DNA of 45,632 nucleotides from Minisyncoccota bacterium (GCA_052034355.1 JBPOIQ010000049.1:1-45632), one strand, 5' to 3'; positions 1 through 45,632 are shown, numbered from the stretch's first letter. Translations and numbers: made by a program. Notes: generated from the sequence alone by a model not told the origin.

Positions 1-466
1 ACCGGGTGGGAAACCTTGCGGAACGCGTAGGTGATATAGAGCATGATCGCCAGAATGGCGCCAACGACGGCGTAGACCGTCTTCTTGCGAAGTTCTTCGC
101 CGATCAGAGGCCCGATCGATTCAAAGCGCTTCTCGACCAAAGTGGTGCCATCCTTTTCGTAGGTGCGCTTGAGTTCGGCGTACAGCTTCTGGTGTTCCGC
201 TTCTTCGATCGGGGGCATTCTCAGAACCATGCCGTTTTCCCCGAGCGGCTGTGCGGTCAATTCCTGGCTTCCGATATTCGCTTTCGCGACATCGACGACC
301 TGTTCGATAGAAGGACGGTTCTGCGAGAACTCAACCTCAAGGAGAGAGCCTCCGGTGAAGTCGATTCCCGGCTTGAGTCCCCAGACAAGCCAAGCAACGA
401 ACGAGAGACCCGTCAAAAGCCCGGAGAGGGTGTAGTAGATTCGGCGGTGATGCGTGATGCGCAGCA
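1..466 (-). CDS. secF: Protein translocase subunit SecF, N-terminal part (3' end runs off the window)
   Basis: Not in the ORF track because there is no stop in the window. My minus-strand translation from the ATG at 466-464 gives MLRITHHRRIYYTLSGLLTGLSFVAWLVWGLKPGIDFTGGSLLEVEF..., i.e. TM1 plus the GIDFTGGS motif typical of SecF. It starts 4 nt after the secD stop. Confidence 0.85.
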
Positions 467-470
467 TATT

Positions 471-2540
471 TTACTTGAACAGCCAGTGATATTTGGTAGT
501 CCACGGCGCAACCAAGCGAAGCAACGTGCGCGTCACGGTGATGGCGGAGAACATGGAGATCAAGATGCCGAGAGCGAGCGTGACCGCGAAGCCGCGCACC
601 GAGCTCGACGTGAAGGTGTAGAGAATCGCGCAGGTGATGAGCGACGAAATGTTGGAGTCGTAGATCGACGTCCAAGCGCGCTTGAAACCTTCGGAGATCG
701 CCGATTCAAGCGGACGTCCGTTTTTCAATTCTTCCTTCATGCGCTCGAAGATCAGGATGTTGGCGTCAACCGCCATACCGATCGAGAGGATGACACCGGC
801 GATGCCGGAGAGCGTGAGCGTGATACCCAACGTCTTGAAGACCGCCAAGCTGAAGCCGGTGTACATGAGGAGCGCGAGCGAGGCGATCAAGCCGGGCAGA
901 CGATAGTAGAGCGTCATGAAGATCACGACGATCAAGAAACCGATCATGCCGGCGTGCAAGCTCTTGGCAAGCGAGTCCTGGCCGAGCGAGGCGCCGATCG
1001 TCTGCTGGGAAAGCAGCTTGATCGGAACCGGGAGTGCGCCGGCGTTCAAGCGCTGTGACAAGAGTTTCGCCTCTTTGACGTCAAAGTCTCCCGAAATCAC
1101 CGCATTGCCATCGGCAATTTCCTGCTGAACGCGCGGAATGGAGATCGGTTCGCCGTCGAGATAGATCGCGATCAGTTTTCCGACGCTGCGCTTTGTCAGT
1201 TCGGCAAAGAGTTCCTTGCCTTCCGCATTGAACGTCAGGAGTACTTGCGGACGGTTGGTCGTTCGGTCGAATTCAACCTGCGCGCGCTGAACGTGTTTGC
1301 CGGACAAGCCGGTGTTCTTCCACGGGTCCGCTTCCGGCGCAACGTCGGTCGCCGTCGCCTTTTCGACGAGGATGCGATCGAGATCGTAGCGTACGAGCGG
1401 GCGCTCGCCGGACTTATAGATCAAGTGGTAACCGAACGGAGATTCGACGGGTTGGGAAATTTCTCCGGTCTTCAAAGCAAACGCGGCATCCTGGAATTCC
1501 TTGACCATCTGGCCTTCGCCAAACCAGCCGAGATCGCCGGCGTTGGTCTGCGCGGATCCATCGGTCGAATGCGTTTTTGCTTTTTCTCCGAAGTTTTTCG
1601 TGGTGACTTCGCCGCGCAACGTGGTGATCTGCGCCAACGCCTGCTCTTTGGTGAGCGGTTCAGCACAGCCCTGCGCGCCTTCCCAGCAAATCAAGATATG
1701 GCTCGCGCGGACTTCTTTCGAGGCAGCATCGCGCGCATTGACGCGCACGACGTTCCAGCCGGTCGAATCCTCGACCAGCGTTCCGGAAATCTTGGCGCCA
1801 CGATGCGCTTCAGCCCACTTCCAAAGCTCGGGCTGCTGCGATTCACCGACGAGTCCGAGCTTCGTCCATGCAAGGGATGCATCGTTCGGGTTCAAGAGCG
1901 CTTTGCGAAGCGTGTCGTTCGCCTGCTTCTTGAGATCAGCGTTTTTCTTATCGAGTTCCTTTTGCTGTTCAGAAGTCAGGGGGATGTTCTCCACCGGATT
2001 CTCCTCCTTGAATTCAAGGATCGGGGTTTCACCGATCATGCGGATCGCCTGACTCACGTCGCTGACACCAGCGAGTTCGACGATGATGCGCCAGCGATCG
2101 TTCGTCTTGTTGGTTTGGACGATCGGTTCGGCAACGCCGAATGCGTTCACGCGGCGTTCAATGACGTCGCGCACACCTTCCATGGCGGCATCGCGTTCGC
2201 TCGCGGCAATATCGGCCGTGTCAGCCTCATACACGAGATGCGTACCGCCCTGAAGATCGAGTCCGAGACGGAACGGAACGTTCTTGAAGTGCGGAGCCTT
2301 GAGAACGCCCGGAAGCTTGTAAGCTTCGACGACTTTCGTGTTCCAAGCATCGGCGCCGCGATCCCAAACGTTCGGGTACGACAAGAGACCGGCCAATCCA
2401 GCAAGGACGAGCACGATCAAGGCACCCCAGCGGACCTTGCCGCGAGGAGATGGTTTCACGAGCCTGCCGAGCAATTTACCGAGCCAGACGAACGGAACGG
2501 ACACGTAATAAAAAAACGATCGGCCGCGACGAGTAGTCAT
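471..2540 (-). CDS. secD: Protein translocase subunit SecD with an internal parvulin-type PPIase insert
   Basis: ORF 471..2630 trimmed to the ATG at 2540 (MTTRRGRSFFYY...); the track start is a TTG inside the putative promoter. It has an N-terminal TM, the P1 motif LGLDLQGGTHLVYE and a C-terminal multi-TM SecD core (GMAVDANILIFERMKEE). It is followed directly by secF. Confidence 0.9.
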   Translation of the reverse strand: MTTRRGRSFFYYVSVPFVWLGKLLGRLVKPSPRGKVRWGALIVLVLAGLAGLLSYPNVWDRGADAWNTKVVEAYKLPGVLKAPHFKNVPFRLGLDLQGGTHLVYEADTADIAASERDAAMEGVRDVIERRVNAFGVAEPIVQTNKTNDRWRIIVELAGVSDVSQAIRMIGETPILEFKEENPVENIPLTSEQQKELDKKNADLKKQANDTLRKALLNPNDASLAWTKLGLVGESQQPELWKWAEAHRGAKISGTLVEDSTGWNVVRVNARDAASKEVRASHILICWEGAQGCAEPLTKEQALAQITTLRGEVTTKNFGEKAKTHSTDGSAQTNAGDLGWFGEGQMVKEFQDAAFALKTGEISQPVESPFGYHLIYKSGERPLVRYDLDRILVEKATATDVAPEADPWKNTGLSGKHVQRAQVEFDRTTNRPQVLLTFNAEGKELFAELTKRSVGKLIAIYLDGEPISIPRVQQEIADGNAVISGDFDVKEAKLLSQRLNAGALPVPIKLLSQQTIGASLGQDSLAKSLHAGMIGFLIVVIFMTLYYRLPGLIASLALLMYTGFSLAVFKTLGITLTLSGIAGVILSIGMAVDANILIFERMKEELKNGRPLESAISEGFKRAWTSIYDSNISSLITCAILYTFTSSSVRGFAVTLALGILISMFSAITVTRTLLRLVAPWTTKYHWLFK

Positions 2541-2601
2541 ACGGGAAAATCTGGGGATCAAAGTCAGATCAGAACGTCCGAACAATCCACAATACGGAGG
2601 C

Positions 2602-2630
2602 AGTATAATGAAGCGCGCGGAAAAAGGCAA
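2602..2630 (-). promoter_or_regulatory. Putative sigma70-like promoter of secDF (-35 TTGCCT, 17 nt spacer, -10 TATACT on the minus strand)
   Basis: The reverse complement of 2602-2630 reads TTGCCT-N17-TATACT, about 60 nt upstream of the secD ATG. This is motif inspection only. Confidence 0.35.
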
Positions 2631-2651
2631 CGAGGCAAAAACCCTTGATAA

Positions 2652-2680
2652 TTGACAATGGGCGCCCGAGAACCTAGGCT
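2652..2680 (+). promoter_or_regulatory. Putative promoter (-35 TTGACA, 17 nt spacer, -10 TAGGCT) for the 2709 gene
   Basis: TTGACA at 2652-2657 and TAGGCT at 2675-2680. AAGGAGG at 2697-2703 precedes the ATG at 2709. Confidence 0.35.
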
Positions 2681-2708
2681 GTGAGGACGTGCAACCAAGG
2701 AGGCTACG

Positions 2709-3170
2709 ATGAAGGATCCGGAGTCATTCGTCATCCCGAACATCGGCAAGGGCTACGGCAAGGGGCTCAAGAAGCTGTTCGTCACGTTCTGGATATTCGC
2801 GGCGCTGTTCGGAAGCGCCGTTGCGGTGGGGTTAGGCCTCTATCGCAACGACTGGATCGTGTACATCTCACGCGTCTCTGACGATACGCAGGAAATTGGC
2901 CAATGGATTGCTCTCGGCGCCGCATACGCGGCGGCCGGCATCCTCAGCTTCTACGGCCTGCTCACCGTCTTCGCGAAACGACAATGGCTGCTCCTTCTTC
3001 CCTACCTCGCCGCCGCCGGAAGCTTTCCGGCTCTTCTCTACGCTCCGCACTGGGCACCCTTCGCCTTTGGCGCCGCCGCACTCGCGCTCGGCGTGATCAC
3101 GCTCAAGATCGTCGATCTGCGCGATCAGAAGCAGAAGGGCGCAGTTCGAAAAAAGGCTGCATCGAAATAG
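2709..3170 (+). CDS. Hypothetical small integral membrane protein
   Basis: 153 aa with about 4 hydrophobic helices (FVTFWIFAALFGSAVAVGLGL, WIALGAAYAAAGILSFYGLL, ...). It has a strong SD (AAGGAGG) and a hairpin plus T-tract after the stop. I recognise no family. Confidence 0.6.
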   Translation: MKDPESFVIPNIGKGYGKGLKKLFVTFWIFAALFGSAVAVGLGLYRNDWIVYISRVSDDTQEIGQWIALGAAYAAAGILSFYGLLTVFAKRQWLLLLPYLAAAGSFPALLYAPHWAPFAFGAAALALGVITLKIVDLRDQKQKGAVRKKAASK

Positions 3171-3176
3171 TATCGG

Positions 3177-3203
3177 CTCCGACAAGCGTCGGGGTCTTTT
3201 TTT
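3177..3203 (+). terminator. Rho-independent terminator
   Basis: Stem CTCCGAC/GTCGGGG (one G-U pair), loop AAGC, then a T7 tract, immediately after the stop at 3170. Confidence 0.6.
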
Positions 3204-3762
3204 ACTCGGATATGCGCTTTTCAAAATCTTTCCAAGAAGCCGTCACCAAAATGTCTCGCGGAAGAGTGAGGCGCGGCGCGATGCCGTCGACATCGAACAG
3301 CACGCGTTGCAACTCCGTCGGCAGATGCGTGAGATACGAAAGTTTGTCGTCCAAAAAAACGGAGATACCGAGACGCTCGCAATGTGCGCGTTTACCCCGA
3401 CCCTCTTCACAAAAAATAACACGCTCAAAGGGAATAACTTCATCAAGATGATGTCGTTTCATCCAGAGTCGCGGATACGACTCGTTCTCCGGACGCCGCG
3501 CCGAAATGATGTACGGCTCCCCCGGCAAACGGGCAATGACCTCGAGGGCGTCGGCGAGCGGAGGCGCTTCAAGAGTCATCTCCCCGTAAATCTCTCGCTG
3601 CAATATCCTGTACGCCTCTTCCGAAAGGAACTCCCGAAGAACGTTCGAGTTCAACTGCCATCCTTCAAGCTCAAGACCGAGCGCTTGTACCAGTCGCGCC
3701 TTCTGCGGATGGTGATTGGCGATCACGCCGTCGAAATCGATGCCGATGCGCAACGGGTTCAT
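3202..3762 (-). CDS. HAD-superfamily hydrolase, 5'(3')-deoxyribonucleotidase (NT5C)-like
   Basis: N-terminal motif I IGIDFDGVIANH (DxDxV) and a later FLDDK acidic motif; size about 186 aa. The start is ambiguous (ATG at 3762 or 3783); 3783 abuts the T-tract of the upstream hairpin. Confidence 0.6.
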   Translation of the reverse strand: MNPLRIGIDFDGVIANHHPQKARLVQALGLELEGWQLNSNVLREFLSEEAYRILQREIYGEMTLEAPPLADALEVIARLPGEPYIISARRPENESYPRLWMKRHHLDEVIPFERVIFCEEGRGKRAHCERLGISVFLDDKLSYLTHLPTELQRVLFDVDGIAPRLTLPRDILVTASWKDFEKRISE

Positions 3763-3783
3763 ATCGATTACAAGATACCACAT

Positions 3784-3803
3784 AAAAAACCCGCCGTAGG
3801 GCG
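3784..3803 (-). terminator. Possible terminator or attenuator hairpin between the kinase-like gene and the HAD gene
   Basis: The minus strand reads CTCGCC-CTAC-GGCGGG followed by T6, directly after the stop at 3806. Confidence 0.4.
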
Positions 3804-3805
3804 AG

Positions 3806-4540
3806 TTACTTGATCGTCATGAGACGATATTCGAACGCTGTAGCGAGATCGTTCAGGACCAGCCGCAGCACCTCCTGTGGGGTCGACGGGGTCGTGTCGT
3901 GCCAAACCATGCGTCGATCGTTGTCGCCGTCGAGGCGCTTCCAAACGACTCGATGCACTTCGCCGAGCAACTCGAGTGTCGCCAGGTTCATGGTTTCTCC
4001 AGGCTTATCGGTCACCCCATGCGTCACTTCGCGCTCTAGTGCCGCTTGCGCGTCGCAGACCATGCACACGTGCAAGTCGTAAAGACTCCGGAGTGTTTCG
4101 GTGCGATACGCGGCCTCGAAAGCATCACGATCCTTTTCCGTCAGCTTGCCTTTGCGGAACCAGTATTCCAACCACGCGATACCGTCCATGAGACCACGAT
4201 CGCTGATTACGATCTCAAGATCGCTCTCGAGCCGATCAGTGATCTCATTAAGAGCATAACGGCAAGTCTGCAGGTTGTAGTGCGGCGTCTTGCGCGACAC
4301 GCGGTCGATAACCTCGGCGCCTTCCGGGCGATACGTCACCTTCCAGCCGAGACGCTTCAGGAAGTTTGAAGCGGCGACCTGCACGGTCGTCTTGAAGGCC
4401 TTAGGTGTACCCCAGATCTCCAAGCCGAACGGTCGAACCCACACACCATCGAGTCGCAGGCGGTGCAGCGACTGGAGGATGCGCAGGAATCGGTTCTCGA
4501 GTTCCAAACGATGCGATGAAAGATCTTGCGGAGCCGTCAT
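3806..4540 (-). CDS. Hypothetical protein, nucleoside/nucleotide-kinase-like with a degenerate P-loop
   Basis: ORF 3806..4693 trimmed to the ATG at 4540, which is preceded by GGAGGAGG. WGTPKAFKTT resembles a Walker A with Phe in place of the second Gly. VISDRGLMDGIAW resembles the DR(Y/H) motif of dNK/dNMP kinases. The family call is weak. Confidence 0.5.
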   Translation of the reverse strand: MTAPQDLSSHRLELENRFLRILQSLHRLRLDGVWVRPFGLEIWGTPKAFKTTVQVAASNFLKRLGWKVTYRPEGAEVIDRVSRKTPHYNLQTCRYALNEITDRLESDLEIVISDRGLMDGIAWLEYWFRKGKLTEKDRDAFEAAYRTETLRSLYDLHVCMVCDAQAALEREVTHGVTDKPGETMNLATLELLGEVHRVVWKRLDGDNDRRMVWHDTTPSTPQEVLRLVLNDLATAFEYRLMTIK

Positions 4541-4628
4541 ACGTCCTCCTCCCACGATGGGCTGAAAAAACAATACCGACCCGGCGCGGGAAGCGCCAGG
4601 TCGGTTTATCCACTCTTTCTCAAGAGGT

Positions 4629-5267
4629 TTAACGAAGGGAGATGCTGCAGTCGGAACCCTCGGCGCAAAGATACGAAAGCGAAAGCTCGTCAAACAATGC
4701 GGGCCGGAGGGAAGAAATAAACGCGGTGAGTTTTACAGTCTTTCCGTCCTTCAGCACCTCGACCAGATCAGCCTTCGAGGGTTCGCGCGTCTCGTCGTAC
4801 GGAATGCTCGGCAAAACCGGCACGTCATTCAACTCGAAGAGAAGGCTCGTGACGCCGGACGCGGGCGTCGCCAACGATCGAGGGCGAAACAAATGGCCGC
4901 CGGCATCGTTGAACTTCACGAAGACGCTTTCGTATTTGGTGAGCGGCTTTCCGTCGACCGAAGCCTTCACGGTCAAAAAGGCCTTGCTGACGTTCCCAAG
5001 AACGACGAGCGACGCGCTTCTTGTTTTTTCCGGCTCGACTTTTGCGCCCGGCGTCCAGCTCGCGAAGTCCTTGGCGAGATCAAGCTGGCGCATGCCGGCG
5101 AGATCCTGATACTCCTGCGTTTCCTTCGTTTCTACCGGAGCGGCAGCTTCCGGCACCGGACCGGAGGCGTTGCGGTTTTTGAGAGCGACGCCGAAGAGAA
5201 TCAGCGCCGCCACGATGAACACGACGGAAATCGCCGCGTTCAATTTTTGAATCGATTTTTCTTCCAT
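4629..5267 (-). CDS. Hypothetical N-terminally membrane-anchored extracytoplasmic protein
   Basis: 212 aa with a single N-terminal hydrophobic helix (AAISVVFIVAALILFGVAL), then a soluble beta-rich region. I recognise no family. Confidence 0.55.
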   Translation of the reverse strand: MEEKSIQKLNAAISVVFIVAALILFGVALKNRNASGPVPEAAAPVETKETQEYQDLAGMRQLDLAKDFASWTPGAKVEPEKTRSASLVVLGNVSKAFLTVKASVDGKPLTKYESVFVKFNDAGGHLFRPRSLATPASGVTSLLFELNDVPVLPSIPYDETREPSKADLVEVLKDGKTVKLTAFISSLRPALFDELSLSYLCAEGSDCSISLR

Positions 5268-5282
5268 ACGGAGGACGAATCG

Positions 5283-5699
5283 TTAGGCCGCAAAATCCGG
5301 TTCATGGACTTCAGCGGCGGATTTCGACGAGCGCTCCTCCTGCATCTCATCGTCTTTTTTAAACGAAACGGCGAACTTCGGAACCCAGCGTGCATTGTAC
5401 TCGTCAACGATTTGTACCGTCTCCCCCTTCACGTACATGTTGAGGGCCAACTCCGAGAGCATCTCGCGGTCGGACTTGATGTCGAGCGCCAGCAAGTCGA
5501 GCTTCTGCGCATCTGCTGAAGAAGCTGCCCAGACCTGGTTCTCGATCGACTTTTTTTCTTCTTTCAAGACCTTGAGCTGCTCGGCGATCTGCTGGTACCG
5601 AGGGTTGTTGGCGAGTTCGTCCTTGAACGCCTTCTGCAATTCGCTCTTTTCCCGGGCTTTCACGCGCAAACGGCCGTGCACTTCTTCTAGACTGGGCAT
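5283..5699 (-). CDS. Hypothetical coiled-coil protein
   Basis: 138 aa. The K/E/Q-rich heptad-like N-terminal half (ELQKAFKDELANNPRYQQIAEQLKVLKEEKKSIENQ) has coding-like composition. I recognise no family. Confidence 0.5.
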   Translation of the reverse strand: MPSLEEVHGRLRVKAREKSELQKAFKDELANNPRYQQIAEQLKVLKEEKKSIENQVWAASSADAQKLDLLALDIKSDREMLSELALNMYVKGETVQIVDEYNARWVPKFAVSFKKDDEMQEERSSKSAAEVHEPDFAA

Positions 5700-5768
5700 A
5701 GTGGCGGGTGGGGATAAAAAATCCGATGGCGAGATTTTACCATCGGAACGCAGCGATGACCAACCGAG

Positions 5769-6383
5769 TCAAGATTGCCGCAAACGCGCGAGATATTTGA
5801 TGAAGACCGTGCTGCCGGAACGTGAGGACGTGCGTTCGAAGGCGCGAACCTCGAACCGCGGGGCGAGAAAGGAACGAAACTCGTCGTCGCCGAAGTAGCT
5901 GAAATACCGGCGCGCGCCCTGATACTCATCGTCCGCCATGAGCCCCTCGCCATCCCCTTCTTTCACCGCGCAGGCAAAAATGCCGGACGGTTCGAGATGG
6001 CGCGCGATCCGTTCAAGCGCGTTCGGAATTCCAGCCTTCGAAAGATGCAGCAGGCAAGCATTCGCCCAAATGCCGTCGAAACGACAACCGAGCTCGAACG
6101 TCTCAAGATCGAGTTGTTCGGCCCGGAGACCCTTGCTGCGACACAGCTCGACCATTCGAGACGACAGGTCGCCGCACAGGACGCTGAAGCCCCGTTTCGA
6201 AAACTCCTGGGCGTAGTTCCCAGGACCGGAACCAAGATCCAGAATCCGCGCGCCCGCTGGCAACGTACTAAGGAAACGATCGACGTGCGTCATGTTGTAT
6301 CGACGCATGTGCCGTTCGAATTCGACATCGAACGCACGATAGTGCTCGTCGTACGTTGCCATGGTCTCTTGCTTGTCTTTCAT
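5769..6383 (-). CDS. Class I SAM-dependent methyltransferase
   Basis: ORF 5769..6554 trimmed to the ATG at 6383 (MKDKQETMATYDEHY), which removes the overlap with the flippase gene. The SAM motif I is ILDLGSGPGNYA. Confidence 0.75.
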   Translation of the reverse strand: MKDKQETMATYDEHYRAFDVEFERHMRRYNMTHVDRFLSTLPAGARILDLGSGPGNYAQEFSKRGFSVLCGDLSSRMVELCRSKGLRAEQLDLETFELGCRFDGIWANACLLHLSKAGIPNALERIARHLEPSGIFACAVKEGDGEGLMADDEYQGARRYFSYFGDDEFRSFLAPRFEVRAFERTSSRSGSTVFIKYLARLRQS

Positions 6384-6480
6384 GAAACCTCCGCGATAGT
6401 TCACAAAAGAACACGGAACGATCCTAGCGCACGCGCAGAAGACCGGCAATGCACGGCGACCGAAACGGCGCTCCCACCCG

Positions 6481-7851
6481 TCACCGTATGCGCGCAGCGT
6501 CTTCGTCTGAGGTTTCCGGAACAAACGTGGTAAGGGATCGATTCGAATGATCAAGGCGGCGAAGTTCGTTGCGCAAAAAGAACATGCCGTTTATGGCCAC
6601 GATTCCGTTACTAGCAAGTTTTGCGAGAATCACGCCGAGCAAGCCGCCAAAAGTCACGCCAGCAACAATCGAAACGATTCGAAAAATACTTGTAACGGTG
6701 CCGCTGACATATAGCGGTCGAATCATTTTTTGTGCCTGAGCCACATAGGCTCCATACGTCATCGGCACCCAAAATATCAAATTCAAAGAGATGATTTGCG
6801 AGTAGTGAAGCGCGGAAAGATATTGAGGAAACAACCAGCGAAAAACGATGGGAGCCGCGACAATATAAACGGTTGCCGCCAAAAGTCCCGCGCAAGCCAA
6901 TTGAAAAAAACGCAGAAAGAGCGAACGTTCAAGCGAGTTCGCGTCTTTGTTCGCGATTTTCGGCGAAATCGTCGCGCTTATGTTTTTAGCGAACTTTTTA
7001 ATACGATCCGGCATGAGGCTGGCAAACGTATACGTTGCCAACTGCCCCGCTCCGACGTAGTGAAAGACAACGACATTGTCGCACTGCTGCGCAACAAGAG
7101 ACAGGACATTGATGACGCTCAGGTGCTTCCCAAAACCCCAGGCTTCAGCATACGCCTGCGATTGTCCTTCGACGGGGGCATAGATCCTCAGCGTTCTCCA
7201 GTAAAAATAGGCCGTAAGCAGAAGGTTGCTGAGTCCATAGACCACCACAAGCCCGATAACGCTCCGGAAGAGGAGCATGGACAGAGCCATGGCTATCGAG
7301 TAAAGAGCCGTGTTGACGATGGAAAACCGCGTCGCTGTCTTAAAGTCTTTTTTTCCAGACAAAAAAGCCGTGTAGGTATTGAGCGCCCAGGCAGGAGGAA
7401 CCGTCACGCCCAAGATAGCCATCGAAAGGGCGAGCAGTGTGTTACCGCGCACATAGAGATACGCCGCGATCGCAAACATCAATGCCCCGCTCAGCGAATT
7501 CCATACCGCTTGCGCGCGTACCACCTTCCTCAAAATACCGTCGTCGCCGCGGGCAACGGCGCGGGCAACGGCGGTGTTCATGCCAGTGAGCGACAAGGAG
7601 CTGGCAAGTCCGACAAGGGAGAGCGCGTAGCGATAGATGCCGTAAGTTTCCTTATCGAGCACATTGGCCGCGACGACCGCGACCGCAACTCCTAAAACGC
7701 TCGTCACGAAAAAATTCAAACCCGACCAGGCGCCGTTTTTTACCAGGTAGGTCATGTCCGTCCTGACGTGCTTCTGCGACCAAGCAAGCAAGACTTGCAA
7801 TACCGATCTTAAACGAGGATGCATCGATTTTAGTGTAAGCCAGGCATTCAT
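6481..7851 (-). CDS. Polysaccharide/oligosaccharide flippase, Wzx-like (MOP superfamily)
   Basis: 456 aa and about 12-14 TM helices with the typical Wzx layout. It lies between a glycan-related gene and a methyltransferase. An alternative start at 7755 (MTYLVKNGAWSG) is possible. Confidence 0.75.
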   Translation of the reverse strand: MNAWLTLKSMHPRLRSVLQVLLAWSQKHVRTDMTYLVKNGAWSGLNFFVTSVLGVAVAVVAANVLDKETYGIYRYALSLVGLASSLSLTGMNTAVARAVARGDDGILRKVVRAQAVWNSLSGALMFAIAAYLYVRGNTLLALSMAILGVTVPPAWALNTYTAFLSGKKDFKTATRFSIVNTALYSIAMALSMLLFRSVIGLVVVYGLSNLLLTAYFYWRTLRIYAPVEGQSQAYAEAWGFGKHLSVINVLSLVAQQCDNVVVFHYVGAGQLATYTFASLMPDRIKKFAKNISATISPKIANKDANSLERSLFLRFFQLACAGLLAATVYIVAAPIVFRWLFPQYLSALHYSQIISLNLIFWVPMTYGAYVAQAQKMIRPLYVSGTVTSIFRIVSIVAGVTFGGLLGVILAKLASNGIVAINGMFFLRNELRRLDHSNRSLTTFVPETSDEDAARIR

Positions 7852-7890
7852 TTAGGCAAAGACAGGCGCCGAGAGGCGGCGGGTTTTACG

Positions 7891-9372
7891 CTATCCGTTC
7901 TTTTCAAGCAGCAGTGAGAGCGTCCGCCTGAAGTCCCCGCTGCCGCCACGATAGGACTCAAGGCGACCGGCAAGCTTCGGAGCGGCATCGCGGCAGAGCG
8001 AGAGAAGCCGCCCCGCAGGATCTTCTCCGGCCGCGTCGAATGCGTCAGCCAACCCATTGATCACCATCCCCTCCCCAAAATCCATTGATGTCTTTAAGAC
8101 GAATACCGGGCGCATCAACGAAATCGTGTCGTAGAGGAAGGTCGAATACACGCCTGCCACCGCGTGGATGCGACCGAGAACGGGCAGATGATTCGGAACG
8201 GCCTCAACCTCGTCAACAGAGCGGTCAAGCAAGCCATAAAGTCGCAACTGTTTTTTTTCATCCCAGTCCGGACGCGTCTTAAACCAAACCTTCACGCGGC
8301 TGGTTGAGAGCAGGCGTTCGAGTATGGACCGAACTTCGTCAAAGGGCGCGTCCGTTTCAAACGGCACGAGAAGCCCGATTGTTTCGGAATCTTTCGGCGG
8401 CGCATATAGCGCGCCCGCCGATGCCTCGTTCGCGTTCTTCGGATTACCGCCGATGCGAAGCTCCTCGGCACTGAAATTCGTTCCGAGCCGTAGCAGCTCT
8501 TTTTTCCAATACGGACTCCACACGAACAGCGCGTCCGGACGCACGTCTTGGCCGACGGGCGTACCCGAAGCAAGCCAACCCGCATGATACTTCGTGAAAT
8601 GGCCGTGCTGGAACGCATAAAAAGGAATCTTTTGAAGCCGTGCCGCCATGCACATTTCTTGATAGTATCTCGTATCATCGATGGCCAGAACGGCGTCCGG
8701 ACGAATGCGTTTCAGGACGCTCCTGTAACACGCGATTTCAAAACGAGATACGGCCGCGCCGCGCAGAAGCGACTCGACAAGCTTGCGAACAAACGGGCGA
8801 TCGCCTTCTCGGAATTCCGTGCACGGAAGCGCTCGCGCGATTTTTCTCGAACGCGCGGCGCAGGCGCAAAAGGCATGCCGTAACGACCCGAGAAACTGAA
8901 AAGCTTCCCGGTAGACAGCCGATCGGCCGCGCTGGACCGCCTGCGTCAGCATCGTCTTCCCCATCTGCGTATGAAACGTTTCCGTAAAAGAAACGCGATG
9001 ATCCCTCAAAAAACGGTAGAGGCCGTCAATACGAAAATCATGATCCCCCTCGGAACTCACCTTATCGACGCTGAAAACCAGCACGTTTTTTCTCCCCCGA
9101 ACGATAACCGCCCACAACGTGAGCACAAGCGCGGCGAAGCCTGAAAACCAATGCTTCAACGCCGCGAAGATACGCGAAATTCCAACCTTGTTTGTAACAG
9201 CTTTGCCCGAACTCGCGTTTCCTTTGAAGGCGATGAAAATTTTTGCCTGCCGCCACTGCAGATAATCCGCACCATCAATGGAAAAAAGGGACGAAAGTTC
9301 GGGGTGAGCCGCGATCATCCGGTTAAACGTTTTTAAATTTTGCAAGGCGATTGCCAGTGCGTCCATAGTCAT
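7891..9372 (-). CDS. Hypothetical GT-B-like surface carbohydrate biosynthesis protein (TagF/KpsS-like transferase?)
   Basis: 493 aa with one internal TM (FAALVLTLWAVIV). The C-terminal half has QHGHFTKYHAGW, VWSPYWKKELL and AGVYSTFLYDTISLMRPVFVL, which resemble phospho/glycosyl-transferase C-terminal motifs. It sits first in an operon with Wzx. The family assignment is uncertain. Confidence 0.5.
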   Translation of the reverse strand: MTMDALAIALQNLKTFNRMIAAHPELSSLFSIDGADYLQWRQAKIFIAFKGNASSGKAVTNKVGISRIFAALKHWFSGFAALVLTLWAVIVRGRKNVLVFSVDKVSSEGDHDFRIDGLYRFLRDHRVSFTETFHTQMGKTMLTQAVQRGRSAVYREAFQFLGSLRHAFCACAARSRKIARALPCTEFREGDRPFVRKLVESLLRGAAVSRFEIACYRSVLKRIRPDAVLAIDDTRYYQEMCMAARLQKIPFYAFQHGHFTKYHAGWLASGTPVGQDVRPDALFVWSPYWKKELLRLGTNFSAEELRIGGNPKNANEASAGALYAPPKDSETIGLLVPFETDAPFDEVRSILERLLSTSRVKVWFKTRPDWDEKKQLRLYGLLDRSVDEVEAVPNHLPVLGRIHAVAGVYSTFLYDTISLMRPVFVLKTSMDFGEGMVINGLADAFDAAGEDPAGRLLSLCRDAAPKLAGRLESYRGGSGDFRRTLSLLLEKNG

Positions 9373-9441
9373 CTACGTGTCGATAGCATAGCACGATTTG
9401 GCCCTGCGCCTAGACCCGAGGACTAAAGAAAAACGCCGGTT

Positions 9442-10209
9442 CTAGGCGAACTCGGCGTAGAGCGGGGCGTGATCGGAGACCACGTCGGGCAGAACCTCGA
9501 AATGCTTCACCGCCAGGTCATGCGAAGGCATGACGTAGTCGGCAAAGTTCGGTTCGTTCAGTTTGCCGTAGTGGCGATACCATGATGTACGCGTCGAGGC
9601 GATGCCGTGCTCAACTACCAGATTGCGAAGCTTGGCTCTCCTCTCCAAGATGCGCACAGACTCGGTGTCCGGCAACAAATTGAAGTCGCCAGAGAGGACC
9701 TTGGCACCGGCGTGCGCGTTCAACACGGCGACCGTCTTCTCGGACTGCGCCAGGCGATCCGGCGTATCAGTCTTAGGACCGTTGAACCAGAGGCCGTGCA
9801 GATTGCCGAAGAGCACCGCCCTGCCGCCCACGTCCAGCGTGATCGTCTGGAGCTTGCGGTCGGCGATGATCTCATCACCTTCATGTACCGGGTGTTCCGG
9901 CTCGTAGACCGTATGCTCATCCAGGCCGAGGACCGGAATCGACCGGCGCACGAAGATGGCGTTGCTCATGCGGTTCGGGTCGTCGAAACCGGCGAAGTAG
10001 CCGTCGAACTCCGGAAGCGCACGCGCAATCGCGTTGAACAGGTCAGCGTAGAGGTTCCAACCGGGGTGCCGTTGATTGATCACCGCTTGGTCGCCGTCGA
10101 GCACTTCTTGCAGGAGCCAGAGATCGGTCATGTCCCGTCTGCGCTCGAAGAACGCGATCAGCTCCTTGACCGCGCGCCCGCACCAGCAGTTCAGGGTGGT
10201 AATACGCAT
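9442..10209 (-). CDS. Endonuclease/exonuclease/phosphatase (EEP) family protein
   Basis: MRITTLNCW... LLQEV ... SGDFNLLPDTES ... VSDHAPLYAEF are the canonical EEP catalytic motifs. An AGGAGGA SD lies upstream. Confidence 0.8.
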   Translation of the reverse strand: MRITTLNCWCGRAVKELIAFFERRRDMTDLWLLQEVLDGDQAVINQRHPGWNLYADLFNAIARALPEFDGYFAGFDDPNRMSNAIFVRRSIPVLGLDEHTVYEPEHPVHEGDEIIADRKLQTITLDVGGRAVLFGNLHGLWFNGPKTDTPDRLAQSEKTVAVLNAHAGAKVLSGDFNLLPDTESVRILERRAKLRNLVVEHGIASTRTSWYRHYGKLNEPNFADYVMPSHDLAVKHFEVLPDVVSDHAPLYAEFA

Positions 10210-10236
10210 GTCGTTCCTCCTCGTTTCGACGATACC

Positions 10237-10267
10237 AAAAACCGACGGTTTGTCAACCGTCGGTTTT
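10237..10267 (-). terminator. Rho-independent terminator after secA
   Basis: Perfect 13-bp stem AAAACCGACGGTT/AACCGTCGGTTTT with a 4-nt loop, 8 nt beyond the secA stop. Confidence 0.7.
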
Positions 10268-10274
10268 CACTTTC

Positions 10275-13004
<2,730 letters not shown>

Positions 13005-13010
13005 GCGGTA

Positions 13011-13322
13011 TCAGTCGTGGCGTTCTTTTTCCTTGACCACTTCGCGTCCGAGCGTGCGGACAGCCTCCTTGATCGCGGCGTAAAGATCTTCCGCGGTTTC
13101 TTCAACGCGGATCATCTTGCCCGGAATGCGCAAACTCATCTCGGCGCGGAAAATTTCACCCTTGTGGTGATGATTCGTCGTCTTGCCGACTTCGACGTCG
13201 ACGGAAACGCCATCGCCGAAGCGCGCTGTCATGGATTCAAGCGAGGCGAGATCCTTTTCAACAGCGTCCTTGATAGCGTCGGTCAATTCGATTCCTGTGG
13301 CTTTGATGCGATCAATGGTCAT
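13011..13322 (-). CDS. hpf: Ribosome hibernation promoting factor (short HPF/RaiA family)
   Basis: 103 aa. ITGIELTDAIKDAVEKDL ... FRAEMSLRIPGKMIRVEETAEDLYAAI matches the S30AE/HPF pattern. It lies just upstream of secA, a common arrangement. Confidence 0.85.
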   Translation of the reverse strand: MTIDRIKATGIELTDAIKDAVEKDLASLESMTARFGDGVSVDVEVGKTTNHHHKGEIFRAEMSLRIPGKMIRVEETAEDLYAAIKEAVRTLGREVVKEKERHD

Positions 13323-13405
13323 AGAGAACAGCCTGTTTTAGTGGCTCTACTTTAAAGGAAAAGGCCGAGCCGCGCAAGGGCGGCTATCTTCTCCGAAACG
13401 GATGC

Positions 13406-14380
13406 TCAAAAACCGAGCAACTGCACCTCTTCTTCGAGCTGAAGGCCGTAATCGTCTCGAATACGCATCTTGATGAGCGAGATGAGCTGAAGCACGTCGG
13501 ATGCTGTGGCGCCGCCCAGGTTCAGCAAAAAGTTTCCGTGCTTCGAAGACACCTGGGCGCGTCCGATCGTTTTACCTTTTAAGTCAGCCTGTTCGATGAG
13601 CCAGCCTGCGGGCAGACGCTTGGCGCGCAAGAAGGCCTCGGGAATATCTACACGTTCTTTCAGTTTCGCAAGTTCCGATTCTTCCTTGAAATCGAAGTTC
13701 TTGAACATGCACCCCGCCGACGGCGCATCGCTCGGCTGATCCGCCTTGCGTTTGGAAAGCACGTCTTCCAATTTCGCCAGGCAACTCTCTTTCGGCGCGG
13801 TCGAAAGTGCGAATTTCGCCGAGAGTACGACATCGCCGCTTCTCTTGAAACGCGATTCGCGATAGCCGAAACCACATTCTTCGTTTTTGCAAACGCTGCG
13901 CTCCGTACGCCCGTCGATGACGCGCAGAATTTCAACCGACTCGAGCGTATCTTTGATTTCTCCTCCGAAACAGCCGGCGTTGCCGCGCACGGCTCCTCCG
14001 ATCGTACCCGGGAGAGAAACCGCCCATTCGAGTCCGGTCAACCCCGCTTCGGCGGTTTTGCGCGCAAGAAACCCCGTCGGTACGCCAGCTTCGGCCGTAA
14101 CGGAGGCGCCATCGACGCTCCAGCCGCGATTTGCCGCTTGAATCACAAGCCCGCAAAAACCGTCATCGCTCGGAAGCGTATTCGAACCTCCGCCGAAAAT
14201 CGCGAACGGCAGTTGGTCGAGGACGGCCGCTTCGACGGCCTGCACGATCTCTTCGGAACTCTTGGCTTCGACATAAAAATCCGCCGGACCTCCGATCCGG
14301 ATATGGACATGCTTGGCAAGCGGCTCATCTTTTTTGACGCGCTCGCCGAAGGCGTTTACGAGATGCGTTGGTGAAGACAT
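13406..14380 (-). CDS. murB: UDP-N-acetylenolpyruvoylglucosamine reductase MurB
   Basis: ORF 13406..14542 trimmed to the ATG at 14380 (MSSPTHLVNAFGERVKKDEPLAKHVHIRIGGPADFY). It has the FAD-binding domain motifs GGGSN and LPGTIGGAVRGNAGCFG, plus a C-terminal MurB domain. Confidence 0.9.
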   Translation of the reverse strand: MSSPTHLVNAFGERVKKDEPLAKHVHIRIGGPADFYVEAKSSEEIVQAVEAAVLDQLPFAIFGGGSNTLPSDDGFCGLVIQAANRGWSVDGASVTAEAGVPTGFLARKTAEAGLTGLEWAVSLPGTIGGAVRGNAGCFGGEIKDTLESVEILRVIDGRTERSVCKNEECGFGYRESRFKRSGDVVLSAKFALSTAPKESCLAKLEDVLSKRKADQPSDAPSAGCMFKNFDFKEESELAKLKERVDIPEAFLRAKRLPAGWLIEQADLKGKTIGRAQVSSKHGNFLLNLGGATASDVLQLISLIKMRIRDDYGLQLEEEVQLLGF

Positions 14381-14430
14381 AGCGTCGTCGTGGTGAAACG
14401 TTTTTTGGCAACAAGGCTTTTCGCAATCGA

Positions 14431-15510
14431 TCAAGAACGGACCTCTGAGACAGATCGGTATACAGCCTCCATCTCCGCGCCGACGCGCTCCCATCGGAAA
14501 CGCGCGACGCTTTCGGGCGCGGCTGACGACATGCGAAGCCAAGAGGCGGGATCGTCAAACATTTCTTTTATGGCGGCGGCAAGCGCCTCGGCATCACCCG
14601 GCGGAACAAGCCTGCCGTTCATGCCGTCTTGAATGACGTCCTCAGCGCCCGAATCAAGACAACCGATCGACGGCACGCCCTGCGCCATTGCCTCGAGATA
14701 CACGAGACCGAGCCCTTCGAACGCCGTACCGCTATGCTCTGAAGGCAAAACGAACACGTCGGCTTCGGCGTAAAAATTCCGTAACGCTTCTTCCGAAACG
14801 CGGCCGTGAAACTTCACGCATTCGTCGAGGTCGAGCTCCCGCACCCGTTTTTCAAGAAGCTCGACGTATCGAGAGGAATCTTTCGGACCGGCGCAATCAA
14901 CCGCGAAAGAAAAGCCTTTTCGTTTCAAAAGCCCGCATGCTTCGACGAGCGTATGGAATCCTTTGCGCGCCTTCACGGCTCCGACGCTCAGTATCCGATG
15001 CTCATTCCCAAGTTTCTTCTCCGTCGTACCGCGCGCCGCCGGGGAAAACCCCCCTGGCACGATCTCCACGTTTTGCACCCTGAAGGTACGCTGCACGACT
15101 TCCGACGTATATCGACTGACCGCAACGACGCGCGCCGCACGGCGGAACGAAAGGCTGTAGAGCCAACGGAGATGGCGAGGATACGTCGCGGCATCAGCGT
15201 ACGTACCATGCGTCGAAATGAGATACGGCTTGCCTGTGAAAAATGACAGCACCATCGCGAGCGGCGCGACGAGTTCCGTTGCCGCATGAATGACGTCGCC
15301 GCCCTCTACCTCACTTCGCAACGCCAGCGCATCGAGCACCGTGAAGAATGGCTGCTTCCAGTGAAGTTCGGCTGATCGCAGACGGGCCGGATTGGGTGCA
15401 AGAACGTTTTCTCGTCCGATGCGGCGTCGGGCTTCCGCCAAAAATCCGGCGGCATAGCGCCCCCATCCGATCGTCTCTTCGAGCGTTGACGTGAGAAAAA
15501 CAAGTTTCAT
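14431..15510 (-). CDS. Glycosyltransferase family 4 (GT-B)
   Basis: 359 aa. The C-terminal signature is PSEHSGTAFEGLGLVYLEAMAQGVPSIG...DGMNGRLVPPGD. Confidence 0.85.
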   Translation of the reverse strand: MKLVFLTSTLEETIGWGRYAAGFLAEARRRIGRENVLAPNPARLRSAELHWKQPFFTVLDALALRSEVEGGDVIHAATELVAPLAMVLSFFTGKPYLISTHGTYADAATYPRHLRWLYSLSFRRAARVVAVSRYTSEVVQRTFRVQNVEIVPGGFSPAARGTTEKKLGNEHRILSVGAVKARKGFHTLVEACGLLKRKGFSFAVDCAGPKDSSRYVELLEKRVRELDLDECVKFHGRVSEEALRNFYAEADVFVLPSEHSGTAFEGLGLVYLEAMAQGVPSIGCLDSGAEDVIQDGMNGRLVPPGDAEALAAAIKEMFDDPASWLRMSSAAPESVARFRWERVGAEMEAVYRSVSEVRS

Positions 15511-15544
15511 ACAGAGGATCGCTCAAAGCGTACTCCCTACAACC

Positions 15545-15573
15545 TTGCTTTTCAAGGCGAAATAGGCTATCCT
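15545..15573 (+). promoter_or_regulatory. Putative promoter (-35 TTGCTT, 17 nt, -10 TATCCT) only 9 nt upstream of the ATG at 15583
   Basis: Motif inspection only. There is no SD between the -10 and the ATG, which suggests a leaderless or near-leaderless transcript. Confidence 0.3.
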
Positions 15574-15582
15574 GGACTCGCT

Positions 15583-16899
15583 ATGAACGGCGATCTTCGC
15601 CGATATAAATTGGCTCTTTTGGCCGCTGGCGATCTGCTTGCGGCGTTTTCGGCATTGTTCCTGACCATCACGCTTCGGTACGGGCGTACGGAGCTGCTTT
15701 CGGAATGGCCGGATCATGCCTGGCCCTTCACTGTCGTGTTTATTCTGTGGCTCGCGATTTTTTACATCGTCGGCCTCTACGACTTCGACGCCCTGCGCAG
15801 CCGCATCGAGCTGCTCGGCCGCGCGGCCGAATCCCTGGGTGCAGCCTTTCTCGTCTCCATGGCGGTTTTCTACTTCACGCCGGGTGTCGGCATCACGCCA
15901 AAAACGAACCTGATCATCGTTCTTGTCGTTTTTGCCGTCCTCTTCCTCGGATGGAGAATGCTGACGATGCACCTCTTCTCCCGCGAACGTTTCCGCCTGC
16001 GCGTCTTGTTCCTAGGCGGCGGCGAGGAAGCGCGTACGCTCAGCACTGTTCTTGAAAGCAATCCCCACGTGGGCTACACGTCCGTCGGCGTCGTCGAGGA
16101 GGTAAATGACGACGCTCTTCCGAGGTGCGATGTGATCGTTGTCGCGCGCACGATGCAGGGTCACACGGACGTGACGGCGCGCTTGTATCGCAAGTTTTTC
16201 CAGAAAGTCGCGATCATTGATCTTCCGAATTTCTACGAGAAAATCCGCCACTCGGTACCTGCTTCCGCGCTCGACGAGCGCTGGATTATCGACAATCTCG
16301 CGAACCAGGAAGGATCGATCTATGAACACGTAAAACACCTGGGTGACATGATCTGCGGGGTTCTTTTCGCCGTGCCGACCCTTCTTCTCTCCCCCGTGAT
16401 CGCCGCCGCGATTTGGATCGAAGACCGCGGACCGATCCTCTATCGCCAAACGCGCGTCGGAAAAGGCGGTGCGCTGTTCTCGATCGTGAAATTCCGCACG
16501 ATGCGCGTCGATGCCGAAAAGAACGGCGCCGCATTCGCGCAAGAAGGCGACCCGCGTGTCACGCACGTCGGCAGGTTCTTGCGCGCCTCACGCCTCGACG
16601 AGCTGCCGCAGGTATGGAACATCCTTCGCGGCGAAATGAGTTTTGTAGGCCCGCGCCCGGAACGTCCGGAGATCGAGGACGATCTGGCGAAGACGATCCC
16701 TCTGTTCCCCGTGCGTCATCTCGTACGCCCCGGCCTGACCGGTTGGGCGCAGGTGTCGGCTCCATATGCCGCCACGCACGAAGACCATCTGCTGAAGCTT
16801 CGCCACGATCTCTACTATCTGAAATACCGCTCGCTCGCGCTTGACGCTGCGATCGTCCTCAAGACAATCTATAGCGTCCTAAAAAGGAAGGGTCGCTGA
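15583..16899 (+). CDS. Polyprenyl-phosphate sugar-1-phosphate transferase (WbaP/EpsL-type initiating enzyme)
   Basis: 438 aa. It has N-terminal TM helices and a C-terminal bacterial sugar transferase domain ([53 protein letters not shown]). Confidence 0.9.
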
Positions 16900-16927
16900 C
16901 GGTTTGCGCGTATCGTGACTCTGAATC

Positions 16928-16953
16928 AAAAAATGCCTCAAGGGGCATTTTTT
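16928..16953. terminator. Bidirectional rho-independent terminator between convergent genes
   Basis: Perfect inverted repeat AAAAAATGCC-TCAAGG-GGCATTTTTT. The A/T tracts give a T-run on both strands. Confidence 0.75.
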
Positions 16954-16980
16954 GATTCCCACACGAGTTTTGTAAACGCG

Positions 16981-17814
16981 CTACTTCTTCTCCAAAAAGG
17001 CGATAGATCCGTAACCGAAATTTCTCAACACTGGCAAGTGTTTCACGCGGTCGAGCGCTTTGATGAACGGCAAGAAAAAATTGAAGTACGGAAGAACGAG
17101 CGTCGAAGCTTCGAAACGCTTGATGACGAATCCCCCTTTTTCCAAACGCCGGCGCATGACCCATGGGTAGCGCCATACATGCGGCAATGCTCCCACTCCG
17201 GCATAACCCTCTTGCACGCCTTCGCCAAAGAGATGCCAAAAAATGCGGAGCACGCCCCATGGTAGCGCCACGAGCGCACGTTTCGAAAGGCGCCAGAAAT
17301 CAGCTCCGCCGAGCTGCGAGGCCGCAGCCAAGTTCAAGCACGTCGGCAAAGCGACCACGACCCGTTTCTTGGCCACGCGATGCAACTCCGAAAGACCTTG
17401 TTCGAAATCCGGAAGATGTTCGAGGACATGCGAGGAAACGACCCAATCGAAACTCGCGTCTGGAAACGGCAGATGCTCGGCGTCGCCTTGCACGAGTGTG
17501 ACACGATCCAAGACGCCACGTTTTTCCAAAAAAGCTTTCGCGTTTTCCAGGTTGGGAGTCGAGATATCCATTGCCGTCACTTTTGCGCCGCGTTCCGCCA
17601 AGTACCACGACAACACGCCCTCGCCGCATCCGGCATCAAGCACCGTTTCACCCGGTTGCACGAACTTGGCGATCGACTCGTAACCCATGCGATGCGCGTG
17701 ACGTCGAAGCGGATACGGCGAATTGAGCCGCTTCTCGACGATACGGTCGCCATATGTTTCGTAGAAACCCTTGATGCCGGAAGAATCCATATCAGCGTTT
17801 CGAACCGCGTCCAA
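16981..17814 (-). CDS. Class I SAM-dependent methyltransferase (Methyltransf_11-like) with a C-terminal extension
   Basis: The SAM motif is VLDAGCGEGVLSWYLAERGAKVTAMDIS, followed by LVQGDAEHLPFPDASFD. An alternative start at 17790 would sit one nt after the stop of the upstream gene. Confidence 0.75.
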   Translation of the reverse strand: MDAVRNADMDSSGIKGFYETYGDRIVEKRLNSPYPLRRHAHRMGYESIAKFVQPGETVLDAGCGEGVLSWYLAERGAKVTAMDISTPNLENAKAFLEKRGVLDRVTLVQGDAEHLPFPDASFDWVVSSHVLEHLPDFEQGLSELHRVAKKRVVVALPTCLNLAAASQLGGADFWRLSKRALVALPWGVLRIFWHLFGEGVQEGYAGVGALPHVWRYPWVMRRRLEKGGFVIKRFEASTLVLPYFNFFLPFIKALDRVKHLPVLRNFGYGSIAFLEKK

Positions 17815-20140
17815 GCGCCTGCGCGCCGGCTACGGCGAGAATGAGAATGAGCGGCTCCGTCGGAAAACGATAGCGCGCGAGCGGTTCGAATCCTTCGAAC
17901 GCTTGCAAACGATGCAGCCCGCCAAACATCATCGTCGCAAAAGCGAAGAGAATCGCGAGCATGAAACCGATCTTTGCCTCGCGCGGAAGCTTGCCGCGCC
18001 AAAGGCCGACCAGGGCAAGGAATAAAATGAACCAATGCGTGAGCACGAGAAACATCTTAACCAACACCTGACGCAAAGGCTGCGCCGCCATGAAGTATCC
18101 CGGTTTCAAGGACAGGTGGTACACGACATCACCGCCAGGATTTGTTCTGCCCTCAATCGGCTCCCCCGCTCCCACATCGCTCAGCCGATGCGGAAAGCGC
18201 CAATACAGGTAGGTACCTTCGACATACAGATGCCAGCGCGAAGGCGCGAACAAAAATTCGACAAGTGTCGGTTCGAACAAAGCTTGTTCATAGTTCTTTG
18301 CGACAAGCGGCGCCTGCGTCAATGCGTGCTTTTTTGCAATAGAAGCATTGCGCAAGGAGATGCCACCGAACGCCAGAAGCGTTGGAAGCACGAGCAGGAG
18401 CGCCAATTTCCAGGAACGCTTCGAAACGAGCGCCCAGGCGCCGAATACAACGGCTTGATAAAAACCGAACTCGCGCGTGAGGCCAGCCAGCATAAAACCG
18501 ACACCCGCAACCAAAGCATTGTGCAACTGCCGGCGCTGCACGGCAAAGACCGCGCACACGATCGCGCTCGTCAACAAGAACGTGTAGAGCGTCTCGGTAT
18601 AGAGGATGCCGCTTTCAAGAACCGAAGGCGTATAAACGGCGAGCAGTACTCCGGCAAGCAGGCCTTCCTTGCGTCCAAGCCAGGTACGAGCCGCGAGAGC
18701 GCCGATAAAAACAGTTGCCGATGAGAGTGCTGCCTGGACGAGACGAATCCACAACAAGTCATTGCCGAACAAGCTGCGAATGGCGGCGAGAAGATATGGG
18801 TATCCCACCGAAAAAAAACGGAGATCCTCTTTCGGCACGGCATCGACGAGCCCGCGGACATAGTCGGACAAGCCGAGATAGGCCGGCCCATCGCCTCCGT
18901 CAATTTTCAGTTGCGGAAAATACGCGACATACAGGACGCGGATTGCAAAAGCAAGGCAAGCTACCGCGATTTCCACCCGATAGCGCTCATACCACGCCTC
19001 GGAGCGCTTCGATTCCGGAAGATCCTGAAGCACGTCCATCGCACGATGCGTCCATGAACAACCCTCCGCCAGCGCCAACGCCTCGCGTTCCAACTCTTCT
19101 TTTTTTACGGGAGACTCCGCAAGCGTCGAGAGCGCCCGGGCAAGAGCGGTTGGATCCGACGGCGACACAAAAACGACCGAGCGCTCGGAAAGCACTTCGC
19201 GCACGGAAGGTGTACTTGTGGCGATGATCGCCTTCCCGGCGGCGAGATATTCGAACAACTTGAGCGGCGAAAGGAATTCCGCGGCGTGACGGCCGGAGGC
19301 ACGGGTCGGCAGGACAGCCGCGTCCGCCGCGCGAAGATACAGAGGCACCTGCGCATGCGGCACCATGCCGGTAAACGTCACGTTCGTCAGCCCGAGCGCT
19401 TGAGCGCGCGTCTCAAGCCGCGCCAGATCATCCGGACGACCGCCAACGAAAAGAACGCGCGTCGACGGTTGGACGTGCGCGCAGGCTTCAAGCAAATCAT
19501 CCGCCCCTTTATAGGGATACAAGTGCCCCGTATACACGGCGATAAACGCGCGTTCCGGCAAACCGAGTTTCGCCCGCGCTTCCGCTTTCGTCTCTTTCAC
19601 TTCAAACTTTGCCGCATCAACGCCGTCATGCGCGGTTTTCACCGACGTTTCCGGAACACCGGCGGAGACGAACGCGCGCCGCAATCCTTCTGTCACCGCG
19701 ACAACGCGAGAGGCGCGCTTCCAAAGCCAGCGGTGGAAACGCGTGACGCGCTCGGGAAAATTATGCGCTTCAAACACGGAGCGTGCGCGCGCGTCGATCC
19801 CGACAAACCACGGATCGCGGGTATAGACCACATCGGGCCCGAACTGGCGAACAACACGAGACGCTTTCAACCAAAACTGCGGAAGGTTGAGCCAGAGCGC
19901 AAATCGCCCGAAAAACCGGTCGTGCCAAATAAAATCAAGAATCGGAACCTGCACGATCTTGAAGGAGGGTTCCATCTTGTAATACTCCCACGGCGTCGCC
20001 TGAAGCGGATTCGTCCTGCGCGGCACCACAAGGCATACGTCATGACCGTTGCGCGCAAAAGCCTGGCACATCTCCATAATCTGGAGGCCATGGGCTTTTT
20101 CGGTGGGTAATCGGATGTCCGCAACGTACGCGATTTTCAT
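17792..20140 (-). CDS. Fusion protein: N-terminal GT4 glycosyltransferase plus C-terminal GT-C-like (ArnT/PMT_2-like) membrane domain
   Basis: ORF 17792..20617 trimmed to the ATG at 20140 (MKIAYVADIRLPTEKAHGLQIMEM). The first ~385 aa form a GT-B/GT4 domain. The rest is a multi-TM domain beginning YVAYFPQLKIDGGDGPAYLGLSDY, typical of GT-C first-loop acidic motifs. Confidence 0.75.
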   Translation of the reverse strand: MKIAYVADIRLPTEKAHGLQIMEMCQAFARNGHDVCLVVPRRTNPLQATPWEYYKMEPSFKIVQVPILDFIWHDRFFGRFALWLNLPQFWLKASRVVRQFGPDVVYTRDPWFVGIDARARSVFEAHNFPERVTRFHRWLWKRASRVVAVTEGLRRAFVSAGVPETSVKTAHDGVDAAKFEVKETKAEARAKLGLPERAFIAVYTGHLYPYKGADDLLEACAHVQPSTRVLFVGGRPDDLARLETRAQALGLTNVTFTGMVPHAQVPLYLRAADAAVLPTRASGRHAAEFLSPLKLFEYLAAGKAIIATSTPSVREVLSERSVVFVSPSDPTALARALSTLAESPVKKEELEREALALAEGCSWTHRAMDVLQDLPESKRSEAWYERYRVEIAVACLAFAIRVLYVAYFPQLKIDGGDGPAYLGLSDYVRGLVDAVPKEDLRFFSVGYPYLLAAIRSLFGNDLLWIRLVQAALSSATVFIGALAARTWLGRKEGLLAGVLLAVYTPSVLESGILYTETLYTFLLTSAIVCAVFAVQRRQLHNALVAGVGFMLAGLTREFGFYQAVVFGAWALVSKRSWKLALLLVLPTLLAFGGISLRNASIAKKHALTQAPLVAKNYEQALFEPTLVEFLFAPSRWHLYVEGTYLYWRFPHRLSDVGAGEPIEGRTNPGGDVVYHLSLKPGYFMAAQPLRQVLVKMFLVLTHWFILFLALVGLWRGKLPREAKIGFMLAILFAFATMMFGGLHRLQAFEGFEPLARYRFPTEPLILILAVAGAQALGRGSKR

Positions 20141-20227
20141 AGGGACTTCGTGTGCTATTCTGCCAAGAAACCGGCTTTTTGGCCAGCCGTTGACAATCGA
20201 GGACACGGCTCCGATAATGGAAAAGTT

Positions 20228-20728
20228 ATGATACAGATGCTTATCGCGCTTGAACGCCTCTTCCTGCGCGTTTGGAACGGTTTTGCCCTGCGCTGGCGTT
20301 CCCGCTATTGGTCCCACCATTTCGGCGCCTGCGGAACCAGTCTTGCCGTCGGCGGACCGCTCACGGTCAAGTGGCCTGAGCATGTCCGTGCCGGTACCGG
20401 AGTCCTGATCGCGGAAGGCGTCTATCTCAACGCAAGAGCGACGATCCAGCTCGACGACCATGTACGCTTGTCGTCTTTCGTACGCATCAATACCGGAACA
20501 CTCGACGTGCAGACGCCTCCTGAAGCGCGGTCGGCGCACATCGACAAGCCGGTCCATATAGAAAAGTACGCCTGGCTCGCGACCGGCGTCATGGTGAACC
20601 CTGGTGTCACGATCCACGAAGGCGCCGTCGTGGGAGCCGGTTCAGTTGTTGTAAGCGACCTGCCCGCGTACACTTTGTGCGTCGGTGTGCCCGCCAAACC
20701 GATTCAAGACCTTCCTCGATCCGCGTGA
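20228..20728 (+). CDS. Left-handed beta-helix (hexapeptide) acyl/acetyltransferase, WcaF/MAT-like
   Basis: ORF 20150..20728 trimmed to the ATG at 20228. Hexapeptide repeats include IEKYAWLATGVMVNPGVTIHEGAVVGAGSVVVSDLPAYTLCVGVPAKPI. Confidence 0.7.
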   Translation: MIQMLIALERLFLRVWNGFALRWRSRYWSHHFGACGTSLAVGGPLTVKWPEHVRAGTGVLIAEGVYLNARATIQLDDHVRLSSFVRINTGTLDVQTPPEARSAHIDKPVHIEKYAWLATGVMVNPGVTIHEGAVVGAGSVVVSDLPAYTLCVGVPAKPIQDLPRSA

Positions 20729-20746
20729 GAAGCTTTCAGAAATAAA

Positions 20747-20768
20747 AAAGGCCGCGGAAGCGGCCTTT
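20747..20768. terminator. Bidirectional terminator hairpin between convergent genes
   Basis: AAAGGCCGC-GGAA-GCGGCCTTT. The T-run is stronger on the minus strand (after kdsC). Confidence 0.6.
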
Positions 20769-20783
20769 GTGGCACCAAACGCA

Positions 20784-21446
20784 TCAACCAAGCGTACGCG
20801 CGCGATCGACGATCTGTTGCCAAAAACCCTTGGCTCCAAGCACCAACTCGATCGCTTCGCGCACCGCGCCGTTCCCACCATTGCGGGTGGAAACGAACAT
20901 GACTTCCTTGAGCACCTCAGGCGCCGCGTCGGCCGGGGCGGCGGAAAAACCAACCCGACGTAGAAGGGCGAGGTCCTGAATGTCGTTGCCCATGAAGAAC
21001 ACCTCATCCCAACCCGCTCCATGAAGCGCTAGAAGCCCCTCGACTTCGGCGACCTTGTCCGCGACCCCGAACCGAAGGTCGACGCCCAGATCCTTGGCGC
21101 GCTGACGTACCGCCGGCGAGCTCCTTCCGGTCATGAAGACGACGGGGATGTCGTGGCGCAAGCACTCCTTTACGGCAATACCGTCGCGCGTGTAGAAGCG
21201 GTAGCCTTCGATCCGTCCGTCAGCAGCGCTGGCGAGATAGTGCATCTCTTCCACGGCGCCGTCGGCGTCGCACGGAACGAGTCTCTTGACCGTGCCGGCG
21301 ACTTCGAGGCCGAAAAGCAACCCTTGCTCGTTTTCCGGTCGCCCGAAAATCGTGACGTGATCCGACGTGTGTACGCCGTCGACATCCGTCACGACGAGCC
21401 GTACCTTGCTCGCAGCCTGTTCCAGATTACGCTCTCGATCGCTCAT
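20784..21446 (-). CDS. kdsC: KdsC-family HAD phosphatase (3-deoxy-ulosonate phosphate phosphatase) with a ~35-aa insertion
   Basis: Motifs are VVTDVDGV (I), MTGRSS (II), DK, FMGNDIQDL (IV) and the C-terminal RNGGNGAVREAIELVL. These match the YrbI/KdsC family. Confidence 0.75.
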   Translation of the reverse strand: MSDRERNLEQAASKVRLVVTDVDGVHTSDHVTIFGRPENEQGLLFGLEVAGTVKRLVPCDADGAVEEMHYLASAADGRIEGYRFYTRDGIAVKECLRHDIPVVFMTGRSSPAVRQRAKDLGVDLRFGVADKVAEVEGLLALHGAGWDEVFFMGNDIQDLALLRRVGFSAAPADAAPEVLKEVMFVSTRNGGNGAVREAIELVLGAKGFWQQIVDRARTLG

Positions 21447-22218
21447 GGGTTTCCTCCGATGTTACAGGTTCACGTTCGAATATAGCGCGAACGCGTTCCA
21501 ATTCCTCGATCGTATTCACGCCAAGATTGCGAAAATGTCCTTTCACCATGCGCATGCGGTATCCATGTTCCAGAATACGCATCTGCTCAACCCCCTCGAC
21601 GCATTCGATAGGCGTTCTCGGCAGAGAAAGGAATTCCGTCAAGAAGGAGCGGCGCATCGCCATCGCGCCGATCACGTGATAGTCATGAAATGGCGCGTCC
21701 TTGTGGTGACGAAACGGCACGGCTGCGCGCGTGAAGAAAAGAGCATTGTCGTTTTTGTCCATCAAGACTTGTACAATGCTCGGTTCGTGCAACATACCCA
21801 TATCCTCAATCCGGTCAGCGAGTCCGGCGACATGAAGGCTCTCGTCCTCAAGAAGCAGGGCGACGCATCGATCGATCGCCTCTGCAGGATAGAGTGGCTC
21901 GTCGCCCCACACATTCACCACGATATCCGGGGTAAAGTCAAGGAATTGCTGAACGGCATAGGCGACGCGATCCGTACCCGTCGGCAGTTCCGAAGGCGAC
22001 ATGATGACGGGGACACCAAGAGAACGCACGACTTCGGCGATGCGTTCGGAATCTGTCGTAACGACGATCGCGTCGAGCGATTTCGCGCGCAGCGTCCTTT
22101 CAACCGTCCGTTGAATCAGCGGCTTCCCCGCCAGATCCTTCAGCATCTTCTCGGGAATTCGGGTCGAACCGAGGCGGGCAGGAATCACTCCCAGCACTTT
22201 TTTATGAAAATCTGCCAT
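21427..22218 (-). CDS. kdsB: 3-deoxy-manno-octulosonate cytidylyltransferase-like (CMP-KDO synthetase family)
   Basis: ORF trimmed to the ATG at 22218 (MADFHKKVLGVIPARLGSTRIPEKML). GTDRVA, VNVWGDEPL and EQMRILEHG align by eye with E. coli KdsB motifs (IPARYASTRLPGKPL, GTERLA, VNVQGDEP, EQLRVL). Confidence 0.85.
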   Translation of the reverse strand: MADFHKKVLGVIPARLGSTRIPEKMLKDLAGKPLIQRTVERTLRAKSLDAIVVTTDSERIAEVVRSLGVPVIMSPSELPTGTDRVAYAVQQFLDFTPDIVVNVWGDEPLYPAEAIDRCVALLLEDESLHVAGLADRIEDMGMLHEPSIVQVLMDKNDNALFFTRAAVPFRHHKDAPFHDYHVIGAMAMRRSFLTEFLSLPRTPIECVEGVEQMRILEHGYRMRMVKGHFRNLGVNTIEELERVRAIFEREPVTSEETHERSRA

Positions 22219-22226
22219 AAAAACCG

Positions 22227-23081
22227 TTACAATGTGCGTCCGACGGCCTGCGCCACGAGACGCATCCCCTTCATCATCTCGGAAAACGTCTCCGGCAAAA
22301 GCGCCTGCGCGCCATCGCACAGCGCGTGCTCCGGATCATGGTGTACCTCGACGATCAAGCCATCGGCGCCGACGGCGACGGCCGCGCGAGAAAGCGCGGG
22401 AATGATATCGGGTCGTCCTGCCGCGTGGCTCGGGTCGACGATGACGGGCAGGTGGGTTTCTTTTTTCAGGACGGGAATAGAGGAAATGTCGAGCGTGGCG
22501 CGCGTCGACTTCTCGAACGTCTGAATACCGCGCTCGCAAAGCACGACGTTCGTGTTGCCGCCATGCAAAATGTACTCCGCAGCCGACAACAGTTCAGACA
22601 CCGTAGACCCGGCGCCGCGCTTGAGTAAGATCGGCTTTCGAAGCTGGCCAAGTTCCTTCAATAAGGAAAAGTTCTGCATGTTGCGCGCGCCGACCTGAAG
22701 CACATCGATGTCGTACTTCAGAAACAAAGGGATCGCGCGTGCATCCATAATTTCCGTCACGATCGCGAGACCTGTTTTCTCCCGAACTTTTTTCAAAATA
22801 TTCAAACCTTCCTCTTCAAGGCCTTGAAAGCTGTACGGCGAACTACGAGGCTTATACGCACCACCGCGCAAGGCCGTTGCGCCAGCTGCTTTGACCTGTT
22901 CGGCAACCTTTGTCACCTGGTCTTCAGACTCGACGGCACAAGGACCGGCAATGACGACAAGCTTTTCCGAACCAAAAACCCCGCCAGTTATTGCAACTTT
23001 CGTCGTATCTGCCACCGCCCCTCGGGAAACCAGCGGATGTGCGCTCTCTTTTTTTCCGCAAACTGTCGCTGTAGAACCCAT
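22227..23081 (-). CDS. Type I-beta DAHP-synthase-like PEP aldolase (DAH7PS/KDO8PS family; DAH7PS-type motifs)
   Basis: ORF trimmed to the ATG at 23081. Motifs are VIAGPCAVES, RGGAYKPRSSPYSFQG, LQVGARNMQNF, LLKRG, VLCERGIQTFE, VIVDPSHAAG and EVHHDPEHALCDGAQAL. The KPRS loop is the DAH7PS version; KDO8PS has KANRS. Confidence 0.85.
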   Translation of the reverse strand: MGSTATVCGKKESAHPLVSRGAVADTTKVAITGGVFGSEKLVVIAGPCAVESEDQVTKVAEQVKAAGATALRGGAYKPRSSPYSFQGLEEEGLNILKKVREKTGLAIVTEIMDARAIPLFLKYDIDVLQVGARNMQNFSLLKELGQLRKPILLKRGAGSTVSELLSAAEYILHGGNTNVVLCERGIQTFEKSTRATLDISSIPVLKKETHLPVIVDPSHAAGRPDIIPALSRAAVAVGADGLIVEVHHDPEHALCDGAQALLPETFSEMMKGMRLVAQAVGRTL

Positions 23082-23220
23082 AATTGCTCGGAAATGCGAG
23101 TATAGGAACAATAACCATTTACCATCTTCTTGACAAGGCTGCGCAGGCAGCGCTCACAGACGTTTCTCCTCAGGCCTTCCGCGAAAGGCGGTCGCCTAAA
23201 ATAACCACTGCGAACTTCCA

Positions 23221-23249
23221 TTGACAAGAGCGGTCGCGACAACGATACT
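23221..23249 (+). promoter_or_regulatory. Putative promoter (-35 TTGACA, 17 nt, -10 GATACT) of the 23280-29493 operon
   Basis: TTGACA at 23221-23226 and GATACT at 23244-23249. A second TTGACAAG copy lies at 23130. Motif inspection only. Confidence 0.4.
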
Positions 23250-23279
23250 AATGAGGAAATATCGGACTAACCTGATCAC

Positions 23280-24077
23280 ATGAACTTCAGCTTGATCGGC
23301 ACCGGTTTCATCATGCCTCGCCACGCCGAAGCTATCGAGGCGCTCGGCGGAAAGTTGATCGACGTCGTTAATACCGCGTACGGTGAGGATCGTTGGAAAA
23401 CCGGCGTGATGGATAACCCGAAAACCGATTGTATCGTCATTCTCGCGCCGAACGACTTGCACGTACCGATGGCGCGCATGGCGGCCGAAGCGGGCAAGAT
23501 CGTGCTGTGCGAAAAGCCGCTCGGTATTTCTTCAGAAGCCGTCCGTTCGCTCGCGCACTTCGACAAGGTGTTTACGGTCATGCAACTGCGCCATCATCCG
23601 CTCGCGGAGGAATTGCGCGCGCAGGTTGCCGCCGGCGGCACGTTCGAAATCGACATGAACATCTCCGTCTTTCGCGACGAGAAATATTTCCGTACCTGGA
23701 AAGGCGACGCCAAACGTTCCGGAGGCCCGCTCTTCAACATCGGTATCCACTATTTCGACTTGCTGCAGCACATTTTCGGCGCGCCGACGAAGGTTACGAC
23801 GACGGAGCTGACCGATACGGTCGGGTGCGGCGTGATCGAAGGCGAGCGCTACCGCTGCACCTGGACGGTCGGCATTTATCGCGATCGCGCGAACCAGCAG
23901 CGCCGCTTCGTCGTAAACGGCAAGGACTATAATTTTTCCTCGAAGGACAATCTTTCGTTCGAAAACCTCCATCGCGTCGTCTACCGCGAGATGCTCGAAG
24001 GCCGCGGCGTGCGGCCGCAAGAGACGCTGCCCTCGGTCGAACTGGTCGAGCGCCTCTACGCATCCTATGGCGCATGA
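23280..24077 (+). CDS. Gfo/Idh/MocA-family NAD-dependent sugar-nucleotide dehydrogenase (WbpB/WlbA-like)
   Basis: The N-terminal Rossmann is FSLIGTGFIMPRHAEAI and the motif is VLCEKPLG. It is short (265 aa), like the WlbA/WbpB type, and is co-operonic with the LbH N-acetyltransferase and the DegT aminotransferase. Confidence 0.75.
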   Translation: MNFSLIGTGFIMPRHAEAIEALGGKLIDVVNTAYGEDRWKTGVMDNPKTDCIVILAPNDLHVPMARMAAEAGKIVLCEKPLGISSEAVRSLAHFDKVFTVMQLRHHPLAEELRAQVAAGGTFEIDMNISVFRDEKYFRTWKGDAKRSGGPLFNIGIHYFDLLQHIFGAPTKVTTTELTDTVGCGVIEGERYRCTWTVGIYRDRANQQRRFVVNGKDYNFSSKDNLSFENLHRVVYREMLEGRGVRPQETLPSVELVERLYASYGA

Positions 24078-24645
24078 CGGCGTCACGATCCATCCGACGG
24101 CGGAAGTCGCCGACGACGCCATAATCGGCGCCGGCACAAAAATCTGGAGACACTCCCAGGTCGTTTCAGGTGCGCGGATCGGTGAACGCTGCACGATCGG
24201 ACATAACTGCACCGTTTTCGGAAAAGCCGTCCTCGGCCAACATGTAAAGCTGGAGGCGAATATCGACGTCTGGGACCTGGTCACGCTGGAGGACCGCGTT
24301 TTTGTCGGCCCCTCCGTCGTCTTTACGAACGATCCCGCTCCGCGCTCGCGTGACGTTTCCAAACGCGAAGCATGGCTTCCGACGCTCGTACGCGAAGGCG
24401 CGGCGCTCGGAGCGAACGCCACCATCGTCTGCGGCGTCACGATCGGACCATGGGCCATGATCGGCGCCGGAGCCGTCGTCACCAAAGACATTCCAGCCTA
24501 CGCACTCGCGGTCGGCGTGCCCGCCCAAGCGATCGGCTGGGTCTGCGCGTGCGGAGAACGGCTTGATTTTGAAAGCACGAATGCGCGCTGCGTGAGCTGC
24601 TCGGCCGCGTATCTTCTTGAGCGTGGGATCGTGACACCCGTATGA
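24067..24645 (+). CDS. LbH N-acetyltransferase (WbpD/WlbB-like) with a C-terminal Cys-rich tail
   Basis: Hexapeptide repeats run throughout (IHPTAEVADDAIIGAGTKIW..., IGPWAMIGAGAVVTKDIPAYALAVGVPA). The tail is WVCACGERLDF...ARCVSC. Confidence 0.8.
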   Translation: MAHDGVTIHPTAEVADDAIIGAGTKIWRHSQVVSGARIGERCTIGHNCTVFGKAVLGQHVKLEANIDVWDLVTLEDRVFVGPSVVFTNDPAPRSRDVSKREAWLPTLVREGAALGANATIVCGVTIGPWAMIGAGAVVTKDIPAYALAVGVPAQAIGWVCACGERLDFESTNARCVSCSAAYLLERGIVTPV

Positions 24646-25715
24646 AACTTCTTATTGTCACGCAGATCGTCGACAAGAACGACGATGTACTCGGCGCGTT
24701 TCATCAGTGGATCAAACGTTTCGCCGAGGTTTTTGATTCGGTCGAGGTGATTTGCCTCAAGCGCGGTGGAACCGACCTGCCCGCGAACGTGCGCGTCCAT
24801 TCGCTCGGCAAAGAAGAAAAGCCTTCGCGCCTTCGCTACCTTTGGCGTTTTTATAAATACATGTTCGCACTCCGCAAAAAATACGACGCGGTCTTCGTGC
24901 ACATGAACCCGGAATATGTCCTTCTCGGAGGCCCTCTCTGGCGCCTCTGGGGGAAAGTCACGTTTCTGTGGTACGCGCATAAAAAAGGGAGCTGGTTGCG
25001 GCTCGTCGCGCTCCGCATCGCCAATCGCGTCGTGTCCGTTTCGAAAGAGAGTTTCAACGGCAGCGATTCGCCGAAATTTCTCGGCGTCGGCCACGGCGTC
25101 GATCCTGATCTCTACAGCTGCCCCGCGCACCGCGCTTCGCCCAATCGCAAAGCGATTTTGAGCGTCGGCCGCATTACGCCCGTTAAAGAGTACGATCTCC
25201 TGATCGACGCCTGCCGGCTCTTGCGCGATGTCCACCATCGCAGCGACTTCGTCGTGCAACTCATCGGCGGTGCCTCGAACGACGCGGACCGAGCTTATGT
25301 CACGAAACTAAAAGAGAAGATCGCGTCATACGGTTTAACGGACGCATTCGAGTTCGTCGGCCCGGTGCCGAACAAGGAACTTCTCCCCTACCTCTGCCCA
25401 GCCGCGGCATTCGTCAGCATGCAGCGCATCGGCGGTGCCGGAAAATCGTTCCTTGAAGCGATGTCCTGCGGGGTACCAACGATCGTCTGCACCCCCGTTT
25501 TCAATCCATATCTAGGAGAATGGCTGACGCATCTTTTTTACGATTGGACGCCCGAAGATTTTGCAATGAAGCTGAACGCCTGTCTTTCACTTTCCGATGA
25601 GGAGCGCGCCCGCATGAGCGAAACGCTCCGCGGTATCGTCGTTGAACATCACAATCTGAAGAAACTGGTTCGCCGCCTCCGGGAAGAATATGAACTTGTA
25701 CGAGCACGAGGGTAA
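24642..25715 (+). CDS. Glycosyltransferase family 4-like (GT-B)
   Basis: 357 aa with a GT-B layout; the C-terminal motif is GGAGKSFLEAMSCGVPTIV. It has an ATGA overlap with the upstream gene. Confidence 0.75.
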   Translation: MKLLIVTQIVDKNDDVLGAFHQWIKRFAEVFDSVEVICLKRGGTDLPANVRVHSLGKEEKPSRLRYLWRFYKYMFALRKKYDAVFVHMNPEYVLLGGPLWRLWGKVTFLWYAHKKGSWLRLVALRIANRVVSVSKESFNGSDSPKFLGVGHGVDPDLYSCPAHRASPNRKAILSVGRITPVKEYDLLIDACRLLRDVHHRSDFVVQLIGGASNDADRAYVTKLKEKIASYGLTDAFEFVGPVPNKELLPYLCPAAAFVSMQRIGGAGKSFLEAMSCGVPTIVCTPVFNPYLGEWLTHLFYDWTPEDFAMKLNACLSLSDEERARMSETLRGIVVEHHNLKKLVRRLREEYELVRARG

Positions 25716-26850
25716 AGCGATCTTGCGCGCGCACGGCATCAGGACTCCGGACGGGATCCTGATTTCGCGTATGGAAGATATCGTGCAAGCGCGCAACGCT
25801 CTCGGAGGAAAACCGTCCGTGCTCAAGGCTCAACTGCTTTCGGGAAAGCGGGCTGCGCAAGACGCGATCGCTTTTGTGGATACGGAAAAAGATATCGAGC
25901 AACGACTTTCAGCTTGGCACGCCAAAGGATGGACCCAAGCCCTGCTTGAAGAGCGCGTGGAAACGCACCGCGAACTGTACCTATCCTGTCTCTACGATGC
26001 CGTTCAACGGGCTCCGCTTTTGCTGATCGGAGAGGAGGGCGGATCCGCCATCGAAAGCAAGAAAAACGTGCGTCGTTTTCCGATCGATCCGCGAAAACCT
26101 TCAGACTCCCTGAAATTGATCGCCGATGCACTGTCCGCTGTTTCGCCGCGGCTTCCGGAAACATGCGAAAAACTCGTCACGCTTTTTTTCGAAGAAGACG
26201 CCAAGCAAGTTGAGATCAACCCGCTCGCCGAATACATCGACGGATCGTTGATCGCGCTCGACGCGAAAATCGCGCTCGATACGGCCGCTCAAAGTAAGCA
26301 TCCGGAGTGGTCTCGGTATCCGCCCCGCACGACACTCGGACGCGCTTCGACCGGACGCGAGCAGGAAGCCGAACGCATCGACACCGGAGCTGAGGCGCAT
26401 CGCGGCAACGCTGGAACGTTTTTCGAGTTGGATGGCGATGTTGCCACGCTGTTTTCCGGAGGCGGCGCCAGCCTCGTCAACATGGACGCGATGGCGCGTC
26501 ACGGCCTCAAGGCCGCGAACTACGCCGAATACTCGGGGAATCCTCCCAAAGAAAAAGTAGCGGCGCTCGCAAGGCTCGTACTTTCCAAACCGGGTTTGCG
26601 CGGCGCGCTGATCGTCGGGGGTATCGCAAATTTTACCGATATCCAAGAGACGTTCGCCGGCATCGCCGAAGCATTGGACGAATTAAAACCGGCTTATCCG
26701 ATCGTCGTCCGGCGTGCCGGTCCGAAAGAACGCGAGGGACTCGCGCTTCTTCGCGCTTGCGCAGAACGCTGCGGTTTGCAGATGGAACTCTACGGAAAAG
26801 ACACGACGATGGAAGACGCCGTGCTGCGTTTGAAAACCTTGATGGTATGA
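25690..26850 (+). CDS. ATP-grasp SucC/ATP-citrate-lyase beta-like subunit (citryl-CoA synthetase large-subunit-like)
   Basis: The N-terminus MNLYEHEGKAILRAHGI matches SucC MNLHEYQAK. The ACL-like segment is GRASTGREQEAERID...FFELDGDVATLFSGGGASLVNMDA. Confidence 0.75.
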   Translation: MNLYEHEGKAILRAHGIRTPDGILISRMEDIVQARNALGGKPSVLKAQLLSGKRAAQDAIAFVDTEKDIEQRLSAWHAKGWTQALLEERVETHRELYLSCLYDAVQRAPLLLIGEEGGSAIESKKNVRRFPIDPRKPSDSLKLIADALSAVSPRLPETCEKLVTLFFEEDAKQVEINPLAEYIDGSLIALDAKIALDTAAQSKHPEWSRYPPRTTLGRASTGREQEAERIDTGAEAHRGNAGTFFELDGDVATLFSGGGASLVNMDAMARHGLKAANYAEYSGNPPKEKVAALARLVLSKPGLRGALIVGGIANFTDIQETFAGIAEALDELKPAYPIVVRRAGPKEREGLALLRACAERCGLQMELYGKDTTMEDAVLRLKTLMV

Positions 26851-27743
26851 GCATTCTCCTCAATCAACATACGTCCGTCCTCGTTCAAGGAGCGACGGGC
26901 AAAGAGGGCTTGCGGGCGATCGCGAGCATGCGCGCCTATCACACGCGCGTCGTTTGCGGGGTCACGCCCGGCAAGGGCAGCCAGTCGGCCGAAGGCACGC
27001 CGGTATTCGACACTGTGCAGCAAGCGATCTCCGCATTTCCGGAAACGTCCGTCGCCGCCCTCTATGTGCCGCCGTCTGCTGCCAAAGCGGCCATGCTTGA
27101 AGCGATAGAAGCCGGCATTCCTCTCATCGCCGTCATGGCGGAAAAAATACCGCTCCGCGACACGGCCTACTGCCTTGCTGCCGCCGCCGAGCGAGGGATC
27201 CGCATACTCGGCCCAGGATCGCTCGGCTGCCTGGTGCCGGGCGTGGGACGCATCGGCGTCGTCGGCGGGCCGCTTGTCGACGATATTTACACGCCAGGCT
27301 CGATTGGCGTCATTTCCCGTTCCGGCGGCATGACGAATGAACTTTCCTGGCTTGTTCGACGCGCCGGATTGGGACAGAGCGCGGCCGTTCACGTTGGCGG
27401 AGAATTCCTGATCGGTACCGCGTATGCCGATCTTCTCCGCATGTTCGAACGCGATGACGCCACGAAAGCTGTGGTGCTCTACGCGGAACAAGGCGTCAAT
27501 TACGAACGTGAGATTATCGACGTGCTCGCGCGCGGCGAATACACAAAACCGCTCGCCGTCCATATTGGCGGAGCTTTCGCGGCGGCAATGCCCGAAGGCG
27601 CCGTCATCGGGCATGCCGGGGCCATTGTCGGGGCTGGCCAATCGGCCGCCGACAAATCCGCCGCGCTGCACGAAGCCGGAGCCCTGATTGCCGAACGGTT
27701 CGACGATCTCGTAGAATTAGTGCAAGATTCCGTACGCCTATGA
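26847..27743 (+). CDS. SucD/ATP-citrate-lyase alpha-like CoA-ligase subunit
   Basis: ORF trimmed to the ATG at 26847 (ATGA overlap). The CoA-binding motif is VLVQGATGKEG, with SRSGGMTNE and the phosphohistidine loop VIGHAGAIVGAG. Confidence 0.85.
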   Translation: MSILLNQHTSVLVQGATGKEGLRAIASMRAYHTRVVCGVTPGKGSQSAEGTPVFDTVQQAISAFPETSVAALYVPPSAAKAAMLEAIEAGIPLIAVMAEKIPLRDTAYCLAAAAERGIRILGPGSLGCLVPGVGRIGVVGGPLVDDIYTPGSIGVISRSGGMTNELSWLVRRAGLGQSAAVHVGGEFLIGTAYADLLRMFERDDATKAVVLYAEQGVNYEREIIDVLARGEYTKPLAVHIGGAFAAAMPEGAVIGHAGAIVGAGQSAADKSAALHEAGALIAERFDDLVELVQDSVRL

Positions 27744-28471
27744 AAGTCCACACGCGCGTTTCACATGTCACGAAAGAACGGGAAATCGTACGCGGACATG
27801 ACCTGATTTCCCTGATCGGCACGAAGTCGTTCGTCGAAGTCGCGTGGCTTTTGTTGCGCGAATCCTGGCCGACCAAAGAGCAGGCTGCGATGTTCGATGC
27901 GGTTCTTGTCGCCGCCATCGACCATGGTTCCGCACCGGTTTCATCGATCGCAGCGCGTTGCATCGCCTCCTCCGGCAACGAACCGCATGTCGCATTGGCC
28001 GCCGGCATCTTGGCGCAGGGCACGCTGCACGGAGGAGCGATCGAGGACGCTGCGCGTTTCTTTTCAAAGCACGTGGAACAGGATGCCGAGACTGTCGTCG
28101 AAGAAGCGCGGTCTTCCTCAACGCGCATCGCCGGGTACGGACACAAGCTCCTGGCAAAAGACCGTCGCAGCGAAGCGTTGTTCGCCCTGGCGAAACAACT
28201 CGGCACCTCAGGAGCCCACGCAGCTTTCGCCGAACGCCTTGAACGCGCCCTGAACGCCAAGCGGGAAAAGCCTCTGCCGCTCAATATCGACGGTGCCATG
28301 GCGGCCGTACTGCTTGATATGGGATTCGCGCCGGAAACCATGCGCGGAATTTTTGCGCTCGCCCGCTTGCCAGGGCTCCTTGCGCACGTCGTTGAGGAAC
28401 GCGCGACCGTGCGTGGCCCGCGCCGACTGGAAGACGACGAGATCATTTACGAAGGAATCACACCAACATGA
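27740..28471 (+). CDS. Citrate-synthase-fold protein, citryl-CoA-lyase-like (short form)
   Basis: 243 aa. GTLHGGA, GYGHKLL and LNIDGA correspond to the His/His/Asp catalytic signatures of citrate synthase and citryl-CoA lyase. It has ATGA overlaps on both sides. Confidence 0.75.
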   Translation: MKVHTRVSHVTKEREIVRGHDLISLIGTKSFVEVAWLLLRESWPTKEQAAMFDAVLVAAIDHGSAPVSSIAARCIASSGNEPHVALAAGILAQGTLHGGAIEDAARFFSKHVEQDAETVVEEARSSSTRIAGYGHKLLAKDRRSEALFALAKQLGTSGAHAAFAERLERALNAKREKPLPLNIDGAMAAVLLDMGFAPETMRGIFALARLPGLLAHVVEERATVRGPRRLEDDEIIYEGITPT

Positions 28472-29493
28472 ACTTCTTTTCGCAGCGGCTCAGCAAAGAA
28501 AAAAAGAAACGGGTCGTAGACGGCATTCGCCACGTTGTCGAAAGCGAACAGTTCATCGGCGGGCCAGAAGTCGCCGAACTCGAACGCCGTTTGACGGCGT
28601 ATTTCAAAACATCGGCCATCACCTGCAATTCCGGAACCGATGCGTTGTTTCTCGGTCTCAAGGCGCTTGATATCGGCCCTGGCGACGAAGTGATCACCAC
28701 GGCCTTCACCTATTTCGCGACGATCGAAGCAATCGCCGCCCTTGGCGCAAAGCCCGTCCTCGTCGACATCGATCCTGAAACCTACAACATCGACGCCGCG
28801 CGCATTGAGGGAAAAATCACGAAGAAAACCCGAGCCGTTTTGGTCGTGCACCTCTACGGGCTGGCCTGCGACATGGCCCCAATCGTCCGTCTCTGCAAAA
28901 AACGCGGCTTGAAGCTTGTCGAAGACTGCGCCCAGTCTTTCGGCGCCAAGAGCGGGGGCAAACTGACGGGGACGTTCGGGGACGTCGGATGCTTCAGTTT
29001 CTTTCCAACCAAAAATCTCGGAGGATTCGGCGACGGCGGAGCTGTCACGATCCGCTCCAAGGCTGTCGCGAACCGATTCCGCCTTCTCAAAAACCACGGC
29101 CAGCCGAAGAAATACGAACATGCGATCATCGGATACAACAGCCGCCTGGACACGATCCAAGCCGCGGTCCTGATTGAGAAACTTTCTTGGATCGATGACG
29201 ATCTCGCATTAAGAAAAAAGACCGCGACCGCATGGATGAAACGGTTCGAAAGCGATCCGAACGTGCTGGCCCTGCCCACGCAAAAGAACCATACGTTTAA
29301 CGTCTTTACGCTCCTTGTGCGCGACCGCGCCGCTTTTTTGAAGGGATTGGAAAGCGAAAAAATTCCGTCTGCCGTCTATTATGACCGGCCGGTCTACGCG
29401 CAGCAGGCTTATCGAAATCTCTTCGGAACGCACAAGCCGCTCCCCCATTCGGAATTCGCGGCCAAGCACGTGATCAGCTTGCCGATCCACTGA
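28468..29493 (+). CDS. DegT/DnrJ/EryC1/StrS-family PLP-dependent sugar aminotransferase (WbpE/WlbC-like)
   Basis: FIGGPEVAELE, CNSGTDALFL and FSFFPTKNLGGFGDGGAV (the PLP lysine in PTKNLG). Confidence 0.9.
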   Translation: MNFFSQRLSKEKKKRVVDGIRHVVESEQFIGGPEVAELERRLTAYFKTSAITCNSGTDALFLGLKALDIGPGDEVITTAFTYFATIEAIAALGAKPVLVDIDPETYNIDAARIEGKITKKTRAVLVVHLYGLACDMAPIVRLCKKRGLKLVEDCAQSFGAKSGGKLTGTFGDVGCFSFFPTKNLGGFGDGGAVTIRSKAVANRFRLLKNHGQPKKYEHAIIGYNSRLDTIQAAVLIEKLSWIDDDLALRKKTATAWMKRFESDPNVLALPTQKNHTFNVFTLLVRDRAAFLKGLESEKIPSAVYYDRPVYAQQAYRNLFGTHKPLPHSEFAAKHVISLPIH

Positions 29494-29504
29494 TCGCGCG
29501 CTCG

Positions 29505-31724
29505 TTAGGCTGATCCGAAACGTTTCCAAAAATCCACGAGACGGTCGCCGAGCTCTTGCGGAGACGGCGCTGTTTCGACGCGTCGACGCGCGGCCGCGCC
29601 CATCAGACCATGTTTTCCAGATTGAACGATGTCGATCATCGCTTTCGCCAAAACTACGTCGTTCCCGACCGGCACGACGTACCCCTCCACGCCGTTTCTC
29701 GGCAATTCGTTCGCACAACCGACATCGGTCATCACGACCGGGATTCCGCAAGACATCGCCTCCGGCACAACCCGAGCCCACCCCTCGTACCAAGAAGAAA
29801 GGACGAGCGTACCGATGCGCTCATACACGCTGTCGATGTTTTCCGTATGCGCCACCCACTCGATGCGCCCCGCTATCCCGAGCACGAACGCCCGGGCCTG
29901 GAGCGCGCTCTCGAGCGGCCCCGCGCCAACCATGAGCAGTTTTGCTTGGGGAAGGGTTTTTGCGACAACAGCGAATGCTTCAAGCAAGCCAAAGAGATTC
30001 TTCTGCGGTACGAAGCGCCCGACGTACCCAAAAACGTCCGCAGGCGCATGGGCGCGGCACGTTCTGGGTTCCGTGTAGACGGGAATCCTCGTTATAGACG
30101 CCGCCGGAAGCCGTTGCCGCATATCTTCCTCGATCTTGGCGCTTACGACGCGAATACCGGAAGCGCGCTTCAAAACATGGAGACCGGCCGGGAATAAGAG
30201 CTTGTTCTTTAACGTTTCCTCACGCCAGTGATCGGACAGATAGACGCCGCCATGCTCTTCGACGACGAACGGAACCTGTTCCAGCGCGGCGGCGACGTAG
30301 GCAACGAGCCCGGCTTCAAATGGATCTTGTGCGACAACCAGAGTCGCCTGTTCAGCAATAATCGCTTCGCGTACTTGGCGAACCAGCCGCCACGGCATCG
30401 GATAACCGCGCACATCAAGCACATCGGCATGCACGCGAGGCGAGAGCTCGACCGAACTCGGATCCTGCTTCGCAAGACTCACGACGCGCAGATGATCGAT
30501 ACGTTCGCCGTAGGAGCGCATGCGCTCCGCAGTCCGGGAGGTCGGGTCGGCGACGGTACCGTCACGACTCACCAACACGACACGGAGCCCGGGTTTGCCG
30601 ATCACCGCTTCCGACGTTTCGCGTATCTGGCGTTCGATCGAAAAACGTCCGGAGTCTTTCAGAGCCTCGTCCGCGCAAGCGCGAGCGAAAGCCGGATTTT
30701 CCAAAAAGCGAATCAAGGCATCGGCCAATCCGTTTGCATCACCCGGTTCGACCAACAAGCCGTTTTTTCCGTCTTCCACGAGTTCCGTGTTGCCTCCTGC
30801 GCGGCTCGCGACCACAGCTGCGCCGCAAGCAGATGCTTCGACGAGCTGATGCGAAAACCCTTCATACGAACTGACTAAAGCGAACACGCCGCTTTCACCG
30901 ATGGTTTTCCAAAGGGCATCGCGTTCCATTTTTCCGGCAAACGTCACGCGCTGTTCAAGCATCGGCGCGCTGGCCAAGGCTCGCAAACGGTTCATTTCTG
31001 GACCGTCGCCGGCAATAAAAAGCTCGGCATCGGGAAAACGTTCAAGAACCCGAGGCATCGCCTTGAGCAGCACGTCAAAATTTTTCCATGGTACGAGGCG
31101 TCCGGCGGCAACGATGCGGTGCGGAAATTTTCCGCGTTCCGCAGAAGCCTCCGGCAGATGCACGCCGTTGTTGATCATGCGGATGCGGCGATCGGGAACT
31201 CCCCAGCCGCGCAGCACGTCAGCCAAGTACCGGCTTGGAGCGATGGCGATATCAGCGCGACGATAGACGAATCTCTGCACGGCCCGCAGCACCATCGGCA
31301 CGAACGGAATATCCCGAGCGCTCTGAAAGGCCTCGAGCGAATCGCCGTATCCGTACTTCACCTGTGCCTGTTCCCAAGCAAAATCTCCCGCGATACGCAG
31401 GATCAGCTTGCGCCGACGAAGCCAGGCGACGCAGAGCGCCGGCAAACCGGAAGCGATCGCGTCTTGCGCGAAGATCGGACCAGGTTCGTCGGAAGCGCGC
31501 CATACGGCCCGCAAGAACGCGCTGTATCGTCTCCAGGCCGGAAGAGCCCGCGGAATACGAATAACCGCGAATGCCGAACGTTTCTCGTCCGTAACGCGAT
31601 CAGAATACGTTACGACCGTGATACGATGCCCGCGCGCGCTCCAAGCTTCGGCAAGCGCCGAAACGGACGTGGCTGGACCCCCGAAGTCCGGAGGAAAAAT
31701 ACCGGTGGCAAAAACGACTTTCAT
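29505..31724 (-). CDS. Tandem double GT4 glycosyltransferase (two complete GT-B modules in one polypeptide)
   Basis: 739 aa. The first module ends with EGFSHQLVEASACGAAVVASRAGGNTELVEDGKNGLLVEPGD. The second ends with EGWARVVPEAMSCGIPVVMTDVGCANELPRNGVEGYVVPVGN. Confidence 0.85.
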   Translation of the reverse strand: MKVVFATGIFPPDFGGPATSVSALAEAWSARGHRITVVTYSDRVTDEKRSAFAVIRIPRALPAWRRYSAFLRAVWRASDEPGPIFAQDAIASGLPALCVAWLRRRKLILRIAGDFAWEQAQVKYGYGDSLEAFQSARDIPFVPMVLRAVQRFVYRRADIAIAPSRYLADVLRGWGVPDRRIRMINNGVHLPEASAERGKFPHRIVAAGRLVPWKNFDVLLKAMPRVLERFPDAELFIAGDGPEMNRLRALASAPMLEQRVTFAGKMERDALWKTIGESGVFALVSSYEGFSHQLVEASACGAAVVASRAGGNTELVEDGKNGLLVEPGDANGLADALIRFLENPAFARACADEALKDSGRFSIERQIRETSEAVIGKPGLRVVLVSRDGTVADPTSRTAERMRSYGERIDHLRVVSLAKQDPSSVELSPRVHADVLDVRGYPMPWRLVRQVREAIIAEQATLVVAQDPFEAGLVAYVAAALEQVPFVVEEHGGVYLSDHWREETLKNKLLFPAGLHVLKRASGIRVVSAKIEEDMRQRLPAASITRIPVYTEPRTCRAHAPADVFGYVGRFVPQKNLFGLLEAFAVVAKTLPQAKLLMVGAGPLESALQARAFVLGIAGRIEWVAHTENIDSVYERIGTLVLSSWYEGWARVVPEAMSCGIPVVMTDVGCANELPRNGVEGYVVPVGNDVVLAKAMIDIVQSGKHGLMGAAARRRVETAPSPQELGDRLVDFWKRFGSA

Positions 31725-31764
31725 GCGTGTATAGTGTACCCATCGAGCTTTTTAAGCGTCAATT

Positions 31765-32922
31765 ATGCCACAGCGTCGAAAAGTGCTTTTTCTCGTGACG
31801 TCTTCCGCTTGGGGCGGCGCCGAACGCTATGTTTCCCGCTTGGCCCGCGAAGCTTCCAACGAGTTTGACGTGACTGTCGCTGCGGGCCATTCACCGAACG
31901 GAGAGCTTTTTTCATCGCTGCCGTCGAACGTTCACACACTTGAAATACCGGAACTGCGGCATCCGATTTCGCCTCTCCACGATTTGCTCGCTGTCCGAAC
32001 GCTGCGCCGCCTGATTGATCGCGAAGGTTACGACATCATCCACACCAACAGCAGCAAGGCCGGACTCGTCGGCGCGCTTGCCGCGCGCTGTTCAAAGCAT
32101 CGACCCGACGTCGTCTACACGGCGCACGGCTGGGGTTTTCTCGAACGCCGCTCGCCCCTTTTCCGACTTCTGCTTCTTTGGAGTGAAAAAATGGCTGCGC
32201 GTTTTAGAAGCGCCACGATCGTGCTTTCCGACGCCGAGCGCGATATCGCTCTGCAAAACAAACTCGCTGCCAGGAAAAATCTTGCCGTGATTCCACTCGG
32301 CATTGATCGCGACGAGATTGCTTTTCTGGATCGTGACTCCGCGCGCGCACGGCTGGAAGAGCTGTGCGGAACGCGGCTCGATCGCCTCGTACTCGGCACG
32401 ATTGCCAATGCGTATCCCGCGAAGAATCTGCCGATGCTGTTTGAAGCCTTCGAAGGTCTTGCGAGCGCATTTCCGGATCTCGACCTCGTCGTGATCGGCG
32501 ACGGTCCCGAGATGCCGCGTTTGCGCGCCCTCCACAACGCGCTCCCCCACAGAGATCGCGTGTTTTTGCCGGGAAGCGTGAAAGAAGCCGCGACGCTTTT
32601 GAAAGCCTTCGACGTTTTTGTTCTCCCCTCAACCAAGGAAGGAATGCCGTGGTCGATTCTTGAAGCCTCGCTGGCGGAACTCCCCATCATCGCCACCTGC
32701 GTCGGTGCTTTGCCGGAACTCATCACTGACCGTCAAACGGGTCTTCTTGTAAAAGCTGGCGACCTCTCCGCCCTCCGACGCGCGATCCATGACGTCCTTG
32801 CTGATCGTACGCTCTACCAGGAACTCAAAAGCGGCGCCCCGCGCATTGCGGAACACCGCTCGGGAAACGTCATGATCGAAAGCGTTCTTGCGCTCTATCG
32901 CTCGCTTAACCGCCGTTCGTGA
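31765..32922 (+). CDS. Glycosyltransferase family 4
   Basis: 385 aa. VLFLVTSSAWGGAERYV ... PSTKEGMPWSILEASLAELPIIATCVGALPELITDRQTGLLVKAGD. Confidence 0.85.
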   Translation: MPQRRKVLFLVTSSAWGGAERYVSRLAREASNEFDVTVAAGHSPNGELFSSLPSNVHTLEIPELRHPISPLHDLLAVRTLRRLIDREGYDIIHTNSSKAGLVGALAARCSKHRPDVVYTAHGWGFLERRSPLFRLLLLWSEKMAARFRSATIVLSDAERDIALQNKLAARKNLAVIPLGIDRDEIAFLDRDSARARLEELCGTRLDRLVLGTIANAYPAKNLPMLFEAFEGLASAFPDLDLVVIGDGPEMPRLRALHNALPHRDRVFLPGSVKEAATLLKAFDVFVLPSTKEGMPWSILEASLAELPIIATCVGALPELITDRQTGLLVKAGDLSALRRAIHDVLADRTLYQELKSGAPRIAEHRSGNVMIESVLALYRSLNRRS

Positions 32923-35116
32923 CGATCGTCTCGCGCTGCGTGGCGATCGATTCCACCAAATCCAGCTTCTCAGGATAGAGCGCGCGCGCTTCGCGGATGA
33001 TCGCGTCGCTTTTTGCTTTATCGCCCAGCGCCCAAGCGCCGATTGCACCCACGAGATCCCACTGAAGATTGCGGATATCGGAAGCGACCGAGGCCTTTTG
33101 CAGTTCGACAAGATCCTTCCAACGACGCTGGTTCAACAGATGCAGCGTGCCGTACTCGACCTGGTCCCAAGCGTCTTGATCGTTCTTGATGCCGGGTTTT
33201 TGCGCCAGGTATTTTGCCGCTTCAATAGGGTCGCGGAATTCAAGCTGCCAACGCACCCACCAGGCATCGCCGAGTAGATTATCAGGGTCGAGTTCACGAT
33301 ACCGTTGAATGTGCTTTTCCGCTTCATCGAGCTGATTCTTTTCCCACGCAATCTGCGCAAGGATGATTTCGACCTCATGCCTGTTCGGCGATCGCGCGGC
33401 TGCGCGAGCGGCGGCGTCCTCGAGCGCCGCTTGCTGTTCGGGCGTACGCGGCCCGAAGCTCAGGTAGGCGGACGAAATCACGAGCGCCTGCACGTAGTCG
33501 TTCCGGTTATTGAAACGGCGATATTCGTCGTCAGCCAAATCTTGCAGAATCGGAAGATACGGCCCTTGGAGATATTCTCCGCGCGCTTGGCTCAGATGCG
33601 ACATCACGGCGCGAATATCGCGCTCATAGTACGGCGATTCCTTTTTACGCAACTCCGCGAGCATGCCGTTCCATTCTTCGGCTGTGCGACCCTGCTGCGA
33701 CAACGCCATGATCATCTGCGACGTCAGTTTCGCCGAGCGGATGGTCGTCGAAACGGTATAGAGACACCAGACGCTCGCAAAAGCGGCGATCAGCGCGAGC
33801 GGAACGGCGGCCTGCGTCGTCTCGTCAGACCCCTCTTCGCGCTCCTCCCGCGAAGCGGCATCAGCCGCGACCAAGGAGAAAATGAAGAAGAGCGCCAAAT
33901 AGGACATCGGCGTTTCGAAAATGAAAAGGTTCGTGCCGACCTGGGAGAAGGCCGCGATCACGAGACCGCCACCGAGCACCCAATCCTCGCGCTTTTTTGA
34001 CACAGCCAGGCGCACAGCGAACGCGAACACCGCGGCATACGCCAAGAAGCCCAGTATGCCAAGATTGTGCAGCACCTCCAGAACGAGGTTGTGCGGGCGG
34101 TCTTGCCGCGTTTCGTACTCGCCGAACACCAGCGTCTTAGGATCGTAGTTGTAATAGTAGCCGCTCTCAAAATTCTCGGGCCCCCAGCCGAGCACCGGTT
34201 TTTGCGTGATTCCCTTCACGACGTTTTCCAGCAAGAATTTGCGGGATCCGCTCGTTTCCTGGAAGTACTGGATGGACAAGCGGGAATCGTACAGCCAGCG
34301 CTTGAACGGATAGACCTGGTTGCCGATCAAGTACGCAACGATTGCGAGCACGACAGCGCCAAGGCTGATCAAGCTGAATTTTCGAGCGCGCTTGCCGCCG
34401 CGCACTGCCGCGATCAACGTCGCGGCCAGAGCACCCAAGAGCACGCCCAAGAGCGCCCCCTTCGATTTCGTGCTGACAATACCGACCATCACGACAACAC
34501 CCGAAGCGAGCCAGAGCCAGCGCGAAGGCGTCTTCCAAGAACGGTACGCAAGCCACGCCGCAAGAAAGAGATGCGGCACGAGATATTGGCCGAGATAACT
34601 GGCGTTCCCGAGCGTGGCGGCGCCTCGAGTGCCGACGACGCCAGCTGGAGGAAACGCCACCTGGATCAATGCATGCAGTGAAAGAATGATCGCCGAGATG
34701 GTTGCCGCGATAACCGGTTGCGCGACGACTTTGCGCCACATCGCGCCAGCCATCAGGAAGAAAGCAAGGAGGTGGTACTGAAAGAACATTCCCGTCAAAC
34801 GATCCGGCTTCGACCAAAAACTCCGATGCAGGTTATCGCCCAAGAACATCGACAAGGTCGCGACGGCGAAGTACGCAAGTATCGCGTAGAAAAAAGCCGA
34901 TTTCTCCGGACGGAACTCCTTGCGGCGGAACGCAAGCAAGACGTAACACGGAAAAAGCAGCTCGACGAGAATTTCAAAGCTCAAAATTTTGCCCGTCACC
35001 CAAGGATACAGATGGCTGAGCCAGACGATGAACGGGATCGCGAACACCGCGAACAAGCCGTACCGGACGAGTTTTATCAGGAACGAATCGAGCGGTTTCA
35101 ACGGGATGTTCTGCAT
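32906..35116 (-). CDS. O-antigen ligase/polymerase-like (Wzy_C) membrane protein with a C-terminal TPR-like repeat domain
   Basis: 736 aa. About 10-12 TM helices are followed by a loop with the PHNLVLEVLHNLGILG motif typical of the Wzy_C/O-antigen ligase family. A ~270-aa helical repeat tail follows. Its start overlaps the murC stop by 19 nt. Confidence 0.75.
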   Translation of the reverse strand: MQNIPLKPLDSFLIKLVRYGLFAVFAIPFIVWLSHLYPWVTGKILSFEILVELLFPCYVLLAFRRKEFRPEKSAFFYAILAYFAVATLSMFLGDNLHRSFWSKPDRLTGMFFQYHLLAFFLMAGAMWRKVVAQPVIAATISAIILSLHALIQVAFPPAGVVGTRGAATLGNASYLGQYLVPHLFLAAWLAYRSWKTPSRWLWLASGVVVMVGIVSTKSKGALLGVLLGALAATLIAAVRGGKRARKFSLISLGAVVLAIVAYLIGNQVYPFKRWLYDSRLSIQYFQETSGSRKFLLENVVKGITQKPVLGWGPENFESGYYYNYDPKTLVFGEYETRQDRPHNLVLEVLHNLGILGFLAYAAVFAFAVRLAVSKKREDWVLGGGLVIAAFSQVGTNLFIFETPMSYLALFFIFSLVAADAASREEREEGSDETTQAAVPLALIAAFASVWCLYTVSTTIRSAKLTSQMIMALSQQGRTAEEWNGMLAELRKKESPYYERDIRAVMSHLSQARGEYLQGPYLPILQDLADDEYRRFNNRNDYVQALVISSAYLSFGPRTPEQQAALEDAAARAAARSPNRHEVEIILAQIAWEKNQLDEAEKHIQRYRELDPDNLLGDAWWVRWQLEFRDPIEAAKYLAQKPGIKNDQDAWDQVEYGTLHLLNQRRWKDLVELQKASVASDIRNLQWDLVGAIGAWALGDKAKSDAIIREARALYPEKLDLVESIATQRETIVTNGG

Positions 35117-36492
35117 AGTGGATATGCGATGGAATAGATGTCGCCTGCGCCCATAATGAGCATCATAGCATTTTCCGTATCGAGGCCCTCGAGCTGTCTC
35201 AACGCTTCTTGAGGCGTTGCGGCATACGTGACGGAGGATACCTTCCCACGGGCCGCGACCGCTTCGACGAGCTGTTTCGAAGAAACCTCGCTCTCCCCTT
35301 CTTTGCGCCCTTCAACGCCGTAGATTTCGGAGAGGATAAGCGCATCTGCAGCATCGAAAGCTGTTACGAAGGCATCGAACAGTTTGCGCGTGCGATCGTG
35401 ATGGTGCGGTTGGAACGCCAAAATTAACTTTCTTCCCGGATAAAACTCTTTCGCGGCCTTGAGTGTCGCCTCGATCGCATCCGGCGTATGTCCGTAGTCC
35501 GAAATAACCGGCGCGCCGTCTCGTTCGCCGACTTTTTCAAAGCGCCGCCAAATACCGGAAAAGGAAGCCAGCGCCGAGCGTGCCGCCTCTTCGGACGCGC
35601 CGAGCGCGCGGGCCGCGCCGAGCGCGGCAAGCGCGTTCAAGACATTGAAAGCACCAGGCACACGCAACTCCAAACCGCTCCAAATGATGCCATCCTGAAA
35701 CACGGCGTCAAAGCGCTGCAAACCTTCCTCTGTATGGTGACGCTCGGCGCGCAAGCTTGCCTCCTTTGAAAAACCGAACGTGCCGCTCATCCGCGTAGCG
35801 TTGGCGAACGTTTCCCGGCTGCCTGGATCGTCCACATTCCAAAAAAGCGTGCCGTTATCAGGTAGTTTGGCGACAAACGTCCTGAACGTCTCCTCGATAT
35901 GCGCGAGATCTCGGTAGTAATCGAGATGGTCTTCGACGATTTTAGTGACGACAACCATTGAAGGCGAAAGACTCATGAACTGTTCGCGGTACTCGCACGC
36001 CTCAACGACGAATATGTCGCTCTTTCCCATGCGGAGATTGCCGTATTCGAAACCTGGCACGCGACTGCCGACGATAACGGTCGGGTCCAACCCCGCTTTC
36101 TCGAGCATGAGCGCGAGCATGGCTGTCGTCGTCGATTTCCCGTTGGTGCCGCACACAGCGACCGTCTTACACCCCCTGGACAGAAGGCCGAGGAATTCAA
36201 AATAGCTGAACTGCGGGATACCAAGCGCCGAGGCGGCCTGTCGTTCAAGTTGCGTTTCCGGTGCGGCGGAAGTGTAGATGAGAAGATCGATATCCGGAGC
36301 GATGTTTTCAGCGGCCGGCTCGACGACGCGTACGCCGGCACGCTCGACATCCGCCGTCACGATCGAGCGCGTCGTATCGGAACCGCTGACATCCTTTCCT
36401 TGTAAACGCAAAAACTTGGCGACCGCTGAAACGCCGATACCGCCGATGCCAACGCAGTGTACGCGGTGGATGTGCTCAAGGTGAGGTACCAT
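35098..36492 (-). CDS. murC: UDP-N-acetylmuramate--L-alanine ligase MurC
   Basis: VHCVGIGGIGVSAVAKFLRLQGKDVSGSD, the P-loop AVCGTNGKSTTTAML, and a Mur ligase C-terminal domain (DYGHTPDAI). Confidence 0.93.
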   Translation of the reverse strand: MVPHLEHIHRVHCVGIGGIGVSAVAKFLRLQGKDVSGSDTTRSIVTADVERAGVRVVEPAAENIAPDIDLLIYTSAAPETQLERQAASALGIPQFSYFEFLGLLSRGCKTVAVCGTNGKSTTTAMLALMLEKAGLDPTVIVGSRVPGFEYGNLRMGKSDIFVVEACEYREQFMSLSPSMVVVTKIVEDHLDYYRDLAHIEETFRTFVAKLPDNGTLFWNVDDPGSRETFANATRMSGTFGFSKEASLRAERHHTEEGLQRFDAVFQDGIIWSGLELRVPGAFNVLNALAALGAARALGASEEAARSALASFSGIWRRFEKVGERDGAPVISDYGHTPDAIEATLKAAKEFYPGRKLILAFQPHHHDRTRKLFDAFVTAFDAADALILSEIYGVEGRKEGESEVSSKQLVEAVAARGKVSSVTYAATPQEALRQLEGLDTENAMMLIMGAGDIYSIAYPLCRTSR

Positions 36493-36533
36493 ATCACGCC
36501 CAGCCTACCCGTTCACTCCATATTTTTCAAGAT

Positions 36534-36564
36534 AAAAAACGAGACCTTCCCCTCAGAAGGTCTC
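36534..36564 (-). terminator. Rho-independent terminator after the 36594..37046 gene
   Basis: The minus strand reads GAGACCTTC-TGAGGG-GAAGGTCTC followed by GTTTTTT, 30 nt after the stop. Confidence 0.7.
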
Positions 36565-36593
36565 TCGAAGTCGTGGCCGCGAAGGCGTCCCGA

Positions 36594-37046
36594 TCAGGAA
36601 GCGGCGCGCGTGATCGGATCGAGCGTGCCGCCCCACGGCGCGAGCGCGCTCGTCGGCACCTGGAAGACTTCGCCCTGTTCGATCTTGCCGACCAGGTCGC
36701 CCTTGGTCGGCATGCGAAAGATCACCTTCTGCACGGCGTAAGCGCCGTTGCCACGGGCGATGAGCGTCCAGCCGGCGCACAGCAAGCGCCGCGTCAGCGC
36801 CGGGTAGGCAGTGGTGTCCTGCGCCGTCACCAGCACCGCGCTCTTGCCGCCGACCATCTCGATCTGCTTGAGGCGACGCAGGAACATGGGATCCCCCGCC
36901 AGCACGATGGTTTTCAGGTCGACGCAGACCTGCTTCCAGGTCGACGGACGCGGCAGGTGGTTCGGCCCATCCCCCAGGATCGACACGCCCCACCGGACGA
37001 TTCTCCGTAGCTGAAGATTGCTGATCTCGACGGCTCTGCAACTCAT
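36594..37046 (-). CDS. Hypothetical protein (150 aa), orphan, G/C-ending codon bias
   Basis: ORF 36594..37121 trimmed to the ATG at 37046, which is preceded by GGAGGG. Its composition is protein-like, whereas the overlapping 36553..37059 frame is R/G/A junk. It has a possible Rossmann-like alpha/beta segment (TIVLAGDPMFLRRLKQIEMVGGKSAVLVT). I recognise no family. Confidence 0.5.
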   Translation of the reverse strand: MSCRAVEISNLQLRRIVRWGVSILGDGPNHLPRPSTWKQVCVDLKTIVLAGDPMFLRRLKQIEMVGGKSAVLVTAQDTTAYPALTRRLLCAGWTLIARGNGAYAVQKVIFRMPTKGDLVGKIEQGEVFQVPTSALAPWGGTLDPITRAAS

Positions 37047-37156
37047 ACATTCCCTCCAAGATGTGCGGTTGAAGTCGCGAAAGAACGTGCGCACCTTTAC
37101 ACGTTTTAAGCCTAGTGTCAAGCTGTCCGTGTCATCCCAAACGGAGGAGTACGATC

Positions 37157-37588
37157 ATGTCAGATGACAAGAAAGAGGGCGGTGACCCTCGCGAACAAGC
37201 GAAGCCGACGGTCAAGCCCGAGGAAGTCGTGGTCACCGTCAAACCGAAGGAAGAGCCGGTCCCCCGCGGAACCAGCAAGCACGATGCCGCGCGTATCCGG
37301 AGGGACAACGCCGACAAGCAGCGCCGGGCCGACAAGGCGACGGGCGATGACAACAGCGGCGCCACCAAGGAAGTTCGCGAGGCGATCAAGAAAGCCACCC
37401 CCGACGGACGTGACGCACAGGTGAAAGCGGCGGAGAAGGCAACCAAGGAGGTCGGCAAGAAGCTCGACCCCAACGTCTTCAAGGAGGTGCAGGTCGATAT
37501 CCCCAAGGAGTCGCCGATCGTCGCCCCCGCCACGGAAGGCGCCCCGCCTACCCCGCCTCCCGCGCCCTCGAAGGACAAGGGTATCTGA
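37157..37588 (+). CDS. Hypothetical K/E/P/A-rich low-complexity protein (143 aa)
   Basis: ORF 37115..37588 trimmed to the ATG at 37157, which is preceded by GGAGGAG. It has no TM or signal peptide. Lys codons are 17 AAG versus 4 AAA. A terminator follows. Confidence 0.5.
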   Translation: MSDDKKEGGDPREQAKPTVKPEEVVVTVKPKEEPVPRGTSKHDAARIRRDNADKQRRADKATGDDNSGATKEVREAIKKATPDGRDAQVKAAEKATKEVGKKLDPNVFKEVQVDIPKESPIVAPATEGAPPTPPPAPSKDKGI

Positions 37589-37594
37589 ACGCAG

Positions 37595-37624
37595 CCCCTG
37601 ACGCGATCAGGGGATTTTATTTTC
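37595..37624 (+). terminator. Rho-independent terminator
   Basis: CCCCTGA-CGCGA-TCAGGGG followed by ATTTTATTTT. Confidence 0.7.
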
Positions 37625-37672
37625 CCGAGCGCTACTGGCAAAAAAAAGCCGCCTCGGCTAGACTGACCCCAT

Positions 37673-38647
37673 ATGTTTGAAGCGTATAAAGGAACTCATG
37701 TTCTCGTTACGGGCGGCGCTGGCTTTATCGGTTCGCACCTCACCGACCGCTTGATCGAACTGGGCGCGACGGTCGTCGTTCTCGACGATCTCTCGACCGG
37801 CAAACTTGAAAACCTCTCGCAGCACGAAGGTAACCCTGCGTTCACGTTCGTGCACGGCAATGCGAACGACTGGCCGACGCTTGACCGCGTCTTTGACGCG
37901 CATAAGCCGGAATACGTCTTCCACCTCGGCGCCTTCTGTGGCGTGAAACGCGTCGAAGAGCGACCCCTCGACGTCTTGAAAGATATCGACGGCATCCGCG
38001 CCATTTTCGAGTTCTGCAAGGACCGCAAGGTGAAGAAGATTTTGTATTCCTCTTCTTCGGAAGTGTACGGAGAACCGATCTCGCTGCCGACGCACGAGCA
38101 CGGCCCCGTCAATCCGAACCCGCGCGATCCCTACAGCCTGGTAAAAATGCTTGGGGAAAACCTGACGCATCACTACTATCAGCAATACGGCTTGAAAACG
38201 GTGGCGTTGCGTTTTTTCAACGTCTATGGACCGCGCCAAGAAAGCTCTCCGTACGGCTTCGTTGTCGGCATTTTCCTGAACCGCGCCTTGAAAGGAGAAC
38301 CTCTCCAAATTTTCGGCGACGGCTCTGCCACGCGCGATTTCGTGTTCTACAAGGACAACATCAATACCATTCTCACCGCCATGCTCAAAGACGAGACAGA
38401 TGGCGAAGTGATCAACGTCGGAAAAGGTTCTCCGACGACGATCCAAGAACTAGCCGAACGTATCGCCTCCATTTCAGGAAAGGACCTGAAGATCGAATAT
38501 CTTCCGATGCGCAAAATTGAAATCAAGTACCGAACGCCGGACGTCACCCGGATGCATGAATTGATTGGCTGCAAAGCCGAAACCGCGCTCGAAACCGGAC
38601 TGAAAGAAACGTACGAGTACATGAAAAAGAAACATGACGCCGCCTAA
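37673..38647 (+). CDS. NAD-dependent nucleotide-sugar epimerase/dehydratase (extended SDR)
   Basis: VLVTGGAGFIGSHL, SSSSEVYG and the YSLVK catalytic YxxxK. 324 aa. Confidence 0.9.
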   Translation: MFEAYKGTHVLVTGGAGFIGSHLTDRLIELGATVVVLDDLSTGKLENLSQHEGNPAFTFVHGNANDWPTLDRVFDAHKPEYVFHLGAFCGVKRVEERPLDVLKDIDGIRAIFEFCKDRKVKKILYSSSSEVYGEPISLPTHEHGPVNPNPRDPYSLVKMLGENLTHHYYQQYGLKTVALRFFNVYGPRQESSPYGFVVGIFLNRALKGEPLQIFGDGSATRDFVFYKDNINTILTAMLKDETDGEVINVGKGSPTTIQELAERIASISGKDLKIEYLPMRKIEIKYRTPDVTRMHELIGCKAETALETGLKETYEYMKKKHDAA

Positions 38648-39749
38648 GCGCGTCCTCCTCTATTCCGCTTTTTACGAACCGTTCGTCTCCGGAGCGGAAG
38701 TGATGGTTGTTGAAACCGTCCGCCGCCTGGCCGGACGTTTTTCGCTGTGCGTCGTCACTGCCAAACTCGATGCCACATTGCCGAATCTCGAAACGAAAAC
38801 ATTCGCGGACGGCTCGCGCTATCAAATCGTGCGACTCGGCTTCGGTAAAAAGTGGGATAAGTTTTTGTTTCCGCTTCTGGCGCCGCTTTGGTCGCTCGGA
38901 CAGCCGCACGATCTCATTCATGCCGTGATGGAATCCTACGCTGGCATCGCGCTTTGGTGGTACCGCGTCTTCGGCGGAAAAAAACCGACGCTCCTCACGC
39001 TTCAATCCGGCGATTTGGACATGCCGGCGAAGAACAGGAAAATCCCCCGCTTCGTTTGGCGAAACATCCACACTTCGCCGACCAAGGTCGTCGGTATTTC
39101 GACGGCGCTCACTCGGCGTGCTGAGAAGTTGGGCGCGAAAAACACGGAGACCATCCCGAACGGCGTCGATTTCAGCCATCTTGCAAAAGTGCCGCGCCTT
39201 GAAAAAAAGAAGAACCGCATTGTCACGGTCGCACGTCTCTCTCCGGAGAAAGGCCTGCCGTTCCTGATCGAGGCGCTCAAAATCGTGCGCCATTCCCTTC
39301 CCGAAGCGGAGCTCGTCCTTGTCGGCGGTGGCGCGCTCGAAGCGCAATTGAAAGCGTACGCGCGCGAACTCGGAGTACAGGATATCGTGCACTTCCTCGG
39401 CGCGAAACCGAACCTGGAAGCCATGACCGAAGTCGCGCAATCCTCGCTCTTCGTCCTTCCTTCGCTGGGTGAAGGCTTAGGCATCGTCTTGCTTGAAGCG
39501 CAGGCGCTCGGCGTGCCCGTGATCGGCACGAACGTCGGAGGCATTCCCGACGTCATCGAAGACGGGCAGAGCGGATTACTCGTTCCACCATCCGACCCGA
39601 AAGCGCTCGCAGAAGCAATCGTGCGCATCCTGTCCAACCATACGCTCGCCGATCACCTTTCAACGACCGCTTCGGGACGACTCGCGAAGTTCGATTGGAA
39701 CAGCATTGCCGAATGCTACGCCCAACTCTACGAATCCATGACCAAATAA
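38634..39749 (+). CDS. Glycosyltransferase family 4
   Basis: 371 aa. PSLGEGLGIVLLEAQALGVPVIGTNVGGIPDVIEDGQSGLLVPPSD. It overlaps the SDR gene by 14 nt. Confidence 0.85.
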   Translation: MTPPKRVLLYSAFYEPFVSGAEVMVVETVRRLAGRFSLCVVTAKLDATLPNLETKTFADGSRYQIVRLGFGKKWDKFLFPLLAPLWSLGQPHDLIHAVMESYAGIALWWYRVFGGKKPTLLTLQSGDLDMPAKNRKIPRFVWRNIHTSPTKVVGISTALTRRAEKLGAKNTETIPNGVDFSHLAKVPRLEKKKNRIVTVARLSPEKGLPFLIEALKIVRHSLPEAELVLVGGGALEAQLKAYARELGVQDIVHFLGAKPNLEAMTEVAQSSLFVLPSLGEGLGIVLLEAQALGVPVIGTNVGGIPDVIEDGQSGLLVPPSDPKALAEAIVRILSNHTLADHLSTTASGRLAKFDWNSIAECYAQLYESMTK

Positions 39750-39762
39750 GAGTTGCGTCACC

Positions 39763-39799
39763 AAAAGCCACCCCTCGAAATGGGTGGCTTTTCTTTTTT
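39763..39799 (+). terminator. Rho-independent terminator after the SDR-GT4 pair
   Basis: AAAAGCCACCC-loop-GGGTGGCTTTT followed by CTTTTTT. Confidence 0.75.
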
Positions 39800-39846
39800 C
39801 AGGGTTGCGACGTATACTGGCCGCAGCCCCAGGAAAGGAGATTCTC

Positions 39847-40155
39847 GTGATCGTTGGCATTAGAAACAAGTCCGGCGTAGACCTCTTCCTGGCAGTCACC
39901 GTCAGGGGGAAACGCCTGTGTTTCGCGCTCTTTTCGAGAAAGCCGAGCAAGATCAAGACTCAAGCGCTCCCGGCCGGCAAGGACTTCGGCATCTCGAACT
40001 GCCAGCAGGGCACGCGTACCGTCGTCGATACCGAAAATTCCGAAATATCGCTCTTTGCCGCCAAGAAGACTCGACGCCTTGTCCGCCTAGATGACAAGAA
40101 CCAAACCGACGGCAAGGAAAGCTACATCTTGTACACCATCAGACTCGCGAACTGA
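39847..40155 (+). CDS. Hypothetical small protein (102 aa, GTG start)
   Basis: In frame with track ORF 39784..40155, whose 5' end lies inside the terminator. The GTG at 39847 is preceded by AGGAAAGGAG. Third-position G/C is high in this frame. Its own terminator follows directly after the stop. I recognise no family. Confidence 0.4.
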   Translation: MIVGIRNKSGVDLFLAVTVRGKRLCFALFSRKPSKIKTQALPAGKDFGISNCQQGTRTVVDTENSEISLFAAKKTRRLVRLDDKNQTDGKESYILYTIRLAN

Positions 40156-40159
40156 TCAC

Positions 40160-40186
40160 TTCTCACGCGACGCGTGAGAATTTTTT
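40160..40186 (+). terminator. Terminator or attenuator hairpin 11 nt upstream of glyA
   Basis: TTCTCACGCG-A-CGCGTGAGAA (effective 7-8 bp stem) followed by T6. Confidence 0.6.
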
Positions 40187-40197
40187 CACAAAAAACC

Positions 40198-41457
40198 ATG
40201 ATACTCCCCTTTCTTTCGAAAACTGATCGTGAACTCGCCGACCTGATCCGTGATGAAGCCGGACGCCAGCAAGAAGGCCTCGAGATGATCGCTTCCGAAA
40301 ACATCGTTTCGGAGGCGGTCTTGGAAGCCCTGGGCTCTCCGCTCACGAACAAATATTCCGAAGGCTATCCCGGCAAGCGTTATTACGGCGGCAACGAAGT
40401 CGTTGATAAGATCGAAACACTTGCGATCGAACGCGCCAAACAACTCTTCGGAGCGGAGCATGCCAACGTCCAGCCGCACGCAGGCTCGCCCGCGAACTTG
40501 GCGGCATACATGGCGCTGGCGGAACCGGGCGCCACGATCATGGCAATGGACTTGGCGATGGGCGGCCACCTGACACACGGCTCACCAGTTAATTTCTCCG
40601 GCAAACTCTACACGTTCACGCACTATGGCGTGCGGAAGGATACGCACCTCATCGACATGGACGAGGTTCGCAAGATTGCGCTTGAAACCAAGCCGAAAAT
40701 TCTTGTCGCTGGGTTTACCGCCTACTCGCGCACGCTCGACTTTGCGGCGTTCCGCGCGATTGCCGATGAAGTCGGCGCATTCTTCATGGTCGACATGGCG
40801 CATTTTGCCGGACTCGCGGCCGGTAAGGCATTCCCGAATCCGATCCCCTACGCCGACGTCGTTACGACAACGACGCACAAGACACTGCGCGGTCCGCGCG
40901 GCGCGATGATTCTTTGCAAAAAAGAGTTCGCCAAAAAAATCGATTCCGCCGTCTTCCCCGGCATGCAAGGCGGGCCGCTCGAACACGTCATCGCCGCCAA
41001 AGCCGTCGCCTTCGGCGAAGCGCTGCGTCCAGAGTTTGAAACGTACCAAGCGCAAGTCGTGAAAAACGCCCGCGCGCTCGCCACAACGCTCGAACAGGAA
41101 GGCGTACGGACGATTACCGGAGGCACGGACAACCACATGGTGCTGGCAGATCTCACCGAACTCGGCATTACGGGAAAACCGGCCGTTGATGCGCTTGATG
41201 CCGCCAGAATCTACACGAACATGAACATGATCCCGTATGATCCGCGTAAGCCGATGGATCCCTCAGGACTCCGCATCGGCACGCCAGCGCTCACGTCACG
41301 CGGCTTGAACGAAGACGATATGCACGTTGTCGGCACTTTGATCGCAAACGTCTTGAAACGTCCGAACGATGAGAGCACGCGCGCCGAAACACTCGCCACC
41401 GTCGAAGGCTTGGTTCGCACTCATCCGATTTATCCAGAATGGAACGCACGCGCATGA
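40198..41457 (+). CDS. glyA: Serine hydroxymethyltransferase
   Basis: ORF trimmed to the ATG at 40198. [24 protein letters not shown] and [13 protein letters not shown] (the PLP lysine). Confidence 0.95.
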
Positions 41458-42248
41458 AACGAATTGACGGTCACGCGGAAGCGCGACGCATCAGAACCTC
41501 CGTCAAGGAAGAAGTCGCCCGCCTCGCGAGGCGGCCTGGCTTGGGCGTGATTCTCGTCGGAGACGATCCCGCTTCGCATGTGTATGTCGGCTTAAAAGAA
41601 AAGGCGTGCGCTGAGGCGGGCATCCTGTTCGAGCGCATTGTTTTTCCGGCAAACGTCGCGCAGGAGGACGTCCTGAGAGCCGTCGTGGAGCTCAACGGTC
41701 GCGATGATATCGACGCGATGCTTGTCCAACTTCCGCTCCCGCCGCACTTGAATACGGAAACGATCATGAACGCGATCGATCCGCGCAAAGACGTCGACGG
41801 CTTTCACCGGGAAAACCTGCGCGCCTATCTCGAAGGCGCGGGAGACGAGCCTGGACTCATCGAAGCGATTTCCCTTCTCCTGGACGCGGCCTCCGCGCCG
41901 CACCACGGGCTGGCGTGCGTCCTCGCCAACAGCACGGTTTTTTCCGTACCGCTCGAAACCATGCTTTCGCGCCGCGGGCTCGAACCGACGGAAGACGCCC
42001 TCGCTGCGGATGTCGTCGTAACGGCCACGGGAAAGCCGGGATCCCTCACATCCAACATGATCAAACCTGGGGCAATCGTGATTGATGTTGGCACAACGCG
42101 CGTGGACGGAAAAACGGTGGGTGACGCGGATGAAGAGAGTGTTGCGCGCGTCGCTGGAGCCCTCACACCAGTCCCGGGCGGCGTCGGTCCGGTCACAGTG
42201 GCCATGCTCCTCAAAAAAACGCTGGACCTCGCGAAACGCCACGGATAA
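41454..42248 (+). CDS. folD: Methylenetetrahydrofolate dehydrogenase/methenyl-THF cyclohydrolase FolD-like (divergent NADP domain)
   Basis: ATGA overlap with gly[22 protein letters not shown] and [14 protein letters not shown] are conserved. The GxSxxVGxP Rossmann motif is replaced by ANSTVFSVP. Confidence 0.8.
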
Positions 42249-42254
42249 TAAAAG

Positions 42255-42278
42255 AGCCCTCCGATCATTCGGAGGGCT
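42255..42278. terminator. Bidirectional terminator between folD and the GGDEF gene
   Basis: AGCCCTCCGA-TCAT-TCGGAGGGCT, a perfect 10-bp stem between convergent stops. Confidence 0.7.
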
Positions 42279-42284
42279 TCTGCG

Positions 42285-43271
42285 TTACGACCGTGAGAGG
42301 CCTCGCATATTGCGCGTGACGCGATTGCGTCCTTCTTTCTTCGAGGCAAACATGCTCATGTCTGCCCGCTTGAGGACGCTGTCGACCGTGTCGCCGCTTT
42401 CATACTCGGCAACCCCCATCGAGACGGTCACGCGAAGCTCGCGTCCGGACCTGGTCGCAAACAGGCTTCCTTCGATCTCCGCACGGATGCGTTCGCCCAA
42501 GCCGCAAGCAGCAAGCGCATTGTCGAGCACCAGCACGCAGAACTCGTCGCCATGCACGCGCGCCGGGAAGTCTGTGCTCCGACGGGCGCAGTGTGAAGTA
42601 CGCTGCGCGACACCGGCAATGACATCGTCGCCATCGGCGTGCCCGTACGTATCGTTGACCCTCTTGAAGGAGTCGATGTCGTAGTACAGGAGCGAGAACG
42701 GCTTTCCGGACCGAATCGCTTCGGCAACCTTGCGCTCGAGCTGTTCCTTGGTGCCCAAACGCGTGAGATTGTCGTCCTCGATCGAATCGACTTCGTTGAC
42801 CTCGATCTTGAGCCAGCGCTTGTCCTCGTGTTCGATCGGAACCACCGACAGGATTGCGCCGATCAAGCCCTTCATGCGGCTGTCGATCACAACCCGTTCA
42901 CGAATGCGTCCCAACTGCCCCTGGCGGAGCCGTGCGAGAAGCTCCAAGCCGTAGGAAACGGGGATCTCCTGCACGACGCTCTGCTCGGAACGCCTGCGGC
43001 CATGCAGCCGCCGAACGCACTCGAACACGCGGCTACGAACGGATTCACCGACACTCTCGCCGAACACCTGCTCGGCCATGCGATTGCAGACGACGATACG
43101 GTCGTCCTGATCCACAATGATACGGACGGCGTCATCGCACTCGAACGCTTCGTAAACCATGGCACGCGAAGCGAGTACTTCACGCAAAGCCCGGACCGTC
43201 GCCTGGGCGGCAGCGAGCTGCCTCTCCACGCTCTCCGCGCTTGCGCCAGAACCCTTCTGATTCGACATCAC
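42285..43271 (-). CDS. GGDEF-domain protein with an N-terminal PAS-like sensor; noncanonical HGDEF site
   Basis: LLYYDIDSFKRVNDTYGHADGDDVI ... RSTDFPARVHGDEFCVLV ... VSMGVAEY ... LKRADMSMFASKKEGRNRV. A GGAGGAGG SD lies upstream. Confidence 0.8.
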   Translation of the reverse strand: MMSNQKGSGASAESVERQLAAAQATVRALREVLASRAMVYEAFECDDAVRIIVDQDDRIVVCNRMAEQVFGESVGESVRSRVFECVRRLHGRRRSEQSVVQEIPVSYGLELLARLRQGQLGRIRERVVIDSRMKGLIGAILSVVPIEHEDKRWLKIEVNEVDSIEDDNLTRLGTKEQLERKVAEAIRSGKPFSLLYYDIDSFKRVNDTYGHADGDDVIAGVAQRTSHCARRSTDFPARVHGDEFCVLVLDNALAACGLGERIRAEIEGSLFATRSGRELRVTVSMGVAEYESGDTVDSVLKRADMSMFASKKEGRNRVTRNMRGLSRS

Positions 43272-43371
43272 GGCCTCCTCCGCTCATTGAGCGCAAATTT
43301 CGGAAAAAAGGACGAACTTCCTGACACCGAACCTAACAAAAAAAGAGGATTCCGTCAAGGATACCCTCCGA

Positions 43372-44520
43372 TCAATGGCCGTTAAATACGGCGTAGAGCG
43401 CCCCTGCGGCATAGACCGCAAGCAGCAGATAGACAACTCCGTTCGGCACGCGAAGGACGCCGGGCCGCTTTTCGCGTTTGACCTTGAGATACATCAAGGC
43501 TACGAACATGCCTTCGACGCCGATCAAGACAGCGCCAACCAATTCCAAAATACGTCCGAAACTGCGAATGCCGAGAAGATAGAGGAGGAACGGCAAGCCA
43601 ACAGCGGCAGCGGCGGCTACGAACGGCCGTACGCCGAAATCCTGTCGGAATTGCTTGTTGAGATAATCGGTGAAAACGATATAGGACGTCAGGATCGAGA
43701 ACAGTCCGGCGATCGCGCCAAGAAGCGGCAGAGACCCTCCGAATTTCATGCTGAGTCCCCCAACCGCCTCGGGCGTCGTTTCCGGTCCAAGACCGCCGAC
43801 GACAGCCGTCACGAAGGCGATGGTCAATCCGACCGCCATGAGCGTTCCGGCCACGACGCTGCGACGCAGCTTTCGCGGATCGCCACCGACGATTTCGCGC
43901 ACTTCCGTGACGACCGTCAAGCCTCCATAGGCGAACAGCACGATACCATACGGCAAGATCGCATGATCAAGCACGATCGTCGTAAGATGTTCCGTTTTTA
44001 CGGCCGTGGCGGCGATGAATGCCAAAAGCAGGATTGATCCCATTTCAACGAGCGTCATCCAAAAATCGACGCCGGAAAGAAACGCCGTCCCTTTCTTGAC
44101 GACCATGAGACCGAATGAAAAGAGAAGGAGCGATCCCCAAAAAGCGGAGACCGGAAAGAAGGCGGAAGAAATCTGCGAAACGAACAATCCTCCAAGAATA
44201 AGATACGCGAGACTGGAACCGAAAAGGCCGATCACCGACGAAAACGCTTCCAAGCGTTCCGCCCACGGTCCGAGATGGATGCGCACGTATCCGACCAAGC
44301 GATGCTGCCCCGGCGTCGCCATGACGACTTCCGCATACAGAAGATGCGTCAACGTAACCGCCGCCGCAAGGACAATCATCCAAAAAAGGCCCGGCAGATA
44401 GCCGGATTGCTGCACGACGAACGGCAATCCGAAAATTCCGGCACCAACGATCGTGCCGAACAGCACGAAAGAGGCACGAAAACCGGATCCGAAGCGTGAT
44501 GCACGTCTTGCGTTGGCCAT
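43372..44520 (-). CDS. Amino acid permease (Trp/Tyr-permease / HAAAP-like family)
   Basis: 382 aa, about 11 TM. The N-terminal motif is FVLFGTIVGAGIFGLPFVVQQSGYLPG. Confidence 0.75.
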   Translation of the reverse strand: MANARRASRFGSGFRASFVLFGTIVGAGIFGLPFVVQQSGYLPGLFWMIVLAAAVTLTHLLYAEVVMATPGQHRLVGYVRIHLGPWAERLEAFSSVIGLFGSSLAYLILGGLFVSQISSAFFPVSAFWGSLLLFSFGLMVVKKGTAFLSGVDFWMTLVEMGSILLLAFIAATAVKTEHLTTIVLDHAILPYGIVLFAYGGLTVVTEVREIVGGDPRKLRRSVVAGTLMAVGLTIAFVTAVVGGLGPETTPEAVGGLSMKFGGSLPLLGAIAGLFSILTSYIVFTDYLNKQFRQDFGVRPFVAAAAAVGLPFLLYLLGIRSFGRILELVGAVLIGVEGMFVALMYLKVKREKRPGVLRVPNGVVYLLLAVYAAGALYAVFNGH

Positions 44521-44597
44521 AGATGGCTATTCTACCATGTTTTGACTTCGAGGAACCGTAGGTCTACCGTGGATACGGACTCCCCCGGAGGTGTCAC

Positions 44598-45224
44598 GTG
44601 TCCCCACTTTCGCGTTTCCCGACGGTCCTTATCCCCGGCTTCCTTGGCGGACGTCTCTCGCTTCGACCAATGCAAGAAGCGCTCAGCCAATGCGATGTCG
44701 ACATGCATGATTGGCCGCGCGCGCCCTTTCTGTATCGGAAACCGATCGCCTACCACGGACAGCACCTGGCAGAAGACCTACTCAAGCTGCGCGAGACGCT
44801 GGACGAGCCCATCACGCTGGTCGGCTGGTCGGAAGGCGGACTGGTCAGCGTGGCGGCAATGATGAGCCCGATCATTCGCCAGTACGACAACCCGGAAGAG
44901 ATCATCAAGCGCGTCATCACGTTCGGCACGCCGTTCCATGGTGCGCTCTCGGCGGAGATCGGCTGGATCATCGATCCTCTAGTACGTACCTGCATTCGCG
45001 AGATGCGCCCGGGCAGCCCCACGCTCAAGAAGCAGATCGCGTTCCTTCATAAGCAGCGCGACTGGGACTTCCAAGCGATCTTCGGCACGAACGATCTGCT
45101 CGTGCGACCCCGGCAACCGGACCTGAACCCGGAGTGGTGCCACTACGGCCCGTGGTACCACCGCTCGCCCCTCTACGACTCGAGCCTGTACGAACTTATC
45201 CACAGGCTCATCACGACCCCGTGA
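44598..45224 (+). CDS. Alpha/beta-hydrolase (lipase/esterase-like)
   Basis: The GTG start is preceded by GGAGG. It has VLIPGFLGG, the nucleophile elbow GWSEGG (GxSxG) and FGTPFHG. Confidence 0.7.
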   Translation: MSPLSRFPTVLIPGFLGGRLSLRPMQEALSQCDVDMHDWPRAPFLYRKPIAYHGQHLAEDLLKLRETLDEPITLVGWSEGGLVSVAAMMSPIIRQYDNPEEIIKRVITFGTPFHGALSAEIGWIIDPLVRTCIREMRPGSPTLKKQIAFLHKQRDWDFQAIFGTNDLLVRPRQPDLNPEWCHYGPWYHRSPLYDSSLYELIHRLITTP

Positions 45225-45291
45225 ACGGTGCCTTCCAGGCCCGTTTTTTTGTTTTGACGGTGCTAGCCCCATCGCGTACGATAGTGCCACT

Positions 45292-45632
45292 ATGCAAGCT
45301 TCTGGAGACCGTAAGCCCGAATTCGTCCCTCCGCACAATTACGACGCGGAAGCTGCCGTCCTCGGTTCGATTTTGATCGATAAAGAGGCGATCCTGCGCG
45401 TGGCCGACATGGTCACGCCGGAAGATTTCTATCGCGAGAGCCACGGCGCGATTTTTGACGCCATGCTTGGCCTCTACGCCAAGTCGGAACCGATCGACCT
45501 CATTTCCCTCTCCGACCGTCTGAACGAAGCGGGGCAGCTCGAACGCTGCGGCGGACAGACGTACCTAGCGCAGCTCGCGGAAGCCGTACCGACCGCTTCG
45601 CACGTTTTCCATTACGCCAAAATCGTTCAGCG
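45292..45632 (+). CDS. dnaB: Replicative DNA helicase DnaB, N-terminal part (runs off the window)
   Basis: Not in the ORF track. My translation from the ATG at 45292 gives MQASGDRKPEFVPPHNYDAEAAVLGSILIDKEAILRVADMVTPEDFYRESHGAIFDAM..., the canonical DnaB N-terminal domain. Confidence 0.9.
   Translation, partial: MQASGDRKPEFVPPHNYDAEAAVLGSILIDKEAILRVADMVTPEDFYRESHGAIFDAMLGLYAKSEPIDLISLSDRLNEAGQLERCGGQTYLAQLAEAVPTASHVFHYAKIVQ

What the first reader, a model, noticed from the sequence alone, without database searches (positions are those of the whole stretch)
20784..23081. DAHP-synthase-type aldolase in the KdsA position of a kdsB-kdsC operon: possible CMP-activated 3-deoxy-heptulosonate (or noncanonical Kdo) pathway
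Seen: three minus-strand genes are tightly packed, with an 8-nt gap at 22219-22226 and a 20-nt overlap at 21427-21446. The first is unmistakably of the type I-beta DAH7PS/KDO8PS family. However, it carries RGGAYKPRSSPYSFQG, VGARNMQNF and CERGIQTFE, the DAH7PS versions of these loops. The second and third are good KdsB (IPARLGSTRIPEK, GTDRVA, VWGDEP) and KdsC (DVDGV, TGR, GNDxxD, GGNGAVRE) homologues. Established: KDO8P synthases carry a strictly conserved KANRS motif where DAH7P synthases have KPR(S/T), and this loop contributes to A5P versus E4P selection. The canonical Kdo route is KdsD-KdsA-KdsC-KdsB. Inference: either a DAH7PS-like enzyme has been recruited to make KDO8P, or the operon makes and CMP-activates a 7-carbon 3-deoxy-ulosonic acid from E4P + PEP. 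No arabinose-5-phosphate isomerase (SIS-domain KdsD) and no shikimate-pathway gene is visible in this window.
Basis: partly seen in the sequence, partly recalled or inferred. Interest (0 to 1): 0.68.

Follow-up and report, generated by a model that had tools for sequence, protein, structure and literature searches.

The report
DAHP-synthase-type sugar-acid operon in CPR bacteria
A small uncultured (Patescibacteria/CPR) bacterium carries a conserved three-gene operon in which an enzyme that normally starts aromatic amino-acid synthesis sits with a phosphatase and an unusual CMP-transferase, most likely to make a new activated acidic sugar for its cell surface.

Summary
Three minus-strand genes (aldolase 22227-23081, KdsB-like 21427-22218, KdsC-like HAD 20784-21446) form one unit between a promoter-like site and a hairpin terminator.

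The aldolase is a type I-beta DAH7P synthase, not a KDO8P synthase: 424 bits against DAH7PS models versus 125 bits against KDO8PS models. It has KPRS, a short beta7-alpha7 loop and all metal, PEP and E4P ligands.

The clustering is not chance:
- All seven CPR-type aldolase loci with enough flank carry the trio.
- None of 159 ordinary I-beta DAH7PS loci has a KdsB, KdsC or KdsD homolog.
- 44% of the ordinary loci have shikimate or aromatic-pathway neighbours.

- The transferase has Trp where KdsB and sialate synthetases have the sugar-binding Gln (WGDEP in 113 of 120 homologs). Its RHxGxYxYR motif is also rewritten.
- A CPR KdsB linked to a KpsF isomerase keeps the canonical residues.
- The HAD has a roughly 45-residue insert.
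- An undescribed GT-B protein (7891-9372) travels with the trio.

Best reading: E4P + PEP gives DAH7P, then DAH, then CMP-DAH, for a Wzx/Wzy-type surface glycan (about 0.5). The main rival is ordinary Kdo made by a recruited DAH7PS-type enzyme (about 0.3). Whole-genome checks and assays are still needed.

The parts
23108..23136 (-). Promoter-like site (TTGTCA-17-TATTGT) about 27 nt upstream of the aldolase ATG. It lies in the 198-bp divergent intergenic region shared with the GFO/IDH/MocA gene.
   Evidence: Consensus scan, (4 sites found vs 0.8 expected in the region). Sequence read. A consensus match only.
22227..23081 (-). Unadorned type I-beta DAH7P-synthase-type aldolase (284 aa) with no N-terminal regulatory domain. 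Metal ligands are C48, H219, E245 and D256. PEP ligands are R72, K77, Q129, A132/R133, K154 and R184. The E4P motif is K77-P78-R79-S80. Clade signatures are Y76, A195 and A260. Q187 replaces an otherwise invariant Arg, and D124 is a 1-aa insert.
   Evidence: Ligand list from PMC6362186. dN/dS 0.05-0.10.
21427..22218 (-). KdsB-like CMP-ulosonate synthetase (263 aa) of a divergent 'WGDEP' subfamily. W104 replaces the sugar-binding Gln, and HVIGAMAMR (182-190) replaces RHxGxYxYR. The CTP-side residues (PARxxSxRxxxK, GDEP) are kept.
   Evidence: Role of the Gln from PMC2901514. Motif names from PMC7717453. dN/dS 0.12.
20784..21446 (-). KdsC/YrbI-type HAD phosphatase (220 aa) with all four HAD motifs. 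It has a roughly 45-residue insert (about residues 33-79) between motif I and the E..F..DG segment, the position of a C1 cap.
   Evidence: Below all NCBIfam cutoffs (101 vs 208; 94 vs 107). dN/dS 0.08-0.15.
20747..20768 (-). Intrinsic-terminator-like hairpin (9-bp stem with 6 GC pairs, then a T run) 16 nt after the HAD stop codon. It closes the three-gene unit.
7891..9372 (-). Undescribed 493-aa GT-B-fold protein ('U family'), the candidate ulosonate transferase. Homologs lie directly next to the trio in L005, L179, L007, L177 and L178, next to the aldolase in L011, and next to KpsF in L095.
   Evidence: No Pfam or NCBIfam family. Homology. 533 representatives. AlphaFold2 pLDDT 94.3. Only generic GT-B matches, TM 0.4-0.57. 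No PDB sequence hit. Weak GT4 and TagF-like hits. The function is inferred from co-location only.
6481..7851 (-). Wzx-type flippase (Polysacc_synt). It lies next to the U-family gene here and next to trio plus U in related loci.
   Evidence: synteny.
5769..6554 (-). SAM-dependent methyltransferase next to the flippase. Methyltransferases accompany the module in all related loci.
   Evidence: L007 has a NanM-like sugar O-methyltransferase.
15583..16899 (+). Polyprenyl glycosylphosphotransferase (Bac_transf / EPS_sugtrans), the initiating enzyme of the lipid-linked glycan.
   Evidence: TIGR03025, 332 bits vs cutoff 296.
32906..35116 (-). Wzy_C (O-antigen ligase/polymerase-like) membrane protein. 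It is conserved next to the module in related loci.

Best explanation
The three genes are one operon of a Patescibacteria (CPR, Parcubacteria/Paceibacteria-like) bacterium. The operon supplies a CMP-activated 3-deoxy-2-ulosonic acid to a Wzx/Wzy-type surface-glycan pathway.

Proposed steps:
1. The unadorned DAH7PS-type aldolase condenses PEP with erythrose 4-phosphate, which the non-oxidative pentose-phosphate pathway supplies without any dedicated isomerase. The product is DAH7P.
2. The KdsC-type HAD, whose inserted cap-like segment may reshape the substrate site, removes the 7-phosphate to give 3-deoxy-D-arabino-heptulosonate (DAH).
3. The WGDEP-type cytidylyltransferase couples DAH to CTP to give CMP-DAH. 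Its pocket has Trp in place of the Kdo/sialate-binding Gln and a rewritten RHxGxYxYR motif.
4. A GT-B transferase of an undescribed family, encoded 11 kb away here but adjacent in relatives, adds the sugar to an undecaprenyl-linked repeat unit. That unit is then flipped and polymerised or ligated.

Shown: gene content, family placement, residue states, conserved synteny, purifying selection and the contrast with ordinary DAH7PS loci.

Inferred: the substrate (E4P), every enzymatic step, the role of the GT-B protein, and the organism's lack of a shikimate pathway.

Confidence that this is a CMP-ulosonate (Kdo-like) sugar pathway and not aromatic biosynthesis is about 0.85. Confidence that the sugar is the 7-carbon DAH, the figure given below, is about 0.5.
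For: Aldolase family placement:
- It is DAH7PS by score (424 and 379 bits vs 125 for KDO8PS) and by PDB matches (A. pernix, P. furiosus and T. maritima DAH7PS at 1e-83 to 1e-87; KDO8PS at 1e-25 or worse).
- It is 53-65% identical to DAH7PS of many phyla.
- In the NJ tree it nests in DAH7PS, at distance 0.59 to generic DAH7PS and 1.77 to E. coli KdsA.

Aldolase active site:
- All residues listed as metal, PEP and E4P ligands of I-beta DAH7PS (PMC6362186) are kept.
- The whole K77-P78-R79-x-S81-P82-x-x-F85-Q86-G87 loop is invariant in 18 clade members.
- The 2-residue 'AN' insert and the 11-residue beta7-alpha7 extension of KdsA are absent.

Synteny:
- The trio is present in the window, L005, L179, L010, L007, L177 and L178, at aldolase identities of 59-86%.
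- It is absent from 159 ordinary DAH7PS loci, of which 70 have aro, pheA or tyrA neighbours.
- No KpsF/KdsD lies within 10 kb of any of the seven loci.

Transferase:
- W replaces the Gln that double-H-bonds the sugar in KdsB. Mutation of that Gln in CMP-sialate synthetase costs 200- to 47,000-fold in kcat/Km (PMC2901514).
- W is present in 113 of 120 nearest homologs.
- The 'substrate binding motif' RHxGxYxYR (PMC7717453) reads HVIGAMAMR here.
- The CPR KdsB next to a KpsF/GutQ isomerase (L095; TIGR00393 at 239 bits) keeps QGDEP and HLGIYGY.

Other:
- dN/dS is 0.05-0.15 for all three genes.
- Promoter-like and terminator-like sites bracket the trio.
- The surrounding cluster is glycan assembly: a polyprenyl glycosylphosphotransferase (Bac_transf/EPS_sugtrans family), Wzx, Wzy_C, GT4s, methyl- and acetyltransferases.
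Against: - No assay and no whole genome. kdsD/kpsF, a true kdsA or aro genes could lie elsewhere in the genome.
- Unadorned I-beta DAH7PS is known to be promiscuous. From my own knowledge, the P. furiosus enzyme accepts A5P and R5P; the paper is Schofield et al. 2005, whose title is confirmed. E4P-type loops therefore do not exclude A5P.
- In the window's inner clade the Arg invariant in 173/173 ordinary I-beta DAH7PS (GIRTFE) is Q, N or S. E. coli KdsA has Asn at that position. A260 also matches E. coli KdsA. Together these could hint at a shift toward a KDO8PS-like pocket.
- The same U-family transferase occurs in the KpsF-linked locus (L095, 29% identity). This argues for chemically similar sugars.
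- Two long CPR contigs (890 kb and 525 kb) carry the W-type transferase plus HAD but show no aldolase within 8 kb, and none is found in the hit lists. The aldolase is therefore not an obligatory partner.
- DAH has not been reported in any glycan. A full-text search found only shikimate-pathway uses.
- Monophyly of the wider CPR-type aldolase clade has only 48% bootstrap support.
Confidence: 0.5

Rival explanations
1. Ordinary Kdo made by paralog displacement. The DAH7PS-type enzyme has been recruited to condense PEP with arabinose 5-phosphate, with KpsF/KdsD encoded elsewhere in the genome. The HAD and transferase then process KDO8P and Kdo, and the glycan carries Kdo as in capsules and O-antigens of Gram-negative bacteria.
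For: - Some CPR bacteria do encode a KpsF/GutQ-family isomerase next to a KdsB and a U-family homolog (L095). A5P and Kdo-type chemistry therefore exist in the group.
- The U family is shared by both cluster types.
- The two cluster types are complementary in gene content: isomerase only versus aldolase plus phosphatase only.
- The invariant DAH7PS Arg187 is lost in the window's inner clade. Position 187 is Asn and position 260 is Ala in E. coli KdsA.
- The P. furiosus enzyme shows substrate ambiguity (own knowledge; reference confirmed).
- The transferase passes one NCBIfam KdsB subfamily cutoff.
Against: - KPRS, rather than KANRS, and the short beta7-alpha7 loop are strictly conserved.
- There is no KpsF within 10 kb in seven loci, nor anywhere in the 45.6-kb window.
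- The transferase lacks the Kdo-binding Gln and the RHxGxYxYR motif, and the KpsF-linked CPR KdsB retains both.
- Clade B aldolases (Zambryskibacteria type) keep Arg187 yet show the same linkage.
- A. aeolicus KDO8PS, recalled from memory and not aligned here, has neither Asn at position 187 nor Ala at position 260. If so, the apparent convergence is not a family trait.
Confidence: 0.3
2. A different ulosonate. The aldolase uses another aldose phosphate (for example ribose 5-phosphate, 2-deoxyribose 5-phosphate or a threose/tetrose variant). Alternatively, DAH7P or DAH is modified (oxidised, methylated, aminated) before CMP activation. In either case the activated sugar is neither DAH nor Kdo.
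For: - There are clade-specific changes at positions that are more than 90% conserved in ordinary DAH7PS (F76Y, N195A, S260A, R187Q).
- The transferase pocket is heavily rewritten and the HAD carries a cap-like insert.
- Methyltransferases, a 2OG-Fe(II) oxygenase-like gene and oxidoreductases recur near the module.
- W-type transferase plus HAD pairs exist without a nearby aldolase.
Against: - None of the accessory genes is conserved in all loci. Only the trio, U and Wzx are.
- The E4P-binding loop is unchanged.
- The operon order, aldolase then transferase then phosphatase with overlapping or near-abutting ends, suggests that the three act in sequence without an intervening enzyme.
Confidence: 0.12
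3. Chance or hitch-hiking. The aldolase is a normal first enzyme of aromatic amino-acid synthesis that merely lies beside unrelated Kdo genes.
For: - It has high identity to bona fide DAH7PS and a full catalytic set.
- The whole genome was not examined.
Against: - The linkage is conserved across at least four divergent lineages and is absent from 159 ordinary loci (Fisher 4e-7 to 1e-10).
- There is no aro neighbour in 8 CPR-type loci, against 44-53% of ordinary loci.
- The genes share a tight operon, with an 8-nt gap and a 20-nt overlap.
- The enzyme has no regulatory domain.
- A Trp/Tyr-permease-family transporter lies in the same window.
- From general knowledge, CPR genomes lack amino-acid biosynthesis.
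Confidence: 0.03

Closest known systems
Canonical CMP-Kdo pathway (KdsD, KdsA, KdsC, KdsB) of Gram-negative bacteria
   Same: - The logic is the same: a PEP-dependent aldolase makes a phosphorylated 3-deoxy-2-ulosonate, a C0-type HAD removes the phosphate, and a PF02348 cytidylyltransferase makes the CMP-sugar.
- The enzyme superfamilies are the same at each step.
- The product feeds a surface glycan.
   Different: - The aldolase belongs to the DAH7PS branch (KPRS, short beta7-alpha7 loop), not the KDO8PS branch (KANRS, long loop).
- No KdsD lies in the cluster.
- The transferase has Trp in place of the sugar-binding Gln and lacks RHxGxYxYR.
- The phosphatase has a roughly 45-aa insert.
- All three genes are fused into one operon.
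- The host is a CPR bacterium, which has no LPS pathway as far as is known.
Unadorned type I-beta DAH7P synthases of Pyrococcus furiosus and Aeropyrum pernix (PDB 1ZCO, 1VS1)
   Same: - The same minimal (beta/alpha)8 barrel without a regulatory domain.
- About 60% identity, and the best PDB matches.
- The same metal, PEP and E4P residues.
[quoted passage not shown] 2005; title confirmed).
   Different: - Those enzymes serve the shikimate pathway.
- They have Phe76, Arg187, Asn195 or Phe195, and Ser260, where the window protein has Tyr, Gln, Ala and Ala.
- They are not linked to a cytidylyltransferase or a phosphatase.
Kdn pathway of Bacteroides thetaiotaomicron (Kdn-9-P synthase, Kdn-9-P phosphatase, CMP-Kdn synthetase; own knowledge) and NeuB-type nonulosonate pathways
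   Same: - A three-enzyme set: synthase, KdsC-like C0 HAD phosphatase and CMP-transferase, used for a capsule or surface glycan.
- The window HAD scores almost equally against the Kdn-9-P phosphatase and KdsC models (95 vs 101 bits).
   Different: - The synthase there is NeuB family and uses a hexose 6-phosphate. Here it is DAH7PS family, with only a weak NeuB-model hit (45 bits).
- The products there are 9-carbon sugars.
DAH7PS paralogs dedicated to secondary metabolism (for example PhzC-type PA1901, and BagF/FevY)
   Same: A DAH7PS homolog is taken out of primary aromatic synthesis, lacks feedback regulation, and is embedded in a dedicated gene cluster (PMC6435475; NF041229 hit).
   Different: - Those paralogs still feed the shikimate or chorismate route to aromatic products.
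- Here the neighbours are a phosphatase and a nucleotidyltransferase, so the DAH7P skeleton itself would be the end product.

Membership tests
Type I-beta DAH7P synthase | Profile-HMM score above the curated cutoffs (PF00793; NF006421; TIGR01361) | tested here: met
   264.5 bits vs 25.5; 424 vs 335; 379 vs 268.
Type I-beta DAH7P synthase | Metal ligands Cys/His/Glu/Asp, PEP ligands, and the K-P-R-(S/T) E4P motif | tested here: met
   C48, H219, E245 and D256; R72, K77, Q129, R133, K154 and R184; K77-P78-R79-S80. Ligand list from PMC6362186.
Type I-beta DAH7P synthase | Arg of the GIRTFE loop, invariant in 173/173 reference sequences | tested here: not met
   Q187 in the window. The inner clade has Q, N or S at this position; clade B keeps R. 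The role of this Arg is not known to me.
Type I-beta DAH7P synthase | Catalyses PEP + E4P to DAH7P and feeds the shikimate pathway | not testable with these tools
   No assay is possible. Context argues against a shikimate role: 0/8 loci with aro neighbours vs 70/159 ordinary loci. The whole genome is not available.
KDO8P synthase (KdsA) | KANRS motif and extended beta7-alpha7 loop | tested here: not met
   Alignment with E. coli KdsA shows KP--R where KdsA has KANR, and an 11-residue gap opposite KdsA's LQCRDPFGAAS.
KDO8P synthase (KdsA) | Profile score above the curated cutoff | tested here: not met
   125.5 bits vs cutoffs 242 and 314.
CMP-Kdo synthetase (KdsB) | PF02348 fold, the N-terminal PARxxSxRxxxK CTP loop, and the GDEP Mg site | tested here: met
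   PF02348 at 157 bits; IPARLGSTRIPEK at 12-24; GDEP at 105-108.
CMP-Kdo synthetase (KdsB) | Gln of QGDEP, which double-H-bonds the sugar (Gln98 in L-CKS, Gln104 in CNS) | tested here: not met
   Trp104. W is present in 113/120 nearest homologs, and Q in all PDB KdsB sequences aligned. Role from PMC2901514.
CMP-Kdo synthetase (KdsB) | Substrate-binding motif RHxGxYxYR | tested here: not met
   HVIGAMAMR. Motif from PMC7717453.
CMP-Kdo synthetase (KdsB) | Equivalog model TIGR00466 above cutoff | tested here: not met
   146.9 vs 155.2. One subfamily model, NF003952, is passed (240.9 vs 193).
KDO8P phosphatase KdsC (C0 HAD, YrbI family) | HAD motifs I-IV (DxDGV; S/T; K; GDDxxD-like) | tested here: met
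   DVDGV at 21-25, TGR at 106-108, DK at 130-131, GNDIQD at 153-158.
KDO8P phosphatase KdsC (C0 HAD, YrbI family) | Capless C0 architecture and a score above the family cutoffs | tested here: not met
   A roughly 45-aa insert after motif I relative to E. coli KdsC. Scores are 100.9 vs 208 and 94.1 vs 107.
Canonical Kdo pathway | Arabinose-5-phosphate isomerase (KdsD/KpsF) available | tested here: inconclusive
   Absent from the window and from within 10 kb of seven loci. Present in a different CPR cluster type (L095). The rest of the genome could not be searched.
Known CMP-ulosonate glycosyltransferases (GT30 WaaA, GT99 WbbB, GT107 KpsC/S, sialyltransferases) | Sequence or fold match of the candidate transferase (7891-9372) | tested here: not met
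   - No Pfam or NCBIfam family.
- No PDB sequence hit for the family profile.
- Foldseek top hits are generic GT-B proteins: UDP-GlcNAc 2-epimerases, GT1 and MurG, at TM 0.4-0.57.

The most novel reading that the evidence does not exclude
CPR/Patescibacteria make a nucleotide sugar not described before, CMP-3-deoxy-D-arabino-heptulosonate. They would do so by diverting the first shikimate-pathway intermediate, in organisms that have no shikimate pathway, through a dedicated phosphatase and a Trp-for-Gln cytidylyltransferase. A new GT-B transferase family would then install it on their surface glycan. This would be the first 7-carbon member of the Kdo/sialic-acid class of CMP-activated sugars, and the first DAH7P synthase whose product is an end product rather than an aromatic precursor.
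Probability: 0.45. Interest if true: 0.82.

Novelty: new variant of a known kind. Interest (0 to 1): 0.7.

Why it matters
- CMP-activated 2-keto-3-deoxy sugars (Kdo, sialic and other nonulosonic acids) are key surface determinants, and only 8- and 9-carbon members are known. A 7-carbon member made from a central metabolite would extend that class.
- It would show how a primary-metabolism enzyme is re-used after its pathway is lost.
- It would give a first chemical handle on the almost unknown cell surface of CPR bacteria, which live attached to host cells.
- The Trp-for-Gln transferases and the U-family GT-B proteins are sizeable unannotated or mis-annotated families. They are currently named 'CMP-Kdo synthetase' or left unnamed.
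- Whichever sugar it turns out to be, automated annotation of these aldolases as aromatic-pathway enzymes, and therefore metabolic reconstructions of CPR genomes, would be misleading.

Tried and rejected
- **Genome scan.** I scanned species-representative genomes for relatives of the aldolase. I used these loci as a control set.
- **Metagenome scan.** I scanned metagenome contigs with a clade-restricted C-terminal alignment. The generic AAxAxGADG pattern saturated the scan again. It gave 80 more ordinary loci and no CPR-type one, so these also became controls.
- **Aldolase partner of the KpsF-linked (Q-type) CPR KdsB (L095, L183).** No aldolase lay within reach. Walking along the contig was not possible because only window proteins or homolog-search proteins can be looked up.
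- **Kdo-contact residues of KdsB.** The primary structure paper (PMC2790981) and the Subramaniam 1998 paper (PMC106857) are not held. I used secondary statements in PMC2901514 and PMC7717453 instead.
- **Literature searches.** I searched for DAHP synthase in CPR, for CMP-heptulosonate, for Kdo in Patescibacteria and for heptulosonic acids in glycans. Nothing relevant was found.
- **Fold search of the U-family model.** I hoped for a WbbB, KpsC or sialyltransferase match. Only generic GT-B matches came back.
- **First tree attempt.** It timed out, so I redid it with my own NJ code.
- **Apparent gap in L010.** The missing KdsB gene there is a gene-calling gap, not a pseudogene: the ORF is intact and has WGDEP.
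- **P0006, P0393 and P0395.** I rejected them as 'fused' relatives. They are ordinary DAH7PS with duplicated segments, probably assembly artefacts.
- **Signature set Y76/A195/A260.** I considered it diagnostic of the whole CPR clade, but the wider profile search shows that only A260 is consistent.

Full report
**Observation.**
- The aldolase is 22227-23081 (284 aa).
- The KdsB-like gene is 21427-22218 (263 aa).
- The KdsC-like HAD is 20784-21446 (220 aa).
- An 8-nt gap and a 20-nt overlap separate them.
- Gene calls on identical public metagenome contigs give the same three products.
- A sigma-70-like site (23136-23108) lies about 27 nt upstream of the aldolase ATG.
- A 9-bp GC-rich hairpin with a T run (20768-20747) follows the HAD stop codon by 16 nt.

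The trio therefore looks like a self-contained operon.

**What the aldolase is.**
- It scores 424 and 379 bits against the two I-beta DAH7PS models (cutoffs 335 and 268), and 125 bits against the KDO8PS models (cutoffs 242 and 314).
- Its best solved relatives are the unadorned DAH7PS of A. pernix and P. furiosus and the T. maritima enzyme (E 1e-83 to 1e-87). KDO8PS chains start at 1e-25.
- It is 53-65% identical to DAH7PS of Clostridia, Acidobacteriota, Nitrospirota and many other phyla.
- In an NJ tree rooted on E. coli KdsA it nests inside DAH7PS, at distance 0.59 to ordinary DAH7PS and 1.77 to KdsA.
- Aligned with E. coli KdsA, it lacks the 'AN' of KANRS and the 11-residue beta7-alpha7 extension.
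- All metal, PEP and E4P ligands listed for I-beta DAH7PS (PMC6362186) are kept.
- There is no N-terminal regulatory domain.

**A distinct subclade.**
- The nearest relatives (59-86% identity) are 270-290-aa proteins from Parcubacteria, Zambryskibacteria and 'Patescibacteria group' MAGs.
- Against 173 ordinary sequences, the window protein differs at positions that are at least 90% conserved: F76Y, N195A, S260A and R187Q, plus a one-residue insert at 124. The Arg at position 187 is invariant in all 173.
- Loss of R187 and the insert mark an inner clade with 82% bootstrap support.
- The wider clade has only 48% support. A profile search shows that only A260 is consistent across it.
- About 35 clusters of such unadorned proteins score above the first regulated DAH7PS in 5.8 billion proteins.

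**Linkage is conserved and specific.**
- Seven CPR-type aldolase loci with enough flank all carry a KdsB-like and a KdsC-like gene within a few kb, in most of them adjacent and co-directional. These are the window, L005, L179, L010, L007, L177 and L178.
- I used 159 ordinary I-beta DAH7PS loci from the two saturated collection scans as controls. None has a homolog of the window's or E. coli's KdsB, KdsC or KdsD.
- Of those controls, 70 overall, and 46 of the 86 that are at least 12 kb long, have an aroA/B/C/E/K, pheA or tyrA neighbour.
- None of the 8 CPR-type loci has such a neighbour.
- Fisher p for the KdsB/KdsC linkage is 1e-10, or 4e-7 if collapsed to four lineages.
- dN/dS is 0.05-0.15 for all three genes.

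Chance clustering is excluded.

**The partners are not canonical.**
Canonical KdsB has QGDEP (PMC7717453).
- That Gln (Gln98 of L-CKS, Gln104 of N. meningitidis CMP-sialate synthetase) makes a double hydrogen bond to the sugar. Its mutation costs 200- to 47,000-fold in kcat/Km (PMC2901514).
- Here it is Trp104, and 113 of the 120 nearest homologs also have Trp.
- The 'substrate binding motif' RHxGxYxYR reads HVIGAMAMR here.
- The protein misses the KdsB equivalog cutoff (147 vs 155) but passes one subfamily model.
- The few Q-type proteins at the bottom of the homolog list include P0237. Its locus (L095) carries a KpsF/GutQ-family isomerase (239 bits vs cutoff 204) and keeps QGDEP and HLGIYGY.

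CPR bacteria therefore have two cluster types:
1. KpsF plus a canonical KdsB.
2. The DAH7PS-type aldolase, a W-type transferase and a HAD.

The HAD has all four HAD motifs but falls below every KdsC cutoff. In the window and several relatives it has a roughly 45-residue insert after motif I, at the C1-cap position.

**A fourth component.**
- The 493-aa ORF at 7891-9372 has no Pfam or NCBIfam family.
- It has homologs immediately next to the trio in L005, L179, L007, L177 and L178, next to the aldolase in L011, and next to KpsF in L095.
- The family has 533 representatives.
- An AlphaFold2 model is confident (pLDDT 94.3) and has a GT-B fold.
- It gives only generic matches: UDP-GlcNAc 2-epimerases, GT1 and MurG at TM 0.4-0.57. 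The profile has no PDB sequence hit, and Pfam shows only weak GT4 and TagF-like hits.
- I propose, from co-location only, that it is the ulosonate transferase.

**Setting.** The window is a large glycan cluster containing:
- a polyprenyl glycosylphosphotransferase;
- Wzx and Wzy_C;
- several GT4s, including a GT4-PMT_2 fusion;
- methyl- and acetyltransferases;
- a GFO/IDH/MocA, N-acetyltransferase and DegT amino-sugar set.

It lies between MurB/SecA and MurC. That arrangement is shared with the related CPR loci.

**Mechanism and its uncertainty.** The general reading, a Kdo-like CMP-ulosonate pathway for a surface glycan, is well supported (about 0.85). Which sugar it makes is not settled.

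For E4P, and therefore DAH:
- The E4P loop K-P-R-x-S-P-x-x-F-Q-G is invariant in the clade.
- The KDO8PS-specific insertions are absent.
- No isomerase lies in any of the seven loci.
- The transferase pocket differs from KdsB exactly where Kdo is bound.
- The KpsF-linked transferase is canonical.

For A5P, and therefore Kdo:
- Unadorned DAH7PS is known to be promiscuous (own knowledge; Schofield 2005, title confirmed).
- The invariant Arg187 is lost, at a position where E. coli KdsA has Asn.
- The U family is shared between the two cluster types.
- The two cluster types have complementary gene sets.

Also unexplained: two long CPR contigs with the W-type transferase plus HAD show no aldolase.

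My estimates are DAH about 0.5, Kdo about 0.3, another or modified ulosonate about 0.12, and chance about 0.03.

**Novelty.** Full-text searches found no report of DAHP synthase in CPR, of a CMP-heptulosonate, of Kdo in Patescibacteria, or of a heptulosonic acid in a glycan. The system is a new variant of the Kdo/Kdn-type three-enzyme logic. It includes a divergent transferase subfamily and an undescribed GT-B family.

Noticed in passing
window 25690-28471 (+): Three genes for two-step citrate cleavage sit inside the glycan cluster, between a GT4 and a DegT/PseC-like aminotransferase. They are a succinyl-CoA-ligase-beta-like protein with a Citrate_bind domain, a succinyl-CoA-ligase-alpha-like protein, and a citryl-CoA lyase (NF004869, 231.7 bits vs cutoff 212). 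The same trio is in the same place in L010 and L002. It may be a dedicated acetyl-CoA supply for sugar N-acetylation.
   Followed up: partly
window 43372-44520 (-): A Trp/Tyr-permease-family amino-acid transporter (PF03222, 55 bits vs cutoff 22). This fits import, rather than synthesis, of aromatic amino acids by this organism.
   Followed up: no
window 471-2630 (-): A SecD/SecF-type protein with a PpiC-type peptidyl-prolyl isomerase domain inserted between the SecD P1 subdomains (PF13616/PF00639 at residues 295-405). The same architecture is seen in L005 and L179.
   Followed up: no
window 17792-20617 (-) and 20150-20728 (+): The 941-aa ORF is over-extended. The public gene call is 782 aa: a GT4 fused to a PMT_2-type membrane glycosyltransferase domain. 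Its 5' extension overlaps a real WcaF-like hexapeptide acetyltransferase on the other strand.
   Followed up: partly
L095 2433-4846 and 8001-10468; L183: A second CPR cluster type. It has a KpsF/GutQ isomerase, a U-family homolog, a canonical (QGDEP) KdsB, and a fused ATP-sulfurylase/APS-kinase, which suggests a sulfated, Kdo-containing glycan in some CPR bacteria. No aldolase or HAD lies within 8 kb.
   Followed up: partly
L091 (890-kb contig) and L093/L094 (525-kb contig): The W-type transferase and an insert-bearing HAD are adjacent, but no DAH7PS-type aldolase lies within 8 kb. No aldolase hit shares these contig lengths either. The source of the sugar phosphate in these lineages is unexplained.
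   Followed up: partly
L010 10880-11629: The public gene call misses an intact KdsB-like ORF (82% identical to the window's, with WGDEP) and calls a 123-aa ORF on the opposite strand instead.
   Followed up: yes
L177 1-999: A GmhA-like SIS_2 isomerase and a CTP_transf_like nucleotidyltransferase lie about 9 kb from the trio. They are heptose-type sugar-nucleotide genes in the same CPR glycan cluster, and they are not a KdsD.
   Followed up: no
proteins P0006, P0393, P0395: Database entries of ordinary DAH7PS with internally duplicated segments, which look like assembly artefacts. They inflate profile scores and top the hit list.
   Followed up: yes

Follow-up and report, generated by a model that had tools for sequence, protein, structure and literature searches.

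ATP-dependent citrate cleavage probably supplies acetyl-CoA for amino-sugar N-acetylation in a group of bacteria, the Patescibacteria (CPR), that are generally without a TCA cycle. The cleavage system is predicted from three consecutive genes, hereafter the trio, at positions 25690-28471 of the window, the whole 45,632-nt stretch of DNA that was analysed. According to ORF and domain calls, the trio comprises a CcsA-like gene, a CcsB-like gene and a separate citryl-CoA lyase gene. Because it adjoins amino-sugar genes in approximately 70 related species, the trio most likely supplies the acetyl groups of those sugars.

CPR bacteria have a strongly reduced, mainly fermentative metabolism (PMC12577380). 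In one of them, a Gracilibacterium, acetyl-CoA and oxaloacetate were proposed to be formed from external citrate via an ACL described as two-subunit and archaeal-like (PMC6851277). A preprint on bacterial CCS/CCL and ACL systems in the reductive TCA (rTCA) cycle had already noted CCS/CCL homologues in CPR (10.1101/2022.10.25.513756). These two points were known before; the glycan linkage appears to be new. We found no description of it in the literature, and no link to glycan genes was reported for the Gracilibacterium ACL, whereas the trio lies inside a glycan operon.

The operon and its products

The trio is part of a single seven-gene operon with the following features.

23221..23249, + strand: candidate sigma-70-like promoter, TTGACA-17-GATACT, 10/12, a consensus match only
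23280..24077, + strand: operon gene 1, WbpB/WlbA-like Gfo/Idh/MocA sugar 3-dehydrogenase, 265 aa (Pfam GFO_IDH_MocA, PDB matches)
24067..24645, + strand: WlbB/WbpD-like left-handed beta-helix (LbH) N-acetyltransferase, 192 aa (Hexapep, PDB match 3mqg)
24642..25715, + strand: GT4 glycosyltransferase, 357 aa (Glycos_transf_1; NCBIfam matches generic only)
25690..26850, + strand: ORF1, predicted citryl-CoA synthetase large (beta-type) subunit, 386 aa (PF08442 + PF16114)
26847..27743, + strand: ORF2, predicted citryl-CoA synthetase small (alpha-type) subunit, 298 aa (PF02629, PF13607, PF00549)
27740..28471, + strand: ORF3, predicted citryl-CoA lyase, a stand-alone C-terminal citrate-synthase-fold protein, 243 aa (NCBIfam NF004869)
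28468..29493, + strand: last operon gene, WbpE/WlbC-like DegT-family sugar aminotransferase, 341 aa (PF01041, 3.7e-103)

The promoter-like site, the best sigma-70-like match there, falls in the 168-bp divergent intergenic region 5' of the operon. A convergent gene follows the DegT aminotransferase gene. The preliminary description had placed three ORFs at 25690-26850, 26847-27743 and 27740-28471 and had joined them to the GT4 and DegT genes by ATGA or longer overlaps. All three ORFs were present, and overlaps were measured at all six junctions of the operon: 11 nt for WbpB-like/LbH, 4 nt (ATGA) for LbH/GT4, 26 nt for GT4/ORF1, and 4 nt each for ORF1/ORF2, ORF2/ORF3 and ORF3/DegT. The peptides quoted earlier were likewise found, namely MNLYEHEGKAILRAHGI and GRASTGREQEAERID...FFELDGDVATLFSGGGASLVNMDA in ORF1, VLVQGATGKEG and GHAGAIVGAG in ORF2, and GTLHGGA, GYGHKLL and NIDGA in ORF3. 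The same seven-gene order occurred in relatives L001-L003, L006-L011 and L013 at 53-77% identity, and the overlap of the GT4 and CcsA-like genes was also kept in L001, L003 and L006.

In Pfam profile searches, ORF1 consisted of an ATP-grasp_2 domain (PF08442, 1.6e-23) followed by the Citrate_bind domain of ACL (PF16114, 1.1e-31). Its top PDB match was the large CCS subunit of Hydrogenobacter thermophilus (6hxq_B, 184.7 bits; approximately 37% identity to CcsA), ahead of Chlorobium AclB (138.6) and SucC (107). The motifs EYSGNPP, ANFT and RR.GP were invariant across 83 CPR homologues. We take the citrate contacts of human ACLY to be Gly309, Asn346-Phe-Thr348 and Arg379; in alignments, these citrate-binding residues are common to ORF1, whose counterparts EYSG, ANFT and RR keep G283, N314-F-T316 and R341/R342 (ORF1 numbering). 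Assignment of ORF1 as SucC was rejected: the protein reached 162.6 bits where NF001913 requires 370 and 153 where TIGR01016 requires 375, carried Citrate_bind in place of the SucC-type C-terminal Ligase_CoA domain (no PF00549 match), and had ANFT/RR where SucC has GGIT/RV. As for its closest relatives, the large subunit scored higher to CcsA than to AclB in phmmer, its ANFT and YAEYSG motifs are more AclB-like in appearance, and 37 of the 40 bootstraps of a crude NJ tree, which had just three reference sequences, grouped the CPR large subunits with AclB.

ORF2 contained CoA_binding (PF02629), Succ_CoA_lig (PF13607) and Ligase_CoA (PF00549) domains. Its length of 298 aa is counted from an ATG, and a mechanical ORF list begins at a TTG further upstream, at 26757. 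GHAGAI, which includes the phosphohistidine loop GHAGA, and SRSGG were invariant across 71 homologues. The ATP-grasp, CoA-binding and phosphohistidine architecture of the trio's synthetase is homologous to that of SucCD; SucD matches ORF2 as well as CcsB does (2yv2, 213.7 bits; 6hxq_A, 197.8 bits), and it is SucC that differs from ORF1, in its C-terminal domain and motifs. ORF2 was rejected as an AclA-type alpha subunit with a fused lyase: it ends after the SucD-like part, and the lyase is an ORF of its own with its own start codon.

That third ORF corresponded to the C-terminal part of Citrate_synt (1.5e-41, Pfam) and passed the NCBIfam citryl-CoA lyase model NF004869 (231.7 bits, cutoff 212). 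Among PDB entries it matched citryl-CoA lyase (6hxp_A, 174.9 bits, 1.9e-50) far better than the ACL lyase module (66) or citrate synthase (62). HGG, G.GH, D.R, N.DG and R..PG were conserved in 69 homologues, and the His/His/Asp/Arg catalytic set was kept. Thus, when the conservation of the catalytic His/His/Asp and of the phosphohistidine was checked, both held, in ORF3 and ORF2 respectively.

Three kinds of evidence support the earlier proposal that the trio is a split ATP-citrate-lyase system, with a CcsA/CcsB synthetase and a Ccl lyase: the domains present, the top PDB matches, and the invariance of the catalytic and citrate-site motifs. Judged by its residues, it should convert citrate, ATP and CoA to acetyl-CoA, oxaloacetate, ADP and Pi. 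The H. thermophilus system (6hxq, 6hxp) likewise comprises three separate proteins of the same domain layout, with the phosphohistidine loop, the citrate-site motifs and the catalytic residues of the lyase, but it works in an autotroph's reductive TCA cycle, whereas the trio belongs to a surface-sugar operon in a CPR bacterium with a reduced genome. Homologous domains and the overall chemistry predicted for the trio are also found in AclA/AclB of Chlorobium limicola (PDB 6hxj); there the alpha subunit carries the lyase module as a fusion, whereas in the trio the lyase is a separate gene.

The flanking enzymes resemble those of the WbpB/WbpE/WbpD (WlbA/WlbC/WlbB) pathway to UDP-2,3-diacetamido-2,3-dideoxy-glucuronic acid, which are their closest relatives. 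The top PDB matches of the dehydrogenase were WbpB/WlbA (3o9z, 102 bits; 3oa2, 99 bits), the next match scoring 44 bits, although the protein is approximately 50 residues shorter than its counterpart in that pathway. The LbH protein matched the WlbB acetyltransferase of Bordetella petrii over residues 6-188 (3mqg, 175 bits), and the aminotransferase matched WbpE (3nu7, 253 bits), with 7b0d and 8e75 slightly above. Homologues of a 3-dehydrogenase, a 3-aminotransferase and a 3-N-acetyltransferase are therefore encoded together in the operon, and the flanking genes are predicted to make a 2,3-diacetamido-type UDP-sugar, the WlbB/WbpD-like LbH enzyme being the presumed consumer of acetyl-CoA. We know of no citrate-cleaving genes in the known wbp/wlb clusters.

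Gene neighbourhoods of the trio in Patescibacteria

The trio family is large, with at least 230 matches among species-representative genomes. All of these were Patescibacteria, and among them was one complete genome, just 1.17 Mb in size; a complete genome of a relative is CP129476.1. We compared neighbourhoods for the closest 80 of the at least 230 matches and counted the 73 loci whose upstream DNA was at least 3 kb long. Sugar genes lay upstream of the trio in 72 of the 73, the exception being L025. The same Wbp-type operon as in the window accounted for six loci. In 65, the trio directly followed a block of GlmU-N, GlmS, YvcK and a small GNAT of approximately 110 aa, and in one (L021) it followed two UDP-sugar dehydrogenases, an epimerase and GtrA. 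Thus, the linkage to glycan genes extends to related genomes, and what had been taken for a single odd operon is one form of an association with amino-sugar genes that is widespread in CPR. The domain evidence for the trio is far beyond chance.

The GlmU-N proteins of the 65 GlmS-type loci comprise the uridylyltransferase half only (model positions 2-235 of 447) and have no acetyltransferase half. YvcK belongs to a family of UDP-GlcNAc-binding proteins. A second acetyl-CoA-forming module was present in 16 of these 65 blocks: Tdh and Kbl in eight, and an alpha/beta/gamma 2-oxoacid:ferredoxin oxidoreductase (OFOR) in eight others. Since the OFOR subunits scored under the equivalog cutoffs, pyruvate is an assumption as the substrate. 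Almost all insertions of either module fell between GlmU-N and GlmS, and loci with Tdh/Kbl were scattered over the CcsA tree; Tdh/Kbl and OFOR were recruited independently into the same block as the trio. Five loci had a malic enzyme downstream of Ccl, a possible outlet for oxaloacetate/malate. Many GlmS-type loci also held unrelated genes between or beside the trio genes (rRNA methyltransferase-like, pseudouridine synthase, hypotheticals).

In the CcsA tree, the 65 GlmS-type loci made up a single clade whose sister is the Wbp-type clade. Inherited gene order, as opposed to repeated selection, could therefore account for much of the synteny. Only a few associations are genuinely independent, namely those of the Wbp type, the GlmS type and L021, together with the insertions of Tdh/Kbl and of OFOR.

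Possible roles of the trio

We propose that the trio would be co-translated with the WbpB-like, WbpE-like and WlbB-like enzymes and the GT4, and that its acetyl-CoA would pass to the WlbB-like N-acetyltransferase and to the glycan island's other sugar acetyltransferases; a second sugar acetyltransferase is encoded in the window at 20150-20728. The citrate would be scavenged, because the group generally lacks a TCA cycle that could produce or consume it. We saw no citrate transporter in the window or the examined flanks. Other sources of acetyl-CoA may be absent from the genome. The earlier suggestion that the trio provides acetyl-CoA for the adjacent N-acetyltransferase gained strong comparative support from the GlmU-N/GlmS/YvcK/GNAT block of the sister lineages and from the two other acetyl-CoA-forming systems.

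Scavenged citrate might instead feed central metabolism generally, as acetyl-CoA and oxaloacetate/pyruvate, the position beside sugar genes being inherited order with no special coupling. We consider this unlikely, but it is the alternative to be taken most seriously. The same role was proposed for the ACL of the Gracilibacterium (PMC6851277), the GlmS-type loci are a single clade with housekeeping genes interleaved in the block (pseudouridine synthase, rRNA methyltransferase-like, EndoQ-like PHP protein), and malic enzyme and OFOR near the trio would fit a route from citrate via pyruvate to acetyl-CoA. In the clade of the window, however, a dedicated sugar operon encloses the trio, its GT4 gene on one side and its aminotransferase gene on the other, with overlaps of 4-26 nt, which is hard to account for without co-function. 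Second and third sugar contexts are also known (GlmS-type, L021), and three acetyl-CoA-forming systems converge on a block beside an acetyltransferase-less GlmU and a GNAT.

Other products of the reaction sequence could be the useful ones. Oxaloacetate as a 2-oxoacid might re-oxidize the NADH that the WbpB-like dehydrogenase binds, or serve the aminotransferase couple, a role suggested by the WbpB-like and WbpE-like neighbours but one we regard as improbable. In P. aeruginosa, WbpB depends on 2-oxoglutarate for recycling the NADH that it binds, and this 2-oxoglutarate is formed again by WbpE; given glutamate, the couple is self-sufficient in 2-oxoglutarate, and the majority context (GlmS, YvcK, GNAT) has no such dehydrogenase. 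The preliminary description had also envisaged an unusual acyl donor, the synthetase making a di- or tricarboxyl-CoA (from citrate, malate or similar) for N-acylation of the 3-amino sugar by the acyltransferase. The synthetase genes do share an operon with an N-acyltransferase and an aminotransferase, but this idea now seems very improbable: a lyase with its full catalytic set is always co-encoded, so that citryl-CoA should not accumulate but undergo cleavage, the LbH protein has its best match in WlbB, which depends on acetyl-CoA, and the trio of the sister lineages is paired with UDP-GlcNAc genes, for which acetyl alone is needed. Finally, the system might run in reverse as an ATP-yielding citrate synthase, or belong to an rTCA cycle for CO2 fixation; characterized bacterial CCS/CCL and ACL systems reportedly work in that cycle (Aoshima, in 2004, is said to have described them so). 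We judge this extremely unlikely here, as every match is from Patescibacteria, described as reduced and fermentative (PMC12577380), no TCA gene occurred in the 45-kb window or the 80 screened flank sets, and citrate is a dead end without aconitase.

The proposed supply of acetyl-CoA to amino-sugar N-acetylation has a parallel in eukaryotic ACLY, which cleaves citrate apart from the TCA cycle. ACLY is one fused polypeptide, whereas the trio is three proteins whose proposed consumer would be sugar N-acetylation. The logic of the trio would thus resemble that of the eukaryotic cytosolic ATP-citrate lyase, which provides acetyl-CoA for biosynthesis and acetylation, and not that of the reductive TCA cycle.

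The putative citrate-cleaving trio and its operon

The three ORFs named in the preliminary description, ORF1 (CcsA-like, large), ORF2 (CcsB-like, small) and ORF3 (the lyase, Ccl), were found with exactly the boundaries that it had claimed. They lie within a string of seven genes:

23280-24077, +, Gfo/Idh/MocA oxidoreductase, first of the string
24067-24645, +, hexapeptide acyltransferase, second
24642-25715, +, GT4 glycosyltransferase, third
25690-26850, +, ORF1, 386 aa
26847-27743, +, ORF2, 298 aa counted from its ATG
27740-28471, +, ORF3, 243 aa
28468-29493, +, DegT-family aminotransferase, last

Neighbouring genes overlap at all six junctions, by 11, 4, 26, 4, 4 and 4 nt in order. The top promoter-like site of the region (23221-23249, 10/12 matches) lies just 5′ of the string, and the gene 3′ of the aminotransferase is convergent. 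Together, these features indicate that the string reads as one operon. Terminator-like sites in the region did not exceed the frequency seen after shuffling the sequence. Neither tRNA genes nor Rfam matches were found within the window; an RNA element is therefore not suggested.

In profile searches, an ATP-grasp domain was recognized in ORF1 together with PF16114 (1.1e-31), the citrate-binding domain of ATP-citrate lyase. Its assignment as SucC was rejected, as it failed the SucC models (162 bits vs a cutoff of 370). The closest solved structure was the large subunit of the Hydrogenobacter thermophilus citryl-CoA synthetase (CCS; 6hxq_B, 184.7 bits), followed at lower scores by Chlorobium AclB (138.6 bits) and SucC (107 bits). 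In alignments, ORF1, AclB and CcsA have in common the motifs EYSG(N/D)P, ANFT and RR.GP, for which the SucC equivalents are IGGGA, GGIT and RV.G. We take the citrate contacts of human ACLY, Gly309, Asn346/Thr348 and Arg379, to fall within these motifs. ORF2 is a SucD/CcsB-type α subunit that has the GHAGA phosphohistidine loop and no fused lyase module. ORF3 scored above the cutoff of the NCBIfam citryl-CoA lyase (CCL) model NF004869 (231.7 vs 212 bits) and matched the H. thermophilus enzyme (6hxp_A) with 174.9 bits, as compared to ∼66 bits for the lyase modules of ATP-citrate lyase (ACL) and 62 bits for citrate synthases. The E-values of the matches to the solved CCS and CCL structures were 2e-53 and 1.9e-50, respectively. 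Catalytic and substrate motifs of the trio proteins, including the GHAGA loop, vary little or not at all among 69-83 homologues.

The trio resembles CCS/CCL in consisting of three proteins with an unfused lyase, and differs in this respect from two-subunit ACL. The phmmer ranking places ORF1 nearer to CcsA than to AclB. A quick neighbour-joining (NJ) tree, for which no more than three references were used, disagrees, the large subunits of Patescibacteria (CPR) falling nearer to AclB in 37 of 40 bootstraps; the ancestry of the large subunit may thus be of the CCS or the ACL type. The domains, structure matches and motif conservation bear out the earlier identification of the trio as a split ATP-citrate lyase of the CCS/CCL type.

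Flanking genes and the surrounding glycan island

Genes flanking the trio resemble those of amino-sugar synthesis. WbpB/WlbA (3o9z, 3oa2) is the closest match of the oxidoreductase and the N-acetyltransferase WlbB (3mqg, 175 bits) that of the hexapeptide protein; the aminotransferase has a close match in WbpE (253 bits). In UDP-2,3-diacetamido-2,3-dideoxy sugars, the 3-amino group is installed and acetylated by WbpB/WlbA, WlbB and WbpE. We also considered the GT4 protein as a BshA-like GlcNAc-malate synthase using malate derived from oxaloacetate; this reading was rejected, as its scores against BshA (16 bits) and MshA (34 bits) were far below the cutoffs.

The operon sits in a glycan region of ∼30 kb. 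The following genes mark its surroundings:

6481-7851, −, Wzx-type flippase, upstream of MurB, past SecA
13406-14542, −, MurB, one border of the glycan-gene stretch
35098-36492, −, MurC, the other border

Between MurB and MurC are several GT4 genes, an initiating sugar transferase, methyltransferases, a Wzy_C protein, a GT4-PMT_2 fusion, a second sugar acetyltransferase and a cytidylyltransferase/phosphatase/DAHP-synthase-like trio. The last of these (20784-23111, −) is divergent from the Wbp-like operon. Its phosphatase is KdsC-like, below the cutoffs; its cytidylyltransferase is of the CMP-KDO-synthetase type (KdsB model, 240 bits vs a cutoff of 193); and its aldolase matched the type I-beta DAHP synthase model (424 bits vs 335) and fell below the KDO8P synthase cutoff (125 bits vs 242). 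The three genes may constitute a CPR version of a ulosonic-acid pathway, one in which a DAHP-synthase-like enzyme is used. The fusion of a GT4 domain to a PMT_2-type multi-pass membrane domain (17792-20617, −) is kept in three related loci that carry the citrate-cleaving trio (L001, 5199-7511; L003, 4050-6401; L006, 4644-6983). Its listed start is probably too far upstream, since the ORF overlaps an opposite-strand LbH gene (20150-20728). Elsewhere in the window, a SecD/SecF-type protein (471-2630, −) has its SecD P1 sub-domains separated by a PpiC-type peptidyl-prolyl isomerase domain (residues 295-405). In L003 (13720-15416) and L006 (13812-15517), the WbpE-like gene is followed by genes for a protein of 235-238 aa with no Pfam match and a 330-aa formyltransferase (Formyl_trans_N/C), both absent from the window. 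N-formylation of the amino sugar may therefore occur in some lineages.

Distribution and gene neighbourhoods of the trio

Database relatives of ORF1 number more than 1,200, and every named one among the best 120 comes from Patescibacteria (Magasanikbacteria, Uhrbacteria or the Parcubacteria group). When each species was represented by a single genome, a scan yielded at least 230 relatives, of which the best 80, including a complete 1.17-Mb Patescibacteria chromosome (CP129476.1), were taken with 10-kb flanks. We compared neighbourhoods by tblastn of all loci with the operon proteins of the window and with neighbours from one Uhrbacteria and one Magasanikbacteria locus. The counts rest on the 73 of 80 loci with at least 3 kb of upstream DNA.

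The WbpB-LbH-GT4-trio-DegT order of the window (Wbp-type) occurred in six of the 73 loci. It is also present in metagenome contigs L001-L003 and L006, with ORF1 identity as low as 53%. In 65 loci, the trio lies directly 3′ of a colinear block of TrmB, HAD, NTP-transferase, GlmS, CofD-family and small GNAT genes (GlmS-type). Two UDP-sugar dehydrogenases, an epimerase and GtrA precede it in one locus (L021), and IleRS and hypothetical genes in another (L025). According to NCBIfam models, the block encodes a GlmU with the uridylyltransferase half only (model positions 2-235 of 447; GlmU-N), GlmS (799 bits), the UDP-GlcNAc-binding protein YvcK (268 bits vs a cutoff of 196) and a generic acetyltransferase of ∼110 aa. 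A β-phosphoglucomutase-family HAD gene occurs in 29 loci, mostly between GlmS and YvcK. As judged from these matches, the majority context is a predicted UDP-GlcNAc-type module in which GlmU lacks its acetyltransferase half and a GNAT gene adjoins the citrate-cleaving genes. The glycan linkage noted in the preliminary description thus recurs in relatives, not as one operon alone but as a widespread gene association in CPR.

Several features of these loci are recorded here in their own right. In a Magasanikbacteria-type locus (L017, 11217-15719) and many other GlmS-type loci (e.g. L014 and L020), inserts of 1-3 kb split CcsA, CcsB and Ccl with the order kept; they hold unrelated hypothetical, membrane or small four-helix-bundle-like ORFs. 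Insert genes were rejected as extra subunits, those of L017 being unrelated hypothetical or membrane ORFs and the recurrent families elsewhere likewise. A conserved downstream 'MJ0043_C' neighbour has a PHP-type motif at its start and a Cys-rich segment; it presumably resembles an EndoQ-type nuclease, and we treated it as unrelated to the trio. L021 also encodes a 1061-aa leucyl-tRNA synthetase (2608-5793) with a serine-hydrolase/α-β-hydrolase domain inserted at residues 460-633. Finally, the block-carrying species-representative records L007, L008, L011, L013 and ∼35 more are titled 'uncultured Gammaproteobacteria bacterium'; their gene content and closest relatives indicate a placeholder or mislabel.

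Proposed acetyl-CoA supply for amino-sugar acetylation

We clustered the unassigned ORFs inside the GlmS-type block. Two sets of eight loci, with no overlap, contained further acetyl-CoA-forming candidates:

L039, L050, L051, L054, L059, L060, L063, L075: three-subunit 2-oxoacid:ferredoxin oxidoreductase (OFOR), each time between GlmU-N and GlmS
L016, L031, L032, L053, L076, L080, L082, L085: L-threonine 3-dehydrogenase (Tdh) and glycine C-acetyltransferase (Kbl; 577 bits vs a cutoff of 460), in the GlmU-N/GlmS/YvcK/GNAT/CCS-CCL block

The Tdh/Kbl genes lie upstream of GlmS in seven of their loci and between GlmS and YvcK in L082, and these loci are scattered over the CcsA tree. Assuming pyruvate as the OFOR substrate, both systems are predicted to yield acetyl-CoA. 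Three chemically unrelated, putatively acetyl-CoA-forming systems are thus gathered beside amino-sugar synthesis genes. Of all observations, this convergence argues most strongly for acetyl-CoA, destined for N-acetylation, as the currency shared within the block.

In the most economical reading, the trio would cleave citrate to acetyl-CoA. The consumer of this acetyl-CoA would be, in the window lineage, the WlbB-like N-acetyltransferase encoded in the operon with the trio and, in sister lineages, the GNAT of the UDP-GlcNAc block. The acetyl-CoA half of the function first suggested for the trio is the best-supported role. The cleavage direction is inferred, because a CPR cell without aconitase is expected to have no citrate use; no citrate transporter was seen near the trio loci. 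The other half, in which oxaloacetate from the trio serves the WbpB/WbpE couple, is an idea that the majority, GlmS-type context does not need. A malic enzyme downstream of Ccl in five loci (L019, 14825-15958; L030, L042, L047 and L078) may provide an exit for the resulting oxaloacetate or malate. The second earlier suggestion, that the synthetase product donates an unusual acyl group, is improbable: in every case, the synthetase is accompanied by a lyase with conserved catalytic residues that is predicted to be fully competent. Part of the synteny with amino-sugar genes may reflect simple inheritance: in the NJ tree, all GlmS-type loci fall into one clade, whose sister is the Wbp-type clade, so that independent linkage events are few, and unrelated housekeeping genes are interleaved in the GlmS-type block.

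Extending the acetyl-CoA supply role, we tentatively propose, as a possibility somewhat short of probable when taken as a whole, that acetyl-CoA metabolism in much of Patescibacteria serves mainly envelope amino-sugar acetylation, organized as a modular acetyl-CoA-supply and UDP-amino-sugar block. In such a block, GlmS and YvcK would be joined by a GlmU that is split into a protein with the uridylyltransferase function only and a mini-GNAT, and by interchangeable acetyl-CoA generators, of which CCS/CCL would be present throughout and Tdh/Kbl or OFOR would be additions found in some genomes. In the window lineage, the CCS/CCL module would have been relocated to an operon for a diacetamido sugar.

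A 2022 preprint (10.1101/2022.10.25.513756) recognized that proteins with SCS or CS annotations in CPR and DPANN are in fact CCS/CCL homologues, and assigned no role to them. For a Gracilibacterium, a two-subunit ACL, called rare in CPR, was predicted in 2019 and proposed to convert external citrate to acetyl-CoA and oxaloacetate (PMC6851277); a 2025 study reported enrichment of aclAB in Saccharimonadia (PMC12577380). In the searchable literature, which excludes subscription-only papers, we found no paper on CPR that connects glycan or UDP-GlcNAc genes with CCS/CCL or ACL. As an enzyme system the trio is known; its physiological and genomic setting is new. It also lends itself to testing: the three proteins are small and soluble, the coupled assay is simple and the acceptor pathway (WbpB/WbpE/WlbB) is defined.

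Metagenome surveys treat bacterial citrate-cleaving enzymes as markers of the reductive TCA cycle. Here, the genes occur in hundreds of CPR species in which CO2 fixation is not expected, beside cell-envelope sugar genes. If the proposed supply role is correct, ccsA/ccl or aclAB matches in CPR genomes would not be evidence of autotrophy, and bacterial citrate cleavage would have a non-autotrophic, ACLY-like role, a prokaryotic counterpart of the eukaryotic logic. Cell-wall and glycan synthesis would then depend on host- or community-derived citrate, a specific nutrient that these symbionts would need from hosts or neighbours for peptidoglycan precursors and surface glycans, and a requirement that would be useful in cultivation attempts.
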